DNA from: an uncultured Bacilli bacterium
Lineage (GTDB): Bacteria > Bacillota_I > Bacilli_A > RF39 > UBA660
Length of the DNA stretch: 64,000 nt
NCBI GenBank assembly: GCA_934096605.1
Contig: CAKOMI010000002.1
Location: 789 to 64,788 of the forward strand
Direction of reading: 5' to 3'
This document shows, one piece after another, positions 1 through 64,000 of the stretch (positions are counted from its first letter, which is position 1; every line of letters starts with the position of its first letter). A program made the translations under genes and the position numbers. The notes under the pieces are model-generated. The model saw only the letters and a list, made by a program, of their open reading frames with translations, did no database searches and had not been told where the DNA came from.

Positions 1-1287
1 AAACAAGGTTTAGAAATTAAAGATACAGATATATTAGAGAAAAAGAAAGAAATAAATGAATTATATAAAAAGACTTTTAATAAAGAGACTAATTTTTATG
101 AATTTGAAATAAATGAAGAGTTAGATTTAAGAAAATATTTGCCAGTTAATGGTGATAAATCTAAGCTTGATGAAGAAACAGAACATTTTTTAGAAGAATG
201 TTCTTATACCAATAATATTGATGCTTCCTTTGATTCTTTAAAAGAAATAACTAAAAAAGAACAAGAAATAATAGATTTTGTAAAAACTTTAGATGATAAA
301 GAATTAGAAACTAAGTTTAACAGTATGTTATATGATTATCAAAAACATTCTAAAATATATATAGCTGATTGTCTTAGAATACAAAGTGATTTAAGTAAAA
401 AAGGACATGTACTTTATAGTATGGATAAAAAACCAAGAGAGTATTTACTTAATTTGATTAGAGTGATTGCTAGATATAATTTATATATTAAAAGGGCTAA
501 TGAATTAGGGATAAGTGTTGCACAAGATAAAATAGAAGAATGGAAAAAGTCAATTAATATTTTATACCAAAAAGTTTTTGGTGAAGAAAAAGAGTTTTAT
601 GAACTTAAAAATAATAAAGAATTAAATTTAAGTTTTTATGTACCAGATATAGCTCCAGTAAAAGAAGAGGTAAAAAGTGATAGTAAGCAAGAAGATGATG
701 GCTTAATAAATATAGGTGATATGTTAAATAATAGTAGTATTGAAGATAAAGAAGAGCAACAAGATATTAATTTAACGGATTATATGTTTAATAATGAACC
801 AAAAGTAAAAGAGTTAAGAAAAGATATTTTAGAAGAAGGAATACCAGTTATTCAAGTAGGTAATGATACAGAAAAAGATAATATTTTAAGAAATGCTAGT
901 ATTCCTAGTAAACCATTTAATCTTAAGAAAAAAGAAGAAAAAGTAATAGAAATACCTTCTTTTATGGATATGGCTAGTGAGTATCCTATAGCGGCAGAAA
1001 TAAAGATAAAAAATGCATTTGATTGTTGTTATCTTACTCCATATGTTGGATTACTTGGTGATACTCCACGAGCTCCATTGTATGCGAGGGATGCTAAGCG
1101 TTATGCATTAACTTATTATGTGCTTTTTGATAATATGAAATTAGAATCTGCAACAGATAGTGAACAGTTATCTATTTTACTAGGTAGGGGTGGTAAAGTG
1201 ATAAGTGTTAGAACATTAGATTATTTTTATGATATTAATGATATAGAGATTATAGGAAGAGAAAAGCATTATGGTAAGAGTAGATAA
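1..1287 (+). CDS. hypothetical K/E-rich protein, 5'-truncated by window edge
   Basis: Frame 1 is open from nt 1 with no stop before the listed ATG at 139, so the gene starts upstream of the window. An internal module (..I.E.KK.IN.LY.K.F..E..FYE...N.EL.L..Y.P) occurs twice, at nt ~1-140 and ~500-650. No family recognised. Confidence 0.6.
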   Translation, partial: KQGLEIKDTDILEKKKEINELYKKTFNKETNFYEFEINEELDLRKYLPVNGDKSKLDEETEHFLEECSYTNNIDASFDSLKEITKKEQEIIDFVKTLDDKELETKFNSMLYDYQKHSKIYIADCLRIQSDLSKKGHVLYSMDKKPREYLLNLIRVIARYNLYIKRANELGISVAQDKIEEWKKSINILYQKVFGEEKEFYELKNNKELNLSFYVPDIAPVKEEVKSDSKQEDDGLINIGDMLNNSSIEDKEEQQDINLTDYMFNNEPKVKELRKDILEEGIPVIQVGNDTEKDNILRNASIPSKPFNLKKKEEKVIEIPSFMDMASEYPIAAEIKIKNAFDCCYLTPYVGLLGDTPRAPLYARDAKRYALTYYVLFDNMKLESATDSEQLSILLGRGGKVISVRTLDYFYDINDIEIIGREKHYGKSR

Positions 1288-4153
1288 AAAGAAGAAAAAA
1301 GTAAAGTTAGTAGTTTTACTTGTAAGTGTATTATGTTTATTTATGGGTGCTTCTTATGCGTATTGGTTAATGACGGCAACACAAACAGAGACTAATATAG
1401 CCAGTAGTAAATGTTTTAAAGTAAGCATTACTAATGAAAGCGATGCAATAAGCATAACAAAGGCTCATCCTGTAACAGATGAGGAAGGCTTAAAAGAAAC
1501 TGGATATTCTTTTACTATTCAAAATACATGTAGTACTTATGCTGCTTATCAGGTCAATCTAGAAGATATACTAGATGATGAAATAACTAAAAGATTAAGT
1601 AATAAATATATTAAACTATCTTTAAATGGTAGTACGCCAAGAGTATTAAGTAATTATACTAAAGTAAGTCCTACCATCGATGATGCTGATGCCTCATTTA
1701 AATTAACTAGTGGCTCTCTTGCGCCAAATGGGGAAGATGGGGACTCAGTAGACTATAACTTAAAACTATGGATGGATTATGATACACCAGCTATAGATGA
1801 AACTATGAGTGCCGCTTTTAAAAGTAAAATTAGTGTTATTGCAAGTTATATTGAAGAAAATGATTTAACAAATGAAATAACAATTGCTTATAATTCCAAA
1901 ACAACTGATTATAGTAAAGATAGTGAAACAATAGATATAAATGCCACGAGTACTAACTATAATTTAATAGAGTATAGTAGTGATAATGTAACTTACACAA
2001 GTATTGATACGCCTAGTAAAGATGTTACTCTAACTAAGACGTATACAGAAGATAAAGATGAAACTATTTATTTTCGTGATGAAATGGGTAATTTAAAAAG
2101 TGAAAATGTTGTTCTATCTAAGTTAGATAAGACAGGACCCGTTATAACAGTTACAGCTTCAAGTGACTGGGGTTCAAGTAATACAGTAAATATCACTTTA
2201 GAAGATGAAAAATCAGGTCTTGCTGGCTACGCTTTAACAGAGACAGAAATTGAGCCTAGCGAATGGACAAATGTTACTGGAAAAAGCACAACTATAACTA
2301 AAGACGTTACTAGTAATAAAAAATATTATGTTTATGCTAAAGATGCTTTAGGTAATATTAGTCATAAAGACGTTGAGGTAAGCCATGTTGATACTACTGC
2401 ACCAACAATTGTTAGTTTAACAGAACAAAGTAGTTATGGGGCAACAAGCACAATAACTGCCGTAGCAAAAGACACAGAGTCTGGTATAACAGGTTATGCA
2501 TTCACTGAATCTAGTACAGAACCCACTAGTTGGACAAGTGTAGACAATGTCATAACTGAAAGTACTTATACTTATAAGGCAACAAAGAATGGTACAATAT
2601 ATTTCTGGGTAAAAGATGGGTCAGGACATAAAATAAATAAGACAATAACTGTTAGTAAAGTAGACGCGACAGCTCCAACCGTAACACTTAGTTTAAGCGA
2701 TGAAACAACTTGGACTAAATCAAAAACATTAACAATGAATTTTAGCGATAATGATTCTGGACTAGCAGGCTATGCAGTTACAACTACAGAAACAACACCA
2801 ACTGCATGGACAAGTATAAGTGGAACAAGTGTAAGTAAAACACAGACAATAACAACTAATGGTACATATTACGTATGGACAAAAGACAATGCTGGATTAG
2901 TAAGTCATGTTAACAAAACAATATCTTATATTGATATCACAGCACCAACAGCAAGTATGACATTAACAAAAACAAGTAATTCAATAACAGTTGATGCAAG
3001 TAAGTCTAGTGATACTGATAGTGGTATAGCAAAGTATGAATATAGTATTGATAATACAACATATTATTCTTCAACAAGTTCAACATATACATTTACTGGT
3101 CTAAGTGTTGGTACTTATACTATATATTTAAGAGTTACAGATAATGCTGGAAATGTGGAAAATACTACCGCTCAAGTAGCTATCACAATACCATTAACAA
3201 CAAAAATTACACAATTAGCAGCAACCGATACAAAGAAATTAGTAACCGATGATTATGGTAACATAAGATATGTTGGTGGTAGTCCGAATAACTATGTAAG
3301 TTTTGATGGCGATATATGGCGTATTATAGGTGTCATGAAAGATGTTGATGATGGTACAGGCAATAAAGAAGATCGTGTAAAAATAATAAGAAACGATGCA
3401 ATAGGTGGTTACTCATGGGATACAAGTGAATCAAGTATCAATAATGGTAAAGGTGTAAACGAATGGAGCCAGGCAGACTTAATGAAACTATTAAATCCAG
3501 GCTATGAAAGTGAAACTGTAGGTGGATCATTATATTGGAATAATAAATCAGGAACATGTTACTCATCTAAAAACAATGGTACAAAAGCTTGCGATTTCGC
3601 AAGTACAGGTATAAAAGACAAATTAAAAAATATGCTAGGTAATGCGGTATGGAATACAGGAAGTCAAGGAACTGCATCATGGTATAACAGTAGTGGAGGA
3701 TTAACAAAACATTTTTATACATATGAAAGAAGTGAAAATACAGGAAAAATATGTACAAGTGGAATTTATTGCACAGACACGGTATCAAGAACAACAACAT
3801 GGACAGGAAAGATAGGCTTAATGTATCCATCAGATTATGGCTATGCAACAAGAGCGGCAGACCGCGCAACATGTTTAAATAAAGAATTATTAAATTGGGA
3901 TGATAGTAGTGTAAGTGGTTGTAAATATAATGATTGGCTATTAAATGTAAATGGTAGCGGTCAATGGACATTATCGCCGCATGCTGACTCTTCCGATGCT
4001 GACTATGTGTTCTATGTGTACATTGTTGGCAACGTCCGCATCGCCAATGCGTGCAGCAGCAACGCCGTCCGTCCCGTCGGTTATCTGTTATCGAATACGT
4101 TGGTCCAAAGCGGAGATGGCAGCTCAGGAAATCCTTATACGCTATCAAATTAA
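1271..4153 (+). CDS. large surface protein: SipW-type signal, TasA-like N-domain, four Ig-like repeats, C-terminal lectin-like (DUF1566/CLec-like) domain
   Basis: 960-aa ORF. The N-terminus (KKKKKVK, then a hydrophobic span ending GASYAYW) resembles SipW-cognate TasA/camelysin-type signals (..GGTxAYFxD). Four ~90-aa tandem repeats follow. The C-terminal ~300 aa are clearly homologous to ORF 20166..21470, with shared runs WRIIGVMK, ADLMKLLNPGYESE, VGGSLYWN and YPSDYGYAT, and end ..VRPV....G.G...NPY. Confidence 0.8.
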   Translation: MVRVDKKKKKVKLVVLLVSVLCLFMGASYAYWLMTATQTETNIASSKCFKVSITNESDAISITKAHPVTDEEGLKETGYSFTIQNTCSTYAAYQVNLEDILDDEITKRLSNKYIKLSLNGSTPRVLSNYTKVSPTIDDADASFKLTSGSLAPNGEDGDSVDYNLKLWMDYDTPAIDETMSAAFKSKISVIASYIEENDLTNEITIAYNSKTTDYSKDSETIDINATSTNYNLIEYSSDNVTYTSIDTPSKDVTLTKTYTEDKDETIYFRDEMGNLKSENVVLSKLDKTGPVITVTASSDWGSSNTVNITLEDEKSGLAGYALTETEIEPSEWTNVTGKSTTITKDVTSNKKYYVYAKDALGNISHKDVEVSHVDTTAPTIVSLTEQSSYGATSTITAVAKDTESGITGYAFTESSTEPTSWTSVDNVITESTYTYKATKNGTIYFWVKDGSGHKINKTITVSKVDATAPTVTLSLSDETTWTKSKTLTMNFSDNDSGLAGYAVTTTETTPTAWTSISGTSVSKTQTITTNGTYYVWTKDNAGLVSHVNKTISYIDITAPTASMTLTKTSNSITVDASKSSDTDSGIAKYEYSIDNTTYYSSTSSTYTFTGLSVGTYTIYLRVTDNAGNVENTTAQVAITIPLTTKITQLAATDTKKLVTDDYGNIRYVGGSPNNYVSFDGDIWRIIGVMKDVDDGTGNKEDRVKIIRNDAIGGYSWDTSESSINNGKGVNEWSQADLMKLLNPGYESETVGGSLYWNNKSGTCYSSKNNGTKACDFASTGIKDKLKNMLGNAVWNTGSQGTASWYNSSGGLTKHFYTYERSENTGKICTSGIYCTDTVSRTTTWTGKIGLMYPSDYGYATRAADRATCLNKELLNWDDSSVSGCKYNDWLLNVNGSGQWTLSPHADSSDADYVFYVYIVGNVRIANACSSNAVRPVGYLLSNTLVQSGDGSSGNPYTLSN
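2126..3190 (+). repeat. four tandem ~270-bp coding repeats (Ig-like domains) inside ORF 1271..4153
   Basis: Protein repeats begin DKTGPVITV / DTTAPTIVSL / DATAPTVTLSL / DITAPTASMTL. Each contains D-x-[DE]-SG[LI]xGY and a later Y[YF][VW].(K/T)D..G motif. Confidence 0.7.
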
Positions 4154-4157
4154 TAAT

Positions 4158-4190
4158 AAAAAATGAACGAGTGTTATGCTCGTTCTTTTA
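4158..4190. terminator. bidirectional intrinsic terminator between convergent genes
   Basis: Hairpin gaacgag-tgttatg-ctcgttc (4165-4185), flanked by an A-run upstream and ttttaa downstream. It lies between the stop of 1271..4153 and the stop of 4188..5051(-). Confidence 0.6.
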
Positions 4191-5051
4191 ATTGCCTTGA
4201 TTATATAGTCTGTATAAGTATATTGTTGGGTGATTTAGAAATCTACCATTTACTTTATCTGAACCTATACCAGGATTTACAAATAAAGTACTATTTTCTT
4301 TATCATATCTTCCTTTTTCATAAGTACTTGAATTTTCATCTTTTAATATACCATTTAAAAAAGGTATTCTTATGACGCCACCCATTGAATGACCAGATAA
4401 TGTTAAATCGGTGTATTTATAATTTTCATTAAATCTTATTGGCTCATGGGCTAATAGTATTTGATAGTTATTGTTAGATTCAGTATGCCAAAGCATATCT
4501 TTTTCTTCTTGTAAAGAGGCAACACCAGTTATATATATTGGAGTATTTCCTTTATAATAAATTGGGATAGTTTCTTTATTTAAAATTTTAAATCCTGTTG
4601 TTTCACATAGTTCTTTATAAAAATCTATATCAGTGTAATCTTTATCACCAGTGACAGCGTATTTGCCAAGACTTGCATTTAATTCTTTTAAAGTGTTTTT
4701 CAAGAAGTTTTTATTATCGTCACTTAGAGTTATATAATCACTTAACATATCACCTGTGAAAACTATTATATCTGGTTTAGTTTCATTAATTTTAGTTACA
4801 ACTTTTTTTAATTCTTTTTCATTAGTAATACGACCAAATTGAATATCAGAAAATTGGACTATTTTAAGGCCATTATAGTTTTCAGTTACTTTATTACTTG
4901 TTATGGCATATTCTTCTACTGTGATTATTTCTGGTTCTATAAAATGAAAGTCAATATATATTAAAATAAATAATAGTAATAAAAAAAAGCCAATTTTAAT
5001 AAATATATTTGTCTTTTTTTTAACCACTAGTTCTTGTGCTTCTTCTTCCAT
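4188..5051 (-). CDS. membrane-anchored metallophosphoesterase (calcineurin-like)
   Basis: N-terminal TM. Motifs SDIQFG, FTGDM, GDKD, LAHEP and SGHSMGG match the metallophosphoesterase signature series. Confidence 0.85.
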   Translation of the reverse strand: MEEEAQELVVKKKTNIFIKIGFFLLLLFILIYIDFHFIEPEIITVEEYAITSNKVTENYNGLKIVQFSDIQFGRITNEKELKKVVTKINETKPDIIVFTGDMLSDYITLSDDNKNFLKNTLKELNASLGKYAVTGDKDYTDIDFYKELCETTGFKILNKETIPIYYKGNTPIYITGVASLQEEKDMLWHTESNNNYQILLAHEPIRFNENYKYTDLTLSGHSMGGVIRIPFLNGILKDENSSTYEKGRYDKENSTLFVNPGIGSDKVNGRFLNHPTIYLYRLYNQGN

Positions 5052-5052
5052 C

Positions 5053-5772
5053 TTAGCCTCCTATTATAGTACTACTTAGTAAAACTAGTAATAGTGATAA
5101 AGAATTATGCATGACGTGAGTTATAGTACTTGTGAAAATTGTTTTGGTTTCAATATAACTTTTGGCAAAGAAATAACCGATACCACTATAAGGGATAATA
5201 TAAAGTAGTTGTAGTAAGTTAATGCTAGTTCCGGCTACAAAAGCATTTAATAAGTGGGCTCCACCAAATAATAGAGATGTTATTATCATGAAAGCTTTAT
5301 CGTTTGGTATAGCTTCTCTAAAGTTTTTTCTAAATAGTACTTCTTCAATAAAAGGACCTATTAAAGCCATGCTTATTATAGAGAATATTGGCATTTCATT
5401 TACAATTGAACGATTAAGAGTTTCATTGGTAGCCATATCACCAACAATGGAAAGAATTAAAGAATTACTTATAAACATAAATAGTAAGGCTAGTAACCAA
5501 TTTTTTAAACCGATTTTAAAGAAGGATTTAAAATTCTTTTTATAAAGAATGAATTCTTCTTTTAAAGATTTATGATAAAAAATATAAATTACTAGTAAAG
5601 TTAAAATATATATAATGGTATAGGCTATTATGTAGATAAGTCTATTTTGAAGGTCTAGTTTTAATATAGAGAAGAGATAGGCTGTTACATTTGGAATAAT
5701 AATCATGTAACTTAGTAGTATAGCTATGCTTCTAAGAATTGTTTTGGAGTTTATTTTTTTCAAATTAATCAC
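5053..5772 (-). CDS. CPBP-family intramembrane glutamic endopeptidase (CAAX protease-like)
   Basis: Polytopic. Motifs EEVLFR (EExxxR), FGGAHL (FxxxH) and HVMHN (HxxxN). Confidence 0.85.
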   Translation of the reverse strand: MINLKKINSKTILRSIAILLSYMIIIPNVTAYLFSILKLDLQNRLIYIIAYTIIYILTLLVIYIFYHKSLKEEFILYKKNFKSFFKIGLKNWLLALLFMFISNSLILSIVGDMATNETLNRSIVNEMPIFSIISMALIGPFIEEVLFRKNFREAIPNDKAFMIITSLLFGGAHLLNAFVAGTSINLLQLLYIIPYSGIGYFFAKSYIETKTIFTSTITHVMHNSLSLLLVLLSSTIIGG

Positions 5773-5857
5773 ATTCTTTCTATTTAAATAATATCATAAT
5801 TTTTTTTTCTTTACAATGTAATCATTTCTTTTTATAATAAACTTAGGGTGAATTAAT

Positions 5858-6022
5858 TTGAAAAAAGATATTAAAGATATTGTTAATAGTAGAGGTATGT
5901 TTATTTTATTAAGTATTTTAATAACTTTTGTTTTTATATATTTTTCTGTTCCACATTTTTTTCCAAGAGAAAAGATTGAGGCTTTAGTAGAAAGAATGAA
6001 TGTTTTTGAAAAAAATAGTTAG
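5858..6022 (+). CDS. possible small membrane protein (54 aa, TTG start), not in ORF track
   Basis: RBS-like agggtga lies 7 nt upstream of the TTG. Translation is LKKDIKDIVNSRGMFILLSILITFVFIYFSVPHFFPREKIEALVERMNVFEKNS, with one TM. A hairpin terminator follows directly. Confidence 0.3.
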   Translation: MKKDIKDIVNSRGMFILLSILITFVFIYFSVPHFFPREKIEALVERMNVFEKNS

Positions 6023-6023
6023 A

Positions 6024-6054
6024 AAGTGATTTCACACAATTGAAATCACTTTTT
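6024..6054 (+). terminator. intrinsic terminator
   Basis: Stem aagtgatttca / tgaaatcactt with 6-nt loop, followed by ttt. Confidence 0.5.
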
Positions 6055-6068
6055 AAATGTGCTAAAAT
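6040..6068 (+). promoter_or_regulatory. sigma-A-type promoter for the 6100..15057 operon
   Basis: TTGAAA (6040-6045), 17-nt spacer, TAAAAT (6063-6068), preceded by TGc (extended -10). Confidence 0.4.
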
Positions 6069-6099
6069 CATGATATGAGATTGATTAGAGGTGATTTAT

Positions 6100-6858
6100 G
6101 TGCGGAAAGGAAAGCAAATTCTTTTTCTTGTATTTGCTTTAACGGTGATGATGAAAGGTGTTAATGCTGAGTGTGACTATGAAACACAAGTGAAATTAGC
6201 AACAGAAGCTTCAAATGTTAAAACAAATTATGAGGTTAAAGATATTGTTATTAATTGGCAAACTGGTGAAGAGGTAACAGGTGTTACGGAAGACGAGATT
6301 GACGATGGAAGTGAATATGTTTTGGCAAAGAAAGTTATGGTTTCTTTATATAATATTACTAGCAATATGGTTGTTACTATTACTGATGGTGATGGAATGA
6401 ATGAGGAAGTCACTTATGAAGAAACTGATAATGGCACTTATACTTTTGATGGTGGTAAGTTAGAAAATATTATAAATTATGATATTAAAATAACTACTAA
6501 TAATCCAAGTTGTTCTGGTGATGAACTTAGAACACTTAACTTACAAACACCTAAGATAAATGATTATCATTATCTTACAGCTTGTGAAGGAGTAGACGAT
6601 TATTATTGCCAAGAATTTATAGATTTTGATTTGAATATGAGTGAAGATGAGATTATATCAAAAGCGCTACTTAAAAGAGATGGACAAACTAGCGATAATC
6701 AAAATACAGATGAAAATAAAAGTTGGTTTGATAATGTAAAAGAATATTTAAAGAAACACCAATGGATAGTGTTTACTACTATTGGAGGAATCATATTAAT
6801 AGCAGGGGTTGCTACTACCGTGATTATAATTAAAAAACGGAGGAGTAAAGTTTTATGA
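6100..6858 (+). CDS. Cys-containing secreted protein with C-terminal membrane anchor
   Basis: GTG at 6100 sits 5 nt after gaggtga; the track start 6091 lies inside the RBS. Sec signal ..MMKGVNA/EC, then a C-terminal TM plus KKRRSK stop-transfer. The stop overlaps the next start (ATGA). Confidence 0.7.
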   Translation: MRKGKQILFLVFALTVMMKGVNAECDYETQVKLATEASNVKTNYEVKDIVINWQTGEEVTGVTEDEIDDGSEYVLAKKVMVSLYNITSNMVVTITDGDGMNEEVTYEETDNGTYTFDGGKLENIINYDIKITTNNPSCSGDELRTLNLQTPKINDYHYLTACEGVDDYYCQEFIDFDLNMSEDEIISKALLKRDGQTSDNQNTDENKSWFDNVKEYLKKHQWIVFTTIGGIILIAGVATTVIIIKKRRSKVL

Positions 6859-9800
6859 GAAAGAAATATTTATTATTTATATTGATATTTATAGGGATTT
6901 TAACAATTCCTGGTGTAGCTAATGCAGAACTTAGTTGTGATGCATATTATAGCATTGCTAAGTCTGGGTGTACTGTATTAAATTTAAATGGTGAATCATA
7001 TGGTATGAATACTTATGATGCTGGTGGACTTAAGACATATTGCCTTGATCCAACTAAAACAAGTGGTCTAAAAAAAGGAGGACAAAGCATTTCTGCAAAA
7101 TGTTTTAGAAGAATTGATCCTTCTAGTAAGGGTATTTATCAAGCTTATGATGTGGCTGTTACAAAAGCTTATCAAATGCTTACTGACCAAGGAAGAAATA
7201 CAAATTCGGGAGCTGATAAAGTTTTGGGAGAAATAGTTTTCAGATGGCTTGGATCTTATTATTACTTGGTTGATACTAAAGCTTCATTTCCTAGAACACC
7301 TGTCTGTGGTACGGGTGGAAAAATCGATTCTGGAACTATTTTGAATATCTTTAATCCTAATAATTATGGCAAATACTGGAGTGGTTCAGCTTATGGCGAT
7401 TCTGCCACTGCATATTCGATTTTTAATGTTGCAATAAGTGCTGGAGATCGTATTAGTAAACAAGGTGCAACTTATGAACAACTTATTTCTGATGGAACTA
7501 TTTGGGGTGATAAATACACTGTTAATTCTGTAACTCAAGAAAGTGAAGGAACTAATGTTGATCGTATTACTATTAATTTGAGTTTGGATACTGATGTACA
7601 AACTGTCAATTGGTCAGAGTTTACTGGTGGATGTGATAATAACGGAGTTGTTTGTACTACTGAAAGTGCTGTTCCAAGTGGTAATGGGGTTACTGTTACG
7701 ATTAATGTTAAAAAAACTAATAAATATAATGGCGAAGATTATAAGGTCTATGTTCAAACCTCAATATATGATACCCGTTCTTCTTCAGCTAACATGATTA
7801 TTGTTAGACCTAATAAATATGTACAAAGTTTTTTACTTGTTTCTGATTCTACTAGGAGTATTTTGTCTGGTGGTAGTAAGGTATACGTTACCTCTACTCC
7901 TGGTAATTCAACTGGTGGTGGCAAATGTAGAATAGAAAAAAATACTTATTATTGTAATGACGGACAACCTTGTAGTGAACCAGAGTATCGTGCTGATTGC
8001 GATAAGCCAAAAATTAATTGTACACCTGCAATGACAATGCCTTCAAGTTGTAATAACTTTGACGCTGAGAATGAAACTACTGGTATAATAAGTGATATTA
8101 ATGAGGTTAATAGTAGTTGTAATACTACTGGTGTAAATCAAGTTAAAAAATGTGTTCTTGGACATAATGATTTAACTAATACGTCTTTTGAATCAACTAC
8201 TGAATTGAGTGGTAATGATTATTGCAAAGTTTACTGTAAAGAAAAATATACATTTAATGTTCCAACAGCTAAAATAACAAGGAGTGGTGGATATTTCACT
8301 TTATCTACTACTATTAATGGTGAAAGAGATTGTTATGTTGCTAGTGCTGATGAAACTGCAGCTAGAGAAGGGGCCGGTATTGATACTGTTAAATTTAAGG
8401 CAGACTTAATTGAAAAATCACATGCGGTTATTGATGCTTATAATGAATACTCAAAATGGAAAGCAGCTGCTGAAAAAGATTCTGATTCAACAAAGATTCA
8501 AAATTCTACACAATATTATTCTTCTGGAACGCAGGGAGTAAAATGCCATTCTGGTCATAGCTCTGCTACACAATATTTCAAGGATTGGGAGTATATTAAA
8601 TATTCTTATTCAGGTGTTGCTTCTAAAGAATTAGATAGTTATAGAAGTGGAAGCTGTCATGAATGTAATTGTACTGAGGGTACTAATAAGGATTCAGAAC
8701 ATAAATCTAATCGAGATACTGCATATGGTGATCTTAAAGCTAAATTAGCAGAATTAAATGAAATTATTCAACAATACAATAGTTGTTCTGGTGCAGTAGA
8801 TAATAGTACGCTTGATGCTTTAACAAGTAGTCTTACTACACAAAGAGCAACCTCTAATAATGATACAAGTTGGTCTAATAATATGCAATTTGATCCAAAA
8901 GTAACATTTAAATATAATGAAGCCTATAAGGATCAAATTAATGGGGAGTTTGTTCAAAAAAGTAAAACTACTGGTGGTAGTGAAACTTATTGCTCTGGCA
9001 ACATAAATGATAACTATATTTGTGATAATGGTGGTTCTTCTAGTGTTCAAACTACAACAACTAATACTGTTATTTGTAATACTAATGGATGCCAACCAGT
9101 AACTGTTAATATAAGTAATGCAAATTTTGTTCAAAAAACAAAAGAAGCAAGTGCTACTTATGAGCCAGATCATGATTTTGCAACATATACTCCTTATGGA
9201 ACTATAAAGTTTAAAAATCCGGCTTGTAAAGGTAATGATTGTTTATGGAGTAAATTACCAGAAAATGCTTTACCTGTTTCAATGATAACTAAGACTGGTG
9301 TATTCCCATTTGTTATTAACTTTAGTAATATTGGTCAAGATAATAAAACTGGGGCTTTAGGTCGACTTATGGGAGCTTCTACAAGTGTTTTAACAGAATA
9401 TGATAAATTAGATGATAATGTAAGATGCCCAAAAGGTAGTACGTCTGAAACTATGAGTCAAAATGCTGGATATGTTTGTCATTATTTGACAAATTGTGAT
9501 AACTGTAAATTTACATGTACAGATAAAAATAACTGCAAATTCATTCAACGTGAATGTACTGGTGATAAGTGTACATTAACTTGTAAGAACTGCTTATTTG
9601 ATGGCAAAACAAATAACTTTACATATCGTACAGTATCTGTAAATAATTTGAATCCAAATACACGTAGCCTAGGTTATAACTGGTCAAATGTTAAAGGTGA
9701 AGCAACTAAGAAAGAAATTGAAACAACTAGTGATACTATTTATGAAAAACCGCAATATTCTTATACTCTTACACCAACTAATTTGAAAAATATTCGTGAT

Positions 9801-10121
9801 TATAATGATGATGCTGGTTCATATACCAATGCTGAGGTTCCAAATAGTGTTTCAGCTAAAGTTGATGGTAATGCTTCACTTTATTGTGAAACTATGGATT
9901 ATAATGGAGTTTCTAATGGTGTTACCTACAAGTGCCGTAGTCGTTTCCTTGATTTAATTGAAAAGACTGGTAAAAAATATTCAACAAGTTCTTATCGTAT
10001 TACTAGTGATAGTAATGAAGGAACAGATGCTTATGAGTCATTTGATAAATGTTCTTCTGGTTATGGTAACGGAAATTGTAAATATATAGGACCTTCATGG
10101 CGTATTAAGGAGGTTAACTAA
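6855..10121 (+). CDS. large Cys-rich secreted protein (1088 aa), candidate pilus-associated adhesin
   Basis: Sec signal ..IPGVANA/E. Dozens of Cys, including the cluster CDNCKFTCTDKNNCKFIQRECTGDKCTLTCKNC. Translationally coupled on both sides. No family recognised. Confidence 0.75.
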   Translation: MRKKYLLFILIFIGILTIPGVANAELSCDAYYSIAKSGCTVLNLNGESYGMNTYDAGGLKTYCLDPTKTSGLKKGGQSISAKCFRRIDPSSKGIYQAYDVAVTKAYQMLTDQGRNTNSGADKVLGEIVFRWLGSYYYLVDTKASFPRTPVCGTGGKIDSGTILNIFNPNNYGKYWSGSAYGDSATAYSIFNVAISAGDRISKQGATYEQLISDGTIWGDKYTVNSVTQESEGTNVDRITINLSLDTDVQTVNWSEFTGGCDNNGVVCTTESAVPSGNGVTVTINVKKTNKYNGEDYKVYVQTSIYDTRSSSANMIIVRPNKYVQSFLLVSDSTRSILSGGSKVYVTSTPGNSTGGGKCRIEKNTYYCNDGQPCSEPEYRADCDKPKINCTPAMTMPSSCNNFDAENETTGIISDINEVNSSCNTTGVNQVKKCVLGHNDLTNTSFESTTELSGNDYCKVYCKEKYTFNVPTAKITRSGGYFTLSTTINGERDCYVASADETAAREGAGIDTVKFKADLIEKSHAVIDAYNEYSKWKAAAEKDSDSTKIQNSTQYYSSGTQGVKCHSGHSSATQYFKDWEYIKYSYSGVASKELDSYRSGSCHECNCTEGTNKDSEHKSNRDTAYGDLKAKLAELNEIIQQYNSCSGAVDNSTLDALTSSLTTQRATSNNDTSWSNNMQFDPKVTFKYNEAYKDQINGEFVQKSKTTGGSETYCSGNINDNYICDNGGSSSVQTTTTNTVICNTNGCQPVTVNISNANFVQKTKEASATYEPDHDFATYTPYGTIKFKNPACKGNDCLWSKLPENALPVSMITKTGVFPFVINFSNIGQDNKTGALGRLMGASTSVLTEYDKLDDNVRCPKGSTSETMSQNAGYVCHYLTNCDNCKFTCTDKNNCKFIQRECTGDKCTLTCKNCLFDGKTNNFTYRTVSVNNLNPNTRSLGYNWSNVKGEATKKEIETTSDTIYEKPQYSYTLTPTNLKNIRDYNDDAGSYTNAEVPNSVSAKVDGNASLYCETMDYNGVSNGVTYKCRSRFLDLIEKTGKKYSTSSYRITSDSNEGTDAYESFDKCSSGYGNGNCKYIGPSWRIKEVN

Positions 10122-10564
10122 TGAGAGAATCATATTGGGGTTATTGGATAATCTTACTTGGTATATTTGTTATTGTAATAATGATGCTTGTATCAAATGT
10201 TACGACCACAAATACACAAGATTATTATCTTATTAAAGAGGTTACGGAAGCTTCAATGGTAGATGCGGTAGATTTATCTTACTACCGTACTACTGGCGAA
10301 CTTAGAATAAATTCTGATAAGTTTGTGGAAAGCTTTTTAAGAAGATTTGCAGAAAACGTAGAAATGAATACTTATCAAGTTGATTTCTATGGTATATATG
10401 AAGCTCCTCCTAAAGTAAGTGTTAAAGTTACTACTAAGAGTGCAACATATTCTGTAGCGTCTGATTCTACGTCTTTTGATATTACTAATAAAGTAGATGC
10501 AATATTAGAACTTAATGGTGTTGTAGAAGATTCTGGATCACAGGATAATAATATTACACCTTAA
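10121..10564 (+). CDS. pseudopilin-like protein (TadE/TadF size class) with MRESYWG leader
   Basis: Start overlaps the previous stop (TAATG). The N-terminus MRESYWG-YWIILLGIFVIVIMML parallels the N-termini of ORFs 38246 and 38755. Confidence 0.55.
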   Translation: MRESYWGYWIILLGIFVIVIMMLVSNVTTTNTQDYYLIKEVTEASMVDAVDLSYYRTTGELRINSDKFVESFLRRFAENVEMNTYQVDFYGIYEAPPKVSVKVTTKSATYSVASDSTSFDITNKVDAILELNGVVEDSGSQDNNITP

Positions 10565-10579
10565 TAAGGAGGAATGAAA

Positions 10580-11422
10580 ATGGGGAATATTCTCGTAAAA
10601 GTAAAAAGATTTTTAAGTAACAAGAATACTGTAACAATACTATGTGTTTTAGCAGGTATTCTTGTTCTTTATATTGGTTATAATTGGCGAGTTAAGTCAG
10701 CGACTGAACCAATTCGTATACCTTATGCCAAGACTGCTTTAGCTTCAAGACATAAAATTACTCGTGATGATATTGGATATATGGAGGTTAGTGGTACTGT
10801 TGTTAGTAAAATGGGTAACGTTATACGTAATCAAAATGAATTGATTGATAAAGAGGTTACTTATGGTAATACTATTCAGCAAAATGCTTTTTTCTTTAAA
10901 GGGGACGTTGAAGAGGCTTCTTCTAATAAAGGAACAAGTTCACTACTTTCAAATATTTCTGATGGTTATACGTTAGTTTATTTAGACGTTGACTTACATA
11001 GTACTTTTGGTAATGCTATATATCCTGGTAATTATATTGATTTATGGTTTGAAGGAAAAGACGAAAATGGGCGTTATATATATGGTAAGTTTATTCAAAG
11101 TATAAAAGTACTTGATGTTACTGATAGTGATGGTAATTCTGTTTTTGAAACAGGTAGTGAAAGTAGAACACCAGCACAGCTATTATTTGCAGTGCCAGAT
11201 GATTTGAAATCATTACTTGAAAAAGCTAAATTGGTCGGAAAATTAATACCAGTTCCTAGAAATAAAAGCTATTCACAAAATCCTGGTGCTACTGAAGTGG
11301 CTAGTTCTTATCTAGAAAATTATATTATCGCTAAATCAGCTATTATTCCTGATGAAAATATAACTGATAATACTGATGAGAATGATGATACACTAGAGAG
11401 TGATGGTGATACTAATGAATAG
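10580..11422 (+). CDS. cpaB: Flp pilus assembly protein CpaB/RcpC-like (SAF domain), paralog 1
   Basis: ATG 10580 lies 7 nt after AAGGAGG. N-terminal TM, then a SAF-like segment (IRIPYAKTALASRHKITRDDIGYMEV), then ..GYTLVYLDVD..GNAIYPGNYIDLWF..IKVLDV..AQLLFAVPDD..L..AK.VGKL.PVPRN. This matches the CpaB architecture. Confidence 0.75.
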   Translation: MGNILVKVKRFLSNKNTVTILCVLAGILVLYIGYNWRVKSATEPIRIPYAKTALASRHKITRDDIGYMEVSGTVVSKMGNVIRNQNELIDKEVTYGNTIQQNAFFFKGDVEEASSNKGTSSLLSNISDGYTLVYLDVDLHSTFGNAIYPGNYIDLWFEGKDENGRYIYGKFIQSIKVLDVTDSDGNSVFETGSESRTPAQLLFAVPDDLKSLLEKAKLVGKLIPVPRNKSYSQNPGATEVASSYLENYIIAKSAIIPDENITDNTDENDDTLESDGDTNE

Positions 11423-12239
11423 TACTTTAACTAAATTAAAAAGATTTATAGGTAATAAAAATACAGTTACTATTTTGTGTGTTATTGCAGGGGTTGTTGT
11501 TTTATACGTAGGTTATAATTATCGTGTAAAATCGAAAATTAATCCAACTACTGTACCTTATGCTAAAGTTAAATTAGAAGCTAGACATGTTATTACTGCT
11601 GATGATATTGGTTATATGGAAGTTAATAGTGACGTCATTAATAAGAGTACTAATTTAATTAAAAATGCTAAAAGCTTAATTGGAATGGAGGTTACTTATG
11701 GTAATACCATCCAACAAAATAGTTTGTTTTATACTGGTGATTTAACAGAAGCAACATTATCACCAGATTATGTTTTAAGTGATATTGAAGATGGTTATAC
11801 GGCATTCTCTTTAAGTGTTGATACTTATACTACTTATGGTAATGCGATTAAGAAAAATAACTATATTGATTTATGGTTTAATGGTACTGATGATAGTAAA
11901 AAAATAATTTATACTAACTTAGTTAAAAGTATTAAAGTTTTAGACGTAAGAGATGCCTCTGGTGTTTCTTTAGATAATCCAAGTAGTACTGGTGAACCAG
12001 CCGAATTATTATTTGCTGTACCAGATGACTTATATGTATTGCTTGTAAAAGCACTTAATGTGGGTAAATTAGAGCCTGTTCCTAGAAATGCTAACTATAC
12101 GGCTAAGCCTGGAGAAACGCAAGTTGTTAGTGACTATGTTAAGGATTATATTTTATCTAAATCAGTAACTATTCCAGAAGATAGTACTAATAGTAGTGAT
12201 AATACTGATGCTACTGATGAAACTGATATTACAGAATAA
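11415..12239 (+). CDS. cpaB: CpaB/RcpC-like protein, paralog 2 (tandem duplicate)
   Basis: Collinear with the previous ORF (KRFIGNKNTVTILCV.., GNTIQQN, NYIDLWF, IKVLDV, ELLFAVPDDL, PVPRN). Likely start MNSTLTKLKRF at 11415. Confidence 0.75.
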   Translation: MNSTLTKLKRFIGNKNTVTILCVIAGVVVLYVGYNYRVKSKINPTTVPYAKVKLEARHVITADDIGYMEVNSDVINKSTNLIKNAKSLIGMEVTYGNTIQQNSLFYTGDLTEATLSPDYVLSDIEDGYTAFSLSVDTYTTYGNAIKKNNYIDLWFNGTDDSKKIIYTNLVKSIKVLDVRDASGVSLDNPSSTGEPAELLFAVPDDLYVLLVKALNVGKLEPVPRNANYTAKPGETQVVSDYVKDYILSKSVTIPEDSTNSSDNTDATDETDITE

Positions 12240-12256
12240 GAATAAGGGGTGATATA

Positions 12257-13363
12257 ATGAATGATGCTGTATTTTCTCAATTAGATTTTGGACCTCTAGA
12301 AGAGTTTTTAAGAGAAGATAATGTAACTGATATCTCCTATACTAATGGAGGACAGGTTTGGTTAAAGACATTAGATAAAGGTGTGTATCAAGTTGATCGC
12401 CCAGAGATAAATAATGCTTTAATGGAAAAGTTAGCATTTCAATGTGCTAATGTTATGGGTAAGACTTTTAATATGGCCCATCCAATGCTCGATGCTGAAA
12501 GTGCAGAGTTACGTCTTAACTTTATACATGATTCTATTGCTACAAATGGCATAGCGTGTGTTATAAGAAAGACGCCAGCCAAAATCAGATTAAATAAAGA
12601 AAAGTTATTAAATGAAAAATATGTTACAAAATCTATTCATGAGTTTTTAATGAAATGTGTTGAAGGACACGCCAATATTATCGTAAGTGGTGAGACTGGC
12701 TCAGGTAAAACAGAACTTGTTAAATATTTAGCTAGTCATATTAAAGAAAATGAAAAGATTATTACAATTGAAGATACACTAGAACTACACTTGGATAGAA
12801 TATTTCCACACCGTGATATTGTAGCTTTAAAAACAAATAATATTGCTAGTTATAGTGACGTTTTAGTGGCTTGTATGCGACAAAACCCAATTTGGATATT
12901 ACTTTCAGAGGTTCGTTCAGCGGAAGCCGTTATGGCGGTTCGTAACTCGATATCTTCTGGACACCACATCTTATCAACCATCCACTCAGATAAAGCAAGT
13001 TTAATTCCGATGCGTATGTTTTCTTTGATTGAAAGTAATATTGACGTTGAACAATTCGTTACGACAATCCATCGTTATGTACAAATTGGTATTTATGTTA
13101 AAGGTTATATGAGTAAGGAACTAGGTAGATTTCAACGTGAGATTTTAGAGGTATGTGAATTTTACGTAGATGAACATAATAAACCACAAGTAAATACAAT
13201 TTATAAAAAGACTTTAACTGGTGATATTACAATGAATAATCCAACTAAGTATTTGAGAGATTATTTAGGAATAAGTGGTATTATTCTTGATGATGACATC
13301 TTTAAATTGGACGAAGGAGCTGTTGATACCAAGGCTCCAGTAGGGTCCATAGAAACACTTTAG
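12257..13363 (+). CDS. tadA: TadA/CpaF/VirB11-family secretion ATPase
   Basis: Walker A GETGSGKTE, Asp box IITIEDTLEL, Walker B/His box region ..ILLSEVR....SGHHILSTIHS. This is the T2SS/T4SS 'E' ATPase fold. Confidence 0.85.
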   Translation: MNDAVFSQLDFGPLEEFLREDNVTDISYTNGGQVWLKTLDKGVYQVDRPEINNALMEKLAFQCANVMGKTFNMAHPMLDAESAELRLNFIHDSIATNGIACVIRKTPAKIRLNKEKLLNEKYVTKSIHEFLMKCVEGHANIIVSGETGSGKTELVKYLASHIKENEKIITIEDTLELHLDRIFPHRDIVALKTNNIASYSDVLVACMRQNPIWILLSEVRSAEAVMAVRNSISSGHHILSTIHSDKASLIPMRMFSLIESNIDVEQFVTTIHRYVQIGIYVKGYMSKELGRFQREILEVCEFYVDEHNKPQVNTIYKKTLTGDITMNNPTKYLRDYLGISGIILDDDIFKLDEGAVDTKAPVGSIETL

Positions 13364-13372
13364 AGGTGGCGT

Positions 13373-14269
13373 ATGATAGAACTTTTATTACTTGTTGGTC
13401 TTGCTGTTTTTGCTCTTAGTTATAGGTTTAATAATGGTGAGAATGTTTATAAATTCTTTGTTACACAAGTAAGTTCTGCATATGATAAATATGCTCCTTA
13501 CTCATTTAAAGAGGTAAGAAAGAAAACTAAGGAACTTGGTCAAGAGTATACAGCTAAACAATATATAGCTCAAGTTGTTGTGTTTGCCGTGGTGGCTTTT
13601 GGTATTACATATTTATATTTTTATAACATTATTATTGCAATTATTTATGCTTTAATTGCTATTGCTTTTATTCCTTATTTAGCTTATTTAAGATGCCAAA
13701 AGGTTTATAGTGAATTTATTTTTGAACAAATTCAAATTTACACGACTAATGTTATTATGGAATTTAATACCACACAGAGTTTTGTTAAATCCTTAGAAGG
13801 TGTTAGAGACTCAGGTATATTAGAAGATCCAGTTTTAAGTGATGTTAAAACAATGATTGATATGTCTTATCAAAATGGTACAATTGATGAATCAGTAGAG
13901 TTTTTTAATCATAAATATCCTTTTTATATGGTTAAGAATATGAATCAATTATTCTTACAAATTACTAAGGAAGGTGCGAAAGACTCAGGACAAGCCCTAG
14001 AAAATATGTCTTTAGATATCGATGCCTTAGTAGAAGGTGTTTATAGAGACCAAATTGATAGAAAAGAGTTTCATCGAAGATTTGTTACATTTGGACTTGC
14101 CTTATTCCTACTTGTTATGGCAATGCAGTTTTTGCTCGGAACGGACTCTTATATTGAGTTACTTGATAATATTTTTGTTCAGCTAATTTTACACGCGATT
14201 ATTATTATTAACTGTTTCTTCTTAGTTAGTGGTGAAAAATTCTACTATGAAGATGTGGGGGTGGAATAA
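13373..14269 (+). CDS. tadB: TadB-like polytopic membrane platform protein
   Basis: Immediately follows the ATPase. It has N- and C-terminal TM clusters flanking a soluble helical domain, the T2SS-F-like topology. Assignment rests on position and topology only. Confidence 0.55.
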   Translation: MIELLLLVGLAVFALSYRFNNGENVYKFFVTQVSSAYDKYAPYSFKEVRKKTKELGQEYTAKQYIAQVVVFAVVAFGITYLYFYNIIIAIIYALIAIAFIPYLAYLRCQKVYSEFIFEQIQIYTTNVIMEFNTTQSFVKSLEGVRDSGILEDPVLSDVKTMIDMSYQNGTIDESVEFFNHKYPFYMVKNMNQLFLQITKEGAKDSGQALENMSLDIDALVEGVYRDQIDRKEFHRRFVTFGLALFLLVMAMQFLLGTDSYIELLDNIFVQLILHAIIIINCFFLVSGEKFYYEDVGVE

Positions 14270-15057
14270 TGTATTGGGAGGTTTTTGCACTAGCTGCAAT
14301 CTTATTATTTGCTCTTAATTATACTGGTAAGATTAGTGCTAATAGGTTTGTGTCTGATAATGAAGTATATTTTCGAAAATTAAAAGAAAGTGATTGGGAT
14401 TTTTATGTTAAAGCTCGTTATGGTGATACTGTAAATCCAGATTTTCTATTTAACAAACGAATTAAAAATGGGTTAGTAACCATTGTTGTTATGTTATGTT
14501 TTTTTATTTCTAACTTGTCATACATTACTATTTTATTCAGTGTTTTAGCAGGTTTCTTAGTATTTAAACTTGATTATTCTAATATTAAAAAATACTATAA
14601 AAGACATTTAAGTGAAATAGATTCAATGTTACCACATTATTTAAAAAGTTTAGAGATTTTGATTCAACACTATACAGTTCCAGTGGCACTTGGTAAAAGT
14701 ATTGAAGATGCTCCACCTATATTTAAAGAAGGATTACAAGAATTAATAACCCAAATTAATGAAGGGGATGATTCAATTAATCCATACATGCAATTTGCTA
14801 GAACTTATCCAGTAAGGGATTCAATGCGAATGATGCGTCTTTTGTATCGTTTATCATTAGGTCGTCAAGAACATAAACAAGAACAATTACTAACATTTTC
14901 GAAGACTATTTCTAATTTACAACAAAAAGCGCGTGAATTAAAATATAAACAACGTCTTGAGAAGATGGAAGGTAAAACAATGAAAATGTTAATTACTACA
15001 GGTTTAGGGGTTATGATTTTGCTAGTCTTTGCGGTTTTAATGATGATGAATATGTAA
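14269..15057 (+). CDS. tadC: TadC-like polytopic membrane platform protein
   Basis: Start overlaps the previous stop (TAATG). Topology is similar to the previous ORF. Last gene before the terminator. Confidence 0.55.
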   Translation: MYWEVFALAAILLFALNYTGKISANRFVSDNEVYFRKLKESDWDFYVKARYGDTVNPDFLFNKRIKNGLVTIVVMLCFFISNLSYITILFSVLAGFLVFKLDYSNIKKYYKRHLSEIDSMLPHYLKSLEILIQHYTVPVALGKSIEDAPPIFKEGLQELITQINEGDDSINPYMQFARTYPVRDSMRMMRLLYRLSLGRQEHKQEQLLTFSKTISNLQQKARELKYKQRLEKMEGKTMKMLITTGLGVMILLVFAVLMMMNM

Positions 15058-15082
15058 GAGGAAAAAATCCTCTTTTCTTTTT
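15057..15082 (+). terminator. intrinsic terminator ending the pilus motor operon
   Basis: agagga-aaaaa-tcctct followed by tttcttttt. Confidence 0.6.
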
Positions 15083-15128
15083 GGCTTTTTTGGTGTAGAA
15101 TAGATATTCAAAAAGAGGGGGGATTATT

Positions 15129-15854
15129 ATGACTTTTGGCTATGAGCTTGAATTTTGTGGTGCTTCATTAAGTAAATTAACGGAAATACTAAGAGTTAAC
15201 CTTAAAACAAAAACGTCTAAAATTAATTATCAAAATTTTAATTTAATGACTGAGGTTGGTGTTACTAACGAAAAATATGCAGGCGGTGAACTTATTTCAC
15301 CAATTTATACGGATTTACAATTATGTCTTAAAGAACTTAAAGATAAACTGATTTTCTTAAAAGATAATGGGGCATATATTCCTTTAAATTCTTCAATGAC
15401 AGGCTTTCATATTCATGTAGGAAAAGATATTTTGGTTAATCAAAAACATTATGAACATTTACTTAAATTCTTATATGCTTTTGAATATGAAATATATGAG
15501 TTAGCTTGCTATGGCAAGATAATAAGATCTAATTTTTGGAATAATGCTCATCCTTTAGATTTTAACGATATAATTGGCTTTCTTGCTAATTATCCTAGTA
15601 CAACTATCTTTAGTTCTAAGAAAAATGCTTTTAGAATCGATAGAGAAACCTATGAACTTCGTTACTTTAATAGTTCCCTTGTTTATAGTGAGCTTGAAAG
15701 TGCTTTATATTTTGCTACACAACTTAGTCAATATGTTGTAAGTGATAACTTTGATACGGAGAGAATTGAACGATATTTTCAAAATAGAGATTACTATGGA
15801 AAAAGATATAATTATGATCGGGATGAGTTTATGCGAAGAGAATTAAAGTTATAA
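15129..15854 (+). CDS. amidoligase-family enzyme (Amidoligase_2, glutamine-synthetase-like fold)
   Basis: N-terminal FGYELEF (G-x-E-x-E), GGELISPIY, and TGFHIHVG, matching the motif series of the putative amidoligase family. Confidence 0.6.
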   Translation: MTFGYELEFCGASLSKLTEILRVNLKTKTSKINYQNFNLMTEVGVTNEKYAGGELISPIYTDLQLCLKELKDKLIFLKDNGAYIPLNSSMTGFHIHVGKDILVNQKHYEHLLKFLYAFEYEIYELACYGKIIRSNFWNNAHPLDFNDIIGFLANYPSTTIFSSKKNAFRIDRETYELRYFNSSLVYSELESALYFATQLSQYVVSDNFDTERIERYFQNRDYYGKRYNYDRDEFMRRELKL

Positions 15855-15918
15855 TTTTTCTGGGTATATATTATATGCAAAACAAAATTATCTGCATACT
15901 TTATAATAGGTGATGGTT

Positions 15919-16173
15919 ATGAAAAAAATATCTATTACTGATTATAATAAGAATATGGGTACATTGATTGATTTGTCCAGTCCACAAGATTTTATCATTA
16001 GTCATGATCCTGATGCAGTAAATATTCCTTATCAAAAATTTATGCTATATTATGATGGCTATTTAAAGAAGGATAAACCTTATTTCTTTATTTGTTCAAA
16101 AGGTGTTCATAGTGCCAAAGTAGTTGGTATGCTTGAATATTTTGGGTATAATGTGACACAAGTTTTACATTAA
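15919..16173 (+). CDS. single-domain rhodanese-like sulfurtransferase
   Basis: ~84 aa. Active-site loop FFICSKGVHS (Cys loop) followed by ..LEYFGY. ATG 15919 lies 5 nt after aggtga. Confidence 0.65.
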   Translation: MKKISITDYNKNMGTLIDLSSPQDFIISHDPDAVNIPYQKFMLYYDGYLKKDKPYFFICSKGVHSAKVVGMLEYFGYNVTQVLH

Positions 16174-16243
16174 ATAAGACTTGTGTTTTTCTTTTTCTTG
16201 CATAGTATACGTTTGTTTGGTATCCTTATACTGGAGGTTAGTT

Positions 16244-17326
16244 ATGGAATATGTAATTATAGGGTTACTTGTAATAGTAATTGTATGTTTAATTGTGGTA
16301 CTTTTAAAAGTAGAAAAAAATACGAAAGGAGATCAAACTGTTAGTGCAGAACTTTTAAAATTTCAAAATGAACTTACAAAAGAAATAGGAGACTTTAAGT
16401 ACGAGTTTAGTGATAAGTTAATGAAAGATTTTAATACTTTAAATGATCGCATTGAATACCGACTTAATTTAATGAATGAAAAAGTTAATACTAGGTTAGA
16501 TGAAAATTTTGATAAAACTAATAAAACTTTTGCAAGTGTGTTAGAGAGACTATCAAAGATTGATGAAGCACAGAAGAAAATAGATAGTTTGTCGACTGAC
16601 ATTGTGTCTTTACAGAGTGTTTTAACTGATAAAAAAACAAGAGGTATTTTTGGCGAGGTTAATTTAAATTATATTTTAACAAGTGTTTTTGGCGAGAATA
16701 ATAGTAAAATATATGAAATTCAATATAAGTTAAGTAATGGTTTTATTGCAGATTCAATATTGCATGCGCCAGAGCCACTTGGTAATATTTGTATTGATTC
16801 TAAGTTTCCTTTAGAAAATTATGAGAGAATGACTAATAAGTCTTTATCATTAAAAGAAAGAGAAGATGCGACTAAATCTTTTAAAGCAGACGTTAAAAAA
16901 CATATTGAGGCTATATCACATAAGTATATAATACCTGGTGAAACGGCTAATCAAGCTATTTTATTTTTACCAGCTGAAGCCATTTTTGCAGAGATTAATG
17001 CTTATCATCCGGATTTAATAACAGAAGCTTATAATAAAAGAGTGTGGATTACATCGCCAACTACTTTAATGAGTACTTTAACAACTATTAATATGATTAT
17101 TAAGAATATGGAAAGAGATAAGTATGCTAAGGTTATTCAGGAAGAATTAGTTAAATTAGCAATTGAATTTAACCGTTATAAAGAAAGATGGGATAAGTTA
17201 TCAAGAAGCATTGATTCCGTAAGCAATGACGTTAGAGATATTCATATTACAACTGATAAAATTACAAAACGATTTGATGCAATTAACCAAGTAGAGATGC
17301 AGACTTTAGAAAATAAAGAAAAATAA
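16244..17326 (+). CDS. rmuC: DNA recombination protein RmuC
   Basis: N-terminal TM, a long coiled coil, and the conserved C-terminal RmuC core (..RGIFGEVNL..IL, DSKFPLENY, ILFLPAEAIFAE, VWITSPTTLM). ATG 16244 follows ctggagg. Confidence 0.85.
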   Translation: MEYVIIGLLVIVIVCLIVVLLKVEKNTKGDQTVSAELLKFQNELTKEIGDFKYEFSDKLMKDFNTLNDRIEYRLNLMNEKVNTRLDENFDKTNKTFASVLERLSKIDEAQKKIDSLSTDIVSLQSVLTDKKTRGIFGEVNLNYILTSVFGENNSKIYEIQYKLSNGFIADSILHAPEPLGNICIDSKFPLENYERMTNKSLSLKEREDATKSFKADVKKHIEAISHKYIIPGETANQAILFLPAEAIFAEINAYHPDLITEAYNKRVWITSPTTLMSTLTTINMIIKNMERDKYAKVIQEELVKLAIEFNRYKERWDKLSRSIDSVSNDVRDIHITTDKITKRFDAINQVEMQTLENKEK

Positions 17327-17352
17327 AAAGACTTTTTTGAAAGTCTTTTTTC
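17327..17352. terminator. bidirectional terminator between rmuC and uppP
   Basis: aaagactt-ttttga-aagtcttt with flanking A and T runs. Confidence 0.5.
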
Positions 17353-18164
17353 TAACGGAAATATATTAAAACAAATAATGATAAGATAAAACAATAGATA
17401 GAGAATTTCCAAAGTTTGCCTTTTTTTACTAATCTAGATAACCAGTTATATGAGAAGTAAGTAACAATTCCCGCGGCGATTAAGCCTAATGTGTAAGGTA
17501 ATAAGACGTTACTTAAAGAGCCTGCTTCAATTAAATCTTTAACACCTAAAATCATTGAGGCGGCACTGACAGGGAAATATAACATGAAAGTATATTTTAA
17601 AGAAGCTTCACGTGATAATTTACATAGTAAGCAACCAACTAACACAGTACCGCTTCTACTGATACCAGGCATTAAGGCTACCATTTGCATAAGACCTATG
17701 ATACATGCATCTTTAATAGTTATGTCATAATCACCTTTTTTACCTTGAGCATTTTTAACAAGAAATAACATAATACTAGTTAGAAGAAAGGCAAAACCTA
17801 GAAATTGCATGTTACCTGATAAAGTATCAATTTTATCTTTAAATAAGATGCCGGCAATACCAACTGGAATACTACCAATTATAATCATTAAACAATATTT
17901 GAAATCTTTAAGATATTTCTTTCTTTCATCTTTCTTAAAAATATATAAGAAAAACGCTTTAACTAACTTAACTATGTCTTGCCAAAATATTAATAAGATA
18001 GCTAGAAAAGAACCAAAATTTACAATTATCTCAAAGTTAACGTCATTTAACATATTGGTATTAAAAACATTTTTAAATAATACTAAATGACCACTTGAAG
18101 AAATTGGTAAGGGTTCTGTTAACCCTTGTAAAATTCCTAATAAGATATATTTTATTAAATCCAT
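17352..18164 (-). CDS. uppP: undecaprenyl-diphosphate phosphatase
   Basis: GLTEPLPISSSGHL and PGISRSGT motifs, 8-TM BacA/UppP family. Likely start MDLIKY.. 6 nt after aaggtg. Confidence 0.9.
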   Translation of the reverse strand: MDLIKYILLGILQGLTEPLPISSSGHLVLFKNVFNTNMLNDVNFEIIVNFGSFLAILLIFWQDIVKLVKAFFLYIFKKDERKKYLKDFKYCLMIIIGSIPVGIAGILFKDKIDTLSGNMQFLGFAFLLTSIMLFLVKNAQGKKGDYDITIKDACIIGLMQMVALMPGISRSGTVLVGCLLCKLSREASLKYTFMLYFPVSAASMILGVKDLIEAGSLSNVLLPYTLGLIAAGIVTYFSYNWLSRLVKKGKLWKFSIYCFILSLFVLIYFR

Positions 18165-18229
18165 ATTCATCACCTTACAACATTATATACTAAAATTATA
18201 ATTTAATAAATAAAATATTATAGATAGTT

Positions 18230-18448
18230 ATGAAAAAAATAATTTATTTTATAGTAGGAGTATTTTTAGTTTCTTTTGGTCTTACTTTTTGTTTTCTTTA
18301 TTTAAATCTTTTATATTTTGGGTATAATTTTTTTTCATATGTCCAATTTATTTGTAAGAGAGTAGAATGTTTAGTTTTATTAGTAGGTTTATTGTTTATA
18401 TTTTTAGCATTTAAGAAAGAGAGGACTTGTAATGCAATATTATTATGA
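18230..18448 (+). CDS. small two-TM membrane protein (hypothetical)
   Basis: ORF with two hydrophobic spans. It overlaps the next ORF by 17 nt. No family recognised. Confidence 0.4.
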   Translation: MKKIIYFIVGVFLVSFGLTFCFLYLNLLYFGYNFFSYVQFICKRVECLVLLVGLLFIFLAFKKERTCNAILL

Positions 18449-19043
18449 TTTATTAGGAAATTTTTCTGAATATATTTTAAAGTTTTATGAATGGGAGAAT
18501 GATGACGAGATTGTTAATATAAAGAAAATCCCATTTATAAAAATAAGTAAAGAAGATATGCGAGTATTACTTACTTGTAATGTTTCTTTGGAAATGGACA
18601 ATATTATTAAAAATAGTAAAGATAAAACAAATTATTTACTTTTTTCAACTGGGTGTGATGCGTTAATGGTGGAGTTAAATCAAGATGGTAATGTTATGTA
18701 TTATAGTTCTTTGTTAATTGAAGATGAGTTAGAAGTTAATGAGATGGCACATAGTATGAATGTTACAAAGTTAAAGTTTAGAGTGTTGGGTAAACTTAAA
18801 ACATTAAGTGATTATAGGCAAGGAGAAAAAGCAAAGAATTTAATTATTCATGAACTTAAGAAGATAAAGGATAATGATAATGTAGATGAATGTTTATATT
18901 ATTATTATGAGTGGTTTCATGTTAGTACAGATGATTATGATAAGGCTATTAAAAAAATGTTTTTAGAAATTAAGAAGCCTTTTAATAAAGATACGGAAAG
19001 AATAGAAAAGTTAATTAGACTTTCTTATAAGGAAAAATTATGA
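18432..19043 (+). CDS. hypothetical cytoplasmic protein
   Basis: 203-aa ORF, coupled to the downstream lipoprotein gene (ATGA overlap). No motif recognised. Confidence 0.5.
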   Translation: MQYYYDLLGNFSEYILKFYEWENDDEIVNIKKIPFIKISKEDMRVLLTCNVSLEMDNIIKNSKDKTNYLLFSTGCDALMVELNQDGNVMYYSSLLIEDELEVNEMAHSMNVTKLKFRVLGKLKTLSDYRQGEKAKNLIIHELKKIKDNDNVDECLYYYYEWFHVSTDDYDKAIKKMFLEIKKPFNKDTERIEKLIRLSYKEKL

Positions 19044-19567
19044 AAAGAATAATATTGTTAATAATTTGTTTTTTAGTGTGTGGTTGTACAAAAAATGAGG
19101 CTGTGACACCAGTAAAAGAGTACTTTAACGATTATAAAAATCATAATGTAAATGTTACTAAGTCTCTTGATGAATTAATAAGTCATGAGAACTTAACAAG
19201 TGATATGCAAAGTATGTATAAGTCAGTGATGAAAAGGCTTTACTATGATTTAGAATATGAAGTAACCGAGGAAACTTTTAATGGGGATAAGGCTACTATA
19301 ACTGTTAATGTTACAACATATGACTATAATAATAGTAAGAAGAAGGCTTTACAATATAAGAATAGTCATAGTAATGAGTTTTTAAATGATGATAAAACAT
19401 TTAATGATACTAAGTATAAGTATTTACAATTAGAATATATGAAAAGTGAAGATAAAAGGGTCAGTTATACAATTCTTTTTAATGTTAATTTTGATGGTGA
19501 AAAGTGGGTTTTAGAAAATCCAGATTATACTGTAATTCAAAAGATACATGGAATATATGAGGAATAA
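19040..19567 (+). CDS. lipoprotein (hypothetical)
   Basis: Signal MKRIILLIICFLVCG/C with a lipobox-like LVCGC. Confidence 0.6.
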   Translation: MKRIILLIICFLVCGCTKNEAVTPVKEYFNDYKNHNVNVTKSLDELISHENLTSDMQSMYKSVMKRLYYDLEYEVTEETFNGDKATITVNVTTYDYNNSKKKALQYKNSHSNEFLNDDKTFNDTKYKYLQLEYMKSEDKRVSYTILFNVNFDGEKWVLENPDYTVIQKIHGIYEE

Positions 19568-19829
19568 ATAAAAAAAGTAACTTTGAATGAAAATAGAAAA
19601 ATTATTAAATAATTTTGAACAATTTATTAATCTTAGAGAAGGCATATCAGCCAAATATAAGTAATGTCTAGCTTATTTTAAATAGTGAATTGAAAAATAT
19701 GAATAATAGAATAAGACCTTTGTTAACATTTTTTAAAAATAAAGGTTTAATTGAAAATATTGGTTCAGATGCTAAATCTATTTGGGTTACAAAACAAAAA
19801 ACTGCAGAGATTACTGCAGAGAAATTAAA

Positions 19830-20069
19830 TTAATTTTTGAGTTTACTCTTGAAAATGCTTTTTTTGTATGCTTTTCTTTCATCTGTCTGATAAAGAATGT
19901 AATCAATGCTAGTATTATAATAGTCGGCTAGTTTAATTAAAATACTAGTGGGAATGTCATTTGTACCTACCTCATATTTTGAGTAACCGGTTTGAGACAT
20001 GTTTAAGTATTTTGCTATATCTTTTTGAAAAAGATCTTTGTTTTCTCTTAAGTCTTTTAATCTATTCAT
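19830..20069 (-). CDS. XRE-family HTH transcriptional regulator
   Basis: LRENKDLFQKDIAKYLNMSQTGYSKYEVGTNDIPTSILIKLADYYNTSIDYIL is a canonical HTH_3 domain. Confidence 0.85.
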   Translation of the reverse strand: MNRLKDLRENKDLFQKDIAKYLNMSQTGYSKYEVGTNDIPTSILIKLADYYNTSIDYILYQTDERKAYKKSIFKSKLKN

Positions 20070-20111
20070 GTTATCACCTGTGCCAATTTTATCGCACGCT
20101 AAAATGGATTA

Positions 20112-20140
20112 TTGAAATATAACCTAAATTAGGTTATAAT
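20112..20140 (+). promoter_or_regulatory. promoter of ORF 20166 with embedded 19-bp perfect palindrome (candidate XRE operator)
   Basis: TTGAAA (20112-17), 17-nt spacer, TATAAT (20135-40). The palindrome ataacctaa-a-ttaggttat (20119-20137) fills the spacer and overlaps the -10. Confidence 0.5.
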
Positions 20141-20165
20141 CAAATTAGGATGGTAAGGTGATATT

Positions 20166-21470
20166 GTGTATAAGTTTAGAAAATGGCAGATGAAACATTA
20201 TGTGATGATGATTTTAGTTTTGATTGTTTTAGGTCTATTTATTTTTCTTAAAATATTTAATACATATGCTGTATTTAGTGAGGAAAAACATTTTAATGTG
20301 ATTAATGGTGAGATTAAAGATCCAGGAGACATATATTTTGCTTATTATGTAGATGATAAGATAACAAGGAGTATTCCTAGTAAAGGTGTAGGATATGTGT
20401 TAGATACAGAAAAAAGTAATTGTACTAATGGGGTAATACCCAAATGGGATAATGCGGGATGGCAATTTATAGGTGATTATAGTGGTTATAATGCCACTGA
20501 TTATACTAGAACTAGGTGTAATTTATACTTTAAAAAGATTGATATGACTTTATCACAATATATAAATTCTTTGGTTAAATATGATGATGAGTTAAGTCCT
20601 GATGAAGCAGGTGGAAATATTAGATATATTGGTAAAAATCCCAATAACTATGTGAGTATTGATGGTGAGTTATGGCGTATTATAGGTGTCATGAAGAATA
20701 TTAATGATGGTAATGGTAATATTAGTGATCGTGTAAAATTAATCAGAAATGAAAGTATAGGCAATTTTGCATGGGATACAAGTGACTCAAGCGTTAATGG
20801 CGGTTGGGGTATCAATGAATGGACTAAGGCCGATTTAATGAAATTATTAAATCCTGGGTATGAAAGTGAGTCAGTAGGTGGCTCATTATACTGGAATAGT
20901 AGGTCAGGCACATGTTATAATGTCAAAAATAATGGTACAACTGCTTGTGATTTTAAAAATACTGGTATGAAAGATATTTTAAAAAGTTTAATAAGCGATG
21001 CAACTTGGAATTTAGGTGGCGTTCCTTATCCAGGTTATGAAGATTTTATAGCATATAATTATTATGCTTTAGAACGAGGTTCAGTTGTGTATAATAATTA
21101 TCAAACAACTTGGGTTGGAAAGGTAGGACTTATATATCCAAGTGACTATGGCTATGCAACAAGTGGTGGCATTACAACTGATCGAACAGCATGTTTAAAT
21201 ACACCATTGCTTAATTGGCATTATAATGATATAAGCGATTGTAAAAATAATAATTGGCTTTATTCTGAAACTGATTATTTATGGACTATGACAAGTGATT
21301 ATAGTACTAATTTATATGTAGTGTATGTTAGAGATACTGGTTTTGTTGGTGTTTATAATTATCCTGGTAATGGTAGAACAGTAAAACCAGTTGTGTATTT
21401 AAAAGATTCTGTGAAAGTGGTAAATGGTCTTGGAACAAAGGATTGTCCATTTGAATTATCGGCTAGTTAA
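20166..21470 (+). CDS. surface protein with SipW-type signal and lectin-like C-terminal domain (short paralog of 1271..4153)
   Basis: N-terminal TM ending ..IFNTYAVFSEE (compare the GTxAYFxD class). The C-terminal ~290 aa are collinear with the C-terminus of ORF 1271..4153. Confidence 0.8.
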   Translation: MYKFRKWQMKHYVMMILVLIVLGLFIFLKIFNTYAVFSEEKHFNVINGEIKDPGDIYFAYYVDDKITRSIPSKGVGYVLDTEKSNCTNGVIPKWDNAGWQFIGDYSGYNATDYTRTRCNLYFKKIDMTLSQYINSLVKYDDELSPDEAGGNIRYIGKNPNNYVSIDGELWRIIGVMKNINDGNGNISDRVKLIRNESIGNFAWDTSDSSVNGGWGINEWTKADLMKLLNPGYESESVGGSLYWNSRSGTCYNVKNNGTTACDFKNTGMKDILKSLISDATWNLGGVPYPGYEDFIAYNYYALERGSVVYNNYQTTWVGKVGLIYPSDYGYATSGGITTDRTACLNTPLLNWHYNDISDCKNNNWLYSETDYLWTMTSDYSTNLYVVYVRDTGFVGVYNYPGNGRTVKPVVYLKDSVKVVNGLGTKDCPFELSAS

Positions 21471-21491
21471 TTTTAAATATCTGTTTTTATT

Positions 21492-21519
21492 AAAGATTTT
21501 TAAGATGAAAATCTTTTTT
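21492..21519 (+). terminator. intrinsic terminator
   Basis: aaagatttt-taagatg-aaaatcttt followed by tttc. Confidence 0.6.
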
Positions 21520-21590
21520 CTAAAAAGCGTATGTAGCTTATTGACTACAAAGGAATTTTGCAGTATACTTTGGTTGATTGGAGGTAATAT

Positions 21591-22247
21591 ATGGCAACAA
21601 GCATTGGGTGTGGTATTGTTACGAGAATGAATATTTCTTGTAAAGTTGACTTGAAAGAAAATGAAAAAGATATTTTAAATAGAATAAATAGTTCTTTTGA
21701 TTTAAATTATTATAACGTTACTTGTAATTATGAACAAAATAGTTTGAAATTGAGATTAAAGGAAGATATGGTTAATCCTAAGTTACAGGAATTATTTAAG
21801 GAATTGTTTACAGTTCCTGAATTTAATAGTTATTTATGTTATAGATTTCTTGAGTTAAATGATTGTAGTAAAATTGAAAAAAGAAACGCGATTGAAAAAT
21901 TTTTAAATAATGATTTTGATATGTTTATTTCAAAAAAAGATGCTCAATATAAGGAAGATAACTATAATTATGTATTAAAATGTTGTGAAAAGTTAGAATA
22001 TGATTATGACTATTATTTTGATAATTATTTTTATTGTACAGATATGTGTGATAATTTATCATTTGATGATGATTTGAATTCATATGGAGTTTTGAGAGTT
22101 TTTCCATATTCTATTTTGTTTTATCTAGATTTTAGTGTTACAGATAGTGAAGATATTACCTTTACCTTAAGAACGATGAACCATCTACTTAAGAGAGCTT
22201 TAAAAAATGAACTTAAAAATATAATTATGTTTGGTTTGATTGGGTGA
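21591..22247 (+). CDS. hypothetical protein (Y/D/N-rich)
   Basis: 218-aa ORF; an alternative start MNISCKV is at 21627. Its stop overlaps the GTG of the next ORF. No family recognised. Confidence 0.45.
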   Translation: MATSIGCGIVTRMNISCKVDLKENEKDILNRINSSFDLNYYNVTCNYEQNSLKLRLKEDMVNPKLQELFKELFTVPEFNSYLCYRFLELNDCSKIEKRNAIEKFLNNDFDMFISKKDAQYKEDNYNYVLKCCEKLEYDYDYYFDNYFYCTDMCDNLSFDDDLNSYGVLRVFPYSILFYLDFSVTDSEDITFTLRTMNHLLKRALKNELKNIIMFGLIG

Positions 22248-22252
22248 TTTTT

Positions 22253-22540
22253 ATGACTGAAGAAAATAAGCTTATACAAAAAATGGAAGATGAACAAAAG
22301 GTAATAGATTTAGAATACAATTTAGTATGCGATTTTATTAGACTTAGAAATGAACTTGGTTTAACACAACAAGAAATGGCTAAGGAAGCTCATGTGGTAA
22401 GGGAAATGATTGCAGTTATTGAAAATCGTAAAAAGCATCCTCAAATAAATACATTAATAAAAATATTAGAGCCTTTTGGTTATACATTGTCTATTACAAA
22501 AATAAAGGATAACGATGACCTTAAGACTCTTGATGACTAA
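22253..22540 (+). CDS. HTH (XRE/HigA-like) DNA-binding protein
   Basis: LRNELGLTQQEMAKEAHVVREMIAVIENRKKHPQINTLIKIL is an HTH_3 domain. Confidence 0.75.
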   Translation: MTEENKLIQKMEDEQKVIDLEYNLVCDFIRLRNELGLTQQEMAKEAHVVREMIAVIENRKKHPQINTLIKILEPFGYTLSITKIKDNDDLKTLDD

Positions 22541-22554
22541 AAAATCATTTTTTC
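22524..22554 (+). repeat. left copy of ~30-bp direct repeat bracketing the abiE cassette
   Basis: agactcttgatgactaaaaaatcattttttc. It spans the last codons and stop of the HTH gene plus its terminator-like hairpin. Compare 24204-24236. Confidence 0.6.
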
Positions 22555-22606
22555 GGTATATATTATTTTTTATTGAAAATGTATTTAAAGTAATAGCATA
22601 ATTTCT

Positions 22607-22680
22607 TTACATGATGACTGACAAGCGATATAATGTTCCTGTGAAAAGGAAAAAAAATTTTTTTTCCTTACGGGAGGAAC
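22607..22680 (+). promoter_or_regulatory. abiEi promoter plus nested palindrome (candidate AbiEi operator)
   Basis: TTACAT (22607-12), 16-nt spacer, TATAAT (22629-34). Then gttcct..aaggaaaaaaaa/ttttttttcctt..aggaac: inner 24-bp perfect palindrome at 22646-22669, outer arms at 22635-40 and 22675-80 overlapping the SD gggagg. Confidence 0.45.
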
Positions 22681-22683
22681 ATT

Positions 22684-23280
22684 ATGGATTATGAAAGCCA
22701 AGTTTTAGAATATATGAAATATAATAGTGATTCAATAACTATAGAAGAAATAAATGAATTGAAAATTCCCAGAATAATATTAACCAGACTAGTTAATAAA
22801 GGATTGATTGAAAGAGTTAAAAAGGGATTATATGTTTTGAAAAACTGTTGGGGAGATGAATATTTCAATTTGATTTATGGTAATAACTATGTAACATTTT
22901 CTCATCTAACAGCCTTATATCTTAATGATTTATGTGAAAGAGTTCCTATGGAATACGATATTAGTGTTAAACAAAATTATGCTGGTAGTTTAAGAAATAA
23001 ACAAAATGTTAAATTATATTATGTATCTAATAAACAATATGATTTAGGTTTAATACAAATTAAAAGCCCACAAGGAAGAACTATAAAATGTTATGATGTT
23101 GAAAGAACTTTTTGTGATTTATTGAAATGTAAAGATAAAATATATTTAGAGTATTTAAAGTATGCTTTTAATGAATATTATAAAATTCAAAAAAATGATA
23201 TAAAGAAATTATATGAGTATGCGAAAAAATTAAATGTTTATGATAAGGTAAAAGATTTTATGGAGGTATTTATGTGGTGA
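22684..23280 (+). CDS. abiEi: AbiEi-family type IV antitoxin / transcriptional regulator
   Basis: N-terminal wHTH (ITIEEINELKIPRIILTRLVNKGLIERVKKGLYVL) and a C-terminal AbiEi-like domain. The stop overlaps the start of the nucleotidyltransferase gene (GTGGTGA). Confidence 0.8.
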   Translation: MDYESQVLEYMKYNSDSITIEEINELKIPRIILTRLVNKGLIERVKKGLYVLKNCWGDEYFNLIYGNNYVTFSHLTALYLNDLCERVPMEYDISVKQNYAGSLRNKQNVKLYYVSNKQYDLGLIQIKSPQGRTIKCYDVERTFCDLLKCKDKIYLEYLKYAFNEYYKIQKNDIKKLYEYAKKLNVYDKVKDFMEVFMW

Positions 23281-24111
23281 ATATTACAAGTATAAAAACA
23301 AAAATAAATAATAAAGCTAAAAGATTTAATTTGTCTCCGCAAGATTTAATGCAAATGTATTTCTTTGAAAGAATATTATATAGAATTTCCATAAGTGAAT
23401 ATAAGCATAATTTTTATTATTAAAGGCGGTTTATTACTATCCTCAATGTTTGAGGATGAAAGTAGAACTACTCAAGATATGGATACAATGATTAAGGGGA
23501 TGGAGATAAGTGAAGAGACATTAGAAAAGGTAATAAACGACATTTTAAAAATGGATGTTGGTGATAATATAATTTTTAAAATATTAGGCTTTAGGAGAAT
23601 TAGAGAAGAAGATTTGTATGGCGGTTATAGAGTATCAATTAAGGCCTTTGCAGGTACACTGAGTGTCAATTTAAAAATAGATATTACAACAGGAGACCCG
23701 ATTATTCCTAGAGAAATAGAATATAGTTATAAATGTTTAATAGATGAAGGTATTATTAAAATAATGGCATTTAGTAAATATAGTGTTATAGCAGAAAAAT
23801 TTGAAACGTTAATAGAAACATTAGAAACAGATACGCGTGCAAAAGATTTTTACGATATTTATAAATTAATGAGTGACGATATTGATGGTGAAAAACTATA
23901 TAAAGCAATATATAATACTTTTAAAAGAAGAGATACATTAGATTTGTTGAAAGATTTAAAGGCTAGATTAAACATAATTAAAGAAAGTTTAGCTTTGAGA
24001 GAATATTGGCTTAATTATCAAAGAAAAAATTATTATGCTAAAAATATTAATTATGATGATTTTGCTGATTCAGTGGAGAATATTGTTAATATTATTCTAA
24101 AAAATAATTAG
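23274..24111 (+). pseudogene. abiEii: AbiEii/DUF1814 nucleotidyltransferase toxin, interrupted by a +1 frameshift in a T5 run
   Basis: The frame starting at GTG 23274 encodes VVNITSIKTKINNKAKRFNLSPQDLMQMYFFERILYRISISEYKHNF and then stops at 23421-23423. The family-typical continuation IIKGGLLLSSMF..TQDMD is in the +1 frame (track ORF 23395..24111). Removing one T from ttttt (23411-23415) restores ..KHNFIIKGG... Confidence 0.75.
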
Positions 24112-24203
24112 TGTGAAAATACTTTTTTTAAATTATATGCCTTAGTTTAAATTGTTAAAAATAATGTTGGTTATTTTATAAAATAAAGTATAGTGATTTA
24201 CAT

Positions 24204-24236
24204 AGACTCTAGATGACTAAAAATCATCTTTTTTTC
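24204..24236 (+). repeat. right copy of direct repeat bracketing the abiE cassette (also a terminator hairpin)
   Basis: agactctagatgactaaaaatcatctttttttc. Hairpin agatga-ctaaaa-tcatct plus a T-run. Confidence 0.6.
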
Positions 24237-24259
24237 ATACAATTAAACAGGTGATACGT

Positions 24260-25321
24260 GTGAAAAAAATACTTTTTATAGGCCTTTTATTATTAATGTT
24301 TATACCAAAAGTAGAAGCAATACAGGCAGAAAGTTATGTTGTGATGGATTATGATACAGGACGTATTTTAGAAGGAAAAAATGAAGACAAAGAAAAACTT
24401 ATTGCCAGTACAACTAAGATAATGACAGCAATTATTGCCTTAGAAAATGGTTCTTTAGATAGTACTATAAAAGTTGGCGAAGAGGTCTTAAAAGCTTATG
24501 GTAGCGCTATTTATCTTAGTTTAAATGAGGAAATTTCTTTGAAAGATTTATTATATGGTTTAATGCTTAGAAGTGGTAATGATGCCGCGATAGAAATAGC
24601 TTATCTTGTAAGTGGTAATATGGATAATTTTGTGGGTTTAATGAATAAAAAAAGTTATCAATTAGGTATGAGTCATACTAAGTTTATTAATAATCATGGT
24701 CTTGAAAATGACAAGGGAGAAGGAAATACTTCTACAGCAAATGATATGGCAATACTTATGCGTTACGCTATTAAAAATGAAACATTTAGTAGTATTATTG
24801 CTACTAAAAGTTATACGGCCAAAACAAGTGGTAAAACTTATACTTGGAAAAATAAGAATAAGTTACTTTTTAGTTATAAAAACATGTTGGGGGGAAAAAC
24901 AGGATTTACAGAAAAAGCAAGGAGAACTTTAGTAACAGCAAGTAAAAAAGATGAGAAGACTTGTATTGTTGTAACTCTTAATGATGGTAATGATTTTCTT
25001 GATCACAAGAATTTATGTGAAAGTGTTTTTAAAAATTATGAAAGGGTGGAGGTAGTAAATAAAGATAATTTAAATATAGATAAAGATCCAATGAAATATT
25101 ATATAGAAAATAGTTTATATGCTCTTTTAAAGCCAGATGAAATAGATAAGTTAAGTGTTAAGTATGAGATAACTCATGATAGTAATGATGCGGGGTATGT
25201 AAAAGTTCTATTAAATAATGAATTACTTACAAGTGCTCGTTTATATAAAAGAGAAGAAGAAAAGGGTGATAAGAAGGAAAATTTTTTTGTTCGGTTCTTT
25301 AAATGGGTGATGGCATGGTAA
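24260..25321 (+). CDS. dacB: D-alanyl-D-alanine carboxypeptidase (peptidase S11; sporulation PBP5*-like)
   Basis: Signal peptide. SxxK as STTK, SxN as SGN (RSGNDAA), KTG as GGKTGFT. Followed by spmA-spmB, as in the Bacillus dacB operon. Start is GTG 24260 or 24251. Confidence 0.85.
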   Translation: MKKILFIGLLLLMFIPKVEAIQAESYVVMDYDTGRILEGKNEDKEKLIASTTKIMTAIIALENGSLDSTIKVGEEVLKAYGSAIYLSLNEEISLKDLLYGLMLRSGNDAAIEIAYLVSGNMDNFVGLMNKKSYQLGMSHTKFINNHGLENDKGEGNTSTANDMAILMRYAIKNETFSSIIATKSYTAKTSGKTYTWKNKNKLLFSYKNMLGGKTGFTEKARRTLVTASKKDEKTCIVVTLNDGNDFLDHKNLCESVFKNYERVEVVNKDNLNIDKDPMKYYIENSLYALLKPDEIDKLSVKYEITHDSNDAGYVKVLLNNELLTSARLYKREEEKGDKKENFFVRFFKWVMAW

Positions 25322-25893
25322 GTTATATATGGGCATTTTTTATTATAGTTGGGTCAATTTATTTAATTGTTACAGGTAATGTTAGTACTTTAAATGAAGA
25401 AATTTTAAAGGGAGGACTTGGGGGGATAAAGTTATTATCAGAAATGATGCCTTTACTTGTTTTATGGACAGGTATTATGCAAATAGCTGAAGATTCTAAA
25501 TTATTAGATAAGTTTGCTAATTTAGTAAGACCAGTTTTATCAAAACTTTTTCCAAGTTTAAATCCCAATCACCCGGCAATTGGTTATATAGCTAGCAATA
25601 TTGCAGCGAATGCACTGGGACTTGGGTCTGCTGCCACACCATTTGGACTTAAAGCTATGGCTTCTATGCAAAATGATAATGAAACACCTGATACGGCAAC
25701 CGAGGCGATGGTAACATTTCTTATTTTAAATACAGGTGGAGTGACAATTATTCCAACAACAGTTATAGCCCTTAGACTTATGTATAATTCCAGTAATCCA
25801 ACAGAAATAATTATTACTAGTATTTTAGCAACTCTTTGTTCTAATATTTCGGGACTTTTATATGATTATTTTAAAAGGAGAAAGGATAAATGA
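25315..25893 (+). CDS. spmA: spore maturation protein A (nucleoside-recognition/Gate domain)
   Basis: MVSYIWAFFIIVGSIY.., polytopic. Position after dacB and before spmB. Track start is 25303. Confidence 0.8.
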   Translation: MVSYIWAFFIIVGSIYLIVTGNVSTLNEEILKGGLGGIKLLSEMMPLLVLWTGIMQIAEDSKLLDKFANLVRPVLSKLFPSLNPNHPAIGYIASNIAANALGLGSAATPFGLKAMASMQNDNETPDTATEAMVTFLILNTGGVTIIPTTVIALRLMYNSSNPTEIIITSILATLCSNISGLLYDYFKRRKDK

Positions 25894-26411
25894 ATCAAGT
25901 TTCTAATTATATAGTACCGGTATTTGTGTTATTTATTATTATTTATGGTATTAGTAAACGTGTTAATATCTATGACTCTTTTTTAGTTGGGGCAAAAGAT
26001 GGGTTAGTAACAACTTTTAAAATAGCGCCAGCAGTTATAGGGATGGTTTTTGCAACTAATTTATTTTTGAGTTCGCATTTTTTAGAATTTGTTTTTTCTT
26101 ATTTTACGCCTATTCTTAGTATGTTTAACATTCCAATAAGTGTTTTACCAATGGCTTTTGTAAGGCCAATATCGGGAACTGCATCTTTAGCAATTATGAA
26201 TAATATTTTTGCTTTGTATGGGCCAGATTCTTTTGTGGGACGTCTGGCTAGTAACTTACAGGGGTGTACGGATACGACAATATATGTGCTTGCTTTATAC
26301 TTTGGGTCGGTAAAAATTACTAAGACTAGACATGCTTTACAAGCCGGATTATTTGCTGATTTAGTGGGGATAGTAGCGGCTTTTATAATAACATTTATCT
26401 TTTTTGGGTAA
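25890..26411 (+). CDS. spmB: spore maturation protein B
   Basis: ATGA overlap with spmA. Polytopic Gate-domain protein (..FVRPISGTASLA..). Confidence 0.8.
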   Translation: MNQVSNYIVPVFVLFIIIYGISKRVNIYDSFLVGAKDGLVTTFKIAPAVIGMVFATNLFLSSHFLEFVFSYFTPILSMFNIPISVLPMAFVRPISGTASLAIMNNIFALYGPDSFVGRLASNLQGCTDTTIYVLALYFGSVKITKTRHALQAGLFADLVGIVAAFIITFIFFG

Positions 26412-26562
26412 AAAAATATGTTTCTTTAATCCCTTTTGTTTACGGAGAAAATTAAGACTTACGCATATATATGTTCGCACATTTGCAAGAAAAAATTTGA
26501 CAAATTAGAATATGATATAGTATAATGTACTTACTTTCCGGAAAAGAGAAGGATGGTTTAGA

Positions 26563-27234
26563 ATGAAAAAATTACCCTCGGTTAAGGGAATATGTATTGC
26601 TTTAATCGTAATTAGTTTAATACAAGTTGTTTCTAATAGAGTTGAAAGATTAACAATATTATCACTTGATAGTACGTTAACAACAAGAGTGAATCCTCTT
26701 TTAGAAGCTATTATGTTAAAAAGTAGTAGGGAAAGCCTACAACAAGAAGAAAAAAATGTTAAAAAAGATACTGTTATTAAACAGGAAATAGAGATAGTTA
26801 GTTTAAAAGCTGCAACACCAGTTATTGTCTATGATGGCATGACAATGGAAGAGCTTACTAATAAACTTAATTTAAGCTTAAAAAGTAGTTTAAGTGGTTA
26901 TGGTAGTAGTTTTGCTAATTATGCAATTCAATATGGTGTAGATCCATATCTTGCTCTTGCTATAACATTACATGAAACAGGTTGTAATTGGACGTGTAGT
27001 AGTTTAGTTCAATCTTGTAATAATGTTGGTGGGATGAAAGGTAGTGGTGGATGTGGCTCATATGCTAAGTTTGATTCATTAGATGCTGGTATTGAAGCAA
27101 TGATTTCTAATTTAGCTCGTAATTATATTCAAAAAGGGCTTACAACACCTGAGACTATTGGTCCTAAATATGCTGCTAGTGCAACATGGTCTAGTAAAAT
27201 AAATTACTATATTGAACAAATTAAGAATGCTTAG
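26563..27234 (+). CDS. secreted glucosaminidase-domain peptidoglycan hydrolase
   Basis: N-terminal signal/anchor. FANYAIQYGVDPYLALAITLHETGCNW...NNVGGMKG..YAKFDSLDAGIEAM matches the mannosyl-glycoprotein endo-beta-N-acetylglucosaminidase-like domain pattern. Confidence 0.65.
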   Translation: MKKLPSVKGICIALIVISLIQVVSNRVERLTILSLDSTLTTRVNPLLEAIMLKSSRESLQQEEKNVKKDTVIKQEIEIVSLKAATPVIVYDGMTMEELTNKLNLSLKSSLSGYGSSFANYAIQYGVDPYLALAITLHETGCNWTCSSLVQSCNNVGGMKGSGGCGSYAKFDSLDAGIEAMISNLARNYIQKGLTTPETIGPKYAASATWSSKINYYIEQIKNA

Positions 27235-27256
27235 AGATTTATAGAATCTCTTTTTT
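27233..27256 (+). terminator. intrinsic terminator
   Basis: agagatt-tatag-aatctct followed by ttttt. Confidence 0.55.
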
Positions 27257-27262
27257 CGTCTC

Positions 27263-27291
27263 TTGCAAAAATGAGTAAATTTAGTTATACT
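27263..27291 (+). promoter_or_regulatory. promoter of the tandem prepilin genes
   Basis: TTGCAA (27263-68), 17-nt spacer, TATACT (27286-91). Confidence 0.45.
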
Positions 27292-27313
27292 TAATAAAGA
27301 ATTGGAGAATGTT

Positions 27314-27766
27314 ATGAAAAAGGGATTTACTTTAATAGAGGTGTTAGCTGTACTTGTAATACTTGCTTTAATTGCGGTTATTGCTATTCCTAACACATTT
27401 AAAATTTCAGGTAATATAAAAAAGGAACTTTATTGTAAAAAAGTCAATGTGGTGCTTGATGATGCTAAAAGATGGGGGACAGATCATATTAGTTCATTAC
27501 AAAGTGATTGTTATACAGCTTTTAATGTTAAATATTTAGTAAATAATGGTATTAGTAAAAAAGATAGTAAAAGTAAAGATTCTTTAGTTATTAATCCTTA
27601 TTCTAATGCGACAATGGATAATGATAAAGTATTACTTTATAAAAAGAATGATCGGGCTTATGCTTACTATATTCCTAGTAGTGATAGTGATATACAATTG
27701 CTTTTAAATTCTTGTGATATAGTGGTAATTACTAATTATAATGTATGTAAAAGTTATATAGATTAG
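27314..27766 (+). CDS. type IV prepilin-like protein (ComGC/PilA class N-terminal cleavage-methylation motif)
   Basis: MKKG/FTLIEVLAVLVILALIAVIAIP is the canonical G/FTLxE prepilin leader with Glu+5. ATG 27314 follows ggaga. Confidence 0.85.
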   Translation: MKKGFTLIEVLAVLVILALIAVIAIPNTFKISGNIKKELYCKKVNVVLDDAKRWGTDHISSLQSDCYTAFNVKYLVNNGISKKDSKSKDSLVINPYSNATMDNDKVLLYKKNDRAYAYYIPSSDSDIQLLLNSCDIVVITNYNVCKSYID

Positions 27767-27774
27767 AGGTATTT

Positions 27775-28251
27775 ATGAAAAGGAAAAAAGGTTTTACATT
27801 GGTAGAGTTAATGGCTGTTATAGTAATACTTGCGATACTTGCGTGCGTTGCTGTTCCTAATGTTTTAAATATTTCTCGTAATACAAAGAAACGTCTTTAT
27901 TGTGAAAAGGTTACTAATTATTTAAGTGATGCCAAAAGATGGGGAGATAATCATTTAAAGGAACTTAGGAGTGATTGTTATATTGTTAAAAATGTTAATT
28001 TTTTAGTAAGTGAAGGTATTTCTAGTGATAGTGATATTGTAAGTCCTTATAATAAAAGAAATATGAATTATGATAATATTGGGATATATTTAAAAAATAA
28101 AAGGGCTTATGCTTTTTATATAGTAGATGATAGTTTTAGTAGTGATGATAAGAATATTTTAAATGATTGTGTGGCTTACCGAGTTTGTGATGAAGGTGAA
28201 GAAGAAATGACAAATCACTGTACTAAAAGACCAAATGTGCGTTGTTCTTGA
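27775..28251 (+). CDS. type IV prepilin-like protein, tandem paralog
   Basis: MKRKKG/FTLVELMAVIVILAILACVAVP. The mature part is collinear with the previous ORF (..LYC.KV...L.DAKRWG..H...L.SDCY...NV..LV..GIS..). Confidence 0.85.
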   Translation: MKRKKGFTLVELMAVIVILAILACVAVPNVLNISRNTKKRLYCEKVTNYLSDAKRWGDNHLKELRSDCYIVKNVNFLVSEGISSDSDIVSPYNKRNMNYDNIGIYLKNKRAYAFYIVDDSFSSDDKNILNDCVAYRVCDEGEEEMTNHCTKRPNVRCS

Positions 28252-28303
28252 TAAATTTAATAATAATTGTTAAAATAGTACCTAATTGAAAGAGGTGGGA
28301 ATA

Positions 28304-29608
28304 GTGAAAACAGTTTGTTTAATTGGTAGACCTAATACAGGAAAATCATCTTTATTTAATCGTTTGATACGCGAAGAGCGTTCGATAATTATGGATGAAC
28401 CAGGTATAACTAGAGATAGAATATATGGGGTAGTTAGACATAATAATAAAGCTTTTGATTTAATTGATACAGGTGGTTTAGAGTTAGGAACAGATAATTT
28501 TCGAAAAGATATATTGATGCAAGCTACTTTTGCTATTGATGAAGCAGACCTTATTTTATTTGTAGTTGATGGCAAAACAGAACTTAATCAAAGTGATTAT
28601 ATGATTAGGGATATGCTTAGAAAAGCTAAAAAAGAGGTTATTGTGGTTGTAAATAAACTTGACAATGATAAAAGAGCTAATGATGTTTATAACTACTATG
28701 AATTAGGGTTTTCACGCGTATTTGGTATTTCAGTTGCTCATAAGATAGGGCTTGTGCCTTTATTAGATGAAATTACTAATGATTTAGGTGATTATTATTA
28801 TGAAGAACATAAGGGATGCAGATTTTCTATTATAGGACGGCCTAATGTTGGTAAGAGTAGCTTAGTAAATGCTTTATTAAATGAAGAAAGAGCAATTGTA
28901 AGTGACGTGGCTGGAACAACCCGTGATGCGACTGACACAGTGTTTAAATATCATGGAGAAGAATATACAATGATTGATACAGCCGGGATTAGAAAACGGG
29001 GTAAAATATATGAAAATGTTGAAAAGTATAGTTTATTTCGTAGTTTAAAAGCAATTGAAAGAAGCGATGTATGTGTTTTAGTTATTGATGCTTCTAAAGG
29101 TATTATCGAACATGATAAGCATATTGCAGGTATGGCGATTGAAGCTGGTAAGGCCTTAGTTATATGTGTTAATAAATGGGATATGGTAGAAGACGCTAAT
29201 ACAGCATTAAAAAAATGGAAAGAATTAATTCATTATGAATTTCAATTTGCAACATATGCTAAAGTAGTATTTTTGTCAGCTTTAACGAAAAAAAGAGTAC
29301 ATATGTTAATGCCAGAAATTATTGAGGCCTATAATAATCATGAGAAAATGATTCCAACTAGTAGACTTAATGAGGTTATAGAAGAGGCTACTCATTTACA
29401 TGAAGCTCCATCTTATAAAGGAAGAAGACTAAAAATATACTTTGTTAATCAAGAAGAAACGCATCCACCTAAGTTTACTTTTAGAGTAAATGATAAAGGG
29501 TTAGTACATTTTAGTTATCAAAGGTATTTAGAAAATAAATTAAGAGAGAATTTTGATTTAACAGGAACACCTATTATTATAAAATTTAAAAATAAGTCAG
29601 AAGATTAG
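28304..29608 (+). CDS. der: ribosome-associated GTPase Der (EngA)
   Basis: Two tandem G domains (GRPNTGKSSLFN..DTGG..NKLD and GRPNVGKSSLVN..DTAG..NKWD) plus a KH-like C-terminus. GTG 28304 lies 7 nt after agaggtggg. Confidence 0.95.
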   Translation: MKTVCLIGRPNTGKSSLFNRLIREERSIIMDEPGITRDRIYGVVRHNNKAFDLIDTGGLELGTDNFRKDILMQATFAIDEADLILFVVDGKTELNQSDYMIRDMLRKAKKEVIVVVNKLDNDKRANDVYNYYELGFSRVFGISVAHKIGLVPLLDEITNDLGDYYYEEHKGCRFSIIGRPNVGKSSLVNALLNEERAIVSDVAGTTRDATDTVFKYHGEEYTMIDTAGIRKRGKIYENVEKYSLFRSLKAIERSDVCVLVIDASKGIIEHDKHIAGMAIEAGKALVICVNKWDMVEDANTALKKWKELIHYEFQFATYAKVVFLSALTKKRVHMLMPEIIEAYNNHEKMIPTSRLNEVIEEATHLHEAPSYKGRRLKIYFVNQEETHPPKFTFRVNDKGLVHFSYQRYLENKLRENFDLTGTPIIIKFKNKSED

Positions 29609-29722
29609 CTAAGTATTTTGACTTATTTTTTTATTTGTGTATTATAAAATTTTAAATATTTTCTACAGATAGACTTTTTTATAATAATTTGATAAAATAC
29701 CATTAGAAATGGTGGTGGTCTT

Positions 29723-31912
29723 ATGGATAATGAAGAGTTAGAAGAAAGTGCTAATAAGGCCTCACTGGATAATCAAAAAGAAACTGAAGAGTTAGAAAAT
29801 GAAGGTAATCAGTTTGAAGCTGAGCTAGATACCAAAGATAAAGAAGCTACGTTAACATCAAGTAAAAAAATAATTAATAAACTTTTAAAAAAGAAAGTAA
29901 TAATTATTAGTTTGGTCGTGGCTATTGCTTTATTATTTATCATTATTATGGCTGCTTTATTAAATTCTTCAGGGGTTAATGATTATATTTATAAAAAAAC
30001 TAGTTGCACTAATGTAACTATTCATTATGATCCTTATGGTGACCATGATGACTATGATGAAGAAATGCCTTTAGAAGATTATGTTAAAGGAGCAGTTGTT
30101 GCTTATTTAAATAATTTTACTAGTGATGATACTAGTAATTATCAACTTTATTTTGCTCTTTCTGTTGCTCTTAGAAATGAGGTAATTACTAATAATTGTG
30201 AGGTAACTTATCGTGATAAAACAATTGATAGTAATGTTACTATTGATGACTATTATTTAAATCTTGCCATAACTAATTCATATGGTATTGCCCTAGTTGA
30301 TGAAAATGAAGAGTTTGTTCCAATGCATGTTTCAGATAACTGTTGGTATAATGTGGGAACAATGGAAAATAGTGAAGGGGAAGAGAAAGAATTTCATACT
30401 GTTTTTCAAAAGGATTTAGAAATACCAAGAGATTTTACTAAAAAATATTTTAAAAATACTGTTTATGAAGAGTGTCAATGTAATGCAGATACGGGTGTAA
30501 AAAAGATTGGTGTTAATGCTGCTGAAAATATGTGTTACACTTACTGGATAAAAGAAGAAGAGGAAGGCGGGACAAAAAAAGAGGTTAAATATGAAGAATA
30601 TTTGCATCAAGATGAAGAAGATGGTTTTAGTCTTTATGGCGCTTATTATTTGTTAAAATATCAAGGTTTCACAAATTTAGATATTTTAAAATATTTTACT
30701 AATGATAAGGTAATGTATCGTACTACTAATAAGGATAATGCTAAAAAAGAAGAAGATACAAGTAATAATTTTAATTATAGTTGTTCAGCTTTTAATATAG
30801 GTTCTACTACTTTGTCACGGGAAGAATTTATTGCTAAAGTAGAAAATTATAATAGTAAAAAGACTGATTGGAGTACCTTTAAAAATCATGCTGGTGAAAT
30901 ATATGATTTAGCAGTTAGTAATGGTGTTAATCCTGAATTTATTGTTATCAGAGCTATAGTAGAAGGTATGAGTCCTGGTGGGTCTTCGTATAATTATTAT
31001 GGTATAGGTTGTACTAATACGGGTGGTAGAAATGCTTGTACAGATTATTCTTCATTTAGTGCTGGTGTTTTAGGCATTATATCGTTTATAAAAAAGTATG
31101 ATTCAATTGATTCATTAATGAGTAAATATGCTTATATTGGAACGTACTGGTATAACCCAGGTAGTTCTGGTAAGGGAGGATGCTATTACTATCCTTATAT
31201 TAAAGAATATATGTCACCAGAGCGGTCTAGTGTTGTTGCAAGTGCTTGTAATGGGGCTACATGTAGTGGAACTGATTGTGCTAAAACAACTGATGAAGAT
31301 CAAATGGCTTATACTAAATATCAAGTATCAAAGATGACTGATTATCGTTCTTCAGTTTTTGGAATTAAAGAAAATGTTTGTACAAATGATACGATGACAG
31401 TTGATAAATGTATTATTTATGCTCAAAGTGATAAAAGATGGGGACATTACTTGCTTGGAAATAGTAAAGATACAACAATTAGTCAGGCAGGTTGTGCCGT
31501 ATCAAGTGTGGCTATTGCTCTTACTTGTACTGGTAAAATGAGTGATACGTCAAGTTTCTCACCTAAAGTATTAAATGACACTTTAAAATTAAGTGGTGGT
31601 TTTGATGGAGCGGCTATTGTTTGGAATAACAGTGGTATCAGAGAATTCGTACCAAGTTTTAGAGTAGACAGAGATATTAGTTTAAGTGGGGCTAGTATGG
31701 AAGAAAAATTAAATGCTCTAAATGCTTCTCATGAAAAATCTAATCGAATTGGTATTGTACATATTTCTAACTCAGAACACAAAACCCATTTCGTTGTTTT
31801 AAATACTTACAATCCTACTAGTAAAACATTCACTTGCCTAGATCCAGCCGGTGGTAAAATAAATACATATTCTATAAATGATTTAGATCGAATTATCTAT
31901 TATACATATTAA
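29723..31912 (+). CDS. membrane-anchored multidomain cell-wall hydrolase (SpoIID-like + glucosaminidase/lysozyme-like + C39-like peptidase domains)
   Basis: Acidic N-terminus plus TM. EDYVKGAVVAYLN..YFALSVALRNE is SpoIID/LytB-like. GVNPEFIVIRAIVEGMSPGG..YNYYGIG is glucosaminidase-like. C-terminal IIYAQSDKRWGHYLLG...ISQAGCAVSSVAIAL is the Peptidase_C39_2-like Cys motif. Confidence 0.65.
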   Translation: MDNEELEESANKASLDNQKETEELENEGNQFEAELDTKDKEATLTSSKKIINKLLKKKVIIISLVVAIALLFIIIMAALLNSSGVNDYIYKKTSCTNVTIHYDPYGDHDDYDEEMPLEDYVKGAVVAYLNNFTSDDTSNYQLYFALSVALRNEVITNNCEVTYRDKTIDSNVTIDDYYLNLAITNSYGIALVDENEEFVPMHVSDNCWYNVGTMENSEGEEKEFHTVFQKDLEIPRDFTKKYFKNTVYEECQCNADTGVKKIGVNAAENMCYTYWIKEEEEGGTKKEVKYEEYLHQDEEDGFSLYGAYYLLKYQGFTNLDILKYFTNDKVMYRTTNKDNAKKEEDTSNNFNYSCSAFNIGSTTLSREEFIAKVENYNSKKTDWSTFKNHAGEIYDLAVSNGVNPEFIVIRAIVEGMSPGGSSYNYYGIGCTNTGGRNACTDYSSFSAGVLGIISFIKKYDSIDSLMSKYAYIGTYWYNPGSSGKGGCYYYPYIKEYMSPERSSVVASACNGATCSGTDCAKTTDEDQMAYTKYQVSKMTDYRSSVFGIKENVCTNDTMTVDKCIIYAQSDKRWGHYLLGNSKDTTISQAGCAVSSVAIALTCTGKMSDTSSFSPKVLNDTLKLSGGFDGAAIVWNNSGIREFVPSFRVDRDISLSGASMEEKLNALNASHEKSNRIGIVHISNSEHKTHFVVLNTYNPTSKTFTCLDPAGGKINTYSINDLDRIIYYTY

Positions 31913-31927
31913 GGAAGGAGCATTTTT

Positions 31928-32677
31928 ATGAGTAAAAAGAATTTTAAAATAGTTACCTCAGTAATTATAGTATGTCTTATTTATTTTATAATAATATTTA
32001 TTTATATGATGAATAATAAGACTACAAAAGGTTATATTCTTAACTCTAATTTAGGGGGATTCTACTGTAAACAAAAGAAATGTGAATTTGTTTCTCAGAG
32101 TGATATCAAAATAAACAATTCTTATGCTTTATTTCAATATGGTGAATATGTGAGTGATTATACACCAACTTTGGTTGCTGATAAGTGGAATTTTAAAAAA
32201 AGTGAAAACTATGAAAGCATATATGGTGACTTTTTAGCGATTGATGAAAAATTAAACTATCAATATATACCTATGCAAAAAGAGGCTCTTAATACTGATG
32301 ATATTTTGCTTCTTCAAAAAACTACACAAATAAACTTTTCTAAATTAGATAATTCTTATAAAATAGCTGTAGATTTAGATAGTAATGGCGTAAGAGATTA
32401 TATTTATACTTTATCTAATCAAGTTGATGATGGTATTTCTAGCGAATATTTTTCTGTATTTTATGTTTCTTTAAATGGCGAATTGTTAACTATTTATAAT
32501 GATAAAAATAAAGATGCTGATAATTATGAACTTCCATTTTATAGCGTAGCGGGTATTTTGAAAGTTGATTCAGTACCTAAAATAATTATTAATAAAACTT
32601 ATTATAGTAATATGGGAGAATCTAGTACGATGATATTTACTGTTCTTAAAAAAAATATAAAAAATGATGAAAGTTAA
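31928..32677 (+). CDS. hypothetical single-pass membrane protein
   Basis: N-terminal TM (IVTSVIIVCLIYFIIIFIYMM). No family recognised. Confidence 0.5.
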   Translation: MSKKNFKIVTSVIIVCLIYFIIIFIYMMNNKTTKGYILNSNLGGFYCKQKKCEFVSQSDIKINNSYALFQYGEYVSDYTPTLVADKWNFKKSENYESIYGDFLAIDEKLNYQYIPMQKEALNTDDILLLQKTTQINFSKLDNSYKIAVDLDSNGVRDYIYTLSNQVDDGISSEYFSVFYVSLNGELLTIYNDKNKDADNYELPFYSVAGILKVDSVPKIIINKTYYSNMGESSTMIFTVLKKNIKNDES

Positions 32678-32735
32678 AAATAGTTTTTAATTTAACTATT
32701 TTATTGTATAATACTAATTGAATTGGAGGAATTAT

Positions 32736-34979
32736 ATGAAATTTCGTGTATCTTCTAAAGACTTTACAATATTTGTAGTCTTTTGTATATTTTTACTTTA
32801 TTTATGCGCTATTGCGGTATTAAACTTTTCATCTTTTGCGGATGATGGTTCGTTTTATGGTTTAAACCCTTTTCCTGCTTTTGGAAAAGATTATATTATT
32901 TTAACTTTATTTATGTTTGCTGTAGCGTTAGTTATTATATTTTCTAGTGTATCTTCTTATATATTTGATAAAGATAAAAGTGGTAAGAAATTTATAAACA
33001 TTGGTGATAAGGAAGAAAAAGGTTATTCAAGATGGGCTAAAGAAAAAGAAATTAAAAGTGCCAAAGACGTTGTTCATGTTAAAACTATTGATCAAAATGT
33101 TGAAGGAGCAGGTGTTCCTTTGATTAACAATGGTACTGATGTTTGGGTTGATAATTCAGATTATCACACAATGATAATAGGTTCTACTGGTTCTGGTAAA
33201 ACTGAATGTATTGTAAAACCCCAAGTTAACCTTTTAGCCAAAAAAGGCGAGAGTATGGTTATTAATGACCCTAAAGGTGAGCTATATAAATATTGTGGTG
33301 ATTACTTAAAAGAACAAGGCTATAATATTGTTGTTTTAAATTTCCGTGATCCTACAGAAGGTAATTCTTGGAATCCTCTTTCTATGCCATACTATTATTA
33401 TAAAAATGGTAATACTGATAAAGCGATTGAGTTACTTGAGGATATAGCTAATAATATTTTAGTTGACCCTAAAAATAAAGACTCAGCTTTCTGGGAACAA
33501 TCTGGTGCCGATTATTTTGCCGGTCTTGCCCTAGCTTTATTTAGAGATGGTAAAGAAGAAGAAATAAATTTAAACTCAATTAATTTAATGAGTACTGTTG
33601 GTGAAGAAAGAATTGGGGCTAAAACTTACGTTCAAGAATATTTCAATATGAAAGGGGAAGCTTCACCAGAATATATCTTTGCCTCAACTACTTTTAATGC
33701 ACCTAGTGATACAAAAGGAGGCATTCTATCTACTTTTAGACAAAAAATTCGTATTTTTGCTTCCCGTGAAAAATTATCAGAAATGCTTTCTTATAGTGAT
33801 TTTGATATGCGTAGTATTGGTGAGAAAAAAACAGCTGTCTTCTTAATTGTGCATGATGAAAAAACAACTTACCATAGTTTACTTACTGTCTTTTTAAAAC
33901 AATGTTATGAAACTTTAGTTGAAGTTGCCCAAACAAGTGGTGGTAAATTAAAGTATCGTACTAATTTCATTCTTGATGAGTTTGCTAACATGCCTCCTTT
34001 AAGTGATGTTGATTCCATGGTTTCAGCTGCTCGTAGTAGAAGTATTAGATTTACCTTTATTATTCAAAACTTTTCGCAATTAAATGACGTTTATGGTAAA
34101 GAGGTTGCCCAAACTATTCGTGGTAACTGTGGTAATACAATTTACTTAATAAGCACGGAAATGGCCGCCTTAGAAGAAATAAGTAAAATGTGTGGTGAAG
34201 TTAAAAGTAAAGACAAAGATAAAACAGCTTCTACACCACTTGTTACTGTAACTGACTTACAAAAAATGAAATTGTTCCAAGCTATAATTATGCGTATTCG
34301 TATGGCTCCATATAAAGTGCAATATACGCCAGATTTCAAAATTAACTGGGGTATTGAAAGAAAAGATTTTCCATTTCCTCATCGGGAAGAAAAGACTGTT
34401 TCAACATTTGATTTAAAAACTTTTGTTTCGGAAGCAAAAAGACGACAAATGATGGAAAATGCTCAAAATGGTACGTCTAATCCTAGTCCATTTAATCCTT
34501 TTGGTGGTATGGGTATGGGAGCTAATCCTTTTATGAGTGGTATGAATAGCATGAATCCTTTTGGTGGCCTTGGTAATTTAGAAACACCTACTAAGCCAGT
34601 AACAACAGAAGAACCCGTTAAAGCTAATGGTTTAGGTATTAATGCACCAAATAAGCCACTTTCTGCCTTAACTAACGATGAAATAGATAAAATGATAGCG
34701 GATATTGATAAAAAATTAGCTGAATTAGATGCAGAAGAACAAAAAGAAAAAGAAAAACAAAAAGAAATTCAACAAGAAGAGCAAAAAATAATCGAAAAAG
34801 AGGAACCAAAGACACCAATTGAATTACCAAAATTAGAAGAAGATGAACTAAAAAAGAAAGAACCGGAAAAATTAGAAAATAATAAACCAAAAATAAATGT
34901 TGACGTTGATTCCATTGTTATGAATGATAATGTTATTACTGACGATGAGTTCTTCGATGATTTCTTTGGTGATGAATAA
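32736..34979 (+). CDS. type IV secretion coupling protein (VirD4/TraG/TcpA-like T4CP)
   Basis: Two N-terminal TMs. Walker A IIGSTGSGKTE, then NDPKGELY, Walker B FILDEFANMPPL, then RSRSIRFTFIIQNFSQLNDVYG and RGNCGNTIYL. C-terminal low-complexity tail (NPFGGMGMGANPF.., EK-rich). ATG 32736 follows ttggagga. Confidence 0.9.
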   Translation: MKFRVSSKDFTIFVVFCIFLLYLCAIAVLNFSSFADDGSFYGLNPFPAFGKDYIILTLFMFAVALVIIFSSVSSYIFDKDKSGKKFINIGDKEEKGYSRWAKEKEIKSAKDVVHVKTIDQNVEGAGVPLINNGTDVWVDNSDYHTMIIGSTGSGKTECIVKPQVNLLAKKGESMVINDPKGELYKYCGDYLKEQGYNIVVLNFRDPTEGNSWNPLSMPYYYYKNGNTDKAIELLEDIANNILVDPKNKDSAFWEQSGADYFAGLALALFRDGKEEEINLNSINLMSTVGEERIGAKTYVQEYFNMKGEASPEYIFASTTFNAPSDTKGGILSTFRQKIRIFASREKLSEMLSYSDFDMRSIGEKKTAVFLIVHDEKTTYHSLLTVFLKQCYETLVEVAQTSGGKLKYRTNFILDEFANMPPLSDVDSMVSAARSRSIRFTFIIQNFSQLNDVYGKEVAQTIRGNCGNTIYLISTEMAALEEISKMCGEVKSKDKDKTASTPLVTVTDLQKMKLFQAIIMRIRMAPYKVQYTPDFKINWGIERKDFPFPHREEKTVSTFDLKTFVSEAKRRQMMENAQNGTSNPSPFNPFGGMGMGANPFMSGMNSMNPFGGLGNLETPTKPVTTEEPVKANGLGINAPNKPLSALTNDEIDKMIADIDKKLAELDAEEQKEKEKQKEIQQEEQKIIEKEEPKTPIELPKLEEDELKKKEPEKLENNKPKINVDVDSIVMNDNVITDDEFFDDFFGDE

Positions 34980-35008
34980 AATCTAGTTATTATAGCTAGA
35001 TTTTTTTT
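34978..35008 (+). terminator. intrinsic terminator after the T4CP gene
   Basis: aaatctag-ttattatag-ctagattt followed by ttttt. Confidence 0.6.
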
Positions 35009-35050
35009 CTATTATTGTGCTATAATTTTGGTGATATAGAGGGTGATAAT

Positions 35051-36634
35051 GTGATACTAAAAAAACCATATGCTTTTCTAATTAAACATTTTAAAGCAAT
35101 TCATTTATTTTTAGGTGCAGTACTTACTTACTTAATCTTTAGAACTGGTCTAATAGTTAATTTTTTCCAAACATATATTAAAGCTAATTATTATACAAGT
35201 GAGGTAAACTTACCTGGCATATATATCAATATATTTATGTATTTGGCTATAGTATTTGCTTTATTTTTGAGCTTTGCAGTTTACTTTTTAATGAAGCAAA
35301 AAGAAAAAGATACTAAATTTTATTTTTTTATTATCTTTTATTATATTCTTCTACTAGTAGCTATAACTTTTTGCTATAGTATTTTACAAAATATTGAATC
35401 AGCAACTTTAGGAGCTCAGGTTATCAGAGTTTACCGTGATATTTCTTTTATTTTCTATTTACCTCAGTTTTTCTTTACTGGTTACTCATTTTTAAGAGGT
35501 ATTGGTTTTGATATTAAAAAATTTAATTTTGAAAGTGATGCGAAGGAATTAGAAATAACTGATTTAGATAGTGAAGAATTTGAACTTACTTTTGGCAAAG
35601 ATTCTTATAAATATAAAAGAAAAATAAGAAGGTTTATTAGAGAATTTAAATATTATGTTTTAGAAAATAAACTATCATTTATTATTTTAAGTTCGATATG
35701 TGTAGTCATTGTAGGTGTTTTATTATATTTGAATTTTGGGGTTTATCATAAAACTTACCGAGAGACCTCAAAGATTAATCATAATCACTTAGTTGTTCAA
35801 GTTATGGATTCAGTACTAACGCCATTTGATTCAGGTGGTAAAACAATTGATGGCAAATACTATTTAGCCATAGCTTTTAAAATAAAAAATACTAGTACTA
35901 AAGATACAGCTTTAGATTATGAAAACTTTAAACTTGAAGTATCAAAAAGAAAAATAGCTCCAACCTTAGATCGCTCTAGTTATTTTCCTTTGTTAGGTAT
36001 TGGTTATACTAGAGATACAACTATTTTAGCTGGTAGTGAGTCTACTTACGTTATTCCTTATGAAATTGATGAATCATTTTTGAATCAAAAAATAGTTTTA
36101 AAAATATTAGATTCTTTAACTTATGAAATAGGTAGTATTACCCCTATATATAAAACAGTTAATTTAAATTATGATAAAATACTTAATAATAAAGAAATTA
36201 GAACAGTTAATAAAGGTAAAATATTAGAGCTTTCAAAAACTTTACTTGGTTTAACACAAGTACAAATAAATGATGTGAAAACTAACTCTTCTTATGAATA
36301 TCAATATAGATCATGTAAACAAGGAATTTGTCAAGATTTAAAAGATCGAGTAGTAGCTAGTCAATCTAAAAAGTTATTAATATTAAATAGAATGTTTACA
36401 ATGGATGAATACACTAATTATTATATGGCTAAAAAAGGATCAGGATCTTTTGTTAATGATTTTGTTACTATTAAATACAAAGATACTGAAATTAAGCCTA
36501 AAGACGTAACACCTAAAAACTTAAAAGATTATTGGCTATTTGAAGTTCCAGAAGACTATCAAATTTCTAATAGTGAACTTTTAATAACTATTTGTGGAGA
36601 AATATATAAGATGAAATTAGATGGGAGTGAATAA
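35051..36634 (+). CDS. polytopic membrane protein with large extracytoplasmic beta-rich C-terminal domain (hypothetical)
   Basis: GTG 35051 follows gagggtga. ~5 TMs in the first 170 aa, one more at ~aa 215-235, then a soluble ~300-aa domain. No family recognised. Confidence 0.55.
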   Translation: MILKKPYAFLIKHFKAIHLFLGAVLTYLIFRTGLIVNFFQTYIKANYYTSEVNLPGIYINIFMYLAIVFALFLSFAVYFLMKQKEKDTKFYFFIIFYYILLLVAITFCYSILQNIESATLGAQVIRVYRDISFIFYLPQFFFTGYSFLRGIGFDIKKFNFESDAKELEITDLDSEEFELTFGKDSYKYKRKIRRFIREFKYYVLENKLSFIILSSICVVIVGVLLYLNFGVYHKTYRETSKINHNHLVVQVMDSVLTPFDSGGKTIDGKYYLAIAFKIKNTSTKDTALDYENFKLEVSKRKIAPTLDRSSYFPLLGIGYTRDTTILAGSESTYVIPYEIDESFLNQKIVLKILDSLTYEIGSITPIYKTVNLNYDKILNNKEIRTVNKGKILELSKTLLGLTQVQINDVKTNSSYEYQYRSCKQGICQDLKDRVVASQSKKLLILNRMFTMDEYTNYYMAKKGSGSFVNDFVTIKYKDTEIKPKDVTPKNLKDYWLFEVPEDYQISNSELLITICGEIYKMKLDGSE

Positions 36635-36640
36635 TTTTTA

Positions 36641-37078
36641 TGGCAAGAAGAGGAGTTTAGGCAAAAACATGGCTTAAAACCTTGTGCTTTTTTAACTGAG
36701 TGGAATGTTAGATATGGAGCAGCTGGGATTCAATATTTAGATATGTGTCTTACACAAAGATTAAGTGATTTTGCTACTGCTGGTTGTATCAATCAAGTGC
36801 AATATTTAGTACTTTTACATTTAGTAAGTCGGCACTTAGGCTATACACCTGGTCGTTTTACTTGGTTTTATAACAATATTCAAATATATGATAGACATAT
36901 TGATTCTGTAAAAGAAATGTTAAATAGAGAACCGGTTGACTGTCAACCAGAAATAGTGTTAAATCCTGATAAAACTGACTTTTATGATTTTACAGTAGAA
37001 GATATTCAAATTAAGGGCTATCCAAGAAAAAGAATTCGGGAGAAAAATCCTCAGTTAAAGTTTGAAATAGGTATCTAG
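36641..37078 (+). pseudogene. thyA: thymidylate synthase (ThyA-family) 3' remnant lacking the N-terminal half
   Basis: The translation WQEEEFRQKHGLKPCAFLTEWNV...LTQRLSDFATAG.INQVQY..LLHLV....G..PG.F.W...N.QIYDRH.......L.REP aligns to the TS core from the catalytic Cys (L-x-P-C) onward. There is no N-terminal dUMP/folate-binding half and no start or RBS. It begins right after the stop of the upstream ORF. Confidence 0.65.
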
Positions 37079-37148
37079 TTAGTATCTTTCCTTTTAAAAA
37101 AAACGTGGTATAATAGGCATTACCGGTTATTTGAAAGGAGTAGTTAAT

Positions 37149-37643
37149 ATGCCAGAAACTAAAATATTAACTAATGATGAAAAAGTAATTTCTTTATTCT
37201 ATAATAAACAGAAAAATACTAGTTTAAGTGATTTATATATTTTAAAAGATAAAATAGTTAAAAATGAACCAGATCTTTTATTAAAAGAATTACTTTTAAT
37301 TGAAATAGATATATTAATTAAGTATCAAAGTGAAGAAGAGATTATCAATTTGTCTCCAGAACTAAACACTAATATTTTAATAAAGCTTTACGAAGAACAA
37401 AAAATTTCTAAAGATACACTAGGCGAGTGCATATTCTTTATTCCTTGTTATGCAGGGGTAATACTTAGAACTTTACAAAGTGTTATGGGGGAACAAGATT
37501 ATTACCGTTTATATAGGGAATGTCCTACAGATGATGAAGCCCACTTAATGGAAATATTTAATTTTGAATTAACTGGGGAAATCGAAAAAAAAGAAGATGA
37601 AAAAATTATTTATGAATCATTTAAAAAAATCTTAAAAAAGTAA
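37149..37643 (+). CDS. hypothetical cytoplasmic protein
   Basis: ATG 37149 follows aaaggag. 164 aa, no family recognised. Confidence 0.5.
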   Translation: MPETKILTNDEKVISLFYNKQKNTSLSDLYILKDKIVKNEPDLLLKELLLIEIDILIKYQSEEEIINLSPELNTNILIKLYEEQKISKDTLGECIFFIPCYAGVILRTLQSVMGEQDYYRLYRECPTDDEAHLMEIFNFELTGEIEKKEDEKIIYESFKKILKK

Positions 37644-37670
37644 AATATGTCAATTTTCTTATAATAGAAA

Positions 37671-37699
37671 TTGATATTTATTTAAAAAAAAGTTATAAT
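37671..37699 (+). promoter_or_regulatory. promoter of the pilin module
   Basis: TTGATA (37671-76), 17-nt spacer, TATAAT (37694-99). Confidence 0.5.
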
Positions 37700-37725
37700 A
37701 ATGTATAGATAGGAGGAATTAATAA

Positions 37726-37971
37726 ATGAAAGAAGCGACTGGTGAATTAAATATGACTGTTGTTACTGTAGTAGCAATTGCTGCCGTAGCTGCATTCTTT
37801 TATGCCTTTATTTGGCCAAGTATCAAAGGAACCATAACTGCTAGTACTAGATGCTCTATGGCTGTTAATTGTAATGATGACTATACTCAATGTCACTATA
37901 CTGATGAAAGTGGTACAGAGTCAACAGAAACAATAAATTGCAAAACATATTTTGAAAGTGCTAATAAATAA
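37726..37971 (+). CDS. Flp-size pilin-like protein 1 (non-canonical MKEATG leader)
   Basis: Strong RBS taggagga. 81 aa: MKEATG-ELNMTVVTVVAIAAVAAFFYAFIW, then a short mature domain with 4 Cys. Confidence 0.6.
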   Translation: MKEATGELNMTVVTVVAIAAVAAFFYAFIWPSIKGTITASTRCSMAVNCNDDYTQCHYTDESGTESTETINCKTYFESANK

Positions 37972-37987
37972 TAATTAGGAGGTAAAT

Positions 37988-38230
37988 ATGAAAGAGGCGA
38001 CTGGTGAGTTAAATACTATGGTTATTGTGGTAATTATTGTGGCTATGCTAGTAGCCTTCTTTTACTTTACCATATGGCCTGCTATTAAAAATAACATGAA
38101 TCAAAATAGTGCATGTGCAAGAGCTATATGTCCTAAAGAAAACAGAAGCAGTGATGGTAGAACAGTTGATTGTTATGTTTATGAAAACAATCAAAAATCA
38201 GATACCTTTAAATGTGTATGGAAGGGTTAA
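37988..38230 (+). CDS. Flp-size pilin-like protein 2 (tandem paralog)
   Basis: RBS taggaggt. 80 aa: MKEATG-ELNTMVIVVIIVAMLVAFFYFTIW, 4 Cys in the mature part. Confidence 0.6.
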   Translation: MKEATGELNTMVIVVIIVAMLVAFFYFTIWPAIKNNMNQNSACARAICPKENRSSDGRTVDCYVYENNQKSDTFKCVWKG

Positions 38231-38245
38231 TAAAGGGGTGAAATT

Positions 38246-38758
38246 ATGCGAGAAGCCATAGGTGGTACATGGTTATTTCAAATTGTTATTATATTCATTC
38301 TGTTATTTACAGGATTTATGTGCCTTTCTATTAATCGTTCCAAGGCATTTAATGTTAAGGATGAAATTATTCAAACAATTCAAAGTTATAATGGTATTGA
38401 CTTACAAAAAGATTATAGTGATGGTGATGTTGGCCCTTTAGCAGATATTGTTACTTATATTAAAGATAATTCATATCGGACTGTTGGGGTAAAACCACAA
38501 GCAATAAAAAATGTTGGTGGTGATAGTGTTGAATATACATGCTTTAATAAAGATGGGAAGAATACCTCATCTAATCCAGTTTTTTGTATTGCACCTGTTA
38601 GTTCTAAGAATGATGCTGGTGATAACTTTAAAGAATTACCGGATATGATTTATTATCGTGTGGTTGTTTTTTATCAGCTTGATTTACCAGTTTTTCATGA
38701 TTTGTTTAATTTTCGGGTAGTAGGAGATACAAAAACCCTTTATGGAGGTAGAAAATGA
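38246..38758 (+). CDS. TadE/TadF-size pseudopilin-like protein 1
   Basis: MREAIGG-TWLFQIVIIFILLFTGFMCLSIN. 170 aa, coupled to the next ORF (ATGA). Confidence 0.55.
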   Translation: MREAIGGTWLFQIVIIFILLFTGFMCLSINRSKAFNVKDEIIQTIQSYNGIDLQKDYSDGDVGPLADIVTYIKDNSYRTVGVKPQAIKNVGGDSVEYTCFNKDGKNTSSNPVFCIAPVSSKNDAGDNFKELPDMIYYRVVVFYQLDLPVFHDLFNFRVVGDTKTLYGGRK

Positions 38759-39225
38759 GACAGGCAATAGGTACAACATGGGTAATGCAGTTAGTAATAA
38801 TATTTATGTTAATCTTTGTTGCTTTCTTAGCTTTAACAATTAACTATACGAAAGCTTTTAAAGTGAAAAATGAATTAGTTACTATTGTTGAAAAGTATGA
38901 AGGTATTCAAACAAAGTCAGGTGGTTCGATTGAATTAATCAATAATTATTTAAGTTATAATGGTTATGGTACGATGAAGGCTTGTGAAACTGGTTATTAT
39001 GGTGTAGATAATTTAAATGATCCTACTCTTAAAGAGGTTGTGAAAGGTCAAAAATACTACTATTGTATTAAGCCAATTTCATCAAAAAGTACATCGACAC
39101 CTAACCGAGAAAAATATAAAATTCAAATATTTTTTAAATTTAGTTTGCCTGTAATAGGGGATATATTCACGTTTGCTGTTGAAGGAACAACAATTGATAT
39201 TACAAACCCTAATAGTGAAATATAG
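38755..39225 (+). CDS. TadE/TadF-size pseudopilin-like protein 2
   Basis: MRQAIG-TTWVMQLVIIFMLIFVAFLALTIN. Paralog of the previous ORF (..KAF.VK.E......Y.G.., YYC/FCI.P.SSK). Confidence 0.55.
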   Translation: MRQAIGTTWVMQLVIIFMLIFVAFLALTINYTKAFKVKNELVTIVEKYEGIQTKSGGSIELINNYLSYNGYGTMKACETGYYGVDNLNDPTLKEVVKGQKYYYCIKPISSKSTSTPNREKYKIQIFFKFSLPVIGDIFTFAVEGTTIDITNPNSEI

Positions 39226-39233
39226 GAGGAATT

Positions 39234-40271
39234 ATGAATGTTAAAATAGTAAATAAATATGCTGCTTTATTAGCAGGACTTGATATTGATTTTATTAAAA
39301 GTATTGATGGTGAATTTACTCCTGAAGATATCGTTATGCAATTTTCTAATTTTTTCTTTAATAAGATGATTATTGATATAACAGCTATCAAAGGGTATCA
39401 AGACATTACTAAAATTCAAGAATTATCAGTCAACATGGATATGAGTAAAGTTATTCTTCTTTTAGATGATTCTGAGGTTGTTAATAGCCCTAGATATTTA
39501 TCTCAACTAGTTTCAATGGGAATATATAACTTTACTAGAAATGTTGATGCCATTAAATTTTTAATTGATAATCCTAATTCATATAAAGATGTGGCCCAGT
39601 ACCATCAATTAAATAATCAAATGATGAGTTATCCAGAGACTTCTAAAAATGTTTCTAACGATATGGCTGATGGTTCTTATGCTTCACCAACTATTATTTA
39701 TGAAGAAAGAAATTTAAGAATTATTGGGATAAAAAATGTTACTGAACATGCTGGTAGTACAACTTTAACATACTTACTTAAGAAACAATTAGAAAAGAAA
39801 TATCGCGTTGTTGCTGTTGAGGTTGATGATAATGACTTTATGTTTTTTAACGATAAATCTCTAAAGCATACTAATCATATGGAACTTCAAAACTTTATTG
39901 CGGCAAATTACAATGCTGACGTTATATTGGTCGACTTAAATAATCAAGGCCCTGTTGCGGCTTGCAATGAGGTATTATATTTAATAGAGCCAGGTCTTAT
40001 AAAATTAAATAAATTAATAAGAAAAGACAAAAAAGCTTTTGAAAAGTTAAAAGGAGAAAAAATAATTCTTAATAGAAGTGTTTTAAATAGTACTGATGTG
40101 GCTGATTTTGAATATGAGTCACGGAGTAAAGTATATTATAATATTCCATATTTAGATGATAAACTTGACAATAATCATGTTTTAAATGAATTACTTATTA
40201 AAATGGGTTTTGCAAGATTAGATGAAGATAATTCTGAAAAGGGTGGCAAACTATTTAGTATATTTAAATAG
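39234..40271 (+). CDS. tadZ: TadZ/CpaE-like ParA/MinD-family protein with degenerate P-loop
   Basis: N-terminal receiver-like domain. The C-terminal MinD/ParA-like domain RIIGIKNVTEHAGSTTLTYLL..VVAVEVDD..VILVDLN has a deviant Walker A lacking the Lys. It sits directly after the pilin genes. Confidence 0.5.
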   Translation: MNVKIVNKYAALLAGLDIDFIKSIDGEFTPEDIVMQFSNFFFNKMIIDITAIKGYQDITKIQELSVNMDMSKVILLLDDSEVVNSPRYLSQLVSMGIYNFTRNVDAIKFLIDNPNSYKDVAQYHQLNNQMMSYPETSKNVSNDMADGSYASPTIIYEERNLRIIGIKNVTEHAGSTTLTYLLKKQLEKKYRVVAVEVDDNDFMFFNDKSLKHTNHMELQNFIAANYNADVILVDLNNQGPVAACNEVLYLIEPGLIKLNKLIRKDKKAFEKLKGEKIILNRSVLNSTDVADFEYESRSKVYYNIPYLDDKLDNNHVLNELLIKMGFARLDEDNSEKGGKLFSIFK

Positions 40272-40297
40272 ACTGAGTGTTAAAGCTCAGTTTTTTT
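40272..40297 (+). terminator. intrinsic terminator ending the pilin module
   Basis: actgag-tgttaaag-ctcagt followed by tttttt. Confidence 0.6.
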
Positions 40298-40346
40298 AAG
40301 TTCTTAAGACATGAAAAAAACCCATTAAATGGGTTTAATTATCAAA

Positions 40347-40422
40347 TGGCGCTCAATGTAGGACTCGGACCTACGACCCAACGGTTAACAGCCGTTTGCT
40401 CTACCGACTGAGCTAATTGAGC
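40347..40422 (-). tRNA. tRNA-Asn (anticodon GTT), CCA encoded
   Basis: The reverse complement folds as a cloverleaf: acceptor GCTCAAT/ATTGAGC, D stem GCTC/GAGC, anticodon stem AACGG/CCGTT with loop CT-GTT-AA, T stem GTAGG/CCTAC, discriminator G, CCA. A terminator hairpin aaaccca-tta-tgggttt lies downstream at 40317-40336. Confidence 0.95.
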
Positions 40423-40433
40423 AGTACATACAA

Positions 40434-40463
40434 ATTATATAATACGCATCTTGTTTTTGTCAA
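40434..40463 (-). promoter_or_regulatory. promoter of tRNA-Asn
   Basis: On the minus strand: TTGACA (plus 40458-63), 18-nt spacer, TATAAT (plus 40434-39), ~12 nt upstream of the tRNA 5' end. Confidence 0.5.
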
Positions 40464-40470
40464 CAAAAAA

Positions 40471-40499
40471 TTGCAAAAAAATTTAAAAATTGTTATACT
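40471..40499 (+). promoter_or_regulatory. promoter of ORF 40524
   Basis: TTGCAA (40471-76), 17-nt spacer, TATACT (40494-99). Confidence 0.45.
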
Positions 40500-40523
40500 T
40501 ATAAAGTAAGAAGGTGAATTTAA

Positions 40524-40892
40524 ATGAATAATGACCAAAATGAAAAAAAATATCAAGATATTCCAACGTCTTTTTTTAAACCAATAAAAGAGGTTAAAGA
40601 ACAACAAGAAGAGTTAATTGCTAATTATAATAAAGAAAATAATATTAATACTGATAATACGGCTTTATTAGAAAGAGAAATTGAATCATTAAAAAAAGCT
40701 CTAAAAAGAAAACAACAAGGTATGTCTTACTTAGGTGTTTTAATTGTAGTCGTGATTGTTAACTTAGTATGGTTTTTAGGCGTTAAATTTATCATTGTTC
40801 CTAAGTATGAAAAATATGTAAAAGACAATCAAGAAATTAAAGAAAATTATGATAATTTGAAGCGTAAAGTTGATGCAATAGTTGGGGAATAA
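40524..40892 (+). CDS. hypothetical coiled-coil membrane protein
   Basis: RBS aaggtga. 122 aa with a central TM (YLGVLIVVVIVNLVWFLGV) flanked by charged helices. Confidence 0.5.
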   Translation: MNNDQNEKKYQDIPTSFFKPIKEVKEQQEELIANYNKENNINTDNTALLEREIESLKKALKRKQQGMSYLGVLIVVVIVNLVWFLGVKFIIVPKYEKYVKDNQEIKENYDNLKRKVDAIVGE

Positions 40893-40989
40893 GAGAATTT
40901 CGACAATGCTCGACAACATGTGATTTTATGCGACAAAACTTCTTAAAATATCCCCCTTGTATTATTAAAAAAAGGTGCTAATATATTAA

Positions 40990-41129
40990 TCACCAAACGA
41001 AATTTGTTTGGTAAAAGGTCTTTACTTCCACAAAAAAATTATAATAAACACTACCCTATACAAATACGTTTTTAAAATCACACTTCTAAAATTGGAAAAA
41101 GACCTTTTGACAGCTTCGGCTGTCTTTTT
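40990..41129 (+). ncRNA. candidate small structured RNA / leader upstream of sipW
   Basis: Extended -10 tgctaatat at ~40975-40983. Hairpin accaaac-gaaatt-gtttggt. Long-range pairing aaaaggtcttt(ac)ttcca (41014-31) with tggaaaaagacctttt (41093-41108). Terminator gacagc-ttcg-gctgtc plus ttttt (41109-41129). No known family recognised. Confidence 0.25.
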
Positions 41130-41213
41130 AAATTTCAAAAAAACAAAATCTATTGTAATTCTTAGTATTTTTTTATATAATTAGTACAGATTAAAAGAAT
41201 AGGAAGGTTTTAT

Positions 41214-42197
41214 ATGGATACAAAAAAGGGGAAATTCCGTTCATTTTCTAGCATTGTCAAATTTATATCCGGCGTTTTGTCATGGACTATTCTTGTTATT
41301 CTCGTTATAGTCGCGTGTTTTTTAGTGTATTATTTTGTTTCTGTTAAAGTGTATGCACAAAAAGGTGAGGACTACAAACCTGCCTTTGCCTTATATACAA
41401 TATTATCACCGAGTATGGAACCAAATATTAAAGTGTATGACGTTATCTTTGACGTTAACGTTAATTCACCAGAAGATATTAAAGAAGGCGATGTTATAAC
41501 ATTTGTTTCTACAGCGACTCTTACTAAAGGTATGACAATTACTCATCGTGTTGTAGAAATATTTCATGATGAAAATGGTTATTCATATATGACTAAAGGT
41601 GATAACAATATTCCCAATGATGGAACAGCTGTCCCATATGACCATGTCTTAGGTAAAGTATTATTTAAAATACCTCAATTAGGACGAATTCAAGAGTTTT
41701 TAGGTACTAAAGGTGGTTGGCTAATCGTTGTTGTTATTCCCGCTATTTTAGTTATATTAAGTGATATTTTAAAATTATTTAGATTGCAAGATGCTAAAAA
41801 AGAAGTTGATAATTATGAAAATAAAGAAGCCCTTAAATTAGAAGATATTAATAATAAGAAAAAAGAAATAGCTGAAAATTTAAATGCAAGATATGCAAAC
41901 GTTAAAAAAGATTTAGAAATTAAAAAAGAAACAGAAGAGCCAGTAATAACTGATATTAATGAAGAGTTACCAAAGTTAAACACAAATAATACTATTGAAG
42001 ACAAAGATATAGATTTACCATTAGAGCTACCAAAAATGGTTGATATTCCTAAATTAAAAGATAACTCTAAACCTGTATCTTTAGAATTGCCAAAATTAAC
42101 AAAAGAAGAGCATTCTTTAGATAATATTGAAACACAAGTAAAACCTGTTAAAAAAAATTCAAATAGAAAAAGAACACCAAAGAAAAATAGTAAGTAA
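41214..42197 (+). CDS. sipW: signal peptidase I, SipW (ER/archaeal S26B) type, with long K/E-rich C-terminal tail
   Basis: N-terminal TM. Catalytic Ser box LSPSMEP, ITHRVVEI (His instead of the Lys of P-type SPases), TKGDNN..D, second TM. The tail has repeated (E)LPK(L/M) motifs. Confidence 0.85.
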   Translation: MDTKKGKFRSFSSIVKFISGVLSWTILVILVIVACFLVYYFVSVKVYAQKGEDYKPAFALYTILSPSMEPNIKVYDVIFDVNVNSPEDIKEGDVITFVSTATLTKGMTITHRVVEIFHDENGYSYMTKGDNNIPNDGTAVPYDHVLGKVLFKIPQLGRIQEFLGTKGGWLIVVVIPAILVILSDILKLFRLQDAKKEVDNYENKEALKLEDINNKKKEIAENLNARYANVKKDLEIKKETEEPVITDINEELPKLNTNNTIEDKDIDLPLELPKMVDIPKLKDNSKPVSLELPKLTKEEHSLDNIETQVKPVKKNSNRKRTPKKNSK

Positions 42198-42290
42198 AGA
42201 ACTGTTTAAATTAAAATAGTTCTTTTTTAAATTTTTATTGACAAACGCATGTATGTAGTATATGATAAATTTAATTACTGGAGGTGCTAT

Positions 42291-42605
42291 ATGCCAGAAT
42301 ATTGTATGATTGAAATTGCTTTTGATAATTTAGAACTTCTTAATGAACTTGTAAAAGCTTTATTGTCCCAAAAATTGATTGCCAGTGCACATGTTATAGA
42401 AAGTGCTAGTAGTTGGTTATGGCAAGGTGATAAGGAGCAAGCACATGAATATCTTTTACAAATGAAAACTAAGAAAAAGAATCAATCGTTAATATATGAT
42501 ATAGTAAAAGAAAAACATAATTATGATATTTTTGAATTTGCTGTTTATGATATAAGTAGTGTTAGCAATGATTATTTGAAATGGCTTGATGAGGAAATTA
42601 TATAA
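42291..42605 (+). CDS. cutA: CutA1-like divalent-cation tolerance protein
   Basis: ATG follows ctggaggtg. ..LIASAHVIESASSWLWQGDKEQAHEYLLQMKT......IYDIVKEKHNYDIFEF....I......YLKWL matches the CutA pattern (..S.Y.W.G.i...E..l..KT....l...i...HpY..pe). Confidence 0.7.
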   Translation: MPEYCMIEIAFDNLELLNELVKALLSQKLIASAHVIESASSWLWQGDKEQAHEYLLQMKTKKKNQSLIYDIVKEKHNYDIFEFAVYDISSVSNDYLKWLDEEII

Positions 42606-42676
42606 ATTAATATTTTATATGTGAGTTGTGCATACTAAAATAAATGTTATTAAAGATAGTAAGGAGTACAATAATT

Positions 42677-43057
42677 GTGAATCAGATAACTAAAAATAAT
42701 TTGAGTCATTTTATGAATTCTTATCATTATTTTCATGATAGTTATATAAAAGATATTAATTATAAGTTGGAACAAGATGAAATAGATATTTTAATATATG
42801 TTTTTTGGTCTTTTGAACCAGTGCTAAAGGATAATAATTTAATTGAAACAAATAAAACAAAATTAAAAATGGTTTTTAAGGGTATTAAAGAATACAAAGA
42901 AGATAATAGGTTTAGTGACTATATAGATGAAGCAATTATAAAATACGTTAAAACGAATAATAGAGAATATATACAATTTGCTAGTGATGAAACGGAAGCA
43001 GTATTTTATGTGGTTTGTGATAAAATTGAATATGAAGAAATTAAATGCAGTTGGTAG
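42677..43057 (+). CDS. hypothetical protein
   Basis: ORF with uncertain start (GTG 42677 or ATG 42713). No family recognised. Confidence 0.4.
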   Translation: MNQITKNNLSHFMNSYHYFHDSYIKDINYKLEQDEIDILIYVFWSFEPVLKDNNLIETNKTKLKMVFKGIKEYKEDNRFSDYIDEAIIKYVKTNNREYIQFASDETEAVFYVVCDKIEYEEIKCSW

Positions 43058-43242
43058 TATATGGTTATGAAATATTTGGTTAATGTAAAAATTATACTTT
43101 TTAAGATATAAAAATTTGCTATTGTAAAGTATGTAAATAATATATATTGACGAAGAATTAAATAGAAAGTCAACTTGTTCCATTTTGGAACAAGTTCAAG
43201 TAGAGGGAACTTGAGGTGTAAAAAGGCAAAGGGAAAATTTTT

Positions 43243-43372
43243 GCTAAAAAAGCAAAACAAAAAGCAGAAAGTGAATATGAAAAATACAAAATTATATAAG
43301 TTAAAAAGATTTGTTTCTGATTTTGATAAATTAATAATTGAAACACAAAAGATAGATAATAATCAGAAATAA
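43243..43372 (+). pseudogene. possible RhuM-family gene 3' remnant (frameshifted)
   Basis: One frame reads AKKAKQKAESEYEKYKII*. The next frame continues KLKRFVSDFDKLIIETQKI... Together they resemble the RhuM C-terminal signature (..AE.EYEKY....Q......SDFDK.I..). No upstream body of the gene is present. Confidence 0.3.
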
Positions 43373-43417
43373 TTACAAGATAATTTTAATTTGGCTTAAT
43401 GGTAGTTATTTTGAAAA

Positions 43418-43452
43418 GTAAAATTTGTGATTTTTGTTCGTGTAAGTTCATT
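43418..43452 (+). repeat. motif copy R0 (gtaaaatttgtga...ttcgtgt..) upstream of the uvrB 5' fragment
   Basis: Shares gtaaa(a)tttgtg + ~8 nt + ttcgt[ag]t with R1 and R2. Confidence 0.4.
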
Positions 43453-43562
43453 ATTAGCCACCATAATAAAATATTACTTATGTAAATTACACGAATCACA
43501 TTACAAGATTATACGAATTTTTAGGCTAATACTAAACATAATAATAGAAAGGAAGTGCGATT

Positions 43563-43832
43563 ATGTTTGAATTAGTATCAAAATATAAACCAAGTGGTGA
43601 TCAACCACAGGCTATTGAAAAGTTAGTTGAAGGAATTAATGAAGGAAAAAAAGAACAAGTTTTATTAGGAGCGACTGGAACTGGTAAAACTTTTACTATG
43701 GCTAATGTTATAGCAAAAGTAAATAAGCCAACTTTGATTCTTGCTCATAATAAGACTTTAGCAGGGCAACTTTACAGCGAATTTAAAGAGTTGTTTCCAA
43801 ATAATCATGTTGAATATTTTGTTTCTCATTAT
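43563..43832 (+). repeat. 270-bp direct duplication, copy A (uvrB start)
   Basis: See 45746-46015. The offset is exactly 2183 nt. Confidence 0.9.
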
Positions 43833-43901
43833 AGTAACACCCCAAAAACCATTTTATTTCAAATCCTTTTAGGTTTATTTAATCCCTTGAAAATATCATA
43901 A
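43563..43901 (+). pseudogene. uvrB: displaced uvrB 5' fragment (first ~90 codons) fused to unrelated tail
   Basis: nt 43563-43832 align without gaps to 45746-46015. They are identical for the first ~210 nt, then differ by a few synonymous changes. After ..HVEYFVS the reading frame diverges ([12 protein letters not shown]). Confidence 0.85.
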
Positions 43902-43930
43902 AAAGACTAAATAAAACTAAGTAATAAAAT

Positions 43931-43968
43931 GTAAATTTGTGGTTGGAATTCGTATCCATTTGTGTCCA
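43931..43968 (+). repeat. motif copy R1
   Basis: gtaaatttgtggttggaattcgtatccatttgtgtcca. Its first 12 nt are identical to R2, and both end in gtgtcca. Confidence 0.5.
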
Positions 43969-44096
43969 AGATAAATATATATCTAAACTTACTTATCTAA
44001 TCAGTTTTTTTGTGTTTACTTTGTCGTGCAGAGGTAGCGTGGTAGATTGAAAAATAAGAATATGATATAATAATTTTATATAGGGAGGAATTATAT

Positions 44097-45620
44097 ATGG
44101 TTTCAAATGAATTATTACAAAAAGGCGTACCAACAAAATTACCTTTACCAGTCGAATTAAGTGTTGATGATTTAATAAATATTTGTAAAAATACCAAAAA
44201 TTTGAAAGAGCAAATTGAGAATGCTGGTCAAAGATTTTATGATTTAATTTGTAATATATGTGATAAAAAAACAGCAGATTTTTTTAAATTAAAGAGATTG
44301 GATAATCTAGAAGTTTTTATAAATGAAGAAACATTAGAAAAAAAATTAATTGTTTCTGCTTCTAATATTTTTAATAGAATTGCAGATTTAACTAATGAAT
44401 ATTCTATTAGATATTATGATTTTAGTGCAATTAATAAAATTATAGAGAAATTAAAAACAATTAGTGAAGATGAATTAAAAAGAGATTATCCATATTTATA
44501 TCAATATTATATAGATGAAAAACAACAAGTAATTGTATTAGTGTCTATGAAAGAAAATTTAAAAAAGATGAATTATTCTAATGTTGTTTCTAGAATTAAA
44601 GTATTGTCAGATTTATATGGATGCGACTATGAAACAATGAAGGATAAAATAGATAATGCTACTATAAATTATAATTATAAAACATTTTTATCTGAATTTA
44701 TTCATATTTTAAATAATTTAAATGGATTATCACAAATATTAGTTACTCCATCATTACAAAAAGGTAATATAGTATATTCAGATATCGATATAGAAATAAA
44801 TGAAGAAGATAGTGAAAAATTAGGTATCTACATCACATATATTTATCAAGAAATGTTAAAATCCATGAAAGCAGAGTACCAACAAGAATACCTATACTAT
44901 ATTTCTGAATATTATTTTGAAAATAGAGAGTTAATTGAACAAAATAAGAAATTATATTCACCATACTTTGATAAAATTATTAGGCTAAAAGATATGTATG
45001 AGGATTATAAAAAAATACTAGTTAATAATCCAAAATTAAGGCTTGTAGATTTTAATCATGATGATTTTGCTGGGATGAATTTATCAGAAGTTGATGAATT
45101 TATGTATGAGTACTTTAAAAGTTTAAATGCAAATTGGGAATTTTTTAAGGATACAAAAATAGATGAAGATACTATTTTAAAAATAAAAAGTTATTATGGC
45201 GATTCTACTATTTTTCCAGAACATGAAGAATTAAAAGAAATTCTAAATAAATTTATAGAAAAAAAGGAATTTTTTGATAGGACTGACCCATATTATAGAA
45301 TTTTAGGGAAAAATACTTTTGATGGCTATATTGGATATATTTATAGTAATGGTACTGTTGTTTTAGAAAAATTTTTTGAAAATTCTGTTACTGGTAAAGT
45401 GGCTAAAAATCAAGCAATATATATAATGTCAATTCAAAATTTTCATACGTTAACGCAATTATCAAAGAATGAAATAATTTCTCAAAAATTATGTAAAAGA
45501 TTTATACATAAAGGCAATTGGCAAGAAAAAATCATTACAGAGATTAATGAAGATAAAGGTAACGCCTTAGTTAATCAGATAGATGCATTTATCGCAGGAG
45601 GAATAATAAAGAAACCATAA
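44097..45620 (+). CDS. hypothetical 507-aa protein carried by the uvrB insertion
   Basis: Strong RBS tagggagga. Long uninterrupted ORF with host-like AT-rich codon usage. No catalytic motif recognised. The C-terminus is ..FDGYIGYIYSNGTVVLEKF....AIYIMSIQNFHTLTQLSKNEI... Confidence 0.7.
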   Translation: MVSNELLQKGVPTKLPLPVELSVDDLINICKNTKNLKEQIENAGQRFYDLICNICDKKTADFFKLKRLDNLEVFINEETLEKKLIVSASNIFNRIADLTNEYSIRYYDFSAINKIIEKLKTISEDELKRDYPYLYQYYIDEKQQVIVLVSMKENLKKMNYSNVVSRIKVLSDLYGCDYETMKDKIDNATINYNYKTFLSEFIHILNNLNGLSQILVTPSLQKGNIVYSDIDIEINEEDSEKLGIYITYIYQEMLKSMKAEYQQEYLYYISEYYFENRELIEQNKKLYSPYFDKIIRLKDMYEDYKKILVNNPKLRLVDFNHDDFAGMNLSEVDEFMYEYFKSLNANWEFFKDTKIDEDTILKIKSYYGDSTIFPEHEELKEILNKFIEKKEFFDRTDPYYRILGKNTFDGYIGYIYSNGTVVLEKFFENSVTGKVAKNQAIYIMSIQNFHTLTQLSKNEIISQKLCKRFIHKGNWQEKIITEINEDKGNALVNQIDAFIAGGIIKKP

Positions 45621-45630
45621 TAATTTATTT

Positions 45631-45669
45631 AGTAAATTTGTGGCTGAAATGTGTGTCCGACGCGTGTCC
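45631..45669 (+). repeat. motif copy R2
   Basis: gtaaatttgtggctgaaatgtgtgtccgacgcgtgtcca. Confidence 0.5.
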
Positions 45670-45745
45670 ATCAAAAAATTTGCTTATAGTTAAGTATTAA
45701 GACACAAATTTGATGGTTGATATTGTTCATAATAAGGAGGTCATT

Positions 45746-46015
45746 ATGTTTGAATTAGTATCAAAATATAAACCAAGTGGTGATCAACCACAGGCTATTG
45801 AAAAGTTAGTTGAAGGAATTAATGAAGGAAAAAAAGAACAAGTTTTATTAGGAGCGACTGGAACTGGTAAAACTTTTACTATGGCTAATGTTATAGCAAA
45901 AGTAAATAAGCCAACTTTGATTCTTGCTCATAATAAGACTTTAGCAGGGCAACTTTATAGTGAGTTTAAAGAGTTGTTTCCAAATAACCATGTTGAATAT
46001 TTTGTATCTTATTAT
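45746..46015 (+). repeat. 270-bp direct duplication, copy B (start of intact uvrB)
   Basis: See 43563-43832. Confidence 0.9.
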
Positions 46016-47692
46016 GATTATTATCAGCCAGAAGCATATGTTCCATCAAGTGATACTTATATTGAAAAAGATTCTTCAATAAATGATGAAATAGATGAAT
46101 TACGTCATGCTGCAACAAGTGCTTTAATTAATTATCAAGATACAATAGTGGTTTCTTCCGTTTCTTGTATTTACGGTATTGGTGAAAAAGAAGAATATAT
46201 CCAAAAGATGCTTATTTTAACAGTTGGTGACAATGTTAGAAGAAATGATATTATAAATAAACTAATTGATATGACTTATGAGAGAAACGATATTGACTTT
46301 AAAAGAGGAACATTTAGAGTTAGAGGTGATATTGTTGATATAGTTCCAGTTAATGAACATACAAGTGGAATAAGAATAGAATTGTTTGGTGATGAGGTTG
46401 ATAGAATAAGCTATTTTGATCCTGTAACAGGGGCAATTATTAAAAGCGTTAGAAGTGTTACAATATCTCCAGCTAGTCATTTCGTTACTAGTGATGAAAA
46501 ATTAAAAGAAGCTATTAAAAGAATTGAAAGTGAGTTAGAGGCTCGTTTAACTGAATTAAAGAGTCAAAATAAATTATTAGAAGAACAAAGACTTAGAGAA
46601 CGAACAAACTATGATATAGAAATGCTTAAAGAAACAGGATTTTGTAATGGGGTAGAGAACTACTCAAGGCATCTTGCTTTAAGAGGTGAAGGTGAAACAC
46701 CAACCTGTTTAATTGATTTTTTTCCTAAAGACTTTCTACTAATTGTTGATGAATCACATGTAACGCTTCCACAAGTAAGAGGTATGTATAATGGTGATAG
46801 AATGCGTAAACAAACACTTGTTGACTATGGCTTTAGGCTTCCTAGTGCTCTAGATAATCGACCACTTAAATTTGATGAGTTTGAAAGTAAGATTAATAAT
46901 GCTATCTATGTTTCGGCGACACCTGGTGATTATGAATTAGAAAAAACCCACGGCAAATATGTTGAACAAATAATAAGACCTACTGGTTTGTTAGATCCAA
47001 TTATCCATGTAAGAGGTTCAGAAGGTCAAATAGATGATATAATTAATGAAATAAGAACTCGTATGGCTAAAAATGAAAGAGTTTTAATAACTACTTTAAC
47101 AATTAAGATGAGTGAAGAACTAACTAATTATTTAAAAGAATTAAATATTAAAGTAGCGTATTTACACAATGAAATTAAAACTTTGGATCGTTTAAAAATA
47201 ATTCATGATTTACGAGCCGGCATTTATGACGTTGTTGTTGGTATAAACTTACTAAGAGAAGGTATTGATATACCAGAAGTAAGCTTGATTTGTATTTTAG
47301 ATGCTGATAAACAAGGATTCTTACGTAGTTCTAGGAGTTTAATTCAAACTATTGGGCGGGCAGCAAGAAATGCAAATGGCGAGGTTATAATGTATGCTGA
47401 TACAATGAGTGAAGCCATGGATTATGCTATTAAAGAAACAAATAGAAGAAGAGAAATTCAATCGGCATTTAATAAAGAACATAATATAATTCCTAAAACT
47501 ATTCAAAAAGAAATAAAAGAAGTTATTACTAATGAGGTTAAAGAAAAAGCCAAAAAGACTAAGATAACTAAAAAAGAGAAAGAAAAAATGTTAGCTGATT
47601 TAGAAAGTGAAATGCGTAGTGCAGCAGCTAATTTAGATTTTGAAAGAGCAATGGAATTAAGAGATATTATTTTTGAAATGAAAAGTGAATAA
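45746..47692 (+). CDS. uvrB: excinuclease ABC subunit B
   Basis: [28 protein letters not shown] (Walker A), DESH box (VDESHVT), helicase motifs, and the C-terminal UVR domain (..[15 protein letters not shown]). ATG 45746 follows aaggagg; the track start 45710 is upstream of the RBS. Confidence 0.95.
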
Positions 47693-47759
47693 TTATTATT
47701 ACATTATTTGCTTTTTTCCAAAATTATGGTACACTTAGTAAGCGAAGGAGTGAAGAAAA

Positions 47760-49388
47760 TTGACAAATAATCCAACTTTAGTATTTGGACATAGAAATCC
47801 TGATACTGATTCAGTTTGTTCAGCAATTAGTTTTTCTTATTTAAAAAATAAATTAGGTGAAAATACTAGTCCAAGAGTATTAGGCCATATTAATAAAGAA
47901 ACGGCTTTTGCTTTAAATTATTTTAATGTAAAAGAACCAGAATATTTAAATAATGTTAAAGTACAACTTAGAAATGTATTTTATCATAAAGGTATTATGT
48001 TAAGTGAAAATGCATCAATAAAAGAGGTAGTTGAGTATTTAACTGACAATCATATTACTGCTACGCCAATTGTTGATGACAAAAAACACTTAGTTAGTCT
48101 TATCACATTAAAAGAAATTGCGATGCTTTTTGTAGAGAAATCAAGAGAACACTTAAATACTAATTATGAACATGTTAAAGAGGCTTTAAACGGAAGAGAA
48201 ATATTAAAATTTCATGATGAGTTTGATGGAACTTTAATAGCTGGTAGTTATAAAAGTCAAACTTTTATTGAAACAGCCCCTTTAAAGAAAAATGATATTT
48301 TAATTGTCGGCAATAGAAATAAAGTTATTAAGCATGGTCTAGAATCTGGTATTGCTTTACTAGTTCTTACTAATAACTTTGATTTAGATGATGAACTATT
48401 AGAACTTGCTAAAAAGAATAAAGTAAGTGTAATATCAAGTTCATTAGATACTTATAATACGTGTAATCAAATTGCTTTAAGTAATTATGTTAAAACTATC
48501 ATTACTAATAAAACTCCTCATGTTGTAAGTGATTTAGATTACTTAACTGATTTCATTGCCGAGGCTACAAAACTTGGTTTTACTAATTATCCTGTGATGA
48601 ATAAAAAAGATGAATGTCTTGGTCTTATTAGAATGACTGATATTGGTTCTTATGAAAAGAAGAATGTTATTTTAGTAGATCATAACAATATTGAACAAAG
48701 TGTTCCTGGTATTGATGAAGCTAATATTGTGGAAATAATTGATCATCATAACTTAGGGGCTATTGGTACAAGCGTGCCAATTAACTTTAGAAGCATGCCT
48801 GTTGGTTGTACATGTACAGTTTTATATGAGTTATATAAAGAATATAAGGTGGAAATTCCTAAACATATTGCAGGTTTAATGTTATCGGCTATTTTATCTG
48901 ATACCTTAATTTTGAAAAGTCCAACAACAACTAGTTTAGATATTGAAGCAGTCGAGTACTTAGCCGGTATTGCTGGAGTTTCTTATAGTGAATATGGTTA
49001 TGAGATGCTTAAGGCTGGTAGTTCTGTAGAAGGTATGAGTGTTGAAGACTTAATTTATCAAGACTTTAAATCATACAAAGTAGAAAATACCTCTTTAGGT
49101 ATTAGTCAAGTTATTACAATGGATTTTGATAGCATAAAAAGTCATTTGGATGAGTATATTGCTAAGTTAAATGAAATAGCAAAAAGAGATTATAGTGTCG
49201 TTACATTATTTATAACTGACATTGTTAAAAATGGCTCATATGTTCTTTATAACGATGATGCAAAACACATTGTTGAAGATAGTTTTGAATTAGAAAATAT
49301 AGAAGAAGGAATATTTATTCCTGACTTAGTTTCGCGTAAAAAACAAATGCTTCCAAAAATAATGGAATCATTAGAAAAAAATAATTAA
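47760..49388 (+). CDS. ppaC: family II (DHH) manganese-dependent inorganic pyrophosphatase with CBS-domain insert
   Basis: GHRNPDTDS, VDHN, IIDHHNLG (DHH), DHHA2 C-terminal region, and a ~250-aa CBS/DRTGG-type insertion between DHH motifs. TTG start. Confidence 0.85.
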   Translation: MTNNPTLVFGHRNPDTDSVCSAISFSYLKNKLGENTSPRVLGHINKETAFALNYFNVKEPEYLNNVKVQLRNVFYHKGIMLSENASIKEVVEYLTDNHITATPIVDDKKHLVSLITLKEIAMLFVEKSREHLNTNYEHVKEALNGREILKFHDEFDGTLIAGSYKSQTFIETAPLKKNDILIVGNRNKVIKHGLESGIALLVLTNNFDLDDELLELAKKNKVSVISSSLDTYNTCNQIALSNYVKTIITNKTPHVVSDLDYLTDFIAEATKLGFTNYPVMNKKDECLGLIRMTDIGSYEKKNVILVDHNNIEQSVPGIDEANIVEIIDHHNLGAIGTSVPINFRSMPVGCTCTVLYELYKEYKVEIPKHIAGLMLSAILSDTLILKSPTTTSLDIEAVEYLAGIAGVSYSEYGYEMLKAGSSVEGMSVEDLIYQDFKSYKVENTSLGISQVITMDFDSIKSHLDEYIAKLNEIAKRDYSVVTLFITDIVKNGSYVLYNDDAKHIVEDSFELENIEEGIFIPDLVSRKKQMLPKIMESLEKNN

Positions 49389-49398
49389 AAAGATTAGT

Positions 49399-49427
49399 AG
49401 AACAAATTATTGATATTTGTTCTTTTT
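49399..49427 (+). terminator. intrinsic terminator
   Basis: agaacaaat-tattgat-atttgttct followed by tttt. Confidence 0.6.
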
Positions 49428-49449
49428 CTAAAATGAAAGAGGGATAACT

Positions 49450-50208
49450 ATGAAAGCATTAATTACTGGGGCTTCATCTGGACTTGGGAGAGATATGGCT
49501 CGTTATTTAGCTAGTAAAAATATTAATTTAATATTAGTAGCAAGAGATAGGGAAGGCTTAGAAAAATTACAAAAAGAATTAAATGTTAATGTTAAAATTT
49601 ATGTATATGATTTAAGTATTAAAGAAAATGTGTATGAACTTTATGAAAATGTGAAAGATGAAAACATTGATATTTTAATTAATAATGCAGGTTTTGGTTT
49701 GTTTGGAGAGTTTGCTAAAACAGAGTTAAACCGAGAACTAGAAATGATTAATTTAAATGTCGTTGCTTATCACATTTTAACAAAATTATTTTTACAAGAC
49801 TTTATCAAAAAAGATAAAGGATATATTTTAAATGTATGTTCTAGTGCAGGGTTTATGGCTGGACCTCGTTTGTCAACTTACTATGCAACTAAAAATTATG
49901 TTTTAAAACTTACAATGGCTATTTATGAAGAGTTAAGACAAAGTAAAAGCAATGTTAAAATATCTGCTTTATGTCCAGGACCGGTTAATACTAATTTTAA
50001 TAAAGTAGCCCATGGTGGATTTACTATTAAAGGAGCAAGTAGTGAGTATGTGGCAAAGTATGCGATTGATAAAATGTTTCAAAATAAGTTGTTGATTGTG
50101 CCAAAGTTTTCAATTAAACTAGCTATCTTTTTAACAAGATTTGTTCCGATAAAATTACTTTTACCAATTGTTTATCATATTCAATATCGTAAAGAAAGGA
50201 ATTATTAA
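49450..50208 (+). CDS. short-chain dehydrogenase/reductase
   Basis: TGASSGLG cofactor motif, NNAG, catalytic S...YxxxK (YYATK). Confidence 0.85.
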   Translation: MKALITGASSGLGRDMARYLASKNINLILVARDREGLEKLQKELNVNVKIYVYDLSIKENVYELYENVKDENIDILINNAGFGLFGEFAKTELNRELEMINLNVVAYHILTKLFLQDFIKKDKGYILNVCSSAGFMAGPRLSTYYATKNYVLKLTMAIYEELRQSKSNVKISALCPGPVNTNFNKVAHGGFTIKGASSEYVAKYAIDKMFQNKLLIVPKFSIKLAIFLTRFVPIKLLLPIVYHIQYRKERNY

Positions 50209-50219
50209 TTGAGATTGTT

Positions 50220-50777
50220 ATGAATTTAAGAAAAAAAATAGAAGAGTTTATTCCGTTTAATGAACAAGAAGAAAAAGATAAAATTCAATTTTTAGAATTT
50301 ATTGATTCATTTGATGATACGTTGACTAGAGATAATATCTTTGGACATTTTACAGCCTCGGCTTTTGTTGTTAATAAAGAAAGAAATAAAATGGTCGTAG
50401 TTTATCATATCATTAATGATGGCTGGATTTACCCGGGTGGTCATGCTGATGGCGAAGAAGATTTACTAAAAGTGGCAATTCGGGAAGTAGAAGAAGAAAC
50501 TGGTTTAAAAGTGAAAGTATTAGATGATAATATTTATGCTATAGACTCAGCACCTGTAAAAGGCCACATTAAACGTGGTATGTATGTTTCGGCTCATTTG
50601 CATTTAGACGTAATATTTATAATGGAAGCTGATGATAAAATTCCTCTTAAATATAAAGAAGATGAATCTAAAGGTGTAAAATGGATTAGTTTTTCAGAAG
50701 CGGATAATGAAACAATGTGTGATTTTGTAAGACCAATTCACAGAAACTTGATTAATAAATTAAATGCTAAAAAGTAG
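50220..50777 (+). CDS. NUDIX hydrolase
   Basis: Nudix box GGHADGEEDLLKVAIREVEEETG. Confidence 0.85.
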   Translation: MNLRKKIEEFIPFNEQEEKDKIQFLEFIDSFDDTLTRDNIFGHFTASAFVVNKERNKMVVVYHIINDGWIYPGGHADGEEDLLKVAIREVEEETGLKVKVLDDNIYAIDSAPVKGHIKRGMYVSAHLHLDVIFIMEADDKIPLKYKEDESKGVKWISFSEADNETMCDFVRPIHRNLINKLNAKK

Positions 50778-50848
50778 ATTACTGTTTTTCTTTTGATTGA
50801 AAAGTTACATTTATTAAGTTATAATCAAGTTATTGTGAAGGATGTGAA

Positions 50849-52972
50849 ATGATGAATAATAAAGAAATGCTTGCTAAAGAATTAAATGTTAAAGTATCAC
50901 AAGTAGAGGCTGTATTAAATCTACTTAGTGAAGGCTGTACAATTCCTTTTATAGCGCGTTATAGAAAAGAGGTTACGGGTTCTTTAGACGAAGAGCAAAT
51001 AAGAAGTATTGAAAAAGAGTATGCTTATTTAGAAAGTTTAAAGAAACGTAAAGAAGATGTTATAAGACTTATTAAAGAAAAAGAAATGCTTACTGATGAA
51101 CTAGAAAAAGAAATAATGAACGCAACTAAGTTAAGTGAAATAGAAGACTTATATAGACCATTTAAAGAAAAGAAAAAAACTAAGGCTAGCGAAGCTATTA
51201 AAATGGGTTTAGAGCCCCTTGCTAAGAAAATTATGTCTTTTCCAGTAAAGGGTGATATAGAAACACTTGCAAGTGGTTATGACATGGATACGGCTAAAGC
51301 GCTAGAAGGGGCTAAATATATAATTAGTGAATGGATTAGTGATAATGCTTATTATCGTAAAAGAATTAAAGGGGAAATATTTAGAAATGGTAAAATTACT
51401 AGTAAACTAAAAAAAGATGCTGTTGATGAACATAAAACTTATGAAATGTATTATAATTTAGAAGAAAAAATAAAATATGCTAAACATTACCGTATTTTAG
51501 CCATGAACCGTGGCGAGGATGAAAAAATACTTACTGTTTCTCTTTCTTTTGATAAAGAAAAAATATTAAGTGATTTAGAGAATAAAATTATTAAAAATAA
51601 AGATTCTTTTGTAGTACCTTATGTTAATGAAGCTATAGAAGATGCTCTAAAACGTTTAATATATCCAAGTGTAGAAAGAGAAATACGTTCTTTACTTACA
51701 AGTGAAGCTGAAAAGAAAGCTATTGTAACATTCCAAGACAACTTAGAACATTTATTAATGACTAAGCCAATAAAAGGTAAAACTGTAATGGGTTTTGATC
51801 CGGCATTTAGAACTGGGTGTAAATTAGCTGTATTAAATCCTTATGGCCAAGTACTAGAAATAGCAACGATTTATCCTCATGAACCTAAAAAAGAAACTGA
51901 GAAAAGTAAAGAGGTTATAAAAAATCTTATTGATAAATATGGTGTACAAATAATAGCAATTGGTAATGGGACAGCATCAAGAGAAAGTGAAGCATTTGTA
52001 GGTGAAACTATTCATGGGACTAATGTTTTATATAATCTTGTTAGTGAAGCTGGGGCAAGTGTTTATTCGGCAAGTCCTTTAGCTATTGCTGAGTTTCCGG
52101 ATTTAACGGTTGAAAAAAGAAGTGCTATTTCAATAGGAAGAAGAATACAAGACCCACTATCAGAACTTGTTAAAATTGATCCTAAAAGCATTGGTGTAGG
52201 AGAATACCAACATGACGTTAATCAAAAAGAATTAACAGAAGCCCTAGATTTTACCGTATCTAAGATTGTTAATGAAATAGGTGTAAATATTAATACAGCA
52301 AGTAGTAGTATCTTATCGCATATATCTGGTTTAAATAAAAAGACAATTAATGAAATATTAAAATTTAGAGAAAAAAATACTTTTAAAAATAGATATGAGG
52401 TTAAGTCTTTACCTGGTTTTAGTGATAAAGTATTTGAACAAGCAATAGGTTTTTTAAGAATAGTTGATGGTGATAATATTTTAGATAAAACAAGAATTCA
52501 CCCTGAAAGTTATGATTTAGTTTATAAAATGCTTGATATTCTTCATCTTGATTTAAAAGACTTTGATACTGTTAACTTTAAAGAAACTATCGAAAATGCA
52601 CCGATTGATAGTCTTGCAAGCACCTTAGGAACTGATATATATACTTTAAAAGATATAGTAGAAGAGTTAATGACACCGGGTATTGACTACCGTGATAAAC
52701 TAGATGATGTAATATTAAAAAGTGATGTTTTAAATATTCATGATTTACATATGGGTATGGAACTTACGGGAACAGTACGTAATGTTACTAGTTTTGGAGC
52801 ATTTGTAGATATAGGACTTCATGATGATGGGCTTGTTCATATTTCGAAAATGAGTAAACAATTTGTTAGTAATCCAAGTGATATCGTAAGTGTTGGTGAT
52901 ATTGTAAAGGTTTATGTATGTAAAATTGATTTAGATAAAGAACAAGTTGGTTTATCTTTAATTAAGGAATAA
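50849..52972 (+). CDS. tex: Tex-like transcription accessory protein (S1 RNA-binding)
   Basis: Tex N-terminal HTH (TIPFIARYRKE), YqgF/RuvC-like region (GFDPAFRTGCK), HhH, and C-terminal S1 domain (GTVRNVTSFGAFVDIG..GLVHIS). Confidence 0.9.
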   Translation: MMNNKEMLAKELNVKVSQVEAVLNLLSEGCTIPFIARYRKEVTGSLDEEQIRSIEKEYAYLESLKKRKEDVIRLIKEKEMLTDELEKEIMNATKLSEIEDLYRPFKEKKKTKASEAIKMGLEPLAKKIMSFPVKGDIETLASGYDMDTAKALEGAKYIISEWISDNAYYRKRIKGEIFRNGKITSKLKKDAVDEHKTYEMYYNLEEKIKYAKHYRILAMNRGEDEKILTVSLSFDKEKILSDLENKIIKNKDSFVVPYVNEAIEDALKRLIYPSVEREIRSLLTSEAEKKAIVTFQDNLEHLLMTKPIKGKTVMGFDPAFRTGCKLAVLNPYGQVLEIATIYPHEPKKETEKSKEVIKNLIDKYGVQIIAIGNGTASRESEAFVGETIHGTNVLYNLVSEAGASVYSASPLAIAEFPDLTVEKRSAISIGRRIQDPLSELVKIDPKSIGVGEYQHDVNQKELTEALDFTVSKIVNEIGVNINTASSSILSHISGLNKKTINEILKFREKNTFKNRYEVKSLPGFSDKVFEQAIGFLRIVDGDNILDKTRIHPESYDLVYKMLDILHLDLKDFDTVNFKETIENAPIDSLASTLGTDIYTLKDIVEELMTPGIDYRDKLDDVILKSDVLNIHDLHMGMELTGTVRNVTSFGAFVDIGLHDDGLVHISKMSKQFVSNPSDIVSVGDIVKVYVCKIDLDKEQVGLSLIKE

Positions 52973-52974
52973 AA

Positions 52975-52997
52975 GTGTACATTTTGTACATTTTTTT
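52975..52997 (+). terminator. intrinsic terminator after tex
   Basis: gtgtaca-ttt-tgtaca(t) followed by a T-run. Confidence 0.5.
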
Positions 52998-53062
52998 ACT
53001 TGTTTTCTTTTAAAATAAAAAATAATTGGTTATAATAAATATAAGAAAGACATGGTGATTTT

Positions 53063-54898
53063 ATGTGTGGAATTGCAGGCTTTATTGGTAAAGATAAAGA
53101 TAAAAAGAAAATTTTAAAAAATATGTGTGATAGAATTAAACATAGAGGACCGGATGCACAAGGGTATTATGTGAAAGGTGATGTTGCACTTGGACAACGA
53201 CGACTATCAATTATTGATATTGAAGGTGGTAAACAACCAATGTTTTCTAAAGATGAAAAGTTAGTTGTGGTCTTTAATGGTGAAATATATAATTATAAAG
53301 AATTAAAGAGTGAACTTAGTGATTATCCATTTCAAACAAATTCGGATACCGAGGTTTTACTTTATGGCTATAAAGAATGGGGTAGTGAATTACCAAAACA
53401 CTTAAGAGGTATGTTTGCCTTTGCTTTATATGATATTGAAAATAAAACTTTGTTTTGTGCTAGGGATCCATTTGGGATAAAACCATTTTACTATTATCAA
53501 AATGATGGCGATTTTATGTTTGCTTCAGAAATAAAAGCCTTCTTAGATCATCCTAAATTTAAAAAAGAATTTAATGAAAGTATTTTAGCCCCATATTTAT
53601 CATTTAGTTTTACACCTACAACTGAGACATTTTTTAAAGGGGTTAAAAGATTAGATGCTGGGTATTCTTTAACGTATAAGGAAGGAGAAATGAAACTTAA
53701 TCGTTACTTTGATTTGAACTTTGATATTCAAAAAGAAGATTATGATAAAACAGTTGATAATATTAGTAAAGTTATGACTGATAGTGTAAATCATCATATG
53801 ATAAGTGACGTTGAAGTAGGCTCATTTTTATCAAGTGGGATTGATTCTTCTTATTTAGTAAGCTTAGCCAAACCTGATAAAACATATACAGTTGGTTATG
53901 ATATTCCAAGGTATGATGAAACGAACTATGCTAAAGACTTGACAGAAAAACTGGGTATTAGTAATACAAATAAAAAAATTACTAAAGAAGAGTATATGCA
54001 AATACTACCTAAAATAATGTATCATATGGATGAACCTGCAAGCGATCCGGCAGTAGTAGCCTTATACTTTGTAGCCAATATTGCTAGTAAAGATGTGAAG
54101 GTTGTCTTATCTGGTGAAGGAGCAGATGAATTCTTTGGTGGCTATAATTATTACCGGGAAGAGGTTGATTATGCTTTTTATAATAAAATTCCTTTCTTTA
54201 TAAGACATGGTATATCTAAATTTTTCTCTTTATTTCCACCAGTACGGGGCATAAATTTCTTGGTAAGAAGAGGAGAAAAACTAGAAGATAGTTATATTGG
54301 CGTTAATAAAGTGTGGAGTGAAAAGGAAACTAAAAAACTTCTTAAAAATAAACCATTAGTAGAAAATAAGGCTATAACTAAACCGGTTTATGATGAATTT
54401 AAAGATAAAAGTAATATTGTTAAAATGCAAGCCATTGATATCAATTTTTGGCTTATGAAAGATATTTTACAGAAGGCTGATCGTATGACTATGGCTAATT
54501 CTTTGGAAGGAAGAGTACCTTTTGTAGATACTGAAGTTTTTAAAGTAGCTAGTTCTTTACCTATTGAATATAAAGTTACTAAAGAAAATACTAAGGTTGC
54601 CCTAAGGGATGCGGCTAAAAAAGTTATTCCTAATGAATCATATAAAAAGAAAAAGCTTGGATTTCCAGTACCAATTAGGGATTGGATAAAAGAAAATGAC
54701 GTTTATAAAGAATTAAAGAGAGAATTAAATAGTAAAGTAGCTAAGAAATTCTTTAATACAGAGATACTTTTAAAGATGTTAGAAGAACATAAAAATGGTA
54801 AAAAAGATAATTATCGTAAAGTTTGGACAGTATATACATTTTTGAAATGGTATGATGTTTTCTTTTCAAGTGATGATAATAAAAGCATAGATTTTTAG
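53063..54898 (+). CDS. asnB: asparagine synthase (glutamine-hydrolysing)
   Basis: N-terminal MCGIAGF (Ntn Cys2), GATase II domain, and the PP-loop SGIDSS of the synthetase domain. Confidence 0.95.
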   Translation: MCGIAGFIGKDKDKKKILKNMCDRIKHRGPDAQGYYVKGDVALGQRRLSIIDIEGGKQPMFSKDEKLVVVFNGEIYNYKELKSELSDYPFQTNSDTEVLLYGYKEWGSELPKHLRGMFAFALYDIENKTLFCARDPFGIKPFYYYQNDGDFMFASEIKAFLDHPKFKKEFNESILAPYLSFSFTPTTETFFKGVKRLDAGYSLTYKEGEMKLNRYFDLNFDIQKEDYDKTVDNISKVMTDSVNHHMISDVEVGSFLSSGIDSSYLVSLAKPDKTYTVGYDIPRYDETNYAKDLTEKLGISNTNKKITKEEYMQILPKIMYHMDEPASDPAVVALYFVANIASKDVKVVLSGEGADEFFGGYNYYREEVDYAFYNKIPFFIRHGISKFFSLFPPVRGINFLVRRGEKLEDSYIGVNKVWSEKETKKLLKNKPLVENKAITKPVYDEFKDKSNIVKMQAIDINFWLMKDILQKADRMTMANSLEGRVPFVDTEVFKVASSLPIEYKVTKENTKVALRDAAKKVIPNESYKKKKLGFPVPIRDWIKENDVYKELKRELNSKVAKKFFNTEILLKMLEEHKNGKKDNYRKVWTVYTFLKWYDVFFSSDDNKSIDF

Positions 54899-54901
54899 TC
54901 T

Positions 54902-54979
54902 ATGCTTTTTCTAAGATTTTTGTTAGTTATGATCGTGTTTTTTTTAGTTTCCATACTATTCTTAACATTCCCTCTATAA
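54902..54979 (+). CDS. 25-aa hydrophobic peptide ORF, degenerate copy (no own RBS; starts 3 nt after the asnB stop)
   Basis: MLFLRFLLVMIVFFLVSILFLTFPL is homologous to the C-terminal 27 aa of the peptide at 55633..55737, with the stop at the same relative position. Confidence 0.25.
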   Translation: MLFLRFLLVMIVFFLVSILFLTFPL

Positions 54980-54982
54980 TTA

Positions 54983-55087
54983 AAAAAAACGTCTAAACAA
55001 AGTGTTTAGACGCCCAAAATTTAATCGAGGACGTCTAGCTCAACAAAAACTAGAGGCTCTCTTTTTATTATATGAGATGTACTCTCT
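54983..55087 (-). ncRNA. candidate antisense sRNA, copy 1
   Basis: Minus-strand extended -10 tgttaatat (plus 55094-55102). Minus-strand terminator is hairpin 54989-55012 followed by a U-run (plus A-run 54982-88). Confidence 0.2.
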
Positions 55088-55244
55088 AAATACATATTAA
55101 CATAAAAATACTTGAAATAAAAGAATAAATTTTTTAGGCGTTACTAATAGTAATCTTATGTATTTCTTTGCTTTACTAATAACAAATTGAAGGTGTCTTT
55201 TTTTTGTTGGCTTTATAATAAAATGAGACACTATTAGTCAGTTC

Positions 55245-55516
55245 AAGTGGTGTTTTTGATGGAAAATTTGACTATTAAAAATCCTCTATAGATTCATATT
55301 TAACAATTGATGAATATTTTTGGACCATAACACCAATAGTTATTAAAACCCTTTTGGGTACTCTTCTAGTGCTTCACATATATTTGTTTTTTATCTATAT
55401 GGCATGATGATAATACTAGCTATTCACTTGGCTTAAGACCTGTTATAAATTTAAAGAGTACTTTGAAACTTACGGGTGATGGTACTAATAATAATCCTTA
55501 TATTCCAAGTTTATAA
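55245..55516 (+). pseudogene. decayed 3' remnant of a third lectin-tailed surface-protein paralog
   Basis: Fragments in two frames: ..DEYFWTITP.. (compare DYLWTMTS and GQWTLSP) and ..HDDNTSYSLGLRPVINLKSTLKLTGDGTNNNPYIPSL* (compare NAVRPVGYL....GDGSSGNPYTLSN*). Confidence 0.6.
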
Positions 55517-55632
55517 AAAAAATAATAAAAATTGTTAAAAAGTCCTTGGTTCGACAAAATACTCAGATTAGTTGTTATATAATAGGTCGCGAACCTTTAG
55601 TTGTTAGACGTCCTCTAGATAGGAGGATTAGT

Positions 55633-55737
55633 GTGAAAAAGGATACAGAAATTTGTATGCTTCAGCTACTAATATTTTTACTGGTTATAATCGTGTTAAT
55701 TTTAGTTTTCAAACTTTTTTTAACTCCCTTTCTATAA
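55633..55737 (+). CDS. 34-aa hydrophobic peptide, candidate type I toxin
   Basis: GTG start 6 nt after AGGAGG (55621-26). Peptide (M)KKDTEICMLQLLIFLLVIIVLILVFKLFLTPFL has a charged N-terminus plus a single TM. An upstream cctc could pair with the SD (cctc-tagata-ggagg). Confidence 0.4.
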   Translation: MKKDTEICMLQLLIFLLVIIVLILVFKLFLTPFL

Positions 55738-55743
55738 CATAAT

Positions 55744-55848
55744 AAAAAACGTCTAAACAAAGTGTTTAGACGTCCAAACCTAAATTCGAGAACGTCTAGC
55801 TCAGAAAAACTAGAGGTTCTCTTTTTTATTATATGAAATATACTCACT
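55744..55848 (-). ncRNA. candidate antisense sRNA (antitoxin) convergent with the peptide gene
   Basis: Minus-strand extended -10 tgttaatat (plus 55855-63), conserved in both repeat copies. The minus-strand terminator is hairpin 55749-55773 followed by a U-run (plus a44-a49). It would be complementary to the peptide mRNA 3' UTR, including its terminator. Confidence 0.3.
55788..55827 (+). terminator. intrinsic terminator of the peptide gene
   Basis: gagaac-g-tctag / ctaga-g-gttctc stem with a 10-nt loop, followed by tttttt. Confidence 0.5.
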
Positions 55849-55992
55849 ACATACATATTAACATGAAAATGCTTAAAATAAAAGAGTAAATTTTGAGGTT
55901 ACTAAAAATATTTTTACGTATTTCTTTGTTTTACTAATAACAAATTGTAGGTGTCTTTTTGCTCGTTGTGCTATAATATAATTGTGATTGAT

Positions 55993-58362
55993 ATGAAAAA
56001 GAAAGAAACTAATGAATTAAAAGGATTAACAGAAAAAGAAGTTGAAGAAAGAATAGCTTTGGGACTTGTTAATTATGATGATGGTCCAAAAACTAAAACT
56101 ATTAAAGAAATAATTTTATCTAATATTTTAACTTACTTTAATTTTTTAAACATGGCTCTTGGGGCTTCCGTTTTTATTGCGGGAGTTTTAGATGGACAAG
56201 CCTTGATGGGACTAAAAAATTGCTTATTTATGGGTGTAATTATTATTAATTCTATTATTAGTATTATAGAGGAGATTATATCAAAAAAAATAATTGATAA
56301 ATTATCTATGTTAAATGAATCAAAAATTGATATTATAAGAGATGGGGATGTTGTATCTTTGTCATTAGACGAATTAGTTATGGGTGATATTACATTATTA
56401 AAAAGTGGTCATCAAGTAGTTGCAGATTCACTTATATTAGATGGTAGCGTTGAGGTAAATGAATCACTTTTAACTGGAGAACCTGATTCTATCTTAAAAA
56501 AAGAAGGAGATATGGTTTTATCAGGTAGTTTTATTGTGAGTGGCAGTGCTTATGCTCGTGTTACTCACGTTGGTAAAGATAACTATATTTCGGTAATATC
56601 AGCTGAGGCTAAATACGAAAGCAAAGTTCATTCAGTAATTATGGATTCATTTGAAAGTCTTTTGAAAATATTATCATTTTTAATTATTCCTATTGGTATT
56701 ATTATGTTCTTTAGTCAACTTGCTGCGACCGGTGGGTCAGTTACTGGTTCTATTTTTTATACAGTAGCGGCTTTAATTGGGATGATTCCAGAAGGTCTTG
56801 TTTTACTTACTAGTTCAGTTATGGCTGTAAGTGTTATTAGGCTTTCTAAATACAAAGTTTTAGTACAACAATTATATTGTATTGAAACACTTGCCCGAGT
56901 TGACGTTATATGTCTTGATAAAACAGGGACACTTACGATGGGTAAGATGCAAGTTCATGATATATTACCAAGTAAACCATATTCTAAAGAAGAGATGGCA
57001 AATATTTTAAGTATTTATGGTAGTCTTTCTGGTGATGAAAATGCCACGATTAAGGCTATTAGAGAGAAGTTTGAAAATATAATAGAAAGTCATAAAGAAG
57101 ATGAATTACCTTTTTCTTCGGAAAGAAAATTCTCAGGAATCAAAGTTCAAGATATGGGGTCAGTTTATCTAGGAGCACCAGAGTTTTTATTAAAAAAAGA
57201 TTATTCTAAATATGAAGATATTTTAAAAGACAAGACTTTAGATTATCGAGTACTCGTTATTGCTAAAAACAATGAACCCTTAAGTAAAAATCCTACTAAT
57301 TTAGAAGTTATTGGGTTTATTTTCTTAGAAGATATTATAAGAGAAAATGCTTCATCTACACTTGATTATTTGAAAAGCCAAGGTGTTTTAATTAAAATAA
57401 TTTCTGGTGATAATGCTAAAACTGTTGAGGGAATTGCGAGAAGATGTGGACTAAATAATTTAAATAGCGTTAATACTGATACTTTAAGTGATGAAGAATT
57501 AGTTTCAGTGGTAGATAAAGTAAATGTCTTTGGAAGGGTAACACCTAAACAAAAAAAGTTAATTGTTAGTACTTTACAAAGTAGTGGTAAATGTGTTGCA
57601 ATGACTGGTGATGGCGTGAATGATGTTTTAGCTTTAAAACAATCTGATTGTGCTATATCTGTTGCAAGTGGTAGTGAAGCGGCAAGAAACGTATCTAAGC
57701 TTGTTTTATTAAATGATGATTTTGGGTCTATTCCTTATATTTTAAAGGAAGGCAGAAGAACAATTAATAATATTGAAAGATCAGCCTCTCTTTTATTAGT
57801 TAAGACTATTTATACTATTTTACTTATTTTATTTAGTGTTATTATTTCTTCTAAATATTTCTTTATTCCTATCCAACTTACTCTTATTACAACTTTTACT
57901 ATTGGTACTCCTTCATTTATTTTGGCACTTGAACCTAATACTGATTTAGTAAAAGGTAAGTTTTTACTTAAAGTCGTTTCTAGAGCCTTACCTACTAGCT
58001 TGACAGTTTTATTTGACGTTATTCTTGTCACATGTTTTACTATGGCTTTCAATCTATCTTATGAAATGCAAAGTTCTTTAAGCGTTTATTTAACGGCTAT
58101 AACTGGTCTTATTTATCTTTACAAAATATGTAAACCATTTACAATTATTCGTGGGACATTATTTACTGTTATGTTAGTAGGTTTCTTATTTTGTATAACT
58201 CGTGAATACGCATTTTTTAACTTGATAAAATTAAATCCTACTAGTATTTTAATTATATTTGTTTTAGCTCTTGATTCTTTATATGTATATAAAAGATTAA
58301 ACTATCTTATTACTAAAGCTTTTCATAAATTAGATCCAACGATTGAAATAGAAACTATTTAG
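55993..58362 (+). CDS. cation-translocating P-type ATPase
   Basis: TGE (LTGEPD), phosphorylation site DKTGTLT, hinge TGDGVNDVLALK, ~10 TMs. ATG 55993 is downstream of a tgcTATAAT -10 element (55969-77); the track start 55951 would lie upstream of it. Confidence 0.9.
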   Translation: MKKKETNELKGLTEKEVEERIALGLVNYDDGPKTKTIKEIILSNILTYFNFLNMALGASVFIAGVLDGQALMGLKNCLFMGVIIINSIISIIEEIISKKIIDKLSMLNESKIDIIRDGDVVSLSLDELVMGDITLLKSGHQVVADSLILDGSVEVNESLLTGEPDSILKKEGDMVLSGSFIVSGSAYARVTHVGKDNYISVISAEAKYESKVHSVIMDSFESLLKILSFLIIPIGIIMFFSQLAATGGSVTGSIFYTVAALIGMIPEGLVLLTSSVMAVSVIRLSKYKVLVQQLYCIETLARVDVICLDKTGTLTMGKMQVHDILPSKPYSKEEMANILSIYGSLSGDENATIKAIREKFENIIESHKEDELPFSSERKFSGIKVQDMGSVYLGAPEFLLKKDYSKYEDILKDKTLDYRVLVIAKNNEPLSKNPTNLEVIGFIFLEDIIRENASSTLDYLKSQGVLIKIISGDNAKTVEGIARRCGLNNLNSVNTDTLSDEELVSVVDKVNVFGRVTPKQKKLIVSTLQSSGKCVAMTGDGVNDVLALKQSDCAISVASGSEAARNVSKLVLLNDDFGSIPYILKEGRRTINNIERSASLLLVKTIYTILLILFSVIISSKYFFIPIQLTLITTFTIGTPSFILALEPNTDLVKGKFLLKVVSRALPTSLTVLFDVILVTCFTMAFNLSYEMQSSLSVYLTAITGLIYLYKICKPFTIIRGTLFTVMLVGFLFCITREYAFFNLIKLNPTSILIIFVLALDSLYVYKRLNYLITKAFHKLDPTIEIETI

Positions 58363-58421
58363 TTAAAAGCCCATGCAAAATTATGTGTTTATCCTATACT
58401 ACTTTTGAAGGGAGCATTAGT

Positions 58422-58862
58422 ATGTTATTTGATGACACAAATTTTAATATGGGCTTTTTTGAAATTCCTGGTAGTGATTTTACAAAAGAATTACGAGCTA
58501 GTAATTTATTAAGTCCTAAAGAAGGGTTTTTAAGAGGTAATTTATTTAAAAATGAATATGAGCCTTTTGATAATTTAACTTATTATAAGTTGGAACCAAC
58601 TAGTGAAAAAGAAGCATTGTTATTTGAAATTATGGCTTTATCTTTTGCTGTAAATGATTTAAATCTTTATTTAGATTTACGACCAAATGATAAGGAAGCA
58701 TATGATTATTTTAAAGAGTTAATTCATGATAAAAATGAGTTAGAAGAAAAATATATTAATATGTATGGACCACTTACTTTATGTGATGATGTTGGTACTA
58801 GTTATAAGTGGAGTGATAATCCTTGGCCTTGGGAGAATATGGGAGGTAGTAACTATGTTTAA
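58422..58862 (+). CDS. cotJB: spore coat protein CotJB with N-terminal CotJA-like extension (apparent fusion)
   Basis: The C-terminal part ..LLFEIMALSFAVNDLNLYLDLRPNDKEA..Y......L...Y...YGPL.......W....PWPWE is the CotJB signature. The N-terminal ..LLSPKEGFLRGNLFKNEYEPF resembles the CotJA motif (sp.eAl..GTlFp.L..Py). Confidence 0.7.
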   Translation: MLFDDTNFNMGFFEIPGSDFTKELRASNLLSPKEGFLRGNLFKNEYEPFDNLTYYKLEPTSEKEALLFEIMALSFAVNDLNLYLDLRPNDKEAYDYFKELIHDKNELEEKYINMYGPLTLCDDVGTSYKWSDNPWPWENMGGSNYV

Positions 58863-59412
58863 ATATGTTAAACACTTAAACTATCCCGTTAATATTAAAA
58901 ATAAAGATTTAAAAATGGCTAAGTATTTACTTACACAGTATGGTGGGGCCAATGGTGAACTTGGGGCGGCTTTAAGATATTTTAGTCAAAAGTTTACTAT
59001 GCCAGATGAAAAAGGACGGGCACTTTTAAATGATATTGCAACTGAAGAATTTGGCCATTGTGAAATGATTTGTACAATGATTTATCAGCTTACTAAAGAC
59101 GCAACTATAGAAGAATTAGAAAGAGAAGGATTGTCTTCTATGTACACGGAGCATGGTAAAGGTATATATCCTGCAAATTCTTTTGGGGATGCTTTTACAG
59201 CTAGTTATTTTGCTGTAACAGGAGACGTGATAGCCGATTTATCAGAAGATATGGCGGCTGAGCAAAAGGCAAGGGCAACTTATGAGAATTTAATTAAGTT
59301 AACTAATGACGTCGATTTAATAGGTGTCTTATTATTCTTAAGACAAAGAGAAATAGTTCACTTTAATCGGTTTAAAGAGTTATATGATTATTATAAAAAA
59401 TTAGGATATTAA
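58855..59412 (+). CDS. cotJC: spore coat protein CotJC (manganese-catalase/ferritin-like)
   Basis: MFKYVKHLNYPVNIKNKDLKMAKYLLTQYGGANGELGAALRYFSQ.., EEFGH and a second E..H-type motif. ATG 58855 follows gggagg and overlaps the cotJB stop. Confidence 0.9.
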   Translation: MFKYVKHLNYPVNIKNKDLKMAKYLLTQYGGANGELGAALRYFSQKFTMPDEKGRALLNDIATEEFGHCEMICTMIYQLTKDATIEELEREGLSSMYTEHGKGIYPANSFGDAFTASYFAVTGDVIADLSEDMAAEQKARATYENLIKLTNDVDLIGVLLFLRQREIVHFNRFKELYDYYKKLGY

Positions 59413-59703
59413 GAGTAACGTTATAGTTATTCTTTTTATATAGTGTAATAAATTGGTAAAATGGTAAAAAAATTACGCCGTGTCGTAATAAAATAAGACT
59501 TATATTTTATAAGTGATTAGTATATTAAGATTTGTTTAGTACAAACATTTATTAAACACTATAATAAACTTTAGCTATTAACTATTGGTTTCCGTTCGTT
59601 ATTTTGTTAAAATTATGTTAACAGAAAAACTTGTGCTTTTTTGATATGAAATTTTAAACTAGCTTGGTGTTTCTGTTTAATGTTTTGCTGTGGAGGTGAA
59701 TTT

Positions 59704-60825
59704 ATGTCTTCTTTTCGTTATTCGATTGAAATTGCTTTTATTATATTTCCTTTTGTTGCTTTTTTGTTTACATTACCTTATATGTTAGGGGAATATCATA
59801 AGAATGGTTCAATTAGTTTTTTTAAAACAATAGTTATTTATTCTTTTATATTATATCTTATGAATGCTTATTTTTTAGTAATATTACCTTTACCTAGTAA
59901 GGAACGGCTAGCCTCACTACCTAGTGTTTCTTATAATTTACATCCTTTTCATTTTATTAATGAGATACTAAATACTACTAGTTTTCATGTTAGTGATTTT
60001 GCTACATACTTTCCAACTATGAAAAATCCGGTTTTTTACGAAGCCATATTCAATATATTTTTAACTTTACCTTTTGGGGTTTATTTACATTACTACTTTA
60101 ATAAAGATTTAAAAAGAGTGATGCTATATAGTTTTTTATTTAGTTTGTTCTTTGAATTAACACAGTTAACGGGGTTATATTTTATTTATCCTAAACCATA
60201 TAGAGTTTTTGACGTTGATGATTTGCTACTTAATACTTTTGGTGGTTTTTTAGGTTATTTTGGTGGTAGTTTATTACTAAAAATATTACCTAGTAAAGAG
60301 GCGTTAAACAAACGGGCTAAGGCTCGTGGTGTACGCGTTACATTTGTTAAAAGAATATTTTGCTTTCTACTTGATATAGCATTCTTTAGTGTTATATTTA
60401 TTACTGCTTTCTTCTTTTTAAGAGAGTATACACTTCAAAAAGAGTATTATTTATTACTATTAATTATTGTTTATTTATTTTATTATCCTCTAATGACTAT
60501 GATTTTACATGGGAAAACTATGTTTATGAAATTTTTGAATTTAGAGTTCGTAAGTGAAAAGAAAGTTGGTTTCTTTAGAATACTAATTTATTATTTATTA
60601 AATATTTTCTTTTATCTTATTTTACCGGTTATATTACTTTTAGTTTTCTATTTGTTAGAACGTTATAAAATAGTAACAAATGATTTACAAAACTATGCTT
60701 TTATTGTAATAGGGGCTTTAACGATTCTTTTATATAATATAACTTTTCTATCTTTAATTTTTGGTGTTAAGACATTGCCAGAAAAAATAACTAGTATAAA
60801 TATGATAAGTACGATTGGCGAGTAA
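59704..60825 (+). CDS. VanZ-like / RDD two-domain membrane protein
   Basis: ATG follows tggaggtg. The N-terminal half has VanZ-like TM topology (..FELTQL..DVDDLLLNTFGG). The C-terminal half is RDD-like (..RIFCFLLDIAFFSVIF..). Confidence 0.7.
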   Translation: MSSFRYSIEIAFIIFPFVAFLFTLPYMLGEYHKNGSISFFKTIVIYSFILYLMNAYFLVILPLPSKERLASLPSVSYNLHPFHFINEILNTTSFHVSDFATYFPTMKNPVFYEAIFNIFLTLPFGVYLHYYFNKDLKRVMLYSFLFSLFFELTQLTGLYFIYPKPYRVFDVDDLLLNTFGGFLGYFGGSLLLKILPSKEALNKRAKARGVRVTFVKRIFCFLLDIAFFSVIFITAFFFLREYTLQKEYYLLLLIIVYLFYYPLMTMILHGKTMFMKFLNLEFVSEKKVGFFRILIYYLLNIFFYLILPVILLLVFYLLERYKIVTNDLQNYAFIVIGALTILLYNITFLSLIFGVKTLPEKITSINMISTIGE

Positions 60826-60857
60826 CATTAATTTTGCTAAAAAATGGCTAAAAATGT

Positions 60858-60886
60858 TTGACAAACAGCTTAAAATTTAGTAGAAT
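60858..60886 (+). promoter_or_regulatory. promoter of the infC-rpmI-rplT operon
   Basis: TTGACA (60858-63), 17-nt spacer, TAGAAT (60881-86). Confidence 0.6.
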
Positions 60887-60892
60887 GGCATT

Positions 60893-61025
60893 GTTATTGA
60901 AAAAGAAACGAGATCCACTCGTTCACCTTAGTATAATAGTACTGGGTTAAAATTAAAGAAATTGTTGTTTTATTGTTTTTTATTTCTTTCAATTTTATAG
61001 GTGGATCTTTGGATCCACTTTTTCA
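60893..61025 (+). promoter_or_regulatory. L20-leader-like transcription attenuator
   Basis: The ~130-nt leader ends in terminator gtggatc-tttg-gatccac + ttttt (61001-61023). An upstream gatccac (60912-18) can alternatively pair with gtggatc, acting as an antiterminator. The position matches the Firmicute L20 ribosomal-protein leader upstream of infC. Confidence 0.5.
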
Positions 61026-61045
61026 TTGTATGGAGGTGCATTTTT

Positions 61046-61570
61046 ATAGCAAAGAAAACAGATGAATTACCAATTAATGACAATATTCGAGTAAGCGAAT
61101 TATTGGTAATCGGACCTAATGGGGAACAAATGGGAATTAAACCTTTACAAGATGCGAAGACTATTGCTAATTTTGCTGGTTTAGATTTAGTTTTAATGAG
61201 CGGTGATGCCGTTCCAGCAGTTGGCAAAATTATGGACTACAATAAGTATCGTTATGAAAAGCAAAAGAAAGCTAAAGATGCTTTAAAAAAACAACGTGAA
61301 ACAAATAAAGATATGAAAGAGTTTAGATTATCTCCTAATATCGATGTTCATGATTTTGATACGCGTGTTAAAAATGCTTTAGATTACTTAAATAAAGGTC
61401 ATAAAGTACGTGGATTTATTCGCTTTAAAGGAAGACAAATGGCTCACCCAGAATTAGGACGTGAAGTGTTAAATAATTTTGCTTTAAAACTAGAAGAAGT
61501 AAGCGTAGTAGAAACGCCAGTTAAACAAGATGGCAGAAATATGTTTATTATTCTAGCACCCAAAAAATAA
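61046..61570 (+). CDS. infC: translation initiation factor IF-3 (non-AUG start)
   Basis: ..DELPINDNIRVSELLVIGPNGEQMGI.. through C-terminal ..GRNMFIILAPK. There is no in-frame ATG downstream of the leader terminator. ATA at 61046 lies 9 nt after GGAGG; ATT at 61040 lies only 3 nt after it. IF3 genes classically use AUU/AUA starts. Confidence 0.9.
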   Translation: MAKKTDELPINDNIRVSELLVIGPNGEQMGIKPLQDAKTIANFAGLDLVLMSGDAVPAVGKIMDYNKYRYEKQKKAKDALKKQRETNKDMKEFRLSPNIDVHDFDTRVKNALDYLNKGHKVRGFIRFKGRQMAHPELGREVLNNFALKLEEVSVVETPVKQDGRNMFIILAPKK

Positions 61571-61589
61571 GGAAAGAAGGAAGTTAAAG

Positions 61590-61787
61590 ATGGCTAAGGG
61601 ACCAAAAATGAAAACTCATAAAGCAAGTAGTAAAGTTTTCAAAAAGAAAAAAAATGGAGATTTAACTTACAAAGTTGGTGGCGGCAACCACAAAACAAGT
61701 AAGGATAGTTCAAAACAAATTCGTCAAAGACGTAACAAAGGTGTATTAAGTAAAGGAGAAGCTAGCAGAATTAAATCTGTTATCTAG
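61590..61787 (+). CDS. rpmI: 50S ribosomal protein L35
   Basis: ..PKMKTHKASSKVFKKKKNG.. L35 signature, operon position. Confidence 0.95.
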   Translation: MAKGPKMKTHKASSKVFKKKKNGDLTYKVGGGNHKTSKDSSKQIRQRRNKGVLSKGEASRIKSVI

Positions 61788-61802
61788 TAAGGTGGTGAAA
61801 AT

Positions 61803-62360
61803 ATGGCAAGAGTTAAAGGTGGAACTGTATCAAAAAACAGAAGAAGAAAAGTATTAAAACAAGCAAAAGGTTATTTTGGAAGCAAACATCGTTTATATAA
61901 AACTGCTCAAGAACAAGTTTTCCATAGTGGCGCTTATGCTTATAGAGATAGAAGACAAAAGAAAAGAGATTTCAGAAAATTATGGATTACTCGTATCAAT
62001 GCTGCATGTCATATGAATGATATTAGTTATTCTAAATTCATGAATGGTCTTGCTATTGCAGGTGTTGAAATTAATCGTAAAATGTTAAGTGAACTTGCAA
62101 TTGACAATCCTAGTGCATTCACTGAATTAGTTGAAGTTTCTAAAAAAGCTTTAAATGGTGAAGTAAAAGCAGGTAAAAAAGAAGAAAAGAAAGTTGAAAC
62201 AAAAAAAGAAACTGTTAAAGAAGAAAAAGTAGAAACTAAAGAAGAATCTAAAGATTATAGTAAAATGACTTTAACTGAATTAAAAGCTATTGCAAAAGAA
62301 AAAGGCATTAAAGGTTATTCTACTATGAAAAAAGATGAATTAATCAGTAATTTAAAATAA
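61803..62360 (+). CDS. rplT: 50S ribosomal protein L20 with ~68-aa C-terminal extension (K/E linker + Rho_N/SAP-like helix-hairpin)
   Basis: The first ~117 aa form a complete L20 ([42 protein letters not shown]..). The extra tail ends [31 protein letters not shown]. Confidence 0.95.
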
Positions 62361-62364
62361 TGTA

Positions 62365-62393
62365 AAGTCCCCTTTTTTATGGGGCCTTTTTTT
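62365..62393 (+). terminator. intrinsic terminator after rplT
   Basis: aagtcccc-ttttttat-ggggcctt (one mismatch) followed by ttttt. Confidence 0.55.
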
Positions 62394-62431
62394 GTTATAA
62401 TTTATCTATAATTTATAGAAAAGGTGAATAT

Positions 62432-63337
62432 ATGAATATTTATGATACTATAATAATTGGTGGTGGGCCTGCTGGTTTGTGCGCAGCAATATATTTGTTA
62501 AGAGCAAATAAAAAAGTTTTACTATTTGAAAGTGAAACATTAGGTGGAGCTATTACTAAAAGTGATATTGTTGAAAATTACCCTGGTATTTCGGAAATAT
62601 CTGGTTTAGAACTAGGTAGTAATATGGCTAGTCAAGCTAAAAACTTAGGTCTAGAAATTATTATGCAAAAAGTTTTGGCAATTACTAAAGAAAAAGACAT
62701 ATTTTCTGTTTCAGTAAAGAGTAATAAATACTATGCTAAAACTATCGTGTATGCAACTGGTACTAGACCACGTATGTTAGATTGTAAGAATGCAGAGTCA
62801 TTTATTGGTAAAGGGGTTAGCACGTGTGCTACTTGTGATGGTTTCTTCTTTAAAAATAAAAGTGTTTTAGTAGTAGGTGGCGGAAATACTGCCTTAACTG
62901 ATGCATTGTATTTAAGTAATATTTGTTCCCATGTCTATGTGTCTTACCGTCGTGACAACTTAAGAGGGGAACCATTAAAAATAAAAAGACTTAAAAGCAA
63001 AGAAAATGTAACTATTCTTTATAACAGTATTGTAAAAGAAATTATTGGTAAAGATGTGATAGAAAAAGTGTCTCTAACAGTTGATGATGCTCCAAAAGAA
63101 ATTAATGTTTCTGGTGTATTTGTTGCGATAGGTTCTATTCCTAATACTGAGCTTATTAAAGATTTAGTTACTCTTGATCAAAATGGCTATGCTTTAAGTA
63201 ATTATCAATTAGAAACGACTGTTCCTGGCCTTTACGTAGCAGGAGACGTTAGAGAAAAAAATGTAAGGCAACTTACTACTGCTGTTAGTGATGGCACGAT
63301 AGTATCTAAAGAAATATTGGACTATTTAGAATCTTAA
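62432..63337 (+). CDS. trxB: thioredoxin-disulfide reductase
   Basis: GGGPAG FAD motif, redox-active CATCDG, GGGNTA NADPH motif, C-terminal GDV motif. Confidence 0.95.
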   Translation: MNIYDTIIIGGGPAGLCAAIYLLRANKKVLLFESETLGGAITKSDIVENYPGISEISGLELGSNMASQAKNLGLEIIMQKVLAITKEKDIFSVSVKSNKYYAKTIVYATGTRPRMLDCKNAESFIGKGVSTCATCDGFFFKNKSVLVVGGGNTALTDALYLSNICSHVYVSYRRDNLRGEPLKIKRLKSKENVTILYNSIVKEIIGKDVIEKVSLTVDDAPKEINVSGVFVAIGSIPNTELIKDLVTLDQNGYALSNYQLETTVPGLYVAGDVREKNVRQLTTAVSDGTIVSKEILDYLES

Positions 63338-63385
63338 CAAATAATACTATCTATGATACAATCTATTTATGAAAGGAAAAAAATT

Positions 63386-64000
63386 ATGAATATAACAATT
63401 TTTAAAAGAGCAGGGGCTTACTTATTTGATATTTTAGTAGTTTCTATGATTGTCTCACTACTATCATACTTACCAATTTTAAATCCCAACCGAACATTAT
63501 ATAGCGAGAAATATAATGAACTAGTAAATGTCTATGAACAATATGAAAACAAAGAAATTAATGAAAGTGAATATGATGAAGCTAGAATTCCTATTTCTTA
63601 TGAATTATATCGTTTGAATATTTATTATGTTGTTTTAGATGTTATTATTGTTCTTCTATATTTTGGCGTTGTTCCATATTTCTTTGATGGTCAAACAGTT
63701 GGTAAAAAACTATTCCAAATTAAAATAGTTAGTAATGATAATAAACCACTTACAATAACTAATTATTTACTTAGAACAATCATTTTAAATAATATTTTAA
63801 TCTCGGTTATCCTACAATGTATTGTAAGTTTTGTGAGTGTCGATAACTATTACTTACTATATCAAAATGTTAATGTTGCTGGCTACATTATAATGTATAT
63901 TAACTTATTTATGATTATTGTAAGAAAAGATAATCGTGGTTTACATGATTTTGTCGCTGGTACTAAAGTAAAATACATTGGTAACGAAGAGAAAAAAAGG
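63386..64000 (+). CDS. RDD-family membrane protein, 3'-truncated by window edge (not in ORF track)
   Basis: ATG 63386 follows gaaagga. The frame is open to nt 64000. MNITIFKRAGAYLFDILVVSMIV.. and ..RKDNRGLHDFVAGTKV are typical RDD-domain ends. Confidence 0.65.
   Translation, partial: MNITIFKRAGAYLFDILVVSMIVSLLSYLPILNPNRTLYSEKYNELVNVYEQYENKEINESEYDEARIPISYELYRLNIYYVVLDVIIVLLYFGVVPYFFDGQTVGKKLFQIKIVSNDNKPLTITNYLLRTIILNNILISVILQCIVSFVSVDNYYLLYQNVNVAGYIIMYINLFMIIVRKDNRGLHDFVAGTKVKYIGNEEKKR

What the first reader, a model, noticed from the sequence alone, without database searches (positions are those of the whole stretch)
3952..4153. Adenine-depleted, NNC-codon-rich 3' end of the 960-aa surface-protein gene: DGR variable-region-like signature
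The last ~190 nt of ORF 1271..4153 differ sharply in composition from the rest of the gene. By hand count, nt 3971-4080 are A 18, T 30, G 28, C 34 of 110. The 70 nt just upstream (3881-3950) are A 28, T 25, G 16, C 1. A therefore drops far more than T does. In the codon run tcg ccg cat ... ggt tat ctg, 19 of 38 codons end in C (gac tcc gac ttc tac ggc aac gtc cgc atc gcc tgc agc agc aac gcc gtc ccc gtc). Many other third positions are G where this genome normally uses A (tcg ccg gtg gtg gcg ctg acg ttg), while T-ending codons are retained. The affected residues (..YVFYVYIVGNVRIANACSSNAVRPV..) fall in the final strands of a DUF1566/C-type-lectin-like domain, just before the conserved VRPV. In the paralog 20166..21470 the same region is encoded with ordinary AT-rich codons. 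Together, selective loss of A, NNC codons derived from AAC, a C-terminal CLec-like scaffold, a G/C-rich run (gccgtccgtcccgtcgg) and a downstream hairpin (4165-4185) describe a diversity-generating retroelement variable region. No template repeat or reverse transcriptase is in this window. The alternative explanation is a recombination patch from a higher-GC homolog; a second small GC-rich patch at 3847-3873 fits that view.
Basis: partly seen in the sequence, partly recalled or inferred. Interest (0 to 1): 0.7.

Follow-up and report, generated by a model that had tools for sequence, protein, structure and literature searches.

The report
Orphan DGR variable region, now static
The GC-rich, adenine-poor last ~105 bases of this gut-bacterial surface-protein gene are a real diversity-generating-retroelement variable region, but no retroelement lies nearby and the region is identical in all sampled strains, so it is a known kind of system seen in a silent, orphaned state.

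Summary
In detail: the hand counts are exact, and 3926-4125 is the most GC-rich stretch of a 28.6 %-GC window. In nt 3974-4078, 19 of 35 codons end in C and none in A, against 74 and 371 of 901 elsewhere in the gene.

The DGR reading is right about origin. The C-terminal domain belongs to a family of more than 7,700 proteins, with at least 18 copies in one sister genome. The codons that are odd here are hypervariable family-wide, on an invariant scaffold.

Sister species carry canonical cassettes next to family members: target gene, AAC-rich template repeat (TR), bAvd and reverse transcriptase (RT). Their TR/VR mismatches fall at adenines only. The window VR aligns in register. Only 2 of 104 positions are unexplained by adenine mutagenesis or known TR allele variation. 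The domain models confidently as a DUF6273, C-type-lectin-like fold, a published DGR target scaffold.

Activity is not shown. No TR, Avd or RT lies in about 82 kb of contiguous genome, and no cognate TR was found anywhere. The VR is identical in 9 alleles on about 30 contigs. Cis VRs, however, change only episodically.

The hairpin is an ordinary terminator. The 3847-3873 patch reflects amino-acid composition. This is a new member of a known kind.

The parts
1271..4153 (+). Target gene: a 960-aa secreted or surface protein. It has an N-terminal hydrophobic anchor or signal, Ig-like repeats, and a C-terminal DUF6273-like domain carrying the VR.
   Evidence: ORF and translation. PKD/Y_Y_Y/OmpL47-type hits at aa 559-640. 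The N-terminal parts of family members hit camelysin/Peptidase_M73.
3191..4150 (+). C-terminal 320-aa ligand-binding domain of DUF6273 / C-type-lectin-like fold. It is shared by a family of more than 7,700 proteins.
   Evidence: Homologue searches gave 6,308 and 7,784 hits. The AlphaFold2 model has pLDDT 92.8 and pTM 0.92. Foldseek matched DUF6273 phage proteins and receptor-binding proteins at prob 1.0, and 9qa6 at E 2e-8, which contains a DUF6273 domain. Hits to Lcl/DUF1566 and C-type lectin domains were weak (PMC12402451, PMC10743442).
3974..4078 (+). Variable region (VR): the segment homologous to the template repeats of the related DGR lineage (TCGCCG...CGTCCCGT).
   Evidence: It aligns in register to five TR alleles. 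Of 104 positions, 67 are identical to all alleles, 18 are explained by adenine mutagenesis, 17 match at least one allele, and 2 are unexplained. Homology in the cis cassettes ends at the same ...CCCGT boundary.
3980..4063 (+). Block of diversified codons (aa 904, 906, 909, 911-912, 915, 917-919, 921, 923-926, 928-931), interleaved with invariant scaffold codons.
   Evidence: Entropy is about 3 bits at these positions across the family. They are filled by Y/N/S/D/G/R/H/F/I/T/C, while neighbouring positions have entropy near 0. The corresponding TR codons are AAC or AAT.
4079..4135 (+). 3' tail downstream of the VR. It is not in the TR but is unusually conserved at DNA level and moderately GC-enriched in VR-type copies only. 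It may be a homing or recombination signal (inferred).
   Evidence: About 97 % identical to the closest homologue, L006, against 56 % in the VR. Third-position GC is raised at aa 939-947 only in VR-type copies. No significant secondary structure: z = +0.9.
4165..4185 (.). Bidirectional intrinsic terminator between convergent genes. It is not a DGR element.
   Evidence: Terminator scan on both strands. Fold z = -4.5. It lies about 100 nt past the VR boundary.
3847..3873 (+). It consists of Ala/Arg/Asp codons, mostly A-ending, and is unrelated to the DGR.
   Evidence: Sequence gca aca aga gcg gca gac cgc gca aca. The family third-position GC profile is flat here.
20166..21470 (+). Paralog of the same family with a fully degenerate ex-VR segment: ordinary GC, and K- and M-containing sequence.
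   Evidence: 47.8 % identical domain. VR-equivalent GC 0.30 and A 0.30, with no TR homology.

Best explanation
Nt 3974-4078 are a variable region written by a diversity-generating retroelement (DGR).

Mechanism. In this lineage an AAC/AAT-rich template repeat (TR) is transcribed. It is reverse-transcribed by a DGR reverse transcriptase (RT) working with bAvd, with misincorporation at template adenines. The cDNA then replaces the 3' end of a surface-protein gene. That 3' end encodes the ligand-binding face of a DUF6273 (C-type-lectin-like) domain.

How this explains the composition. Scaffold codons are kept free of adenine. AAC codons become NNC. Together these give the high GC, the loss of A and the excess of C-ending codons.

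State of this copy. It is remote from any cassette: there is no TR, Avd or RT in about 82 kb. No exactly cognate TR has been sampled. The sequence is identical in all sampled strains of the species. It is therefore best read as a past DGR product that is now static, either an orphan or a very rarely rewritten copy. It is one of many such dispersed paralogs.

Shown: DGR origin, the scaffold fold, absence of a local cassette, and invariance among strains. Inferred: that the copy is no longer diversified. Also inferred is how it became remote, whether by trans-homing or by duplication or gene conversion of a module written in cis.
For: Composition statistics.

Family-wide entropy of about 3 bits lies exactly at these codons, with the residue spectrum expected from AAC mutagenesis and an invariant scaffold.

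Canonical cassettes in relatives:
- L011: VR 779-892, TR 1400-1513, bAvd, RT.
- L080, from a sister species: 19-21 adenine-site mismatches and 0 others, with Avd matching DivGenRetAVD and an intact 349-aa RT.
- L083, L095, L106 and L110-L119: 0-1 non-adenine mismatches.

Live mutagenesis in cis: the same TR allele and the identical RT occur with four different VRs.

The window VR against the TR alleles. At the 31 sites that are A in all five alleles it differs at 15. At the 67 sites that are never A, its base is absent from every allele at only 2. Against the L080 TR alone, 17 of 33 A sites and 8 of 60 non-A sites differ (p=1.6e-4).

Shared non-adenine states. A subgroup of VRs in the sister genome shares the window's non-adenine states. 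The columns that vary among them coincide with TR adenines (p about 1e-13). The window has 2 private changes.

Fold: pLDDT 92.8, DUF6273-like. DUF6273 is a published DGR target scaffold (PMC11792537, PMC10743442).

Absence of a cassette.

Invariance among strains.

Across paralogs, similarity to a TR correlates with VR GC (rho 0.80) and inversely with A fraction (rho -0.75). That is a decay series towards ordinary composition.
Against: No TR was found whose mismatches to this VR are restricted to adenines. The best alleles leave 7-8 non-adenine mismatches.

The whole genome of the window's species could not be searched, so the cassette is shown to be absent from only about 82 kb.

Invariance between strains is weaker evidence than it looks. 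Cis-active VRs of the sister species are also identical between some strains whose flanks are 98.7-99.8 % identical.

Only 2 private non-adenine changes separate the VR from the inferred TR allele. The last rewriting was therefore not ancient.
Confidence: 0.8

Rival explanations
1. The VR is still an active trans target. A cognate TR with Avd and RT lies elsewhere in the same genome and occasionally rewrites this remote VR. The sampled strains simply share the latest version.
For: Only 2 positions of the VR are unexplained by the sampled TR allele space, and only 2 are private changes relative to the inferred TR.

The junction at the VR 3' end (CCCGT|CGGTTATCTG) and the conserved tail resemble those of cis targets.

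Cis VR turnover is episodic, so identical VRs in 98-99.8 % identical strains also occur in active systems.

Contigs of the RT subclade group B all break before the TR, so some alleles remain unseen.
Against: There is no variation in 9 alleles on about 30 contigs, nor in the second VR-type gene on 42 or more contigs. By contrast, 12 cis loci carry 6 different VRs.

In the one MAG where both a cassette and remote paralogs are available (CAKOQM), every remote copy has 5-23 non-adenine mismatches to the resident TR.

No cognate TR appeared in the viral, genome or metagenome scans.
Confidence: 0.17
2. The segment is an ordinary recombination or horizontal-transfer patch from a higher-GC homolog, with no retroelement involved.
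For: The gene is mosaic in its identity to its closest homologue. Some stretches are 98-100 % identical and others 62 %. Strain differences are clustered. So recombination does occur in this gene.
Against: The patch boundaries coincide with the TR-homologous segment. Differences from the TRs are concentrated at TR adenines. The same patch recurs in about 57 of 91 family copies in equally AT-rich genomes. No matching GC-rich donor was found.
Confidence: 0.02
3. The pattern is a chance or selection-driven codon and amino-acid composition effect, for example an Ala/Gly/Arg-rich strand region, with no special mutational mechanism.
For: This does explain the smaller 3847-3873 patch.
Against: Third codon positions carry the signal: 0 of 35 A-ending and 19 of 35 C-ending codons (p 1e-8 to 1e-11). 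The paralog encodes the same fold with ordinary codons. The segment is the extreme GC outlier of the 64 kb.
Confidence: 0.01

Closest known systems
Prototype DGR of Bordetella phage BPP-1 (mtd VR, TR, bAvd, bRT)
   Same: Related cassettes here have an AAC-rich TR, adenine-specific mismatches, a VR at the extreme 3' end of the target gene on a C-type-lectin-type fold, a bAvd-like accessory protein and a DGR-type RT with IGNxxSQ...YMDD. The general DGR mechanism is taken from established knowledge.
   Different: The window's VR has no adjacent cassette. The system is chromosomal in uncultured gut Bacilli, not in a phage. The scaffold is DUF6273-like, not Mtd-like. The cassettes carry two extra conserved small ORFs (about 93 and 121-146 aa) with no family hit. 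No IMH-proximal hairpin was detected.
DUF6273-domain DGR targets of gut phages: Faecalibacterium prophages (PMC11792537) and crAss-like 'tentaclins' (PMC10743442)
   Same: The domain fold is the same: Foldseek prob 1.0 to DUF6273 phage proteins. The VR maps to the C-terminal end of the domain. The domain is described as C-type-lectin-like.
   Different: Here the domain sits on cellular surface proteins with camelysin-like or Ig-like N-terminal parts. It is expanded to at least 18 copies per genome. The Pfam DUF6273 model hits only 5 of 87 members, weakly, and does not hit the window protein.
Dispersed DGR-target paralogs with remnant TR-VR homology in cyanobacteria (PMC7517822)
   Same: Intragenomic dispersal of CLec-type target paralogs. 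Some retain TR-VR homology without a proximal RT, which that paper interprets as loss of diversification after a variant is fixed. The same situation is inferred here.
   Different: A different phylum, scaffold subfamily and protein architectures. Here a graded decay series in composition is quantified across about 90 copies, and TR relics without an RT are seen in the sister genome.

Membership tests
Diversity-generating retroelement (complete, active system) | A DGR-clade reverse transcriptase encoded in the same genome, usually near the target | tested here: inconclusive
   None in the window, in 8.7 kb to the left or in 10 kb to the right, by motif scan, tblastn with three RTs and Pfam tables. 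The whole genome was not available. Intact RTs exist in a sister species, which is 92.6 % identical to the window over an anchor region.
Diversity-generating retroelement (complete, active system) | A template repeat whose differences from the VR are confined to TR adenines | tested here: not met
   No such TR in the window or in the viral, genome or metagenome scans. The best sampled alleles leave 7-8 non-adenine mismatches. Positive controls give 0-1.
Diversity-generating retroelement (complete, active system) | Adenine-biased substitution pattern of the VR relative to the TR lineage | tested here: met
   15 of 31 always-A sites differ, against 2 of 67 never-A sites unexplained. Against the L080 TR, 17 of 33 A sites and 8 of 60 non-A sites differ, p=1.6e-4. 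Columns that vary among sibling VRs coincide with TR adenines, p about 1e-13.
Diversity-generating retroelement (complete, active system) | Avd-type accessory protein | tested here: inconclusive
   Absent from the 82 kb examined. Present in every related cassette: PF22296 and NF033474 hits, both below their curated cut-offs.
Diversity-generating retroelement (complete, active system) | Site-specific hypervariability of the VR among strains or within populations | tested here: not met
   The VR is identical in 9 alleles on about 30 contigs and at DNA level in strains with 45-56 differences elsewhere in the gene. Read-level diversity could not be tested. Cis VRs of the sister species do vary.
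Diversity-generating retroelement (complete, active system) | VR at the 3' end of the target gene, displayed on a C-type-lectin-type fold | tested here: met
   The VR ends 75 nt before the stop codon. Confident model with DUF6273 / C-type-lectin-like matches.
Diversity-generating retroelement (complete, active system) | IMH-type 3' boundary element and nearby hairpin or cruciform | tested here: inconclusive
   TR-VR homology ends at a conserved GC-rich ...CGTCCCGT junction, as in the cis cassettes. No significant fold lies directly downstream. The only hairpin is the gene's terminator. Function cannot be tested in silico.
DUF6273 (Pfam PF19789) domain family | Match to the family profile or fold | tested here: inconclusive
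   No Pfam hit for the window domain even at E<=10. 5 of 87 family members hit weakly, best E 0.0018. At fold level the match is strong: BFVD DUF6273 proteins at prob 1.0, and 9qa6, which contains a DUF6273 domain (PMC12402451).
   No Pfam hit. Only marginal partial structural hits: 8q4e at E 0.68, and DUF1566 phage proteins at E >= 6e-3 with low probability.

The most novel reading that the evidence does not exclude
In these small-genome gut Bacilli the DGR may act as a generator for a hard-wired repertoire. Variants written at the single cis target would be repeatedly copied, by duplication, gene conversion or trans-homing, onto dozens of dispersed DUF6273 surface-protein genes. There they are frozen and slowly decay. 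Each genome would then carry a birth-and-death 'germline library' of binding specificities. On this reading the window gene is a recently archived member, only about 2 private changes from its inferred template.
Probability: 0.4. Interest if true: 0.6.

Novelty: new member of a known kind. Interest (0 to 1): 0.4.

Why it matters
It shows that composition alone can flag DGR-written DNA in an AT-rich genome. The signature is an adenine-poor 3' gene end rich in NNC codons.

It documents a large, unannotated DGR target family in uncultured human-gut Bacilli, with more than 7,700 proteins and at least 18 copies per genome. Large surveys that rely on RT proximity cannot see such remote targets (PMC8144416 says so explicitly).

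The graded series runs from cis-active VRs through fresh orphans to fully decayed paralogs. With the TR relics, it offers material for studying how DGR-generated diversity becomes fixed in gene families.

For this particular locus the practical message is caution. A VR signature records history and does not prove ongoing hypermutation.

Tried and rejected
1. Second copy (TR) of 3901-4200 inside the window. Sensitive blastn and an adenine-tolerant IUPAC pattern found none.

2. Adenine-tolerant pattern of the window VR scanned against viral contigs and genome contigs. There were no hits, not even to the VR itself, so the species representative lacks this allele.

3. Conserved TR 5'-flank pattern scanned against metagenome and viral contigs. 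It recovered one intact TR (L095) and two relics (L090, L092) but no cognate TR. Eight other hits were chance matches.

4. RT-guided walking through six RT variants (P0137, P0138, P0177, P0168, P0342, P0343, P0348, P0353). This yielded at least 6 TR alleles, none cognate. Group-B contigs all break before the TR.

5. L080 initially looked like the window genome's own DGR because it comes from the same metagenome. I rejected this. Its lineage is a sister species: the L118 anchor is 92.6 % identical to the window, and L080 is 97 % identical to that group.

6. The 8 non-adenine mismatches were first read as decay. I revised this, because most are shared with sibling VRs or present in other TR alleles.

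7. Strain invariance was first read as decisive proof of inactivity. I softened this after calibrating against cis VRs.

8. The 65-nt match at window 40896-40960 looked like a possible scar of a lost cassette. I rejected it as evidence, because it is the leader of the Rpn-like PDDEXK_2 gene that flanks the cassettes.

9. The first AlphaFold model, from 29 sequences, was unusable at pLDDT 45.6. The PDB profile search found nothing. Pfam and NCBIfam gave no hit for the domain.

10. A syntenic TR downstream of the window paralog, as in L047, is absent: the intergenic gap is only 120 nt.

11. A literature search for DGRs in Tenericutes, RF39 or Mollicutes found nothing relevant.
Full report
**1. 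Observation**

Nt 3971-4080 are A18 C34 G28 T30. Nt 3881-3950 are A28 C1 G16 T25. The window is 28.6 % GC, and the stretch 3926-4125 is its most GC-rich 150-200 nt, peaking at 0.55.

The signal sits at third codon positions. In nt 3974-4078, 19 of 35 codons end in C, against 74 of 901 in the rest of the gene (p=1.7e-11). None ends in A, against 371 of 901 (p=2.8e-8).

The paralog at 20166-21470 encodes the equivalent segment with ordinary composition, GC 0.30.

**2. The protein and its family**

ORF 1271-4153 encodes a 960-aa protein. It has an N-terminal hydrophobic anchor, Ig-like repeats (PKD/Y_Y_Y/OmpL47-type hits at aa 559-640) and a 320-aa C-terminal domain with no Pfam, NCBIfam or PDB sequence hit.

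That domain has 6,308 homologues, and 7,784 when the search starts from the paralog. They are almost all unannotated proteins from gut metagenomes.

The family is expanded within genomes. There are at least 18 copies in MAG UMGS1217 ('uncultured Tenericutes') and 10 or more in several Hadza 'uncultured Bacilli' MAGs. UMGS1217 is the closest genome to the window, at 89-94 % nt identity in housekeeping stretches.

An alignment of 87 diverse members gave a confident AlphaFold2 model, pLDDT 92.8 and pTM 0.92. Its best structural matches are:
- DUF6273-domain proteins of gut phages, including annotated receptor-binding and tail-fibre proteins;
- the Thomasclavelia ramosa IgA peptidase 9qa6, whose N-terminal domain is DUF6273 (PMC12402451).

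Partial hits to Lcl/DUF1566 and to classical C-type lectin domains are weak. DUF6273 is described as C-type-lectin-like and as a DGR target scaffold, with the VR at its C-terminal end (PMC10743442, PMC11792537).

**3. Family-level signature**

Across the family the flanks are nearly invariant (...DCKNNDWL...QWT[LI]SP and VRPV[GV]YL...SGDGSSGNPF). Discrete positions have about 3 bits of entropy: aa 904, 906, 909, 911-912, 915, 917-919, 921, 923-926 and 928-931. They are filled almost only by Y/N/S/D/G/R/H/F/I/T/C/L/V/A, the set reachable from AAC by changing its adenines. These positions alternate with invariant A, S, F, V and G scaffold positions.

About 57 of 91 distinct copies show the same GC-rich, A-poor patch. 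Third-position GC is 0.5-0.93 over aa 903-936, against 0.3 or less upstream. The other 34 copies, including the window's paralog, are ordinary.

**4. Canonical DGRs next to family members in relatives**

A motif scan found an RT with IGNMTSQ...YMDD in L011. In that locus the family gene's 3' end (779-892) is repeated at 1400-1513 as an AAC-rich TR, with 20 adenine-site mismatches and 1 other. A bAvd-like ORF and an RVT_1 RT follow. That RT is frameshifted in this MAG.

RT homologues led to intact cassettes. Their order is target gene, orf93, TR, orf121, bAvd, then a 349-aa RT.

| Loci | Adenine-site mismatches | Non-adenine mismatches |
|---|---|---|
| L080 | 19-21 | 0 |
| L095 | 16-18 | 0 |
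| L083-87 | 11-12 | 1 |
| L106 | 15 | 0 |
| L110-L119 | 15-19 | 0-1 |

Loci L080, L110, L112/113 and L117 share one TR allele and the identical or near-identical RT, yet carry four different cis VRs. That is direct evidence of live adenine mutagenesis.

L118:1-3248 matches window 46151-49398 at 92.6 %. This DGR-bearing lineage is therefore a sister species of the window's organism.

**5. The window VR against the TR lineage**

The VR aligns in register with five TR alleles over 104 nt:
- 67 positions are identical to all alleles;
- 18 are explained by adenine mutagenesis;
- 17 carry a base present in at least one allele;
- 2 are unexplained (4027 and 4069).

At the 31 sites that are A in every allele the VR differs at 15. 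At the 67 sites that are never A, its base is absent from all alleles at only 2.

No single sampled allele is cognate. The best leave 7-8 non-adenine mismatches.

Those mismatches are mostly not decay. GCT, GTGTTC and the 3' GTCCGTCCCGTCGG are shared with a subgroup of VRs in the sister genome (L005, L006, L033, L092). The columns that vary among these five VRs coincide with TR adenines (p about 1e-13 to 1e-15). The window has only 2 private changes relative to the TR inferred from the subgroup.

The template was therefore an unsampled, mosaic TR allele. The last rewriting was not ancient.

**6. Is it active here?**

No TR, TR flank, Avd, RT or accessory ORF lies in the window, in the 8.7 kb to its left or in the 10 kb to its right.

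The 90 % cluster of the protein holds 10 alleles on about 32 contigs, from at least three cohorts. All differences (1-28 aa) lie at aa 2-685. The VR is identical in all 9 alleles that cover it.

At DNA level, two strains have 45 and 56 substitutions in this gene, and the locus is 99.5 % and 98.1 % identical. Neither has any difference from about nt 2870 to the stop codon.

A second VR-type gene lies just left of the window (L001:1442-2920). It is identical on 42 contigs, and one allele has 41 N-terminal changes with the same VR.

A calibration limits how far this goes. In the cis-active sister cassettes, some pairs with 99.7-99.9 % identical flanks differ at 15-20 VR positions. Other pairs at 98.7-99.8 % have identical VRs. 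Turnover is episodic, so invariance here is suggestive and not proof.

In the one MAG where a cassette and remote paralogs can both be seen (CAKOQM), every remote copy has 5-23 non-adenine mismatches to the resident TR. Across all copies, similarity to a TR correlates with VR GC (rho 0.80, p 2e-22). Mean GC falls from 0.585 in cis copies to 0.405 in copies with no TR homology left.

The sister genome also holds TR relics without Avd or RT: L047, which equals L090, and a further truncated version, L092.

Together these results favour a model in which remote copies are frozen DGR products that decay. The window copy would be a relatively fresh one.

**7. Details of the finding that do not hold**

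- The hairpin at 4165-4185 is a bidirectional intrinsic terminator about 100 nt beyond the VR.
- The 3847-3873 patch is an Ala/Arg/Asp codon effect with A-ending codons.
- The domain is not detectably DUF1566.
- The GC-rich run gccgtccgtcccgtcgg is real. It marks the 3' end of TR homology, the position equivalent to an IMH. Its function cannot be tested here.

**8. Comparison with what is known, and novelty**

Everything fits the established DGR paradigm. DUF6273 targets are published for gut phages (PMC11792537, PMC10743442). Dispersed target paralogs with remnant TR-VR homology and loss of diversification are described in cyanobacteria (PMC7517822). The main metagenomic survey states that it could not detect remote targets (PMC8144416).

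The locus is therefore a new member of a known kind: a remote, currently static DGR variable region in a large, unannotated cellular DUF6273 family of uncultured gut Bacilli. Interest is moderate.

**9. Open points**

It remains open whether a cognate TR and RT exist elsewhere in this species' genome. It is also open whether remote copies arise by trans-homing or by duplication or gene conversion of modules written in cis. The 3' tail after the VR is about 97 % identical between the window and L006, and its third-position GC is raised only in VR-type copies. It could be a homing or recombination signal.

Noticed in passing
window 20166-21470: A second family member (434 aa). Its VR-equivalent segment has ordinary composition (GC 0.30) and no TR homology, so it is a fully decayed or never-targeted paralog. 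It is missing from the syntenic region of the sister genome (L033), so it is an insertion or deletion difference between the species.
   Followed up: partly
L001:1442-2920 (about 8 kb left of the window start, same genome): Another VR-type family gene (492 aa; VR GC 0.53). It has 12-14 non-adenine mismatches to the nearest TRs. It is identical on 42 contigs and has the same VR in an allele with 41 N-terminal changes.
   Followed up: partly
window 40896-40972: A solo 65-77-nt element, 88-92 % identical to the sequence that begins 1-2 nt after the RT stop codon in every cassette of the sister-species DGR lineage. In L016 the same element is the leader of a PDDEXK_2/Rpn-like gene with no RT upstream. 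In the window no such gene follows. There is no Rfam match. It may be a scar of a lost Rpn gene or cassette boundary, but this is ambiguous.
   Followed up: partly
L047:11134-11262 (= L090) and L092:883-950: Orphan TR relics in the sister genome lineage. They have the same conserved flanks as functional TRs but carry internal deletions or are truncated, and no Avd or RT follows. The adjacent family gene has a fully degenerate VR.
   Followed up: partly
L080:4717-4998 and 5321-5686; L011:1114-1398 and 1589-2029; L083:4767-5048 and 5315-5686: Two small ORFs are conserved in every cassette, with no Pfam or NCBIfam hit. One of about 93 aa lies between the target and the TR. One of 121-146 aa lies between the TR and Avd. 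They are candidate lineage-specific DGR accessory proteins.
   Followed up: no
L080:4625-4685 (also L047:10965-11030): Two strong GC-rich hairpins lie immediately after the stop codon of cis target genes (z = -4.1). The window gene lacks them. They could be terminators or DGR-related cruciforms.
   Followed up: no
L110-L120, L118: The same cassette, always followed by a PDDEXK_2/Rpn-like gene, occurs in at least three chromosomal contexts: uvrD...ligA, spoIVA-HU..., and ...priA. This suggests the cassette moves together with the Rpn-like gene.
   Followed up: partly
L011:2329-3386: The RT of this MAG's cassette is split by a frameshift (59-aa and 283-aa ORFs, against 351 aa in the intact homologue P0135). 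Its cis VR nevertheless still has only 1 non-adenine mismatch.
   Followed up: no
window 1271-2870: All nucleotide differences between strains in the 960-aa gene (45-56 per strain) cluster in patches within the N-terminal and Ig-like repeat part. The 3' 1.3 kb is invariant. Identity to the closest homologue, L006, is mosaic (62-100 %), which suggests recombination among repeats or paralogs.
   Followed up: partly
window 4079-4135: The tail after the VR is about 97 % identical to L006, and its third-position GC is raised only in VR-type copies, although it is not part of the TR. It may be a cis-acting homing or gene-conversion signal.
   Followed up: partly
window 6855-15057: An operon-like run downstream: a 1088-aa protein, DUF5411, an RcpC-like protein and a T2SSE ATPase. 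It includes two adjacent paralogous genes, 10574-11422 and 11400-12239, about 65 % nt identical. It resembles a Tad or type-IV-pilus-like system next to the surface-protein gene.
   Followed up: no

Follow-up and report, generated by a model that had tools for sequence, protein, structure and literature searches.

The window (the whole 64,000-nt stretch of DNA that was analysed, from an uncultured Bacilli bacterium) raises the question of what kind of machine is encoded by a gene cluster in which two Cys-rich proteins precede an apparent pilus or secretion motor. The analysis described below indicates that it probably encodes the motor for a Tad-like (type IV) pilus, a very divergent one, of uncultured gut Bacilli.

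Organization of the operon

The region from 6100 to 15057 of the + strand is a genuine eight-gene operon, as judged from tight gene coupling; the original prediction had counted nine. The features of this region and its flanks are as follows.

5810–5838: promoter-like site, the best-scoring (11/12 matches), preceding the 54-aa ORF
5858–6022, + strand: 54-aa membrane-protein ORF upstream of g1, TTG start with Shine-Dalgarno motif
6023–6057, + strand: hairpin with a perfect 15-bp stem, then a T-run (RNA fold −16.3 kcal/mol)
6040–6068, + strand: promoter-like site TTGAAA-17-TAAAAT, extended −10 TG (10/12 matches)
6100–6858, + strand: g1, 252-aa type I membrane protein with a signal peptide for Sec export (VNA↓EC) and a C-terminal TM helix
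6855–10121, + strand: g2, giant secreted Cys-rich protein of 1088 aa, Sec signal peptide, no membrane anchor
10121–10564, + strand: g3, DUF5411 protein of 147 aa (PF17424, E=7.4e-58)
10574–11422, + strand: g4, first of two CpaB/RcpC-like paralogs, N-terminal TM helix (start 10574 or 10580)
11415–12239, + strand: g5, second CpaB/RcpC-like paralog (TIGR03177, E=2.2e-11)
12257–13363, + strand: g6, 368-aa ATPase of the hexameric secretion type, TadA/CpaF-VirB11-FlaI group
13373–14269, + strand: g7, 298-aa polytopic platform protein whose cytoplasmic domain has a GspF/PilC fold; resembles TadB/C in fold only
14269–15057, + strand: g8, the other platform protein (262 aa), paralog of g7
15056–15084, + strand: terminator-like hairpin (15056–15074) and T-run at the g8 stop codon
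15129–15854: Amidoligase_2 gene beyond the terminator-like hairpin

The eight co-oriented genes are separated by no more than 17 nt and each start is preceded by a Shine-Dalgarno motif. The junctions are as originally described, with ATGA at g1/g2 and TAATG at g2/g3 and g7/g8; g4 and g5 overlap by 8 nt and the remaining gaps are 9, 17 and 9 nt. Candidates for a ninth gene are the 54-aa ORF upstream and the Amidoligase_2 gene past the terminator-like site. Homologs of the 54-aa ORF occupy the same position at five related loci (L001, L005, L006, L007 and L012; E 4e-10 to 9e-6), and it is possibly a leader or regulatory gene, its membership in the system being uncertain.

The promoter predicted at 6040 and the terminator at 15057 were both located and are consistent with the operon, but in this AT-rich region sites of both kinds are no more frequent than in shuffled sequence (promoter-like, 72 found and 68±9 expected; terminator-like, 3 found and 3.0±1.8 expected), and both signals are unproven. 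The hairpin at 15056 has a 7-bp stem with 3 GC pairs followed by TTCTTTTTGG. The hairpin at 6023–6057 extends with its right arm into the −35 hexamer of the 6040 site, and could act as a terminator, an attenuator or an operator.

Motor components

The g6 protein carries a Walker A motif (GETGSGKT) and invariant Asp-box, Walker B and His-box residues. It matched PF00437 with 96.8 bits, the VirB11 model TIGR02788 with E=1.6e-35 and TIGR03819 with E=3e-29, and its best PDB sequence matches were CpaF (5e-18), VirB11 (4e-17) and FlaI (1e-16). By these scores g6 is a clear member of the T2SSE family, equidistant from CpaF and VirB11, and its prediction as a VirB11/CpaF-type ATPase was borne out.

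The tandem CpaB/RcpC pair gave significant matches to TIGR03177 over nearly the full length of each protein (g4 residues 20–241, E=1.3e-4; g5 residues 24–243, 43.5 bits), but these scores lie below the curated cut-offs (71 bits for TIGR03177), as does the RcpC score of g4 (22.9 bits, cut-off 28.8). RcpC gave 26.6 bits for g5, and an RcpC match not marked as weak or faint was recorded in the distant variant L086. The g4 protein is 52–54% identical to g5 orthologs, and relatives carry one or two CpaB-like copies. The homology of both proteins to CpaB, although sub-threshold, is accepted here on the sequence matches.

The assignment of g7 and g8 as TadB and TadC failed in every profile search and was rescued only by the fold of g7 and the paralogy between the two proteins. 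For g7 no sequence-profile match was obtained, T2SSF included, among Pfam, NCBIfam, PDB sequences and 10 distant relatives; g8 had no Pfam, NCBIfam or PDB match even with a 23-sequence profile, and it too gave no T2SSF profile match. The AF2 model of g7 (pLDDT 80, pTM 0.67) gave as top Foldseek matches the cytoplasmic domains of EpsF (2vmb_B, 3c1q_B, 2vma_B) and OutF (5nbg_B), with a probability of 0.90–0.96, a TM(target) of 0.70–0.74 and an rmsd of 2.8–3.0 Å; the Foldseek E-values were about 1.5–3 because the match is a short domain. Alignment of the g7 and g8 families with hhalign gave E=3.4e-5 and a probability of 72% over 125 columns. We accept the GspF fold of g7 as modelled, and the alignment identifies g7 and g8 as paralogs.

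The g1-g2-g3 head module

The first two genes encode the membrane-anchored Cys protein and the 1088-aa Cys-rich secreted protein originally described. The ectodomain of g1 contains four cysteines, C25, C138, C162 and C170, all invariant in the alignment, and a KKRRS tail follows its TM helix; searches of Pfam and NCBIfam gave no family. The g2 protein contains 43 cysteines (4.0%), 23 of them invariant among 45 homologs, and these residues may form disulfides. It had no Pfam or NCBIfam match to a known domain, and its AF2 model (pLDDT 71) gave no PDB or viral fold match at E≤1e-3; since the fold resembles nothing known, no adhesin domain was identified.

The description of g3 as a pseudopilin with a leader holds for the N-terminus, where a conserved leader motif (MRESYWG↓YW) precedes a TM helix, but the protein belongs to DUF5411 and the pilin resemblance is confined to this region. 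It shows no significant homology past the N-terminus to the pilin-like proteins pp1 and pp2 described below.

The pilin module and the intervening genes

The pilin and TadZ-like genes lie ~22.7 kb downstream of the motor, with rmuC, uppP, dacB, spmA/B and der in between. This 22-kb split behind housekeeping genes was confirmed by its presence in five independent assemblies. The downstream features are as follows.

27302–28251: ComG-type pseudopilins with an N_methyl motif
29723–34979, + strand: T4SS-like trio inside the split, comprising the next three genes
29723–31912, + strand: 729-aa membrane-anchored putative cell-wall hydrolase
31928–32677, + strand: 249-aa TM protein
32718–34979, + strand: VirD4/TraG coupling protein (PF02534, E=2.5e-53)
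35015–36634, + strand: 539-aa polytopic protein, lineage-specific
36743–37078, + strand: thyA fragment between the 539-aa and 170-aa genes (Thymidylat_synt, E=1.7e-22)
37131–37643, + strand: 170-aa protein, lineage-specific
37726–38230, + strand: a pair of ~80-aa pilin genes (37726–37971 and 37988–38230), leader MKEATG↓ELN
38246–39225, + strand: pilin-like pp1 (38246–38758) and pp2 (38755–39225), leader MR(E/Q)AIG↓, TM helix and globular domain
39234–40271, + strand: TadZ-like protein of 345 aa, where tadZ is expected, with a degenerate MinD/ParA-type P-loop
41214–42197: SipW/archaeal-type signal peptidase I (TIGR02228, 95.6 bits)

Each of the ~80-aa pilins has a hydrophobic helix and four cysteines, and the leader sequence MKEATGELN is unchanged in 63 of 77 homologs. 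They matched archaeal Pilin_N weakly (E=0.0076) and differ from Tad pilins in lacking the Flp G/XXXXEY motif. We propose that they are the major filament subunits and that pp1 and pp2, which are always paired after the pilins and gave no family or PDB match, are minor pilins. Five proteins carry a short charged leader ending in Gly and then a hydrophobic helix, and these leaders would be cleaved after the conserved Gly. The gene that always follows pp2 (median identity 65%) is tentatively assigned as TadZ-like; its sole match was CbiA at E=0.007, and no NCBIfam or PDB match was found even with a 23-sequence profile.

The downstream signal peptidase was considered as the prepilin peptidase and rejected, being a SipW-type signal peptidase I; of the 85 related loci, only 2 have it nearby, and its earlier assignment to the pilus system is not supported. 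No prepilin peptidase (TadV or PilD) was detected in the window or at any of the 85 loci. As noted previously, no thiol-oxidoreductase is visible in the window, where no thioredoxin-like gene was detected among the ORFs. Among relatives, a membrane-anchored thioredoxin lies directly upstream of g1 at 11–14 loci and is also present in a distant variant.

The T4SS-like trio is a neighbour of the pilus system rather than an established part of it. A mixed homolog set that included three 729-aa homologs gave matches to Peptidase_M23 (6e-25), Phage_lysozyme (4e-12) and Peptidase_C39_2 (2e-8) in one set member each, the members being unspecified; these matches are attributed to the 729-aa family, of which the window copy had no Pfam match. 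In close relatives the 539-aa and 170-aa genes separate the motor cassette from the pilins, and their homologs are confined to the window, L001, L002 and L005.

Conservation across related loci

The comparison set comprised 85 loci from about 80 species of related uncultured gut Bacilli. All host organisms are uncultured. The order g1, g2, DUF5411, CpaB, ATPase, g7, g8 was invariant, and every locus reaching that far had, at the same positions, a homolog of g1 and a giant ORF rich in Cys (median 3.5%). Detection of g1 succeeded at 73 of the 85 loci, the remainder being mostly truncated contigs. In four species (L016, L053, L049 and L066) the triad of g1, g2 and g3 has been duplicated together, with g2 copies 35–41% identical to each other. 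The triad is strictly co-inherited with the motor, which is the opposite of independent assortment and supports a functional coupling of the Cys-rich genes to the motor. Transcriptional fusion to a giant Cys-rich protein, which had been considered atypical, is an invariant rule in this clade.

Median identity to the window copy is 81% for the ATPase (77–100% across 83 loci), ~70% for g7/g8 (69% for g8), 60% for DUF5411, 51% for the pilins, 30% for g1 and 27% for g2, in which variability is highest in the N-terminal third. By these identities the motor appears extremely conserved, and g1 and g2 fast-evolving. In 28 of 57 evaluable loci, sister species included, g8 is immediately followed by the two pilin genes, pp1, pp2 and the TadZ-like gene, and the module does not adjoin the motor in the other 29; since about half of the species show this separation, the split is not exceptional in the clade, contrary to what had been supposed.

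Alternative functions of the locus

The conserved linkage of g2 to the motor could also be explained by a T2SS-like pseudopilus device with g2, perhaps together with g1, as dedicated cargo and no long adhesive fibre. Once the 120-kDa g2 had been exported by Sec and folded oxidatively, it would be pushed through the cell wall by a short pseudopilus. T2SS substrates fold before release, and g2 is likened to them in having a Sec signal peptide, many conserved cysteines and no anchor; its strict co-inheritance with the motor, the thioredoxin adjoining the locus in relatives and the distance of the pilin module from the motor in about half of species would also fit, as would the classification of a related Clostridia operon as 'secretion-related' by Miller et al. 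(PMC9523054). However, Tad fibres are typified by CpaB-like and TadZ-like genes together with two ~80-aa pilins of the abundant type, g1 is membrane-anchored, and the co-duplication of g3 with g1 and g2 better fits a filament-attached complex than free cargo. Monoderm bacteria need no secretin-type gate, and no T2SS that handles folded cargo is known in Gram-positive bacteria. We therefore regard this explanation as unlikely.

The VirB11-like character of g6 suggests a slightly less likely explanation again, that a chromosomal Gram-positive T4SS (conjugation-like or DNA-transfer) uses the cassette as its pilus or contact arm; g6 would then be the VirB11-type ATPase of the T4SS, and g1/g2 would be adhesins for mating or for target cells. 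The top score of g6 was to the VirB11 model, with solved VirB11 nearly equal to CpaF, but VirB11 is absent from known Gram-positive T4SS, and the GspF/PilC fold of g7, the CpaB-like genes and the class-III-type pilin genes are features of type IV filaments rather than of T4SS. VirD4 and the putative hydrolase lie inside the split, and the trio also flanks the locus in L008, L009, L010 and L012; VirD4 and the housekeeping protein Tex diverge equally (74% for both against L012), so VirD4 is a core rather than a mobile gene. T4SS_pilin-like genes follow the locus in 42 cases (PF18895 matches in 15 of 22 scanned, best E=1e-5), with a TrbL_4-like polytopic protein and VirB4-like fragments further downstream, yet no T4SS-like gene lies within 10 kb downstream in 21 of 57 evaluable loci, T4SS_pilin, VirB6 and VirB4 homologs were not found in the 64-kb window, and adjacency alone does not prove functional coupling. 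A DNA-uptake (competence) pilus with g1/g2 as accessory proteins, modelled on the Tad-like system of Micrococcus luteus, is very improbable. Flp/Tad-dependent natural transformation is known in Actinobacteria (PMC4322843), and a reduced-genome gut lineage might rely on DNA or nucleotide scavenging; in L068 the cassette has ComEC ~6 kb downstream, but this linkage was seen in one locus only. The window contains separate ComG-type pseudopilins, which makes the presence of a classical Com pilus probable, and known competence pili have no giant hypervariable Cys-rich protein.

Proposed model

The explanation we favour, as a reasonably probable one, is a Tad-like (type IVc-like) filament machine with a three-gene head module at its 5' end. 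Divergent Gram-positive tad-like loci without Flp motifs are already known (PMC3244431), and operons with DUF5411, CpaF and PilC occur in Clostridia (PMC9523054). Points that speak against this model are the missing T2SSF profile match of g7 and g8, the missing Flp motif and prepilin peptidase, the very poorly supported TadZ-like call, the restriction of pilin likeness in g3 to its N-terminus, the ordinary Sec signal peptide of g2 with neither a pilin domain nor a familiar fold, the equal closeness of g6 to VirB11 and CpaF, and the frequency of T4SS-like genes nearby. The g6 hexamer would drive a g7/g8 platform heterodimer, which would pull the pilins (~80 aa, with Cys) out of the membrane and polymerise them, with one or two CpaB-like proteins forming a ring or conduit round the growing fibre and the TadZ-like protein positioning the machine. 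Such a system would produce a filament. Following export of g2 by Sec, a priming or tip complex would be formed by g2, the bitopic Cys protein g1, g3, pp1 and pp2, with g3 proposed as the minor pilin joining g2 to the filament. Interchangeable tips have been described for Tad pili (PMC12075869), and PilY1 and the Kil 'Tips' are proposed analogues of the g2 tip complex. The g1-g2-g3 module is thus probably a fast-evolving adhesive tip, in which g2 would be displayed at the fibre end as a ligand-binding adhesin.

Organization of the operon

Between 6100 and 15057 the forward strand of the window carries eight head-to-tail ORFs, in DNA with a GC content of about 28% from a Gram-positive spore-former; nine genes had been counted in the original prediction. 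A short membrane ORF, conserved in relatives, immediately precedes them.

ORFs of the operon and its 5' flank
5858-6022, + strand, conserved 54-aa membrane ORF just 5' of g1
6100-6858, + strand, g1, 252 aa
6855-10121, + strand, g2, giant Cys-rich protein, 1088 aa
10121-10564, + strand, g3, DUF5411 protein, 147 aa
10574/10580-11422, + strand, g4, CpaB-like, 282/280 aa
11415-12239, + strand, g5, CpaB-like, 274 aa
12257-13363, + strand, g6, ATPase, 368 aa
13373-14269, + strand, g7, candidate platform protein, 298 aa
14269-15057, + strand, g8, candidate platform protein, 262 aa

Successive genes meet at an ATGA (g1/g2) and a TAATG (g2/g3), are 9 nt apart (g3/g4), overlap by 8 nt (g4/g5), are separated by 17 nt (g5/g6) and again by 9 nt (g6/g7), and meet at a second TAATG (g7/g8). 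Shine-Dalgarno motifs are found 5' of the gene starts. A promoter-like site (6040-6068) and a hairpin with a T-run (15056-15084) were located where a promoter and a terminator had been predicted. Such sites show no excess over shuffled sequence; they agree with the predicted transcription unit without proving it. A better promoter match, a strong promoter-like site at 5810-5838, precedes the 54-aa ORF. Downstream of this ORF is a perfect 15-bp hairpin (-16.3 kcal/mol), and the -35 element of the 6040 site falls within its right arm; the ORF, hairpin and promoter layout at 5810-6068 may be a regulatory arrangement. No riboswitch or other known RNA was detected 5' of g1 with Rfam at gathering thresholds, and an E-value scan of 5600-6200 gave only sub-threshold noise on the hairpin. 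The single Rfam/ARAGORN match in the 64 kb was a tRNA:

40347-40422, - strand, tRNA-Asn (GTT), directly after the TadZ-like gene

Conservation of the locus

A pattern search for the ATPase in a collection containing one genome per species gave 564 matching stretches, all from uncultured gut metagenome-assembled genomes labelled as Bacilli, Tenericutes, Mycoplasma sp. CAG:776, Clostridium sp. CAG:609 or Candidatus Ventrenecus. Sporulation genes are present in the window at 24251-26411 and 58383-59412 (dacB, spmA/spmB, cotJB/cotJC-like), and SpoIVA in a relative (L009, 16113-17741); the public labels 'Tenericutes' and 'Mycoplasma sp.' are therefore misleading.

The ORFs of 85 related loci were sorted by family HMMs, which revealed an invariant order of g1, g2, DUF5411, CpaB (one or two copies), ATPase, g7 and g8. 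Median identity to the window copy was 81% for the ATPase, 70% for g7/g8, 65% for the TadZ-like protein and 60% for DUF5411, falling to 51% for the pilins, 45% for CpaB, 30% for g1 and 27% for g2. Across about 80 species the identity of g6 is at least 77%, with flanking genes down to 35-38%; between the window and one related species (L012) the ATPase is 91% identical and the housekeeping protein Tex (50849-52972) 74%. An ATPase identical to that of the window occurs in more than 100 assemblies.

The window carries a second, pilin-encoding module about 22 kb downstream of g8. In the sister species (L001/L005, ATPase 99.5-100% identical) the two modules are contiguous, in the order cassette, amidoligase, 533-aa protein, 160-aa protein and pilins; in the window the Amidoligase_2 gene comes after the terminator-like hairpin of the operon and about 19 kb lies between it and the 539-aa gene. 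The split junction, comprising amidoligase, rhodanese, rmuC and uppP, was found in five independent assemblies of 52-126 kb, so the split is real and an assembly chimera was rejected. The separation had been regarded as atypical, which does not hold within the clade: the pilin module adjoins g8 in 28 of the 57 loci with enough downstream sequence and lies apart in the other 29. The cassette was also considered as a mobile element and rejected, as the flanks are conserved, the divergence looks vertical and the GC content resembles that of the surroundings. Metallophosphoesterase and Rce1-like genes form a conserved 5' flank in 15-26 loci. Just 5' of this pair in the window, at 1271-4153, is a gene for a 960-aa protein with PKD and Y_Y_Y domains that is kept in strain-level relatives (L087-L090).

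No exact match to the 539-aa protein (35015-36634) turned up in the assembly index. The interval from its gene to the pilin module contains the C-terminal part of a thymidylate synthase (36743-37078), and at 43563-47692 a 112-aa N-terminal uvrB fragment is followed by a 507-aa ORF of no known family (44097-45620) and an apparently complete uvrB (45710-47692). The thymidylate synthase and uvrB remnants mark rearrangements. The block separating the modules also contains an AbiEi/AbiEii type IV toxin-antitoxin pair (22684-24111), of which AbiEii is truncated in the strain variants L088-L091.

The motor proteins

On sequence g6 belongs unambiguously to the T2SSE family (PF00437, E=1.4e-27, 96.8 bits against a cut-off of 24.9), in agreement with its prediction as a VirB11/CpaF-type ATPase. 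The Walker A and B motifs, Asp-box and His-box are intact, and GETGSGKT, ED, E218 and H236/H243 are invariant (alignment A5). The protein is about equidistant from VirB11 (TIGR02788, E=1.6e-35), TadA-type ATPases (TIGR03819, E=3e-29) and archaeal FlaI, and its best solved relatives by sequence are CpaF (5e-18), VirB11 (4e-17) and FlaI (1e-16). Its score against the VirB11 model, 122.7 bits, is far below the cut-off of 249.95, and it also falls far under the cut-offs of PRK13900 and PRK13851.

Two CpaB/RcpC proteins had been predicted ahead of the ATPase. Both g5 (E=2.2e-11, 43.5 bits) and g4 (E=1.3e-4, 21.3 bits) match nearly the whole of the CpaB equivalog model TIGR03177, but below its cut-off of 71, and their Pfam RcpC scores of 26.6 and 22.9 bits also lie under the curated value of 28.8; they are described here as CpaB-like.

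The predicted TadB and TadC platform proteins, g7 and g8, gave no match to T2SSF (PF00482) or to any other family in Pfam, NCBIfam or PDB sequences using phmmer and a 23-sequence profile. A Pfam scan of ten distant full-length relatives, taken from an exhaustive search of 1.84 billion representatives, was also without a match, and a profile search of 5.8 billion proteins yielded no T2SSF identification. Among the matches listed, all homologs were annotated 'hypothetical' and lacked a Pfam domain. The calls thus failed in every profile search and drew their support from the modelled fold and from paralogy. When an AlphaFold model of g7 (pLDDT 80, pTM 0.67) was compared with the PDB, the top matches were to EpsF and OutF, two T2SS platform proteins, in their cytoplasmic domains, with a probability of 0.90-0.96, a TM(target) of 0.70-0.74 and an rmsd of about 2.9 Å over 111-117 columns (E about 1.5-3). 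The g7 and g8 families align with one another (hhalign E=3.4e-5), and the two paralogs lie directly 3' of the ATPase in all 85 loci, as do the two separate single-domain platform proteins that follow TadA in Tad systems. On the basis of the modelled fold and the paralogy, rather than sequence, g7 and g8 were accepted as a predicted pair of paralogous GspF-fold platform proteins.

The proposed head module

The first two genes encode Sec-exported proteins. The g1 product combines a Sec signal peptide with four Cys that are invariant and is anchored at its C-terminus, and g2 has a Sec signal peptide, 43 Cys, of which 23 are invariant in 45 homologs, no anchor and no known domain. An AF2 model of g2 (pLDDT 71) gave no PDB or BFVD match at E<=1e-3; matches to MHC, COPI and archaellin folds were dismissed as noise, with TM values below 0.1 on the query. 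The features of PilY1 and TadG are absent from g2, which has no Pfam or NCBIfam domain such as vWA or a beta-propeller and an N-terminus that is Sec-type, not pilin-type. The missing domains lower the claim that g2 is a PilY1, but not that it works like one. The third protein, g3, matches DUF5411 (PF17424) over residues 1-131 with 194.7 bits against a cut-off of 30 (E=7.4e-58) and begins with an M(K/R)ESYWG leader (MRESYWG/Y in the window copy, the slash marking the predicted cleavage site). Homology of g3 to the two pilin-like proteins of the second module, pp1 and pp2, was confined to the N-terminal helix (hhalign probability 2.9%).

In every locus reaching that far, including five that family HMMs did not recognise, a giant Cys-rich ORF (median 3.5% Cys) fills the g2 position. 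This bears out the predicted co-occurrence of the Cys-rich and motor genes and refutes their independent assortment. The g1-g2-g3 triad is doubled as a unit beside a single motor in four species, with g2 copies that are 35-41% identical:

L016, 2-9111, triad duplication
L053, 2-9148, triad duplication
L049, 2447-8378 and 13188-18312, triad duplication
L066, 2280-8373 and 13379-14637, triad duplication

This duplication is the strongest evidence that g1, g2 and g3 act together as an exchangeable module, and the divergence of the g2 copies suggests alternative heads. Within g2, evolution is fastest in the N-terminal third, the C-terminal two-thirds being conserved.

A membrane-anchored, PedC-like thioredoxin (PF00085, E=1.5e-11) is encoded divergently 5' of g1 in 11-14 loci; it is absent from the window and from its closest relatives.

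L004, 2838-3278, - strand, thioredoxin beside g1
L052, 2212-2694, - strand, thioredoxin beside g1
L086, 8717-9118, - strand, thioredoxin next to a remote variant of the system

The pilin module

Five genes at 37726-40271 encode two pilins of about 80 aa with four Cys each, two pilin-like proteins of 156-170 aa (pp1 and pp2) and a 345-aa protein. The pilins start with MKEATG/ELN followed by a hydrophobic helix, the nonamer being identical in 63 of 77 homologs, and the pilin-like proteins with MR(E/Q)AIG (MREAIG/G). Like that of g3, these highly conserved leaders have the layout of class III signal peptides, with predicted cleavage. Neither an N_methyl nor a Flp motif was found. The pilins gave a weak match to archaeal Pilin_N (E=0.0076), and their residues after the conserved Gly are ELN(M/T)TVV, with no Glu at +5 and no Tyr at +6 as in the Flp motif G/XXXXEY. 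A profile of the pilin-like proteins returned only noise from the PDB. The 345-aa protein occupies the tadZ position and always closes the module; no NCBIfam or PDB match was obtained even with a 23-sequence profile, and the putative TadZ assignment rests on this position and one match, to CbiA (E=0.007).

No prepilin peptidase (Peptidase_A24) was found among the scanned window ORFs of at least 100 aa, and no recurrent multi-TM candidate in the 85 related loci; the enzyme may be encoded elsewhere in the genome. Two further pseudopilins in the window carry the classical motif and form part of a second, classical type IV filament system:

27302-28251, two ComG-type pseudopilins just 5' of der (N_methyl, E=4e-7 and 7e-9)

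Their presence implies a PilD/ComC-type peptidase elsewhere in the genome. The signal peptidase that had been assigned to the pilus system (41214-42197) proved to be a SipW/archaeal-type SPase I (TIGR02228, 95.6 bits). It was rejected as a component of the system, being near only 2 of the 85 loci; it could be a dedicated peptidase for the Sec-exported g1 and g2. The window enzyme has a long Lys/Glu-rich C-terminal extension, and a SipW-type homolog lies directly after g8 in L077 (12952-13695).

T4SS-like neighbours

Three genes close the block between the two modules; their products are a 729-aa protein, a TM protein of 249 aa and a coupling protein, VirD4 (PF02534, E=2.5e-53). Four other species have the trio flanking the locus as well. 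Peptidase_M23, lysozyme and C39 matches came from a mixed scan with three homologs of the 729-aa protein among its sequences; these matches were attributed to the 729-aa family, a putative hydrolase. VirD4 is 74% identical to the copy in L012, a divergence like that of a core gene. In 42 loci the system is followed by T4SS_pilin-like genes, a single one being placed directly after g8 in 13 species; they occur in arrays and encode proteins with a Cys-rich tail, 15 of 22 scanned matching PF18895. A TrbL_4-like polytopic protein and VirB4-like fragments are sometimes found downstream. The presence of T4SS-like genes next to the Tad-like locus is a recurrent association.

Window, 29723-34979, T4SS-like genes beside the locus
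L004, 15505-21110, T4SS-like genes beside the locus
L052, 15508-20473, T4SS-like genes beside the locus
L055, 15306-21074, T4SS-like genes beside the locus
L003, 12880-13227, T4SS-like genes beside the locus

Discussion

Five lines of evidence give good support to a type IV filament motor: the family to which the ATPase belongs, the modelled GspF fold together with the paralog pair, the presence of CpaB-like proteins, N-termini of pilin type, and the synteny that links the genes to pilins and a TadZ-position gene. Taken as a whole, the operon probably encodes a type IV filament machine of a monoderm, Tad-like but divergent, and opens with a head module. Within it DUF5411 and the minor pilins would present g2 as an adhesin at the tip, and g1 would be the membrane partner; this role for g2 is inferred from co-inheritance, duplication as a unit, translational coupling, and fast evolution strongest in the g2 N-terminal third.

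Similarity to the Tad/Flp systems of Aggregatibacter, Caulobacter and Pseudomonas includes an ATPase of the same T2SSE subgroup, adjacent predicted single-domain platform paralogs directly after it and a CpaB/RcpC-like gene ahead of it, very small pilins alongside larger pilin-like proteins, and a putative ParA/MinD-like gene in the tadZ position. Unlike these systems, the window locus has platform proteins unrecognisable by sequence, a short ATPase of VirB11 size, pilins with four Cys and no Flp motif, no TadV and, in a monoderm host, no secretin. CpaB is often duplicated in the clade, and the opening g1-g2-DUF5411 genes have no Tad counterpart.

Three other readings were weighed against the Tad-like machine. 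A T2SS-like device that secretes g2 is unlikely: g2 has a Sec signal peptide, no anchor and many conserved Cys and is co-inherited with the motor, while the CpaB-like and TadZ-like genes and the two very small pilins are hallmarks of Tad fibres. Had the locus been the contact arm of the neighbouring T4SS, which we consider decidedly improbable, g6 would be a VirB11; it has the size of one (about 330-370 aa), its best NCBIfam score is to the VirB11 model, and VirD4, T4SS_pilin-like, TrbL-like and VirB4-like genes are frequent neighbours. However, g6 sits between CpaB-like and GspF-fold platform genes, which are absent from T4SS. The least credible reading is a competence pilus, to which we give very little weight, since the ComG-type pseudopilins of the window are assigned to the other, classical system.

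A broader proposal builds on the Tad-like machine. The locus would be a clade-wide, core chromosomal super-locus in which a Tad-like motor unrecognisable by sequence carries interchangeable g1/g2/DUF5411 cassettes, folded oxidatively by the adjacent membrane thioredoxin, and forms with the T4SS (VirD4, VirB4-like, TrbL-like and many T4SS_pilin-like proteins) a single apparatus for contact-dependent transfer or attachment; maturation of the pilins would need no dedicated TadV. Taken as a whole this is speculative and unlikely.

Divergent Gram-positive tad-like loci without Flp motifs have been catalogued (Imam et al. 2011, PMC3244431). Computation has also predicted, in Roseburia, Ruminococcus and Eubacterium, a 'secretion-related' operon whose 8-9 genes include those for CpaF, PilC/GspF, DUF5411 and a large protein of invasion-like type (Miller et al. 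2022, PMC9523054). Compared by description, these share with the window locus the set of ATPase, PilC-like, DUF5411 and large surface proteins, the lack of a recognisable prepilin motif and gut Firmicutes hosts, and are likewise known from computation alone. They differ from the window, whose host is a reduced-genome Bacilli labelled 'Tenericutes' or 'Mycoplasma sp. CAG' and whose large protein is Cys-rich without an internalin-like or other known domain; the g1 partner, triad duplication and T4SS neighbourhood are not described for those operons. In TANB77 (Clostridia), another uncultured, reduced-genome gut Firmicute, a Tad-like cluster has been described (PMC11680825); its CpaB, TadZ/CpaE, TadA and TadB/C were recognised mostly via structure and not via sequence, and it contains several small single-TM pilin-like proteins of unknown family. 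There, however, TadB and TadC are fused (693 aa), the ATPase has 640 aa, the gene order differs and no giant Cys-rich protein or g1-type partner is reported.

The Myxococcus Kil Tad pilus has interchangeable 'Tips' (PMC12075869). The head resembles these, TadG, and PilY1 with the minor pilins of T4aP, in that a large variable non-core protein is encoded beside genes of minor pilin-like type, duplication and diversification of the module leave the motor unchanged, and the proposed role is to customise the fibre end. Unlike them, g2 has no pilin domain, vWA, beta-propeller or fold match and is partnered with the bitopic membrane protein g1, and its proposed tip location is purely inferential. 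The locus is further distinguished by platform proteins invisible to sequence methods, a leader that is invariant and not of Flp type, the lack of a prepilin peptidase in the locus, a universal and duplicable g1/giant Cys-rich/DUF5411 head, exceptional motor conservation and the recurrent T4SS neighbourhood.

RF39-like bacteria are common uncultured small-genome gut bacteria of humans and animals. The locus is among the most conserved features of these lineages, yet is mostly annotated 'hypothetical'. Read as Tad-like, it widens the known sequence space of TadB/C platform proteins and provides a concrete candidate colonisation factor, a predicted fast-evolving, modular and disulfide-rich head. 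It also offers natural systems for the swapping of tip modules on a constant motor and for the folding of a secreted 43-Cys protein in an anaerobic Gram-positive, and the recurrent T4SS adjacency raises the testable question of whether the two machines cooperate.

What the first reader, a model, noticed from the sequence alone, without database searches (positions are those of the whole stretch)
29723..36634. Orphan VirD4/TraG-type coupling protein with a three-domain wall hydrolase and membrane proteins, lying between the two Tad-like modules
ORF 32736..34979 is an unambiguous T4CP (two TMs, GSTGSGKTE, DPKGE, LDEFANMP, IIQNFSQL, RGNCG). Upstream are a 729-aa membrane-anchored hydrolase combining SpoIID-like, glucosaminidase-like and C39-like peptidase domains, and a bitopic protein. 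The hydrolase is analogous in logic to the multi-domain hydrolases of Gram-positive conjugation systems such as CwlT, PrgK and TcpG. Downstream is a polytopic protein with a large external domain. No VirB4-type ATPase, relaxase, oriT or integrase is visible. Instead, the only secretion ATPase in the neighbourhood is the TadA/VirB11-like protein at 12257, and the pilin module starts 1 kb downstream. A T4CP combined with a Tad-like filament would be an unusual pairing, possibly a DNA or protein translocation device built on a type IVc pilus. It could equally be a decayed conjugative element. No repeat of the tRNA-Asn 3' end that would mark island borders was seen near 29.6 kb.
Basis: partly seen in the sequence, partly recalled or inferred. 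Interest (0 to 1): 0.65.

Follow-up and report, generated by a model that had tools for sequence, protein, structure and literature searches.

The report
Split-off piece of chromosomal secretion machine
The coupling ATPase, wall hydrolase and membrane proteins are real, but they are one detached piece of a large chromosomal type IV secretion system fused to a Tad-like pilus operon. Hundreds of uncultured gut Bacilli species carry this system, and the missing VirB4 motor lies elsewhere in the genome of at least one close relative.

Summary
ORF 32736-34979 is a VirD4-type coupling protein (T4CP). It is preceded by a membrane-anchored three-domain wall hydrolase and a bitopic protein, and followed by a polytopic protein. 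The window has no VirB4, relaxase, integrase or att repeat.

The "orphan" reading does not hold. In close relatives the Tad-like genes, the pilin genes and hydrolase-X-T4CP form one contiguous operon. In more distant relatives a full VirB4-type T4SS module sits between the CpaE-like gene and the hydrolase. That module comprises a VirB2-like array, a VirB6-like protein, PrgI, a TraC-like protein and VirB4. Together they make a roughly 30 kb super-operon just upstream of rhodanese-RmuC.

The window's clade has lost that module from this locus. In Ca. Ventrenecus stercoripullorum, a clade member, the same assembly carries it on another contig next to pyruvate kinase. The VirB4 and T4CP trees agree with this. 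The T4CP shows no relaxed selection.

The region is therefore a fission product of a vertically inherited T4SS with no relaxase found near it. It is neither a decayed conjugative element nor shown to be a VirB4-free device. The conserved fusion of a Tad-like pilus with a T4SS in gut Bacilli was not found in the literature searched and resembles the Patescibacteria T4SS.

The parts
29723..31912 (+). Membrane-anchored multi-domain wall hydrolase (729 aa). It has a cytoplasmic N-terminus, a TM region at about residues 50-87, a SpoIID-like domain (86-345), a GH73-like glucosaminidase domain (350-555) and a C39-like Cys/His peptidase domain (556-729). In the profile alignment to 4rwr, a Tyr aligns with the Glu of the VASEM stretch of SpoIID.
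   Evidence: domain profiles against PDB and Pfam. (hydropathy). Searches show that proteins at the same position in relatives carry SpoIID, Peptidase_M23, Glucosaminidase or lysozyme domains.
31928..32677 (+). Bitopic protein X (249 aa). It has an N-terminal TM helix and an external domain with conserved Cys. A protein of this size always lies between the hydrolase and the T4CP. Its fold is unknown.
   Evidence: positional conservation, family alignment A7. (no PDB match). (TM).
32736..34979 (+). VirD4-type coupling protein (747 aa). It has two TM helices and an intact NBD. The C-terminal 190 aa is low-complexity, with NPF repeats, and ends in a conserved acidic tail, DDEFFDDFFGDE.
35015..36634 (+). 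Polytopic membrane protein Y (539 aa) with four predicted TM helices and a C-terminal external domain of about 300 aa. It is the variable cargo-like position downstream of the T4CP. Relatives have unrelated proteins of 289 or 650 aa there, or none.
6091..15057 (+). First part of the same ancestral operon. In order: a 255-aa anchored protein, a 1088-aa secreted protein, DUF5411, two RcpC/CpaB-like proteins, a TadA/CpaF/VirB11-family ATPase (12257-13363), and two polytopic TadB/TadC-like proteins (13373-14269 and 14269-15057).
   Evidence: It is contiguous with the T4CP module in relatives.
37726..40271 (+). Second part of the same ancestral operon. It holds two short pilins (leader MKEATG|ELN), two pseudopilin-like proteins (MREAIGG.., MRQAIGT..) and a CpaE/TadZ-like protein whose C-terminal half has a MinD/ParA-like fold and a degenerate P-loop.
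   Evidence: In relatives it lies directly upstream of the hydrolase or of the VirB2-like array.
15919..17326 (+). Rhodanese (15919-16164) and RmuC (16181-17326). They are the ancestral downstream flank of the T4CP. Here they adjoin the TadC-like gene instead, which marks the rearrangement.
36743..37078 (+). Fragment of thymidylate synthase (C-terminal third only) between Y and the pilin genes. It is read here as a rearrangement scar.
   Evidence: Pfam positions 164-257 of 266.
29618..29645 (+). Promoter-like site (TTGACT-16-TATTAT) after an inverted repeat at the end of der (29582-29636). It suggests the hydrolase-X-T4CP-Y block is now its own transcription unit. A second, stronger promoter-like site lies at 37671-37699 before the pilin genes. 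A terminator-like hairpin lies at 40270-40293 after the CpaE-like gene.
   Evidence: These are consensus matches only. The number of promoter-like sites is no higher than in shuffled sequence.

Best explanation
The region is the distal module (wall hydrolase, bitopic protein X, VirD4-type coupling ATPase, variable membrane protein Y) of a chromosomal type IV secretion system. The system is vertically inherited in a large group of uncultured gut Bacilli, including Ca. Ventrenecus and Ca. Caccenecus.

In its complete form the system is one super-operon of about 30 kb, just upstream of rhodanese-RmuC. It contains, in order:
- Tad-like filament genes: secreted proteins, DUF5411, RcpC-like proteins, a TadA/VirB11-family ATPase, two platform proteins, pilins, pseudopilins and a CpaE-like protein.
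- A T4SS channel module: VirB2-like array, VirB6-like, PrgI/VirB3-like, TraC-like and VirB4.
- Hydrolase-X-T4CP.

In the window's clade the channel module left this locus. In one clade member it sits next to pyruvate kinase. In this genome the remainder has been further cut into three pieces: 6.1-15.1 kb, 29.7-36.6 kb and 37.7-40.3 kb.

Inferred mechanism:
- The hydrolase opens the wall locally.
- The T4CP hexamer, anchored by two helices, selects cytoplasmic substrates and feeds them to the unlinked VirB4/VirB6 channel.
- The Tad-like filament supplies cell contact.

No relaxase, oriT or integrase accompanies the system in any locus seen. It is therefore probably used for something other than self-transfer of a mobile element. 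I favour contact-dependent export of protein or nucleoprotein to a neighbouring cell.

What is shown: gene identities, the ancestral contiguity, the relocation of VirB4 in a clade member, and purifying selection. What is inferred: that this genome also has the VirB4 module, the division of labour among the parts, and the substrate.
For: - Contiguous Tad-pilin-CpaE-hydrolase-X-T4CP-rhodanese-RmuC in loci L005-L008, L011, L012, L016 and L019, whose T4CPs are 71-78% identical to the window's.
- The full super-operon, with the VirB2-like array, VirB6-like, PrgI, TraC-like and VirB4 between CpaE and the hydrolase, in L089 and L090.
- Of 41 VirB4 loci with enough upstream sequence, 18 have Tad-like genes directly upstream.
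- T4CP orthologues occur in at least 227 species-representative genomes. Among the 80 retrieved loci and the VirB4-centred loci, the T4CP is almost always followed by rhodanese.
- In the T4CP tree the window's clade is monophyletic and nested in VirB4-linked clades, sister to L001/L027.
- The unlinked VirB4 modules L091, L093 and L094 take the matching position in the VirB4 tree. A second unlinked pair of clades behaves the same way.
- VirB4 P0250 is named Ca. Ventrenecus stercoripullorum and lies on GCA_018712835.1 contig DVGF01000025 (L175). That is the same assembly as the window-clade T4CP locus L009 on DVGF01000061.
- For equal RmuC divergence, the T4CP core is at least as conserved in the window's clade as in VirB4-linked genomes: 0.82 against 0.79, and 0.79 against 0.67. 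The catalytic motifs are kept.
- No relaxase, integrase or att repeats in the window. None appears in the gene tables of related loci.
- The best plasmid T4CP is only 32% identical.
Against: - The VirB4 module was not seen in the window's own genome. Only 64 kb was available and no tool could search the rest of it.
- The link in Ca. Ventrenecus rests on two contigs of one metagenome bin.
- A relaxase could lie elsewhere in these genomes. Only neighbourhoods were examined.
- The Tad-like label is soft. The ATPase scores equally against CpaF and VirB11. The platform proteins and pilins hit no curated family. No prepilin peptidase was found.
- Nothing tests whether the filament and the T4SS cooperate physically.
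- In 23 of 41 informative VirB4 loci the Tad-like genes are not adjacent.
Confidence: 0.72

Rival explanations
1. VirB4-independent device. After the channel module left, the T4CP, hydrolase and X work directly with the Tad-like ATPase, platform and filament as a DNA or protein translocator built on a type IVc-like pilus.
For: - In most clade members CpaE-hydrolase-X-T4CP are directly contiguous with the Tad-like genes, as if one operon.
- L064, from a different branch, independently shows TadC-hydrolase-X-T4CP with neither pilins nor VirB4 between them.
- The T4CP is under undiminished constraint.
Against: - A clade member keeps a highly conserved VirB4 module elsewhere: 90% identical to other clade VirB4s, with full VirB2-like, VirB6-like, PrgI and TraC-like partners.
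- Tree congruence suggests this is general for the clade.
- The adjacency is most simply the residue of deleting or moving the middle of an ancestral operon.
- I know of no precedent for a T4CP docking on a Tad platform. That last point rests on my own knowledge, not on a test.
Confidence: 0.1
2. Decayed or domesticated remnant of an integrative conjugative element whose VirB4, relaxase and integrase were lost. The T4CP would now be non-functional or on its way out.
For: - No VirB4, relaxase or integrase in the window.
- A thyA fragment and a scrambled gene order nearby point to local rearrangement.
- An AbiE toxin-antitoxin pair lies 6 kb upstream.
Against: - The same chromosomal slot is occupied in the 80 species-representative loci examined, of at least 227 genomes with the T4CP.
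- T4CP identity is 54-90% and tracks species divergence. There is no relaxation relative to RmuC and the motifs are intact.
- No att or tRNA repeats. GC content is uniform.
- The arrangement is found on 23 contigs.
- The nearest plasmid T4CP is 32% identical.
Confidence: 0.03
3. The complete Tad-like plus T4SS system is a bona fide conjugation or chromosomal DNA-transfer apparatus, whose relaxase is encoded far away or belongs to an unrecognised family.
For: - The T4CP belongs to the CD1115 family of conjugative VirD4-like proteins.
- Its conserved acidic C-terminal tail recalls the TraD tail that binds the relaxosome protein TraM. That comparison is from my own knowledge.
- The Pfam TraG-D_C 'TraM recognition' domain is present.
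Against: - No relaxase family hit in any of the annotated neighbourhoods examined.
- The system is fixed in the chromosome rather than mobile.
- The analogous Patescibacteria system is interpreted as non-conjugative for the same reasons (PMC12102498).
Confidence: 0.15

Closest known systems
Gram-positive (MPF-FA/FATA) conjugative T4SSs: pCF10 Prg/Pcf, pIP501 Tra, ICEBs1 Con, and C. difficile and B. thuringiensis elements with CD1115-family T4CPs
   Same: - A VirD4-type T4CP with an N-terminal membrane anchor. It passes the CD1115 equivalog.
- A membrane-anchored multi-domain wall hydrolase next to it, the same logic as PrgK, CwlT and TcpG.
- Relatives add VirB4, VirB6-like, PrgI/VirB3-like and TraC-like genes in the usual order.
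   Different: - No relaxase, oriT, integrase or replication genes.
- Fixed chromosomal site and vertical inheritance.
- At most 32% identity to any plasmid T4CP.
- VirB2-like pilin arrays and an adjoining Tad-like operon.
- A different hydrolase domain set (SpoIID-like, GH73-like, C39-like) that is swapped between species.
Chromosomal T4SS of Patescibacteria (PMC12102498)
   Same: - An MPF-FATA-like VirB4 system fixed in the chromosome of a whole lineage.
- Usually no relaxase.
- Arrays of divergent VirB2-like pilins.
- Variable gene arrangements, with the T4CP sometimes unlinked from VirB4.
- Type IV pili implicated alongside it.
   Different: - A different phylum: Bacilli with sporulation genes in the window.
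- A Tad-like filament operon physically fused to the T4SS.
- Whether these Bacilli depend on other cells is unknown.
Tad/Flp (type IVc) pilus systems (Aggregatibacter Tad, Caulobacter Cpa)
   Same: - A CpaF/TadA-family ATPase (PDB CpaF, E=5e-18).
- Two small polytopic platform-like proteins.
- Weak RcpC/CpaB-like hits.
- A CpaE/TadZ-like protein with a MinD/ParA-like fold.
- Very short pilins plus two pseudopilin-like proteins.
   Different: - The ATPase scores equally well as VirB11.
- No T2SSF, Flp or TadE Pfam hits.
- The leader is MKEATG|ELN rather than the Flp G/XXXXEY motif.
- No prepilin peptidase or secretin in the window.
T4SS assisted by a separate type IV pilus: the IncI plasmid R64 thin pilus, and Sulfolobales Ups pili with the Ced importer
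   Same: A type IV-filament machine encoded with, or working alongside, a VirB4-type transfer system and supplying cell contact. This is as summarised in PMC12102498.
   Different: - Those pili are type IVb or archaeal Ups, not Tad-like.
- R64 is a plasmid with a relaxase.
- The Ced system imports DNA.
- Cooperation between the two machines is untested here.

Membership tests
VirD4/TraG-type coupling protein (T4CP) | Pfam T4SS-DNA_transf / TrwB_AAD_bind nucleotide-binding domain scoring above the gathering threshold | tested here: met
   182 bits against a cut-off of 20.1, and 97.7 bits against 20.5.
VirD4/TraG-type coupling protein (T4CP) | Curated equivalog model (NCBIfam NF045973, CD1115 family) | tested here: met
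   301.5 bits against a cut-off of 250.
VirD4/TraG-type coupling protein (T4CP) | N-terminal transmembrane anchor and intact Walker A/B motifs | tested here: met
   Two hydrophobic helices. GSTGSGKTE and LDEFANMP are conserved in the orthologues.
VirD4/TraG-type coupling protein (T4CP) | A VirB4-type T4SS in the same genome | tested here: inconclusive
   Absent from the 64-kb window. Present on another contig of the same assembly in a clade member and supported by tree congruence. The rest of this genome could not be searched.
Integrative conjugative or mobilisable element | Relaxase (MOB family) and oriT | tested here: not met
   No relaxase family hit among the window ORFs of 100 aa or more that do not lie inside a longer ORF, nor in the gene tables of related loci. 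oriT was not searched for as such.
Integrative conjugative or mobilisable element | Integrase or recombinase and flanking att or tRNA-derived repeats | tested here: not met
   No integrase hit. No boundary repeats. The tRNA-Asn 3' end is unique in the window.
Integrative conjugative or mobilisable element | Patchy distribution and variable insertion site | tested here: not met
   Same flank (rhodanese-RmuC) in the 80 species-representative loci examined, of at least 227 genomes with the T4CP. The T4CP tree is structured into deep clades.
Gram-positive T4SS wall hydrolase (functional class of PrgK, CwlT, TcpG) | Membrane anchor plus at least two wall-cleaving domains, encoded beside the T4SS ATPases | tested here: met
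   TM region. GH73-like domain, E about 6e-4, with an invariant Glu. C39-like Cys/His domain. Directly after VirB4 and before the T4CP in relatives. Enzymatic activity was not tested. In the alignment to 4rwr a Tyr aligns with the Glu of the VASEM stretch of SpoIID; that this Glu is the catalytic residue is from my own knowledge.
Tad/Flp (type IVc) pilus | TadA/CpaF-type ATPase | tested here: inconclusive
   Pfam T2SSE 1.4e-27. PDB CpaF 5e-18 against VirB11 4e-17. The best NCBIfam hit is VirB11, far below its cut-off.
Tad/Flp (type IVc) pilus | TadB/TadC platform proteins (T2SSF domain) | tested here: inconclusive
   No Pfam or NCBIfam hit. Size, position and polytopic topology fit.
Tad/Flp (type IVc) pilus | Flp pilin with the G/XXXXEY processing motif, and a TadV prepilin peptidase | tested here: not met
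   The leader is MKEATG followed by ELN and there is no EY motif. Only a weak archaeal Pilin_N hit, E=0.0076. No A24 peptidase among the scanned window ORFs.
Tad/Flp (type IVc) pilus | RcpC/CpaB and CpaE/TadZ accessory proteins | tested here: inconclusive
   RcpC scores 22.9 and 26.6 bits, below the 28.8 cut-off. The CpaE-like model (pLDDT 70.6) matches MinD, FlhG and ParA at E about 2e-4 and target-normalised TM 0.4-0.56.

The most novel reading that the evidence does not exclude
The Tad-like filament machine and the VirB4/T4CP secretion system are two halves of one integrated, vertically inherited, contact-dependent transfer organelle. It would be specific to a large group of uncultured gut Bacilli and used for something other than plasmid conjugation, for example attaching to and exchanging protein or DNA with neighbouring cells, as proposed for Patescibacteria. 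In the window's clade the T4CP-hydrolase module stays with the filament genes because it docks on or is co-assembled with them.
Probability: 0.25. Interest if true: 0.8.

Novelty: new variant of a known kind. Interest (0 to 1): 0.5.

Why it matters
- The apparent paradox of a coupling protein without a secretion channel comes from operon fission. Scans of a single window will meet this trap again.
- The analysis also uncovers a lineage-wide chromosomal type IV secretion system with no relaxase found nearby. It carries VirB2-like pilin arrays and is ancestrally fused to a Tad-like pilus operon, in common but uncultured gut Bacilli.
- I found no description of this system in the literature searched.
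- It parallels the recently described Patescibacteria T4SS. That suggests co-option of the monoderm conjugation machinery for a cellular, non-conjugative function has happened more than once.
- It gives a defined gene set for asking what these organisms exchange with their neighbours or host.

Tried and rejected
- Whole-protein searches of the hydrolase against Pfam, NCBIfam and PDB found nothing significant. Only domain-wise profiles worked.
- A single-sequence AlphaFold model of the hydrolase was unusable (pLDDT 36.9), so no fold search was run on it.
- Protein X: a pooled alignment of all proteins at that position was too heterogeneous. The subgroup profile found no PDB relative. Whether X is VirB8-like stays open.
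- A search for island borders found only chance-level AT-rich matches (direct and inverted repeats, tRNA-Asn 3' end).
- I tried to tie the unlinked VirB4 loci L091, L093 and L094 to the window's clade through shared flanking genes. None were shared. The link came from assembly accessions instead.
- A second look-up, P0243, fell in a MAG (CANQEG01) that is not among my T4CP loci, so it gave no second genome-level confirmation.
- I considered a spoIIIA-like sporulation channel for the ATPase module. I rejected it because the gene content does not fit and no Spore_III family hits appeared.
- The promoter scan is uninformative in this AT-rich DNA: 80 sites found against 81.5 expected.

Full report
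**What is in the window.** The window is AT-rich chromosome (about 28% GC) with uniform composition. It carries ordinary housekeeping and sporulation genes: der, dacB, spmA/B, uvrB, tex, asnB, cotJB/JC, infC and rplT. The flagged region holds four co-directional ORFs.

- ORF 32736-34979 is a VirD4-type coupling protein. Pfam gives T4SS-DNA_transf E=2.5e-53, plus TrwB_AAD_bind and TraG-D_C. It passes NCBIfam NF045973, 'VirD4-like, CD1115 family', at 301.5 bits against a cut-off of 250.
- It has two N-terminal hydrophobic helices and a GGAGG site before the ATG.
- The C-terminal 190 residues are low-complexity, with NPF repeats, and end in an invariant acidic tail, DDEFFDDFFGDE.
- The 729-aa upstream protein has no significant whole-protein hit. 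BLAST against positional homologues shows three separable modules.
- Domain profiles link residues 86-345 to SpoIID (4rwr, E=2e-4) and residues 350-555 to GH73 endo-beta-N-acetylglucosaminidases (7pj3/4q2w, E about 6e-4). Pfam Glucosaminidase also hits 3 of 10 homologue segments below threshold.
- Residues 556-729 match Peptidase_C39_2. The window's domain scores 21.7 bits and five of ten homologue segments pass the 24-bit cut-off. Cys and His are invariant.
- In the alignment to 4rwr a Tyr aligns with the Glu of the VASEM stretch of SpoIID. From my own knowledge that Glu is the catalytic residue, so the N-domain may bind rather than cut.
- The 249-aa protein has one TM helix. The 539-aa protein has four, plus an external domain of about 300 aa.
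- No VirB4, relaxase or integrase is present. This rests on Pfam scans of the ORFs of 100 aa or more that do not lie inside a longer ORF and on tblastn with VirB4, PrgI and TraC-like. There are no boundary repeats and no copy of the tRNA-Asn 3' end.

**What relatives show.** The T4CP has thousands of homologues. A scan of species-representative genomes found relatives in at least 227 of them. All are uncultured gut 'Bacilli' or 'Tenericutes' MAGs, including Ca. Ventrenecus stercoripullorum and Ca. Caccenecus avistercoris.

I called and clustered the ORFs of 88 loci and mapped reference proteins by tblastn. The T4CP is almost always followed by an 85-aa rhodanese gene, and often by RmuC. It therefore sits at a fixed chromosomal site.

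The order is RcpC-RcpC-ATPase-TadB-like-TadC-like-pilin-pilin-pseudopilin-pseudopilin-CpaE-like-hydrolase-X-T4CP-rhodanese-RmuC.
- In relatives at 54-67% identity the hydrolase is preceded by a typical monoderm T4SS module: VirB2-like proteins, a VirB6-like protein of about 700-800 aa, PrgI/VirB3-like, TraC-like and VirB4.
- Looking upstream from the CpaE-like gene in those genomes (L089, L090) shows the full picture. The Tad-like genes, the T4SS module and hydrolase-X-T4CP lie in one block of about 30 kb.
- Of 41 VirB4 loci with enough upstream sequence, 18 have the Tad-like genes directly upstream. These include the deep branches of the T4CP tree.

The fused arrangement is thus probably ancestral, with several later fissions.

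**Is the T4CP orphan?** In an NJ tree of 120 distinct T4CPs the window's clade is monophyletic. It is nested among VirB4-linked clades and sister to L001/L027. None of its members with upstream sequence has VirB4 nearby.

A metagenome scan with a VirB4 alignment found some VirB4 modules not followed by hydrolase-T4CP. In the VirB4 tree one such group (L091, L093, L094) is sister to the VirB4s of L001, L090 and L027, which is exactly the position expected for the window's clade. A second unlinked group (L098, L100, L102) mirrors a second clade of unlinked T4CPs.

Searching with the L091 VirB4 then gave direct links.

- P0250 is named Ca. Ventrenecus stercoripullorum. It lies on GCA_018712835.1 contig DVGF01000025 (L175).
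- That is the same assembly as the window-clade T4CP locus L009, on DVGF01000061.
- There the module (T4SS_pilin, three further proteins, VirB6-like, PrgI-like, TraC-like, VirB4) lies between pyruvate kinase and dnaB/dnaI-like genes.
- P0241's loci show the same module after pyruvate kinase.

So the clade did not lose the channel module; it moved. I could not search the rest of the window's own genome, so the module's presence there is an inference, which I put at about 0.8.

**Is the T4CP still in use?** For pairs of genomes with equal RmuC divergence, the T4CP core is at least as conserved within the window's clade as among VirB4-linked genomes. The values are 0.82 against 0.79 at 70-80% RmuC identity, and 0.79 against 0.67 at 60-70%. 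The catalytic motifs are retained.

The exact protein, with the same neighbours, is found on 23 contigs that were read. The best plasmid-borne T4CP is 32% identical. These facts exclude a decaying mobile-element remnant.

**How the window differs.** Compared with the contiguous form, this genome has three changes.

- The Tad-like ATPase and platform part (6.1-15.1 kb) is still next to rhodanese-RmuC.
- The hydrolase-X-T4CP block has been moved about 14 kb downstream, behind der. It has a species-specific membrane protein attached.
- The pilin-to-CpaE part is placed after it, separated by a thyA fragment and a 170-aa ORF.

Close relatives show other permutations (L009, L013, L017), so the locus is rearrangement-prone. 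Promoter-like sites precede the hydrolase and the pilins, and a terminator-like hairpin follows the CpaE-like gene. These are consensus matches only.

**How Tad-like is it?**

- The ATPase matches CpaF, VirB11 and FlaI about equally.
- The two platform-like proteins and the pilins hit no curated family.
- The RcpC hits are below threshold.
- The CpaE-like model (pLDDT 70.6) has a MinD/ParA-like C-terminal half.
- The pilins share an unusual leader, MKEATG|ELN, and the pseudopilins share MRE/QAIGG/T.
- No prepilin peptidase was found.

I therefore call it a Tad-like (type IVc or archaeal-type) filament module, not a member of the Tad family proper.

**Mechanism.**

- Shown: gene identities, ancestral contiguity, relocation of the channel module in a clade member, and purifying selection.
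- Inferred: the hydrolase opens the wall; the T4CP selects cytoplasmic substrates and passes them to the unlinked VirB4/VirB6 channel; the filament supplies contact.

No relaxase, oriT or integrase accompanies any version of the locus. I therefore favour a non-conjugative use, namely export of protein or nucleoprotein to a contacted cell. This is the argument made for the Patescibacteria T4SS, which shares MPF-FATA affinity, VirB2-like arrays, lack of a relaxase and variable linkage of the T4CP (PMC12102498). Conjugation with a distant or unrecognised relaxase remains possible, as does direct use of the Tad-like machine by the T4CP.

**Novelty.** The T4CP and the hydrolase are new members of known kinds. 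The lineage-wide chromosomal fusion of a Tad-like filament operon with a T4SS that has no relaxase nearby was not found in four literature searches. I rate it a new variant of a known kind. The specific claim that made the finding exciting, a T4CP without VirB4, is most likely an effect of looking at one window.

Noticed in passing
window 43563-47692: The first 90 or so codons of uvrB, plus about 50 nt upstream, are duplicated almost exactly (43563-43901 against the start of the full gene at 45710-47692). The copies flank a 507-aa ORF (44097-45620) with no family hit. It looks like an insertion of about 2.1 kb with a long target duplication.
   Followed up: partly
window 36743-37078: A thymidylate synthase fragment covering only Pfam positions 164-257 of 266. 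It lies between the T4CP block and the pilin genes and is probably a rearrangement scar.
   Followed up: no
window 41214-42197: A SipW/archaeal-type signal peptidase I lies 1 kb downstream of the pilin module. A homologue also lies near the T4CP in L083. No classical prepilin peptidase was found, so who processes the odd-leader pilins is open.
   Followed up: no
window 37726-39225 and related loci: The pilins share the leader M-K-E-A-T/S-G followed by E-L-N. The pseudopilin-like proteins share M-R-E/Q-A-I-G-G/T-T-W. Both are conserved across distant species.
   Followed up: partly
L180 2316-6375 (CANQEG010000011.1): Proteins in the array position upstream of VirB6-like and VirB4 carry Peptidase_M15_4, T6SS_VgrG3-like_C and Peptidase_C39_2 domains. 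Wall-degrading domains in the pilin-array position hint at action on another cell's wall.
   Followed up: no
related loci L001-L170; window 15919-16164: An 85-aa rhodanese-domain gene follows the T4CP in nearly every relative. In the window it stayed with RmuC. Whether this is functional coupling or mere synteny is unknown.
   Followed up: no
window 22684-24111: An AbiEi/AbiEii toxin-antitoxin pair lies inside the housekeeping block between the two halves of the system.
   Followed up: no
window 27302-28251: Two genuine type IV pilin genes with the N_methyl motif lie just upstream of der. They are distinct from the odd-leader pilins and belong to another type IV filament system.
   Followed up: no
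L064 (JAFUTV010000004.1): A distant species shows DUF5411-RcpC-RcpC-ATPase (540 aa)-TadB-TadC-hydrolase-X-T4CP. Neither pilins, nor a CpaE-like gene, nor VirB4 lies between TadC and the hydrolase. This is an independent second case of T4CP-Tad adjacency.
   Followed up: no
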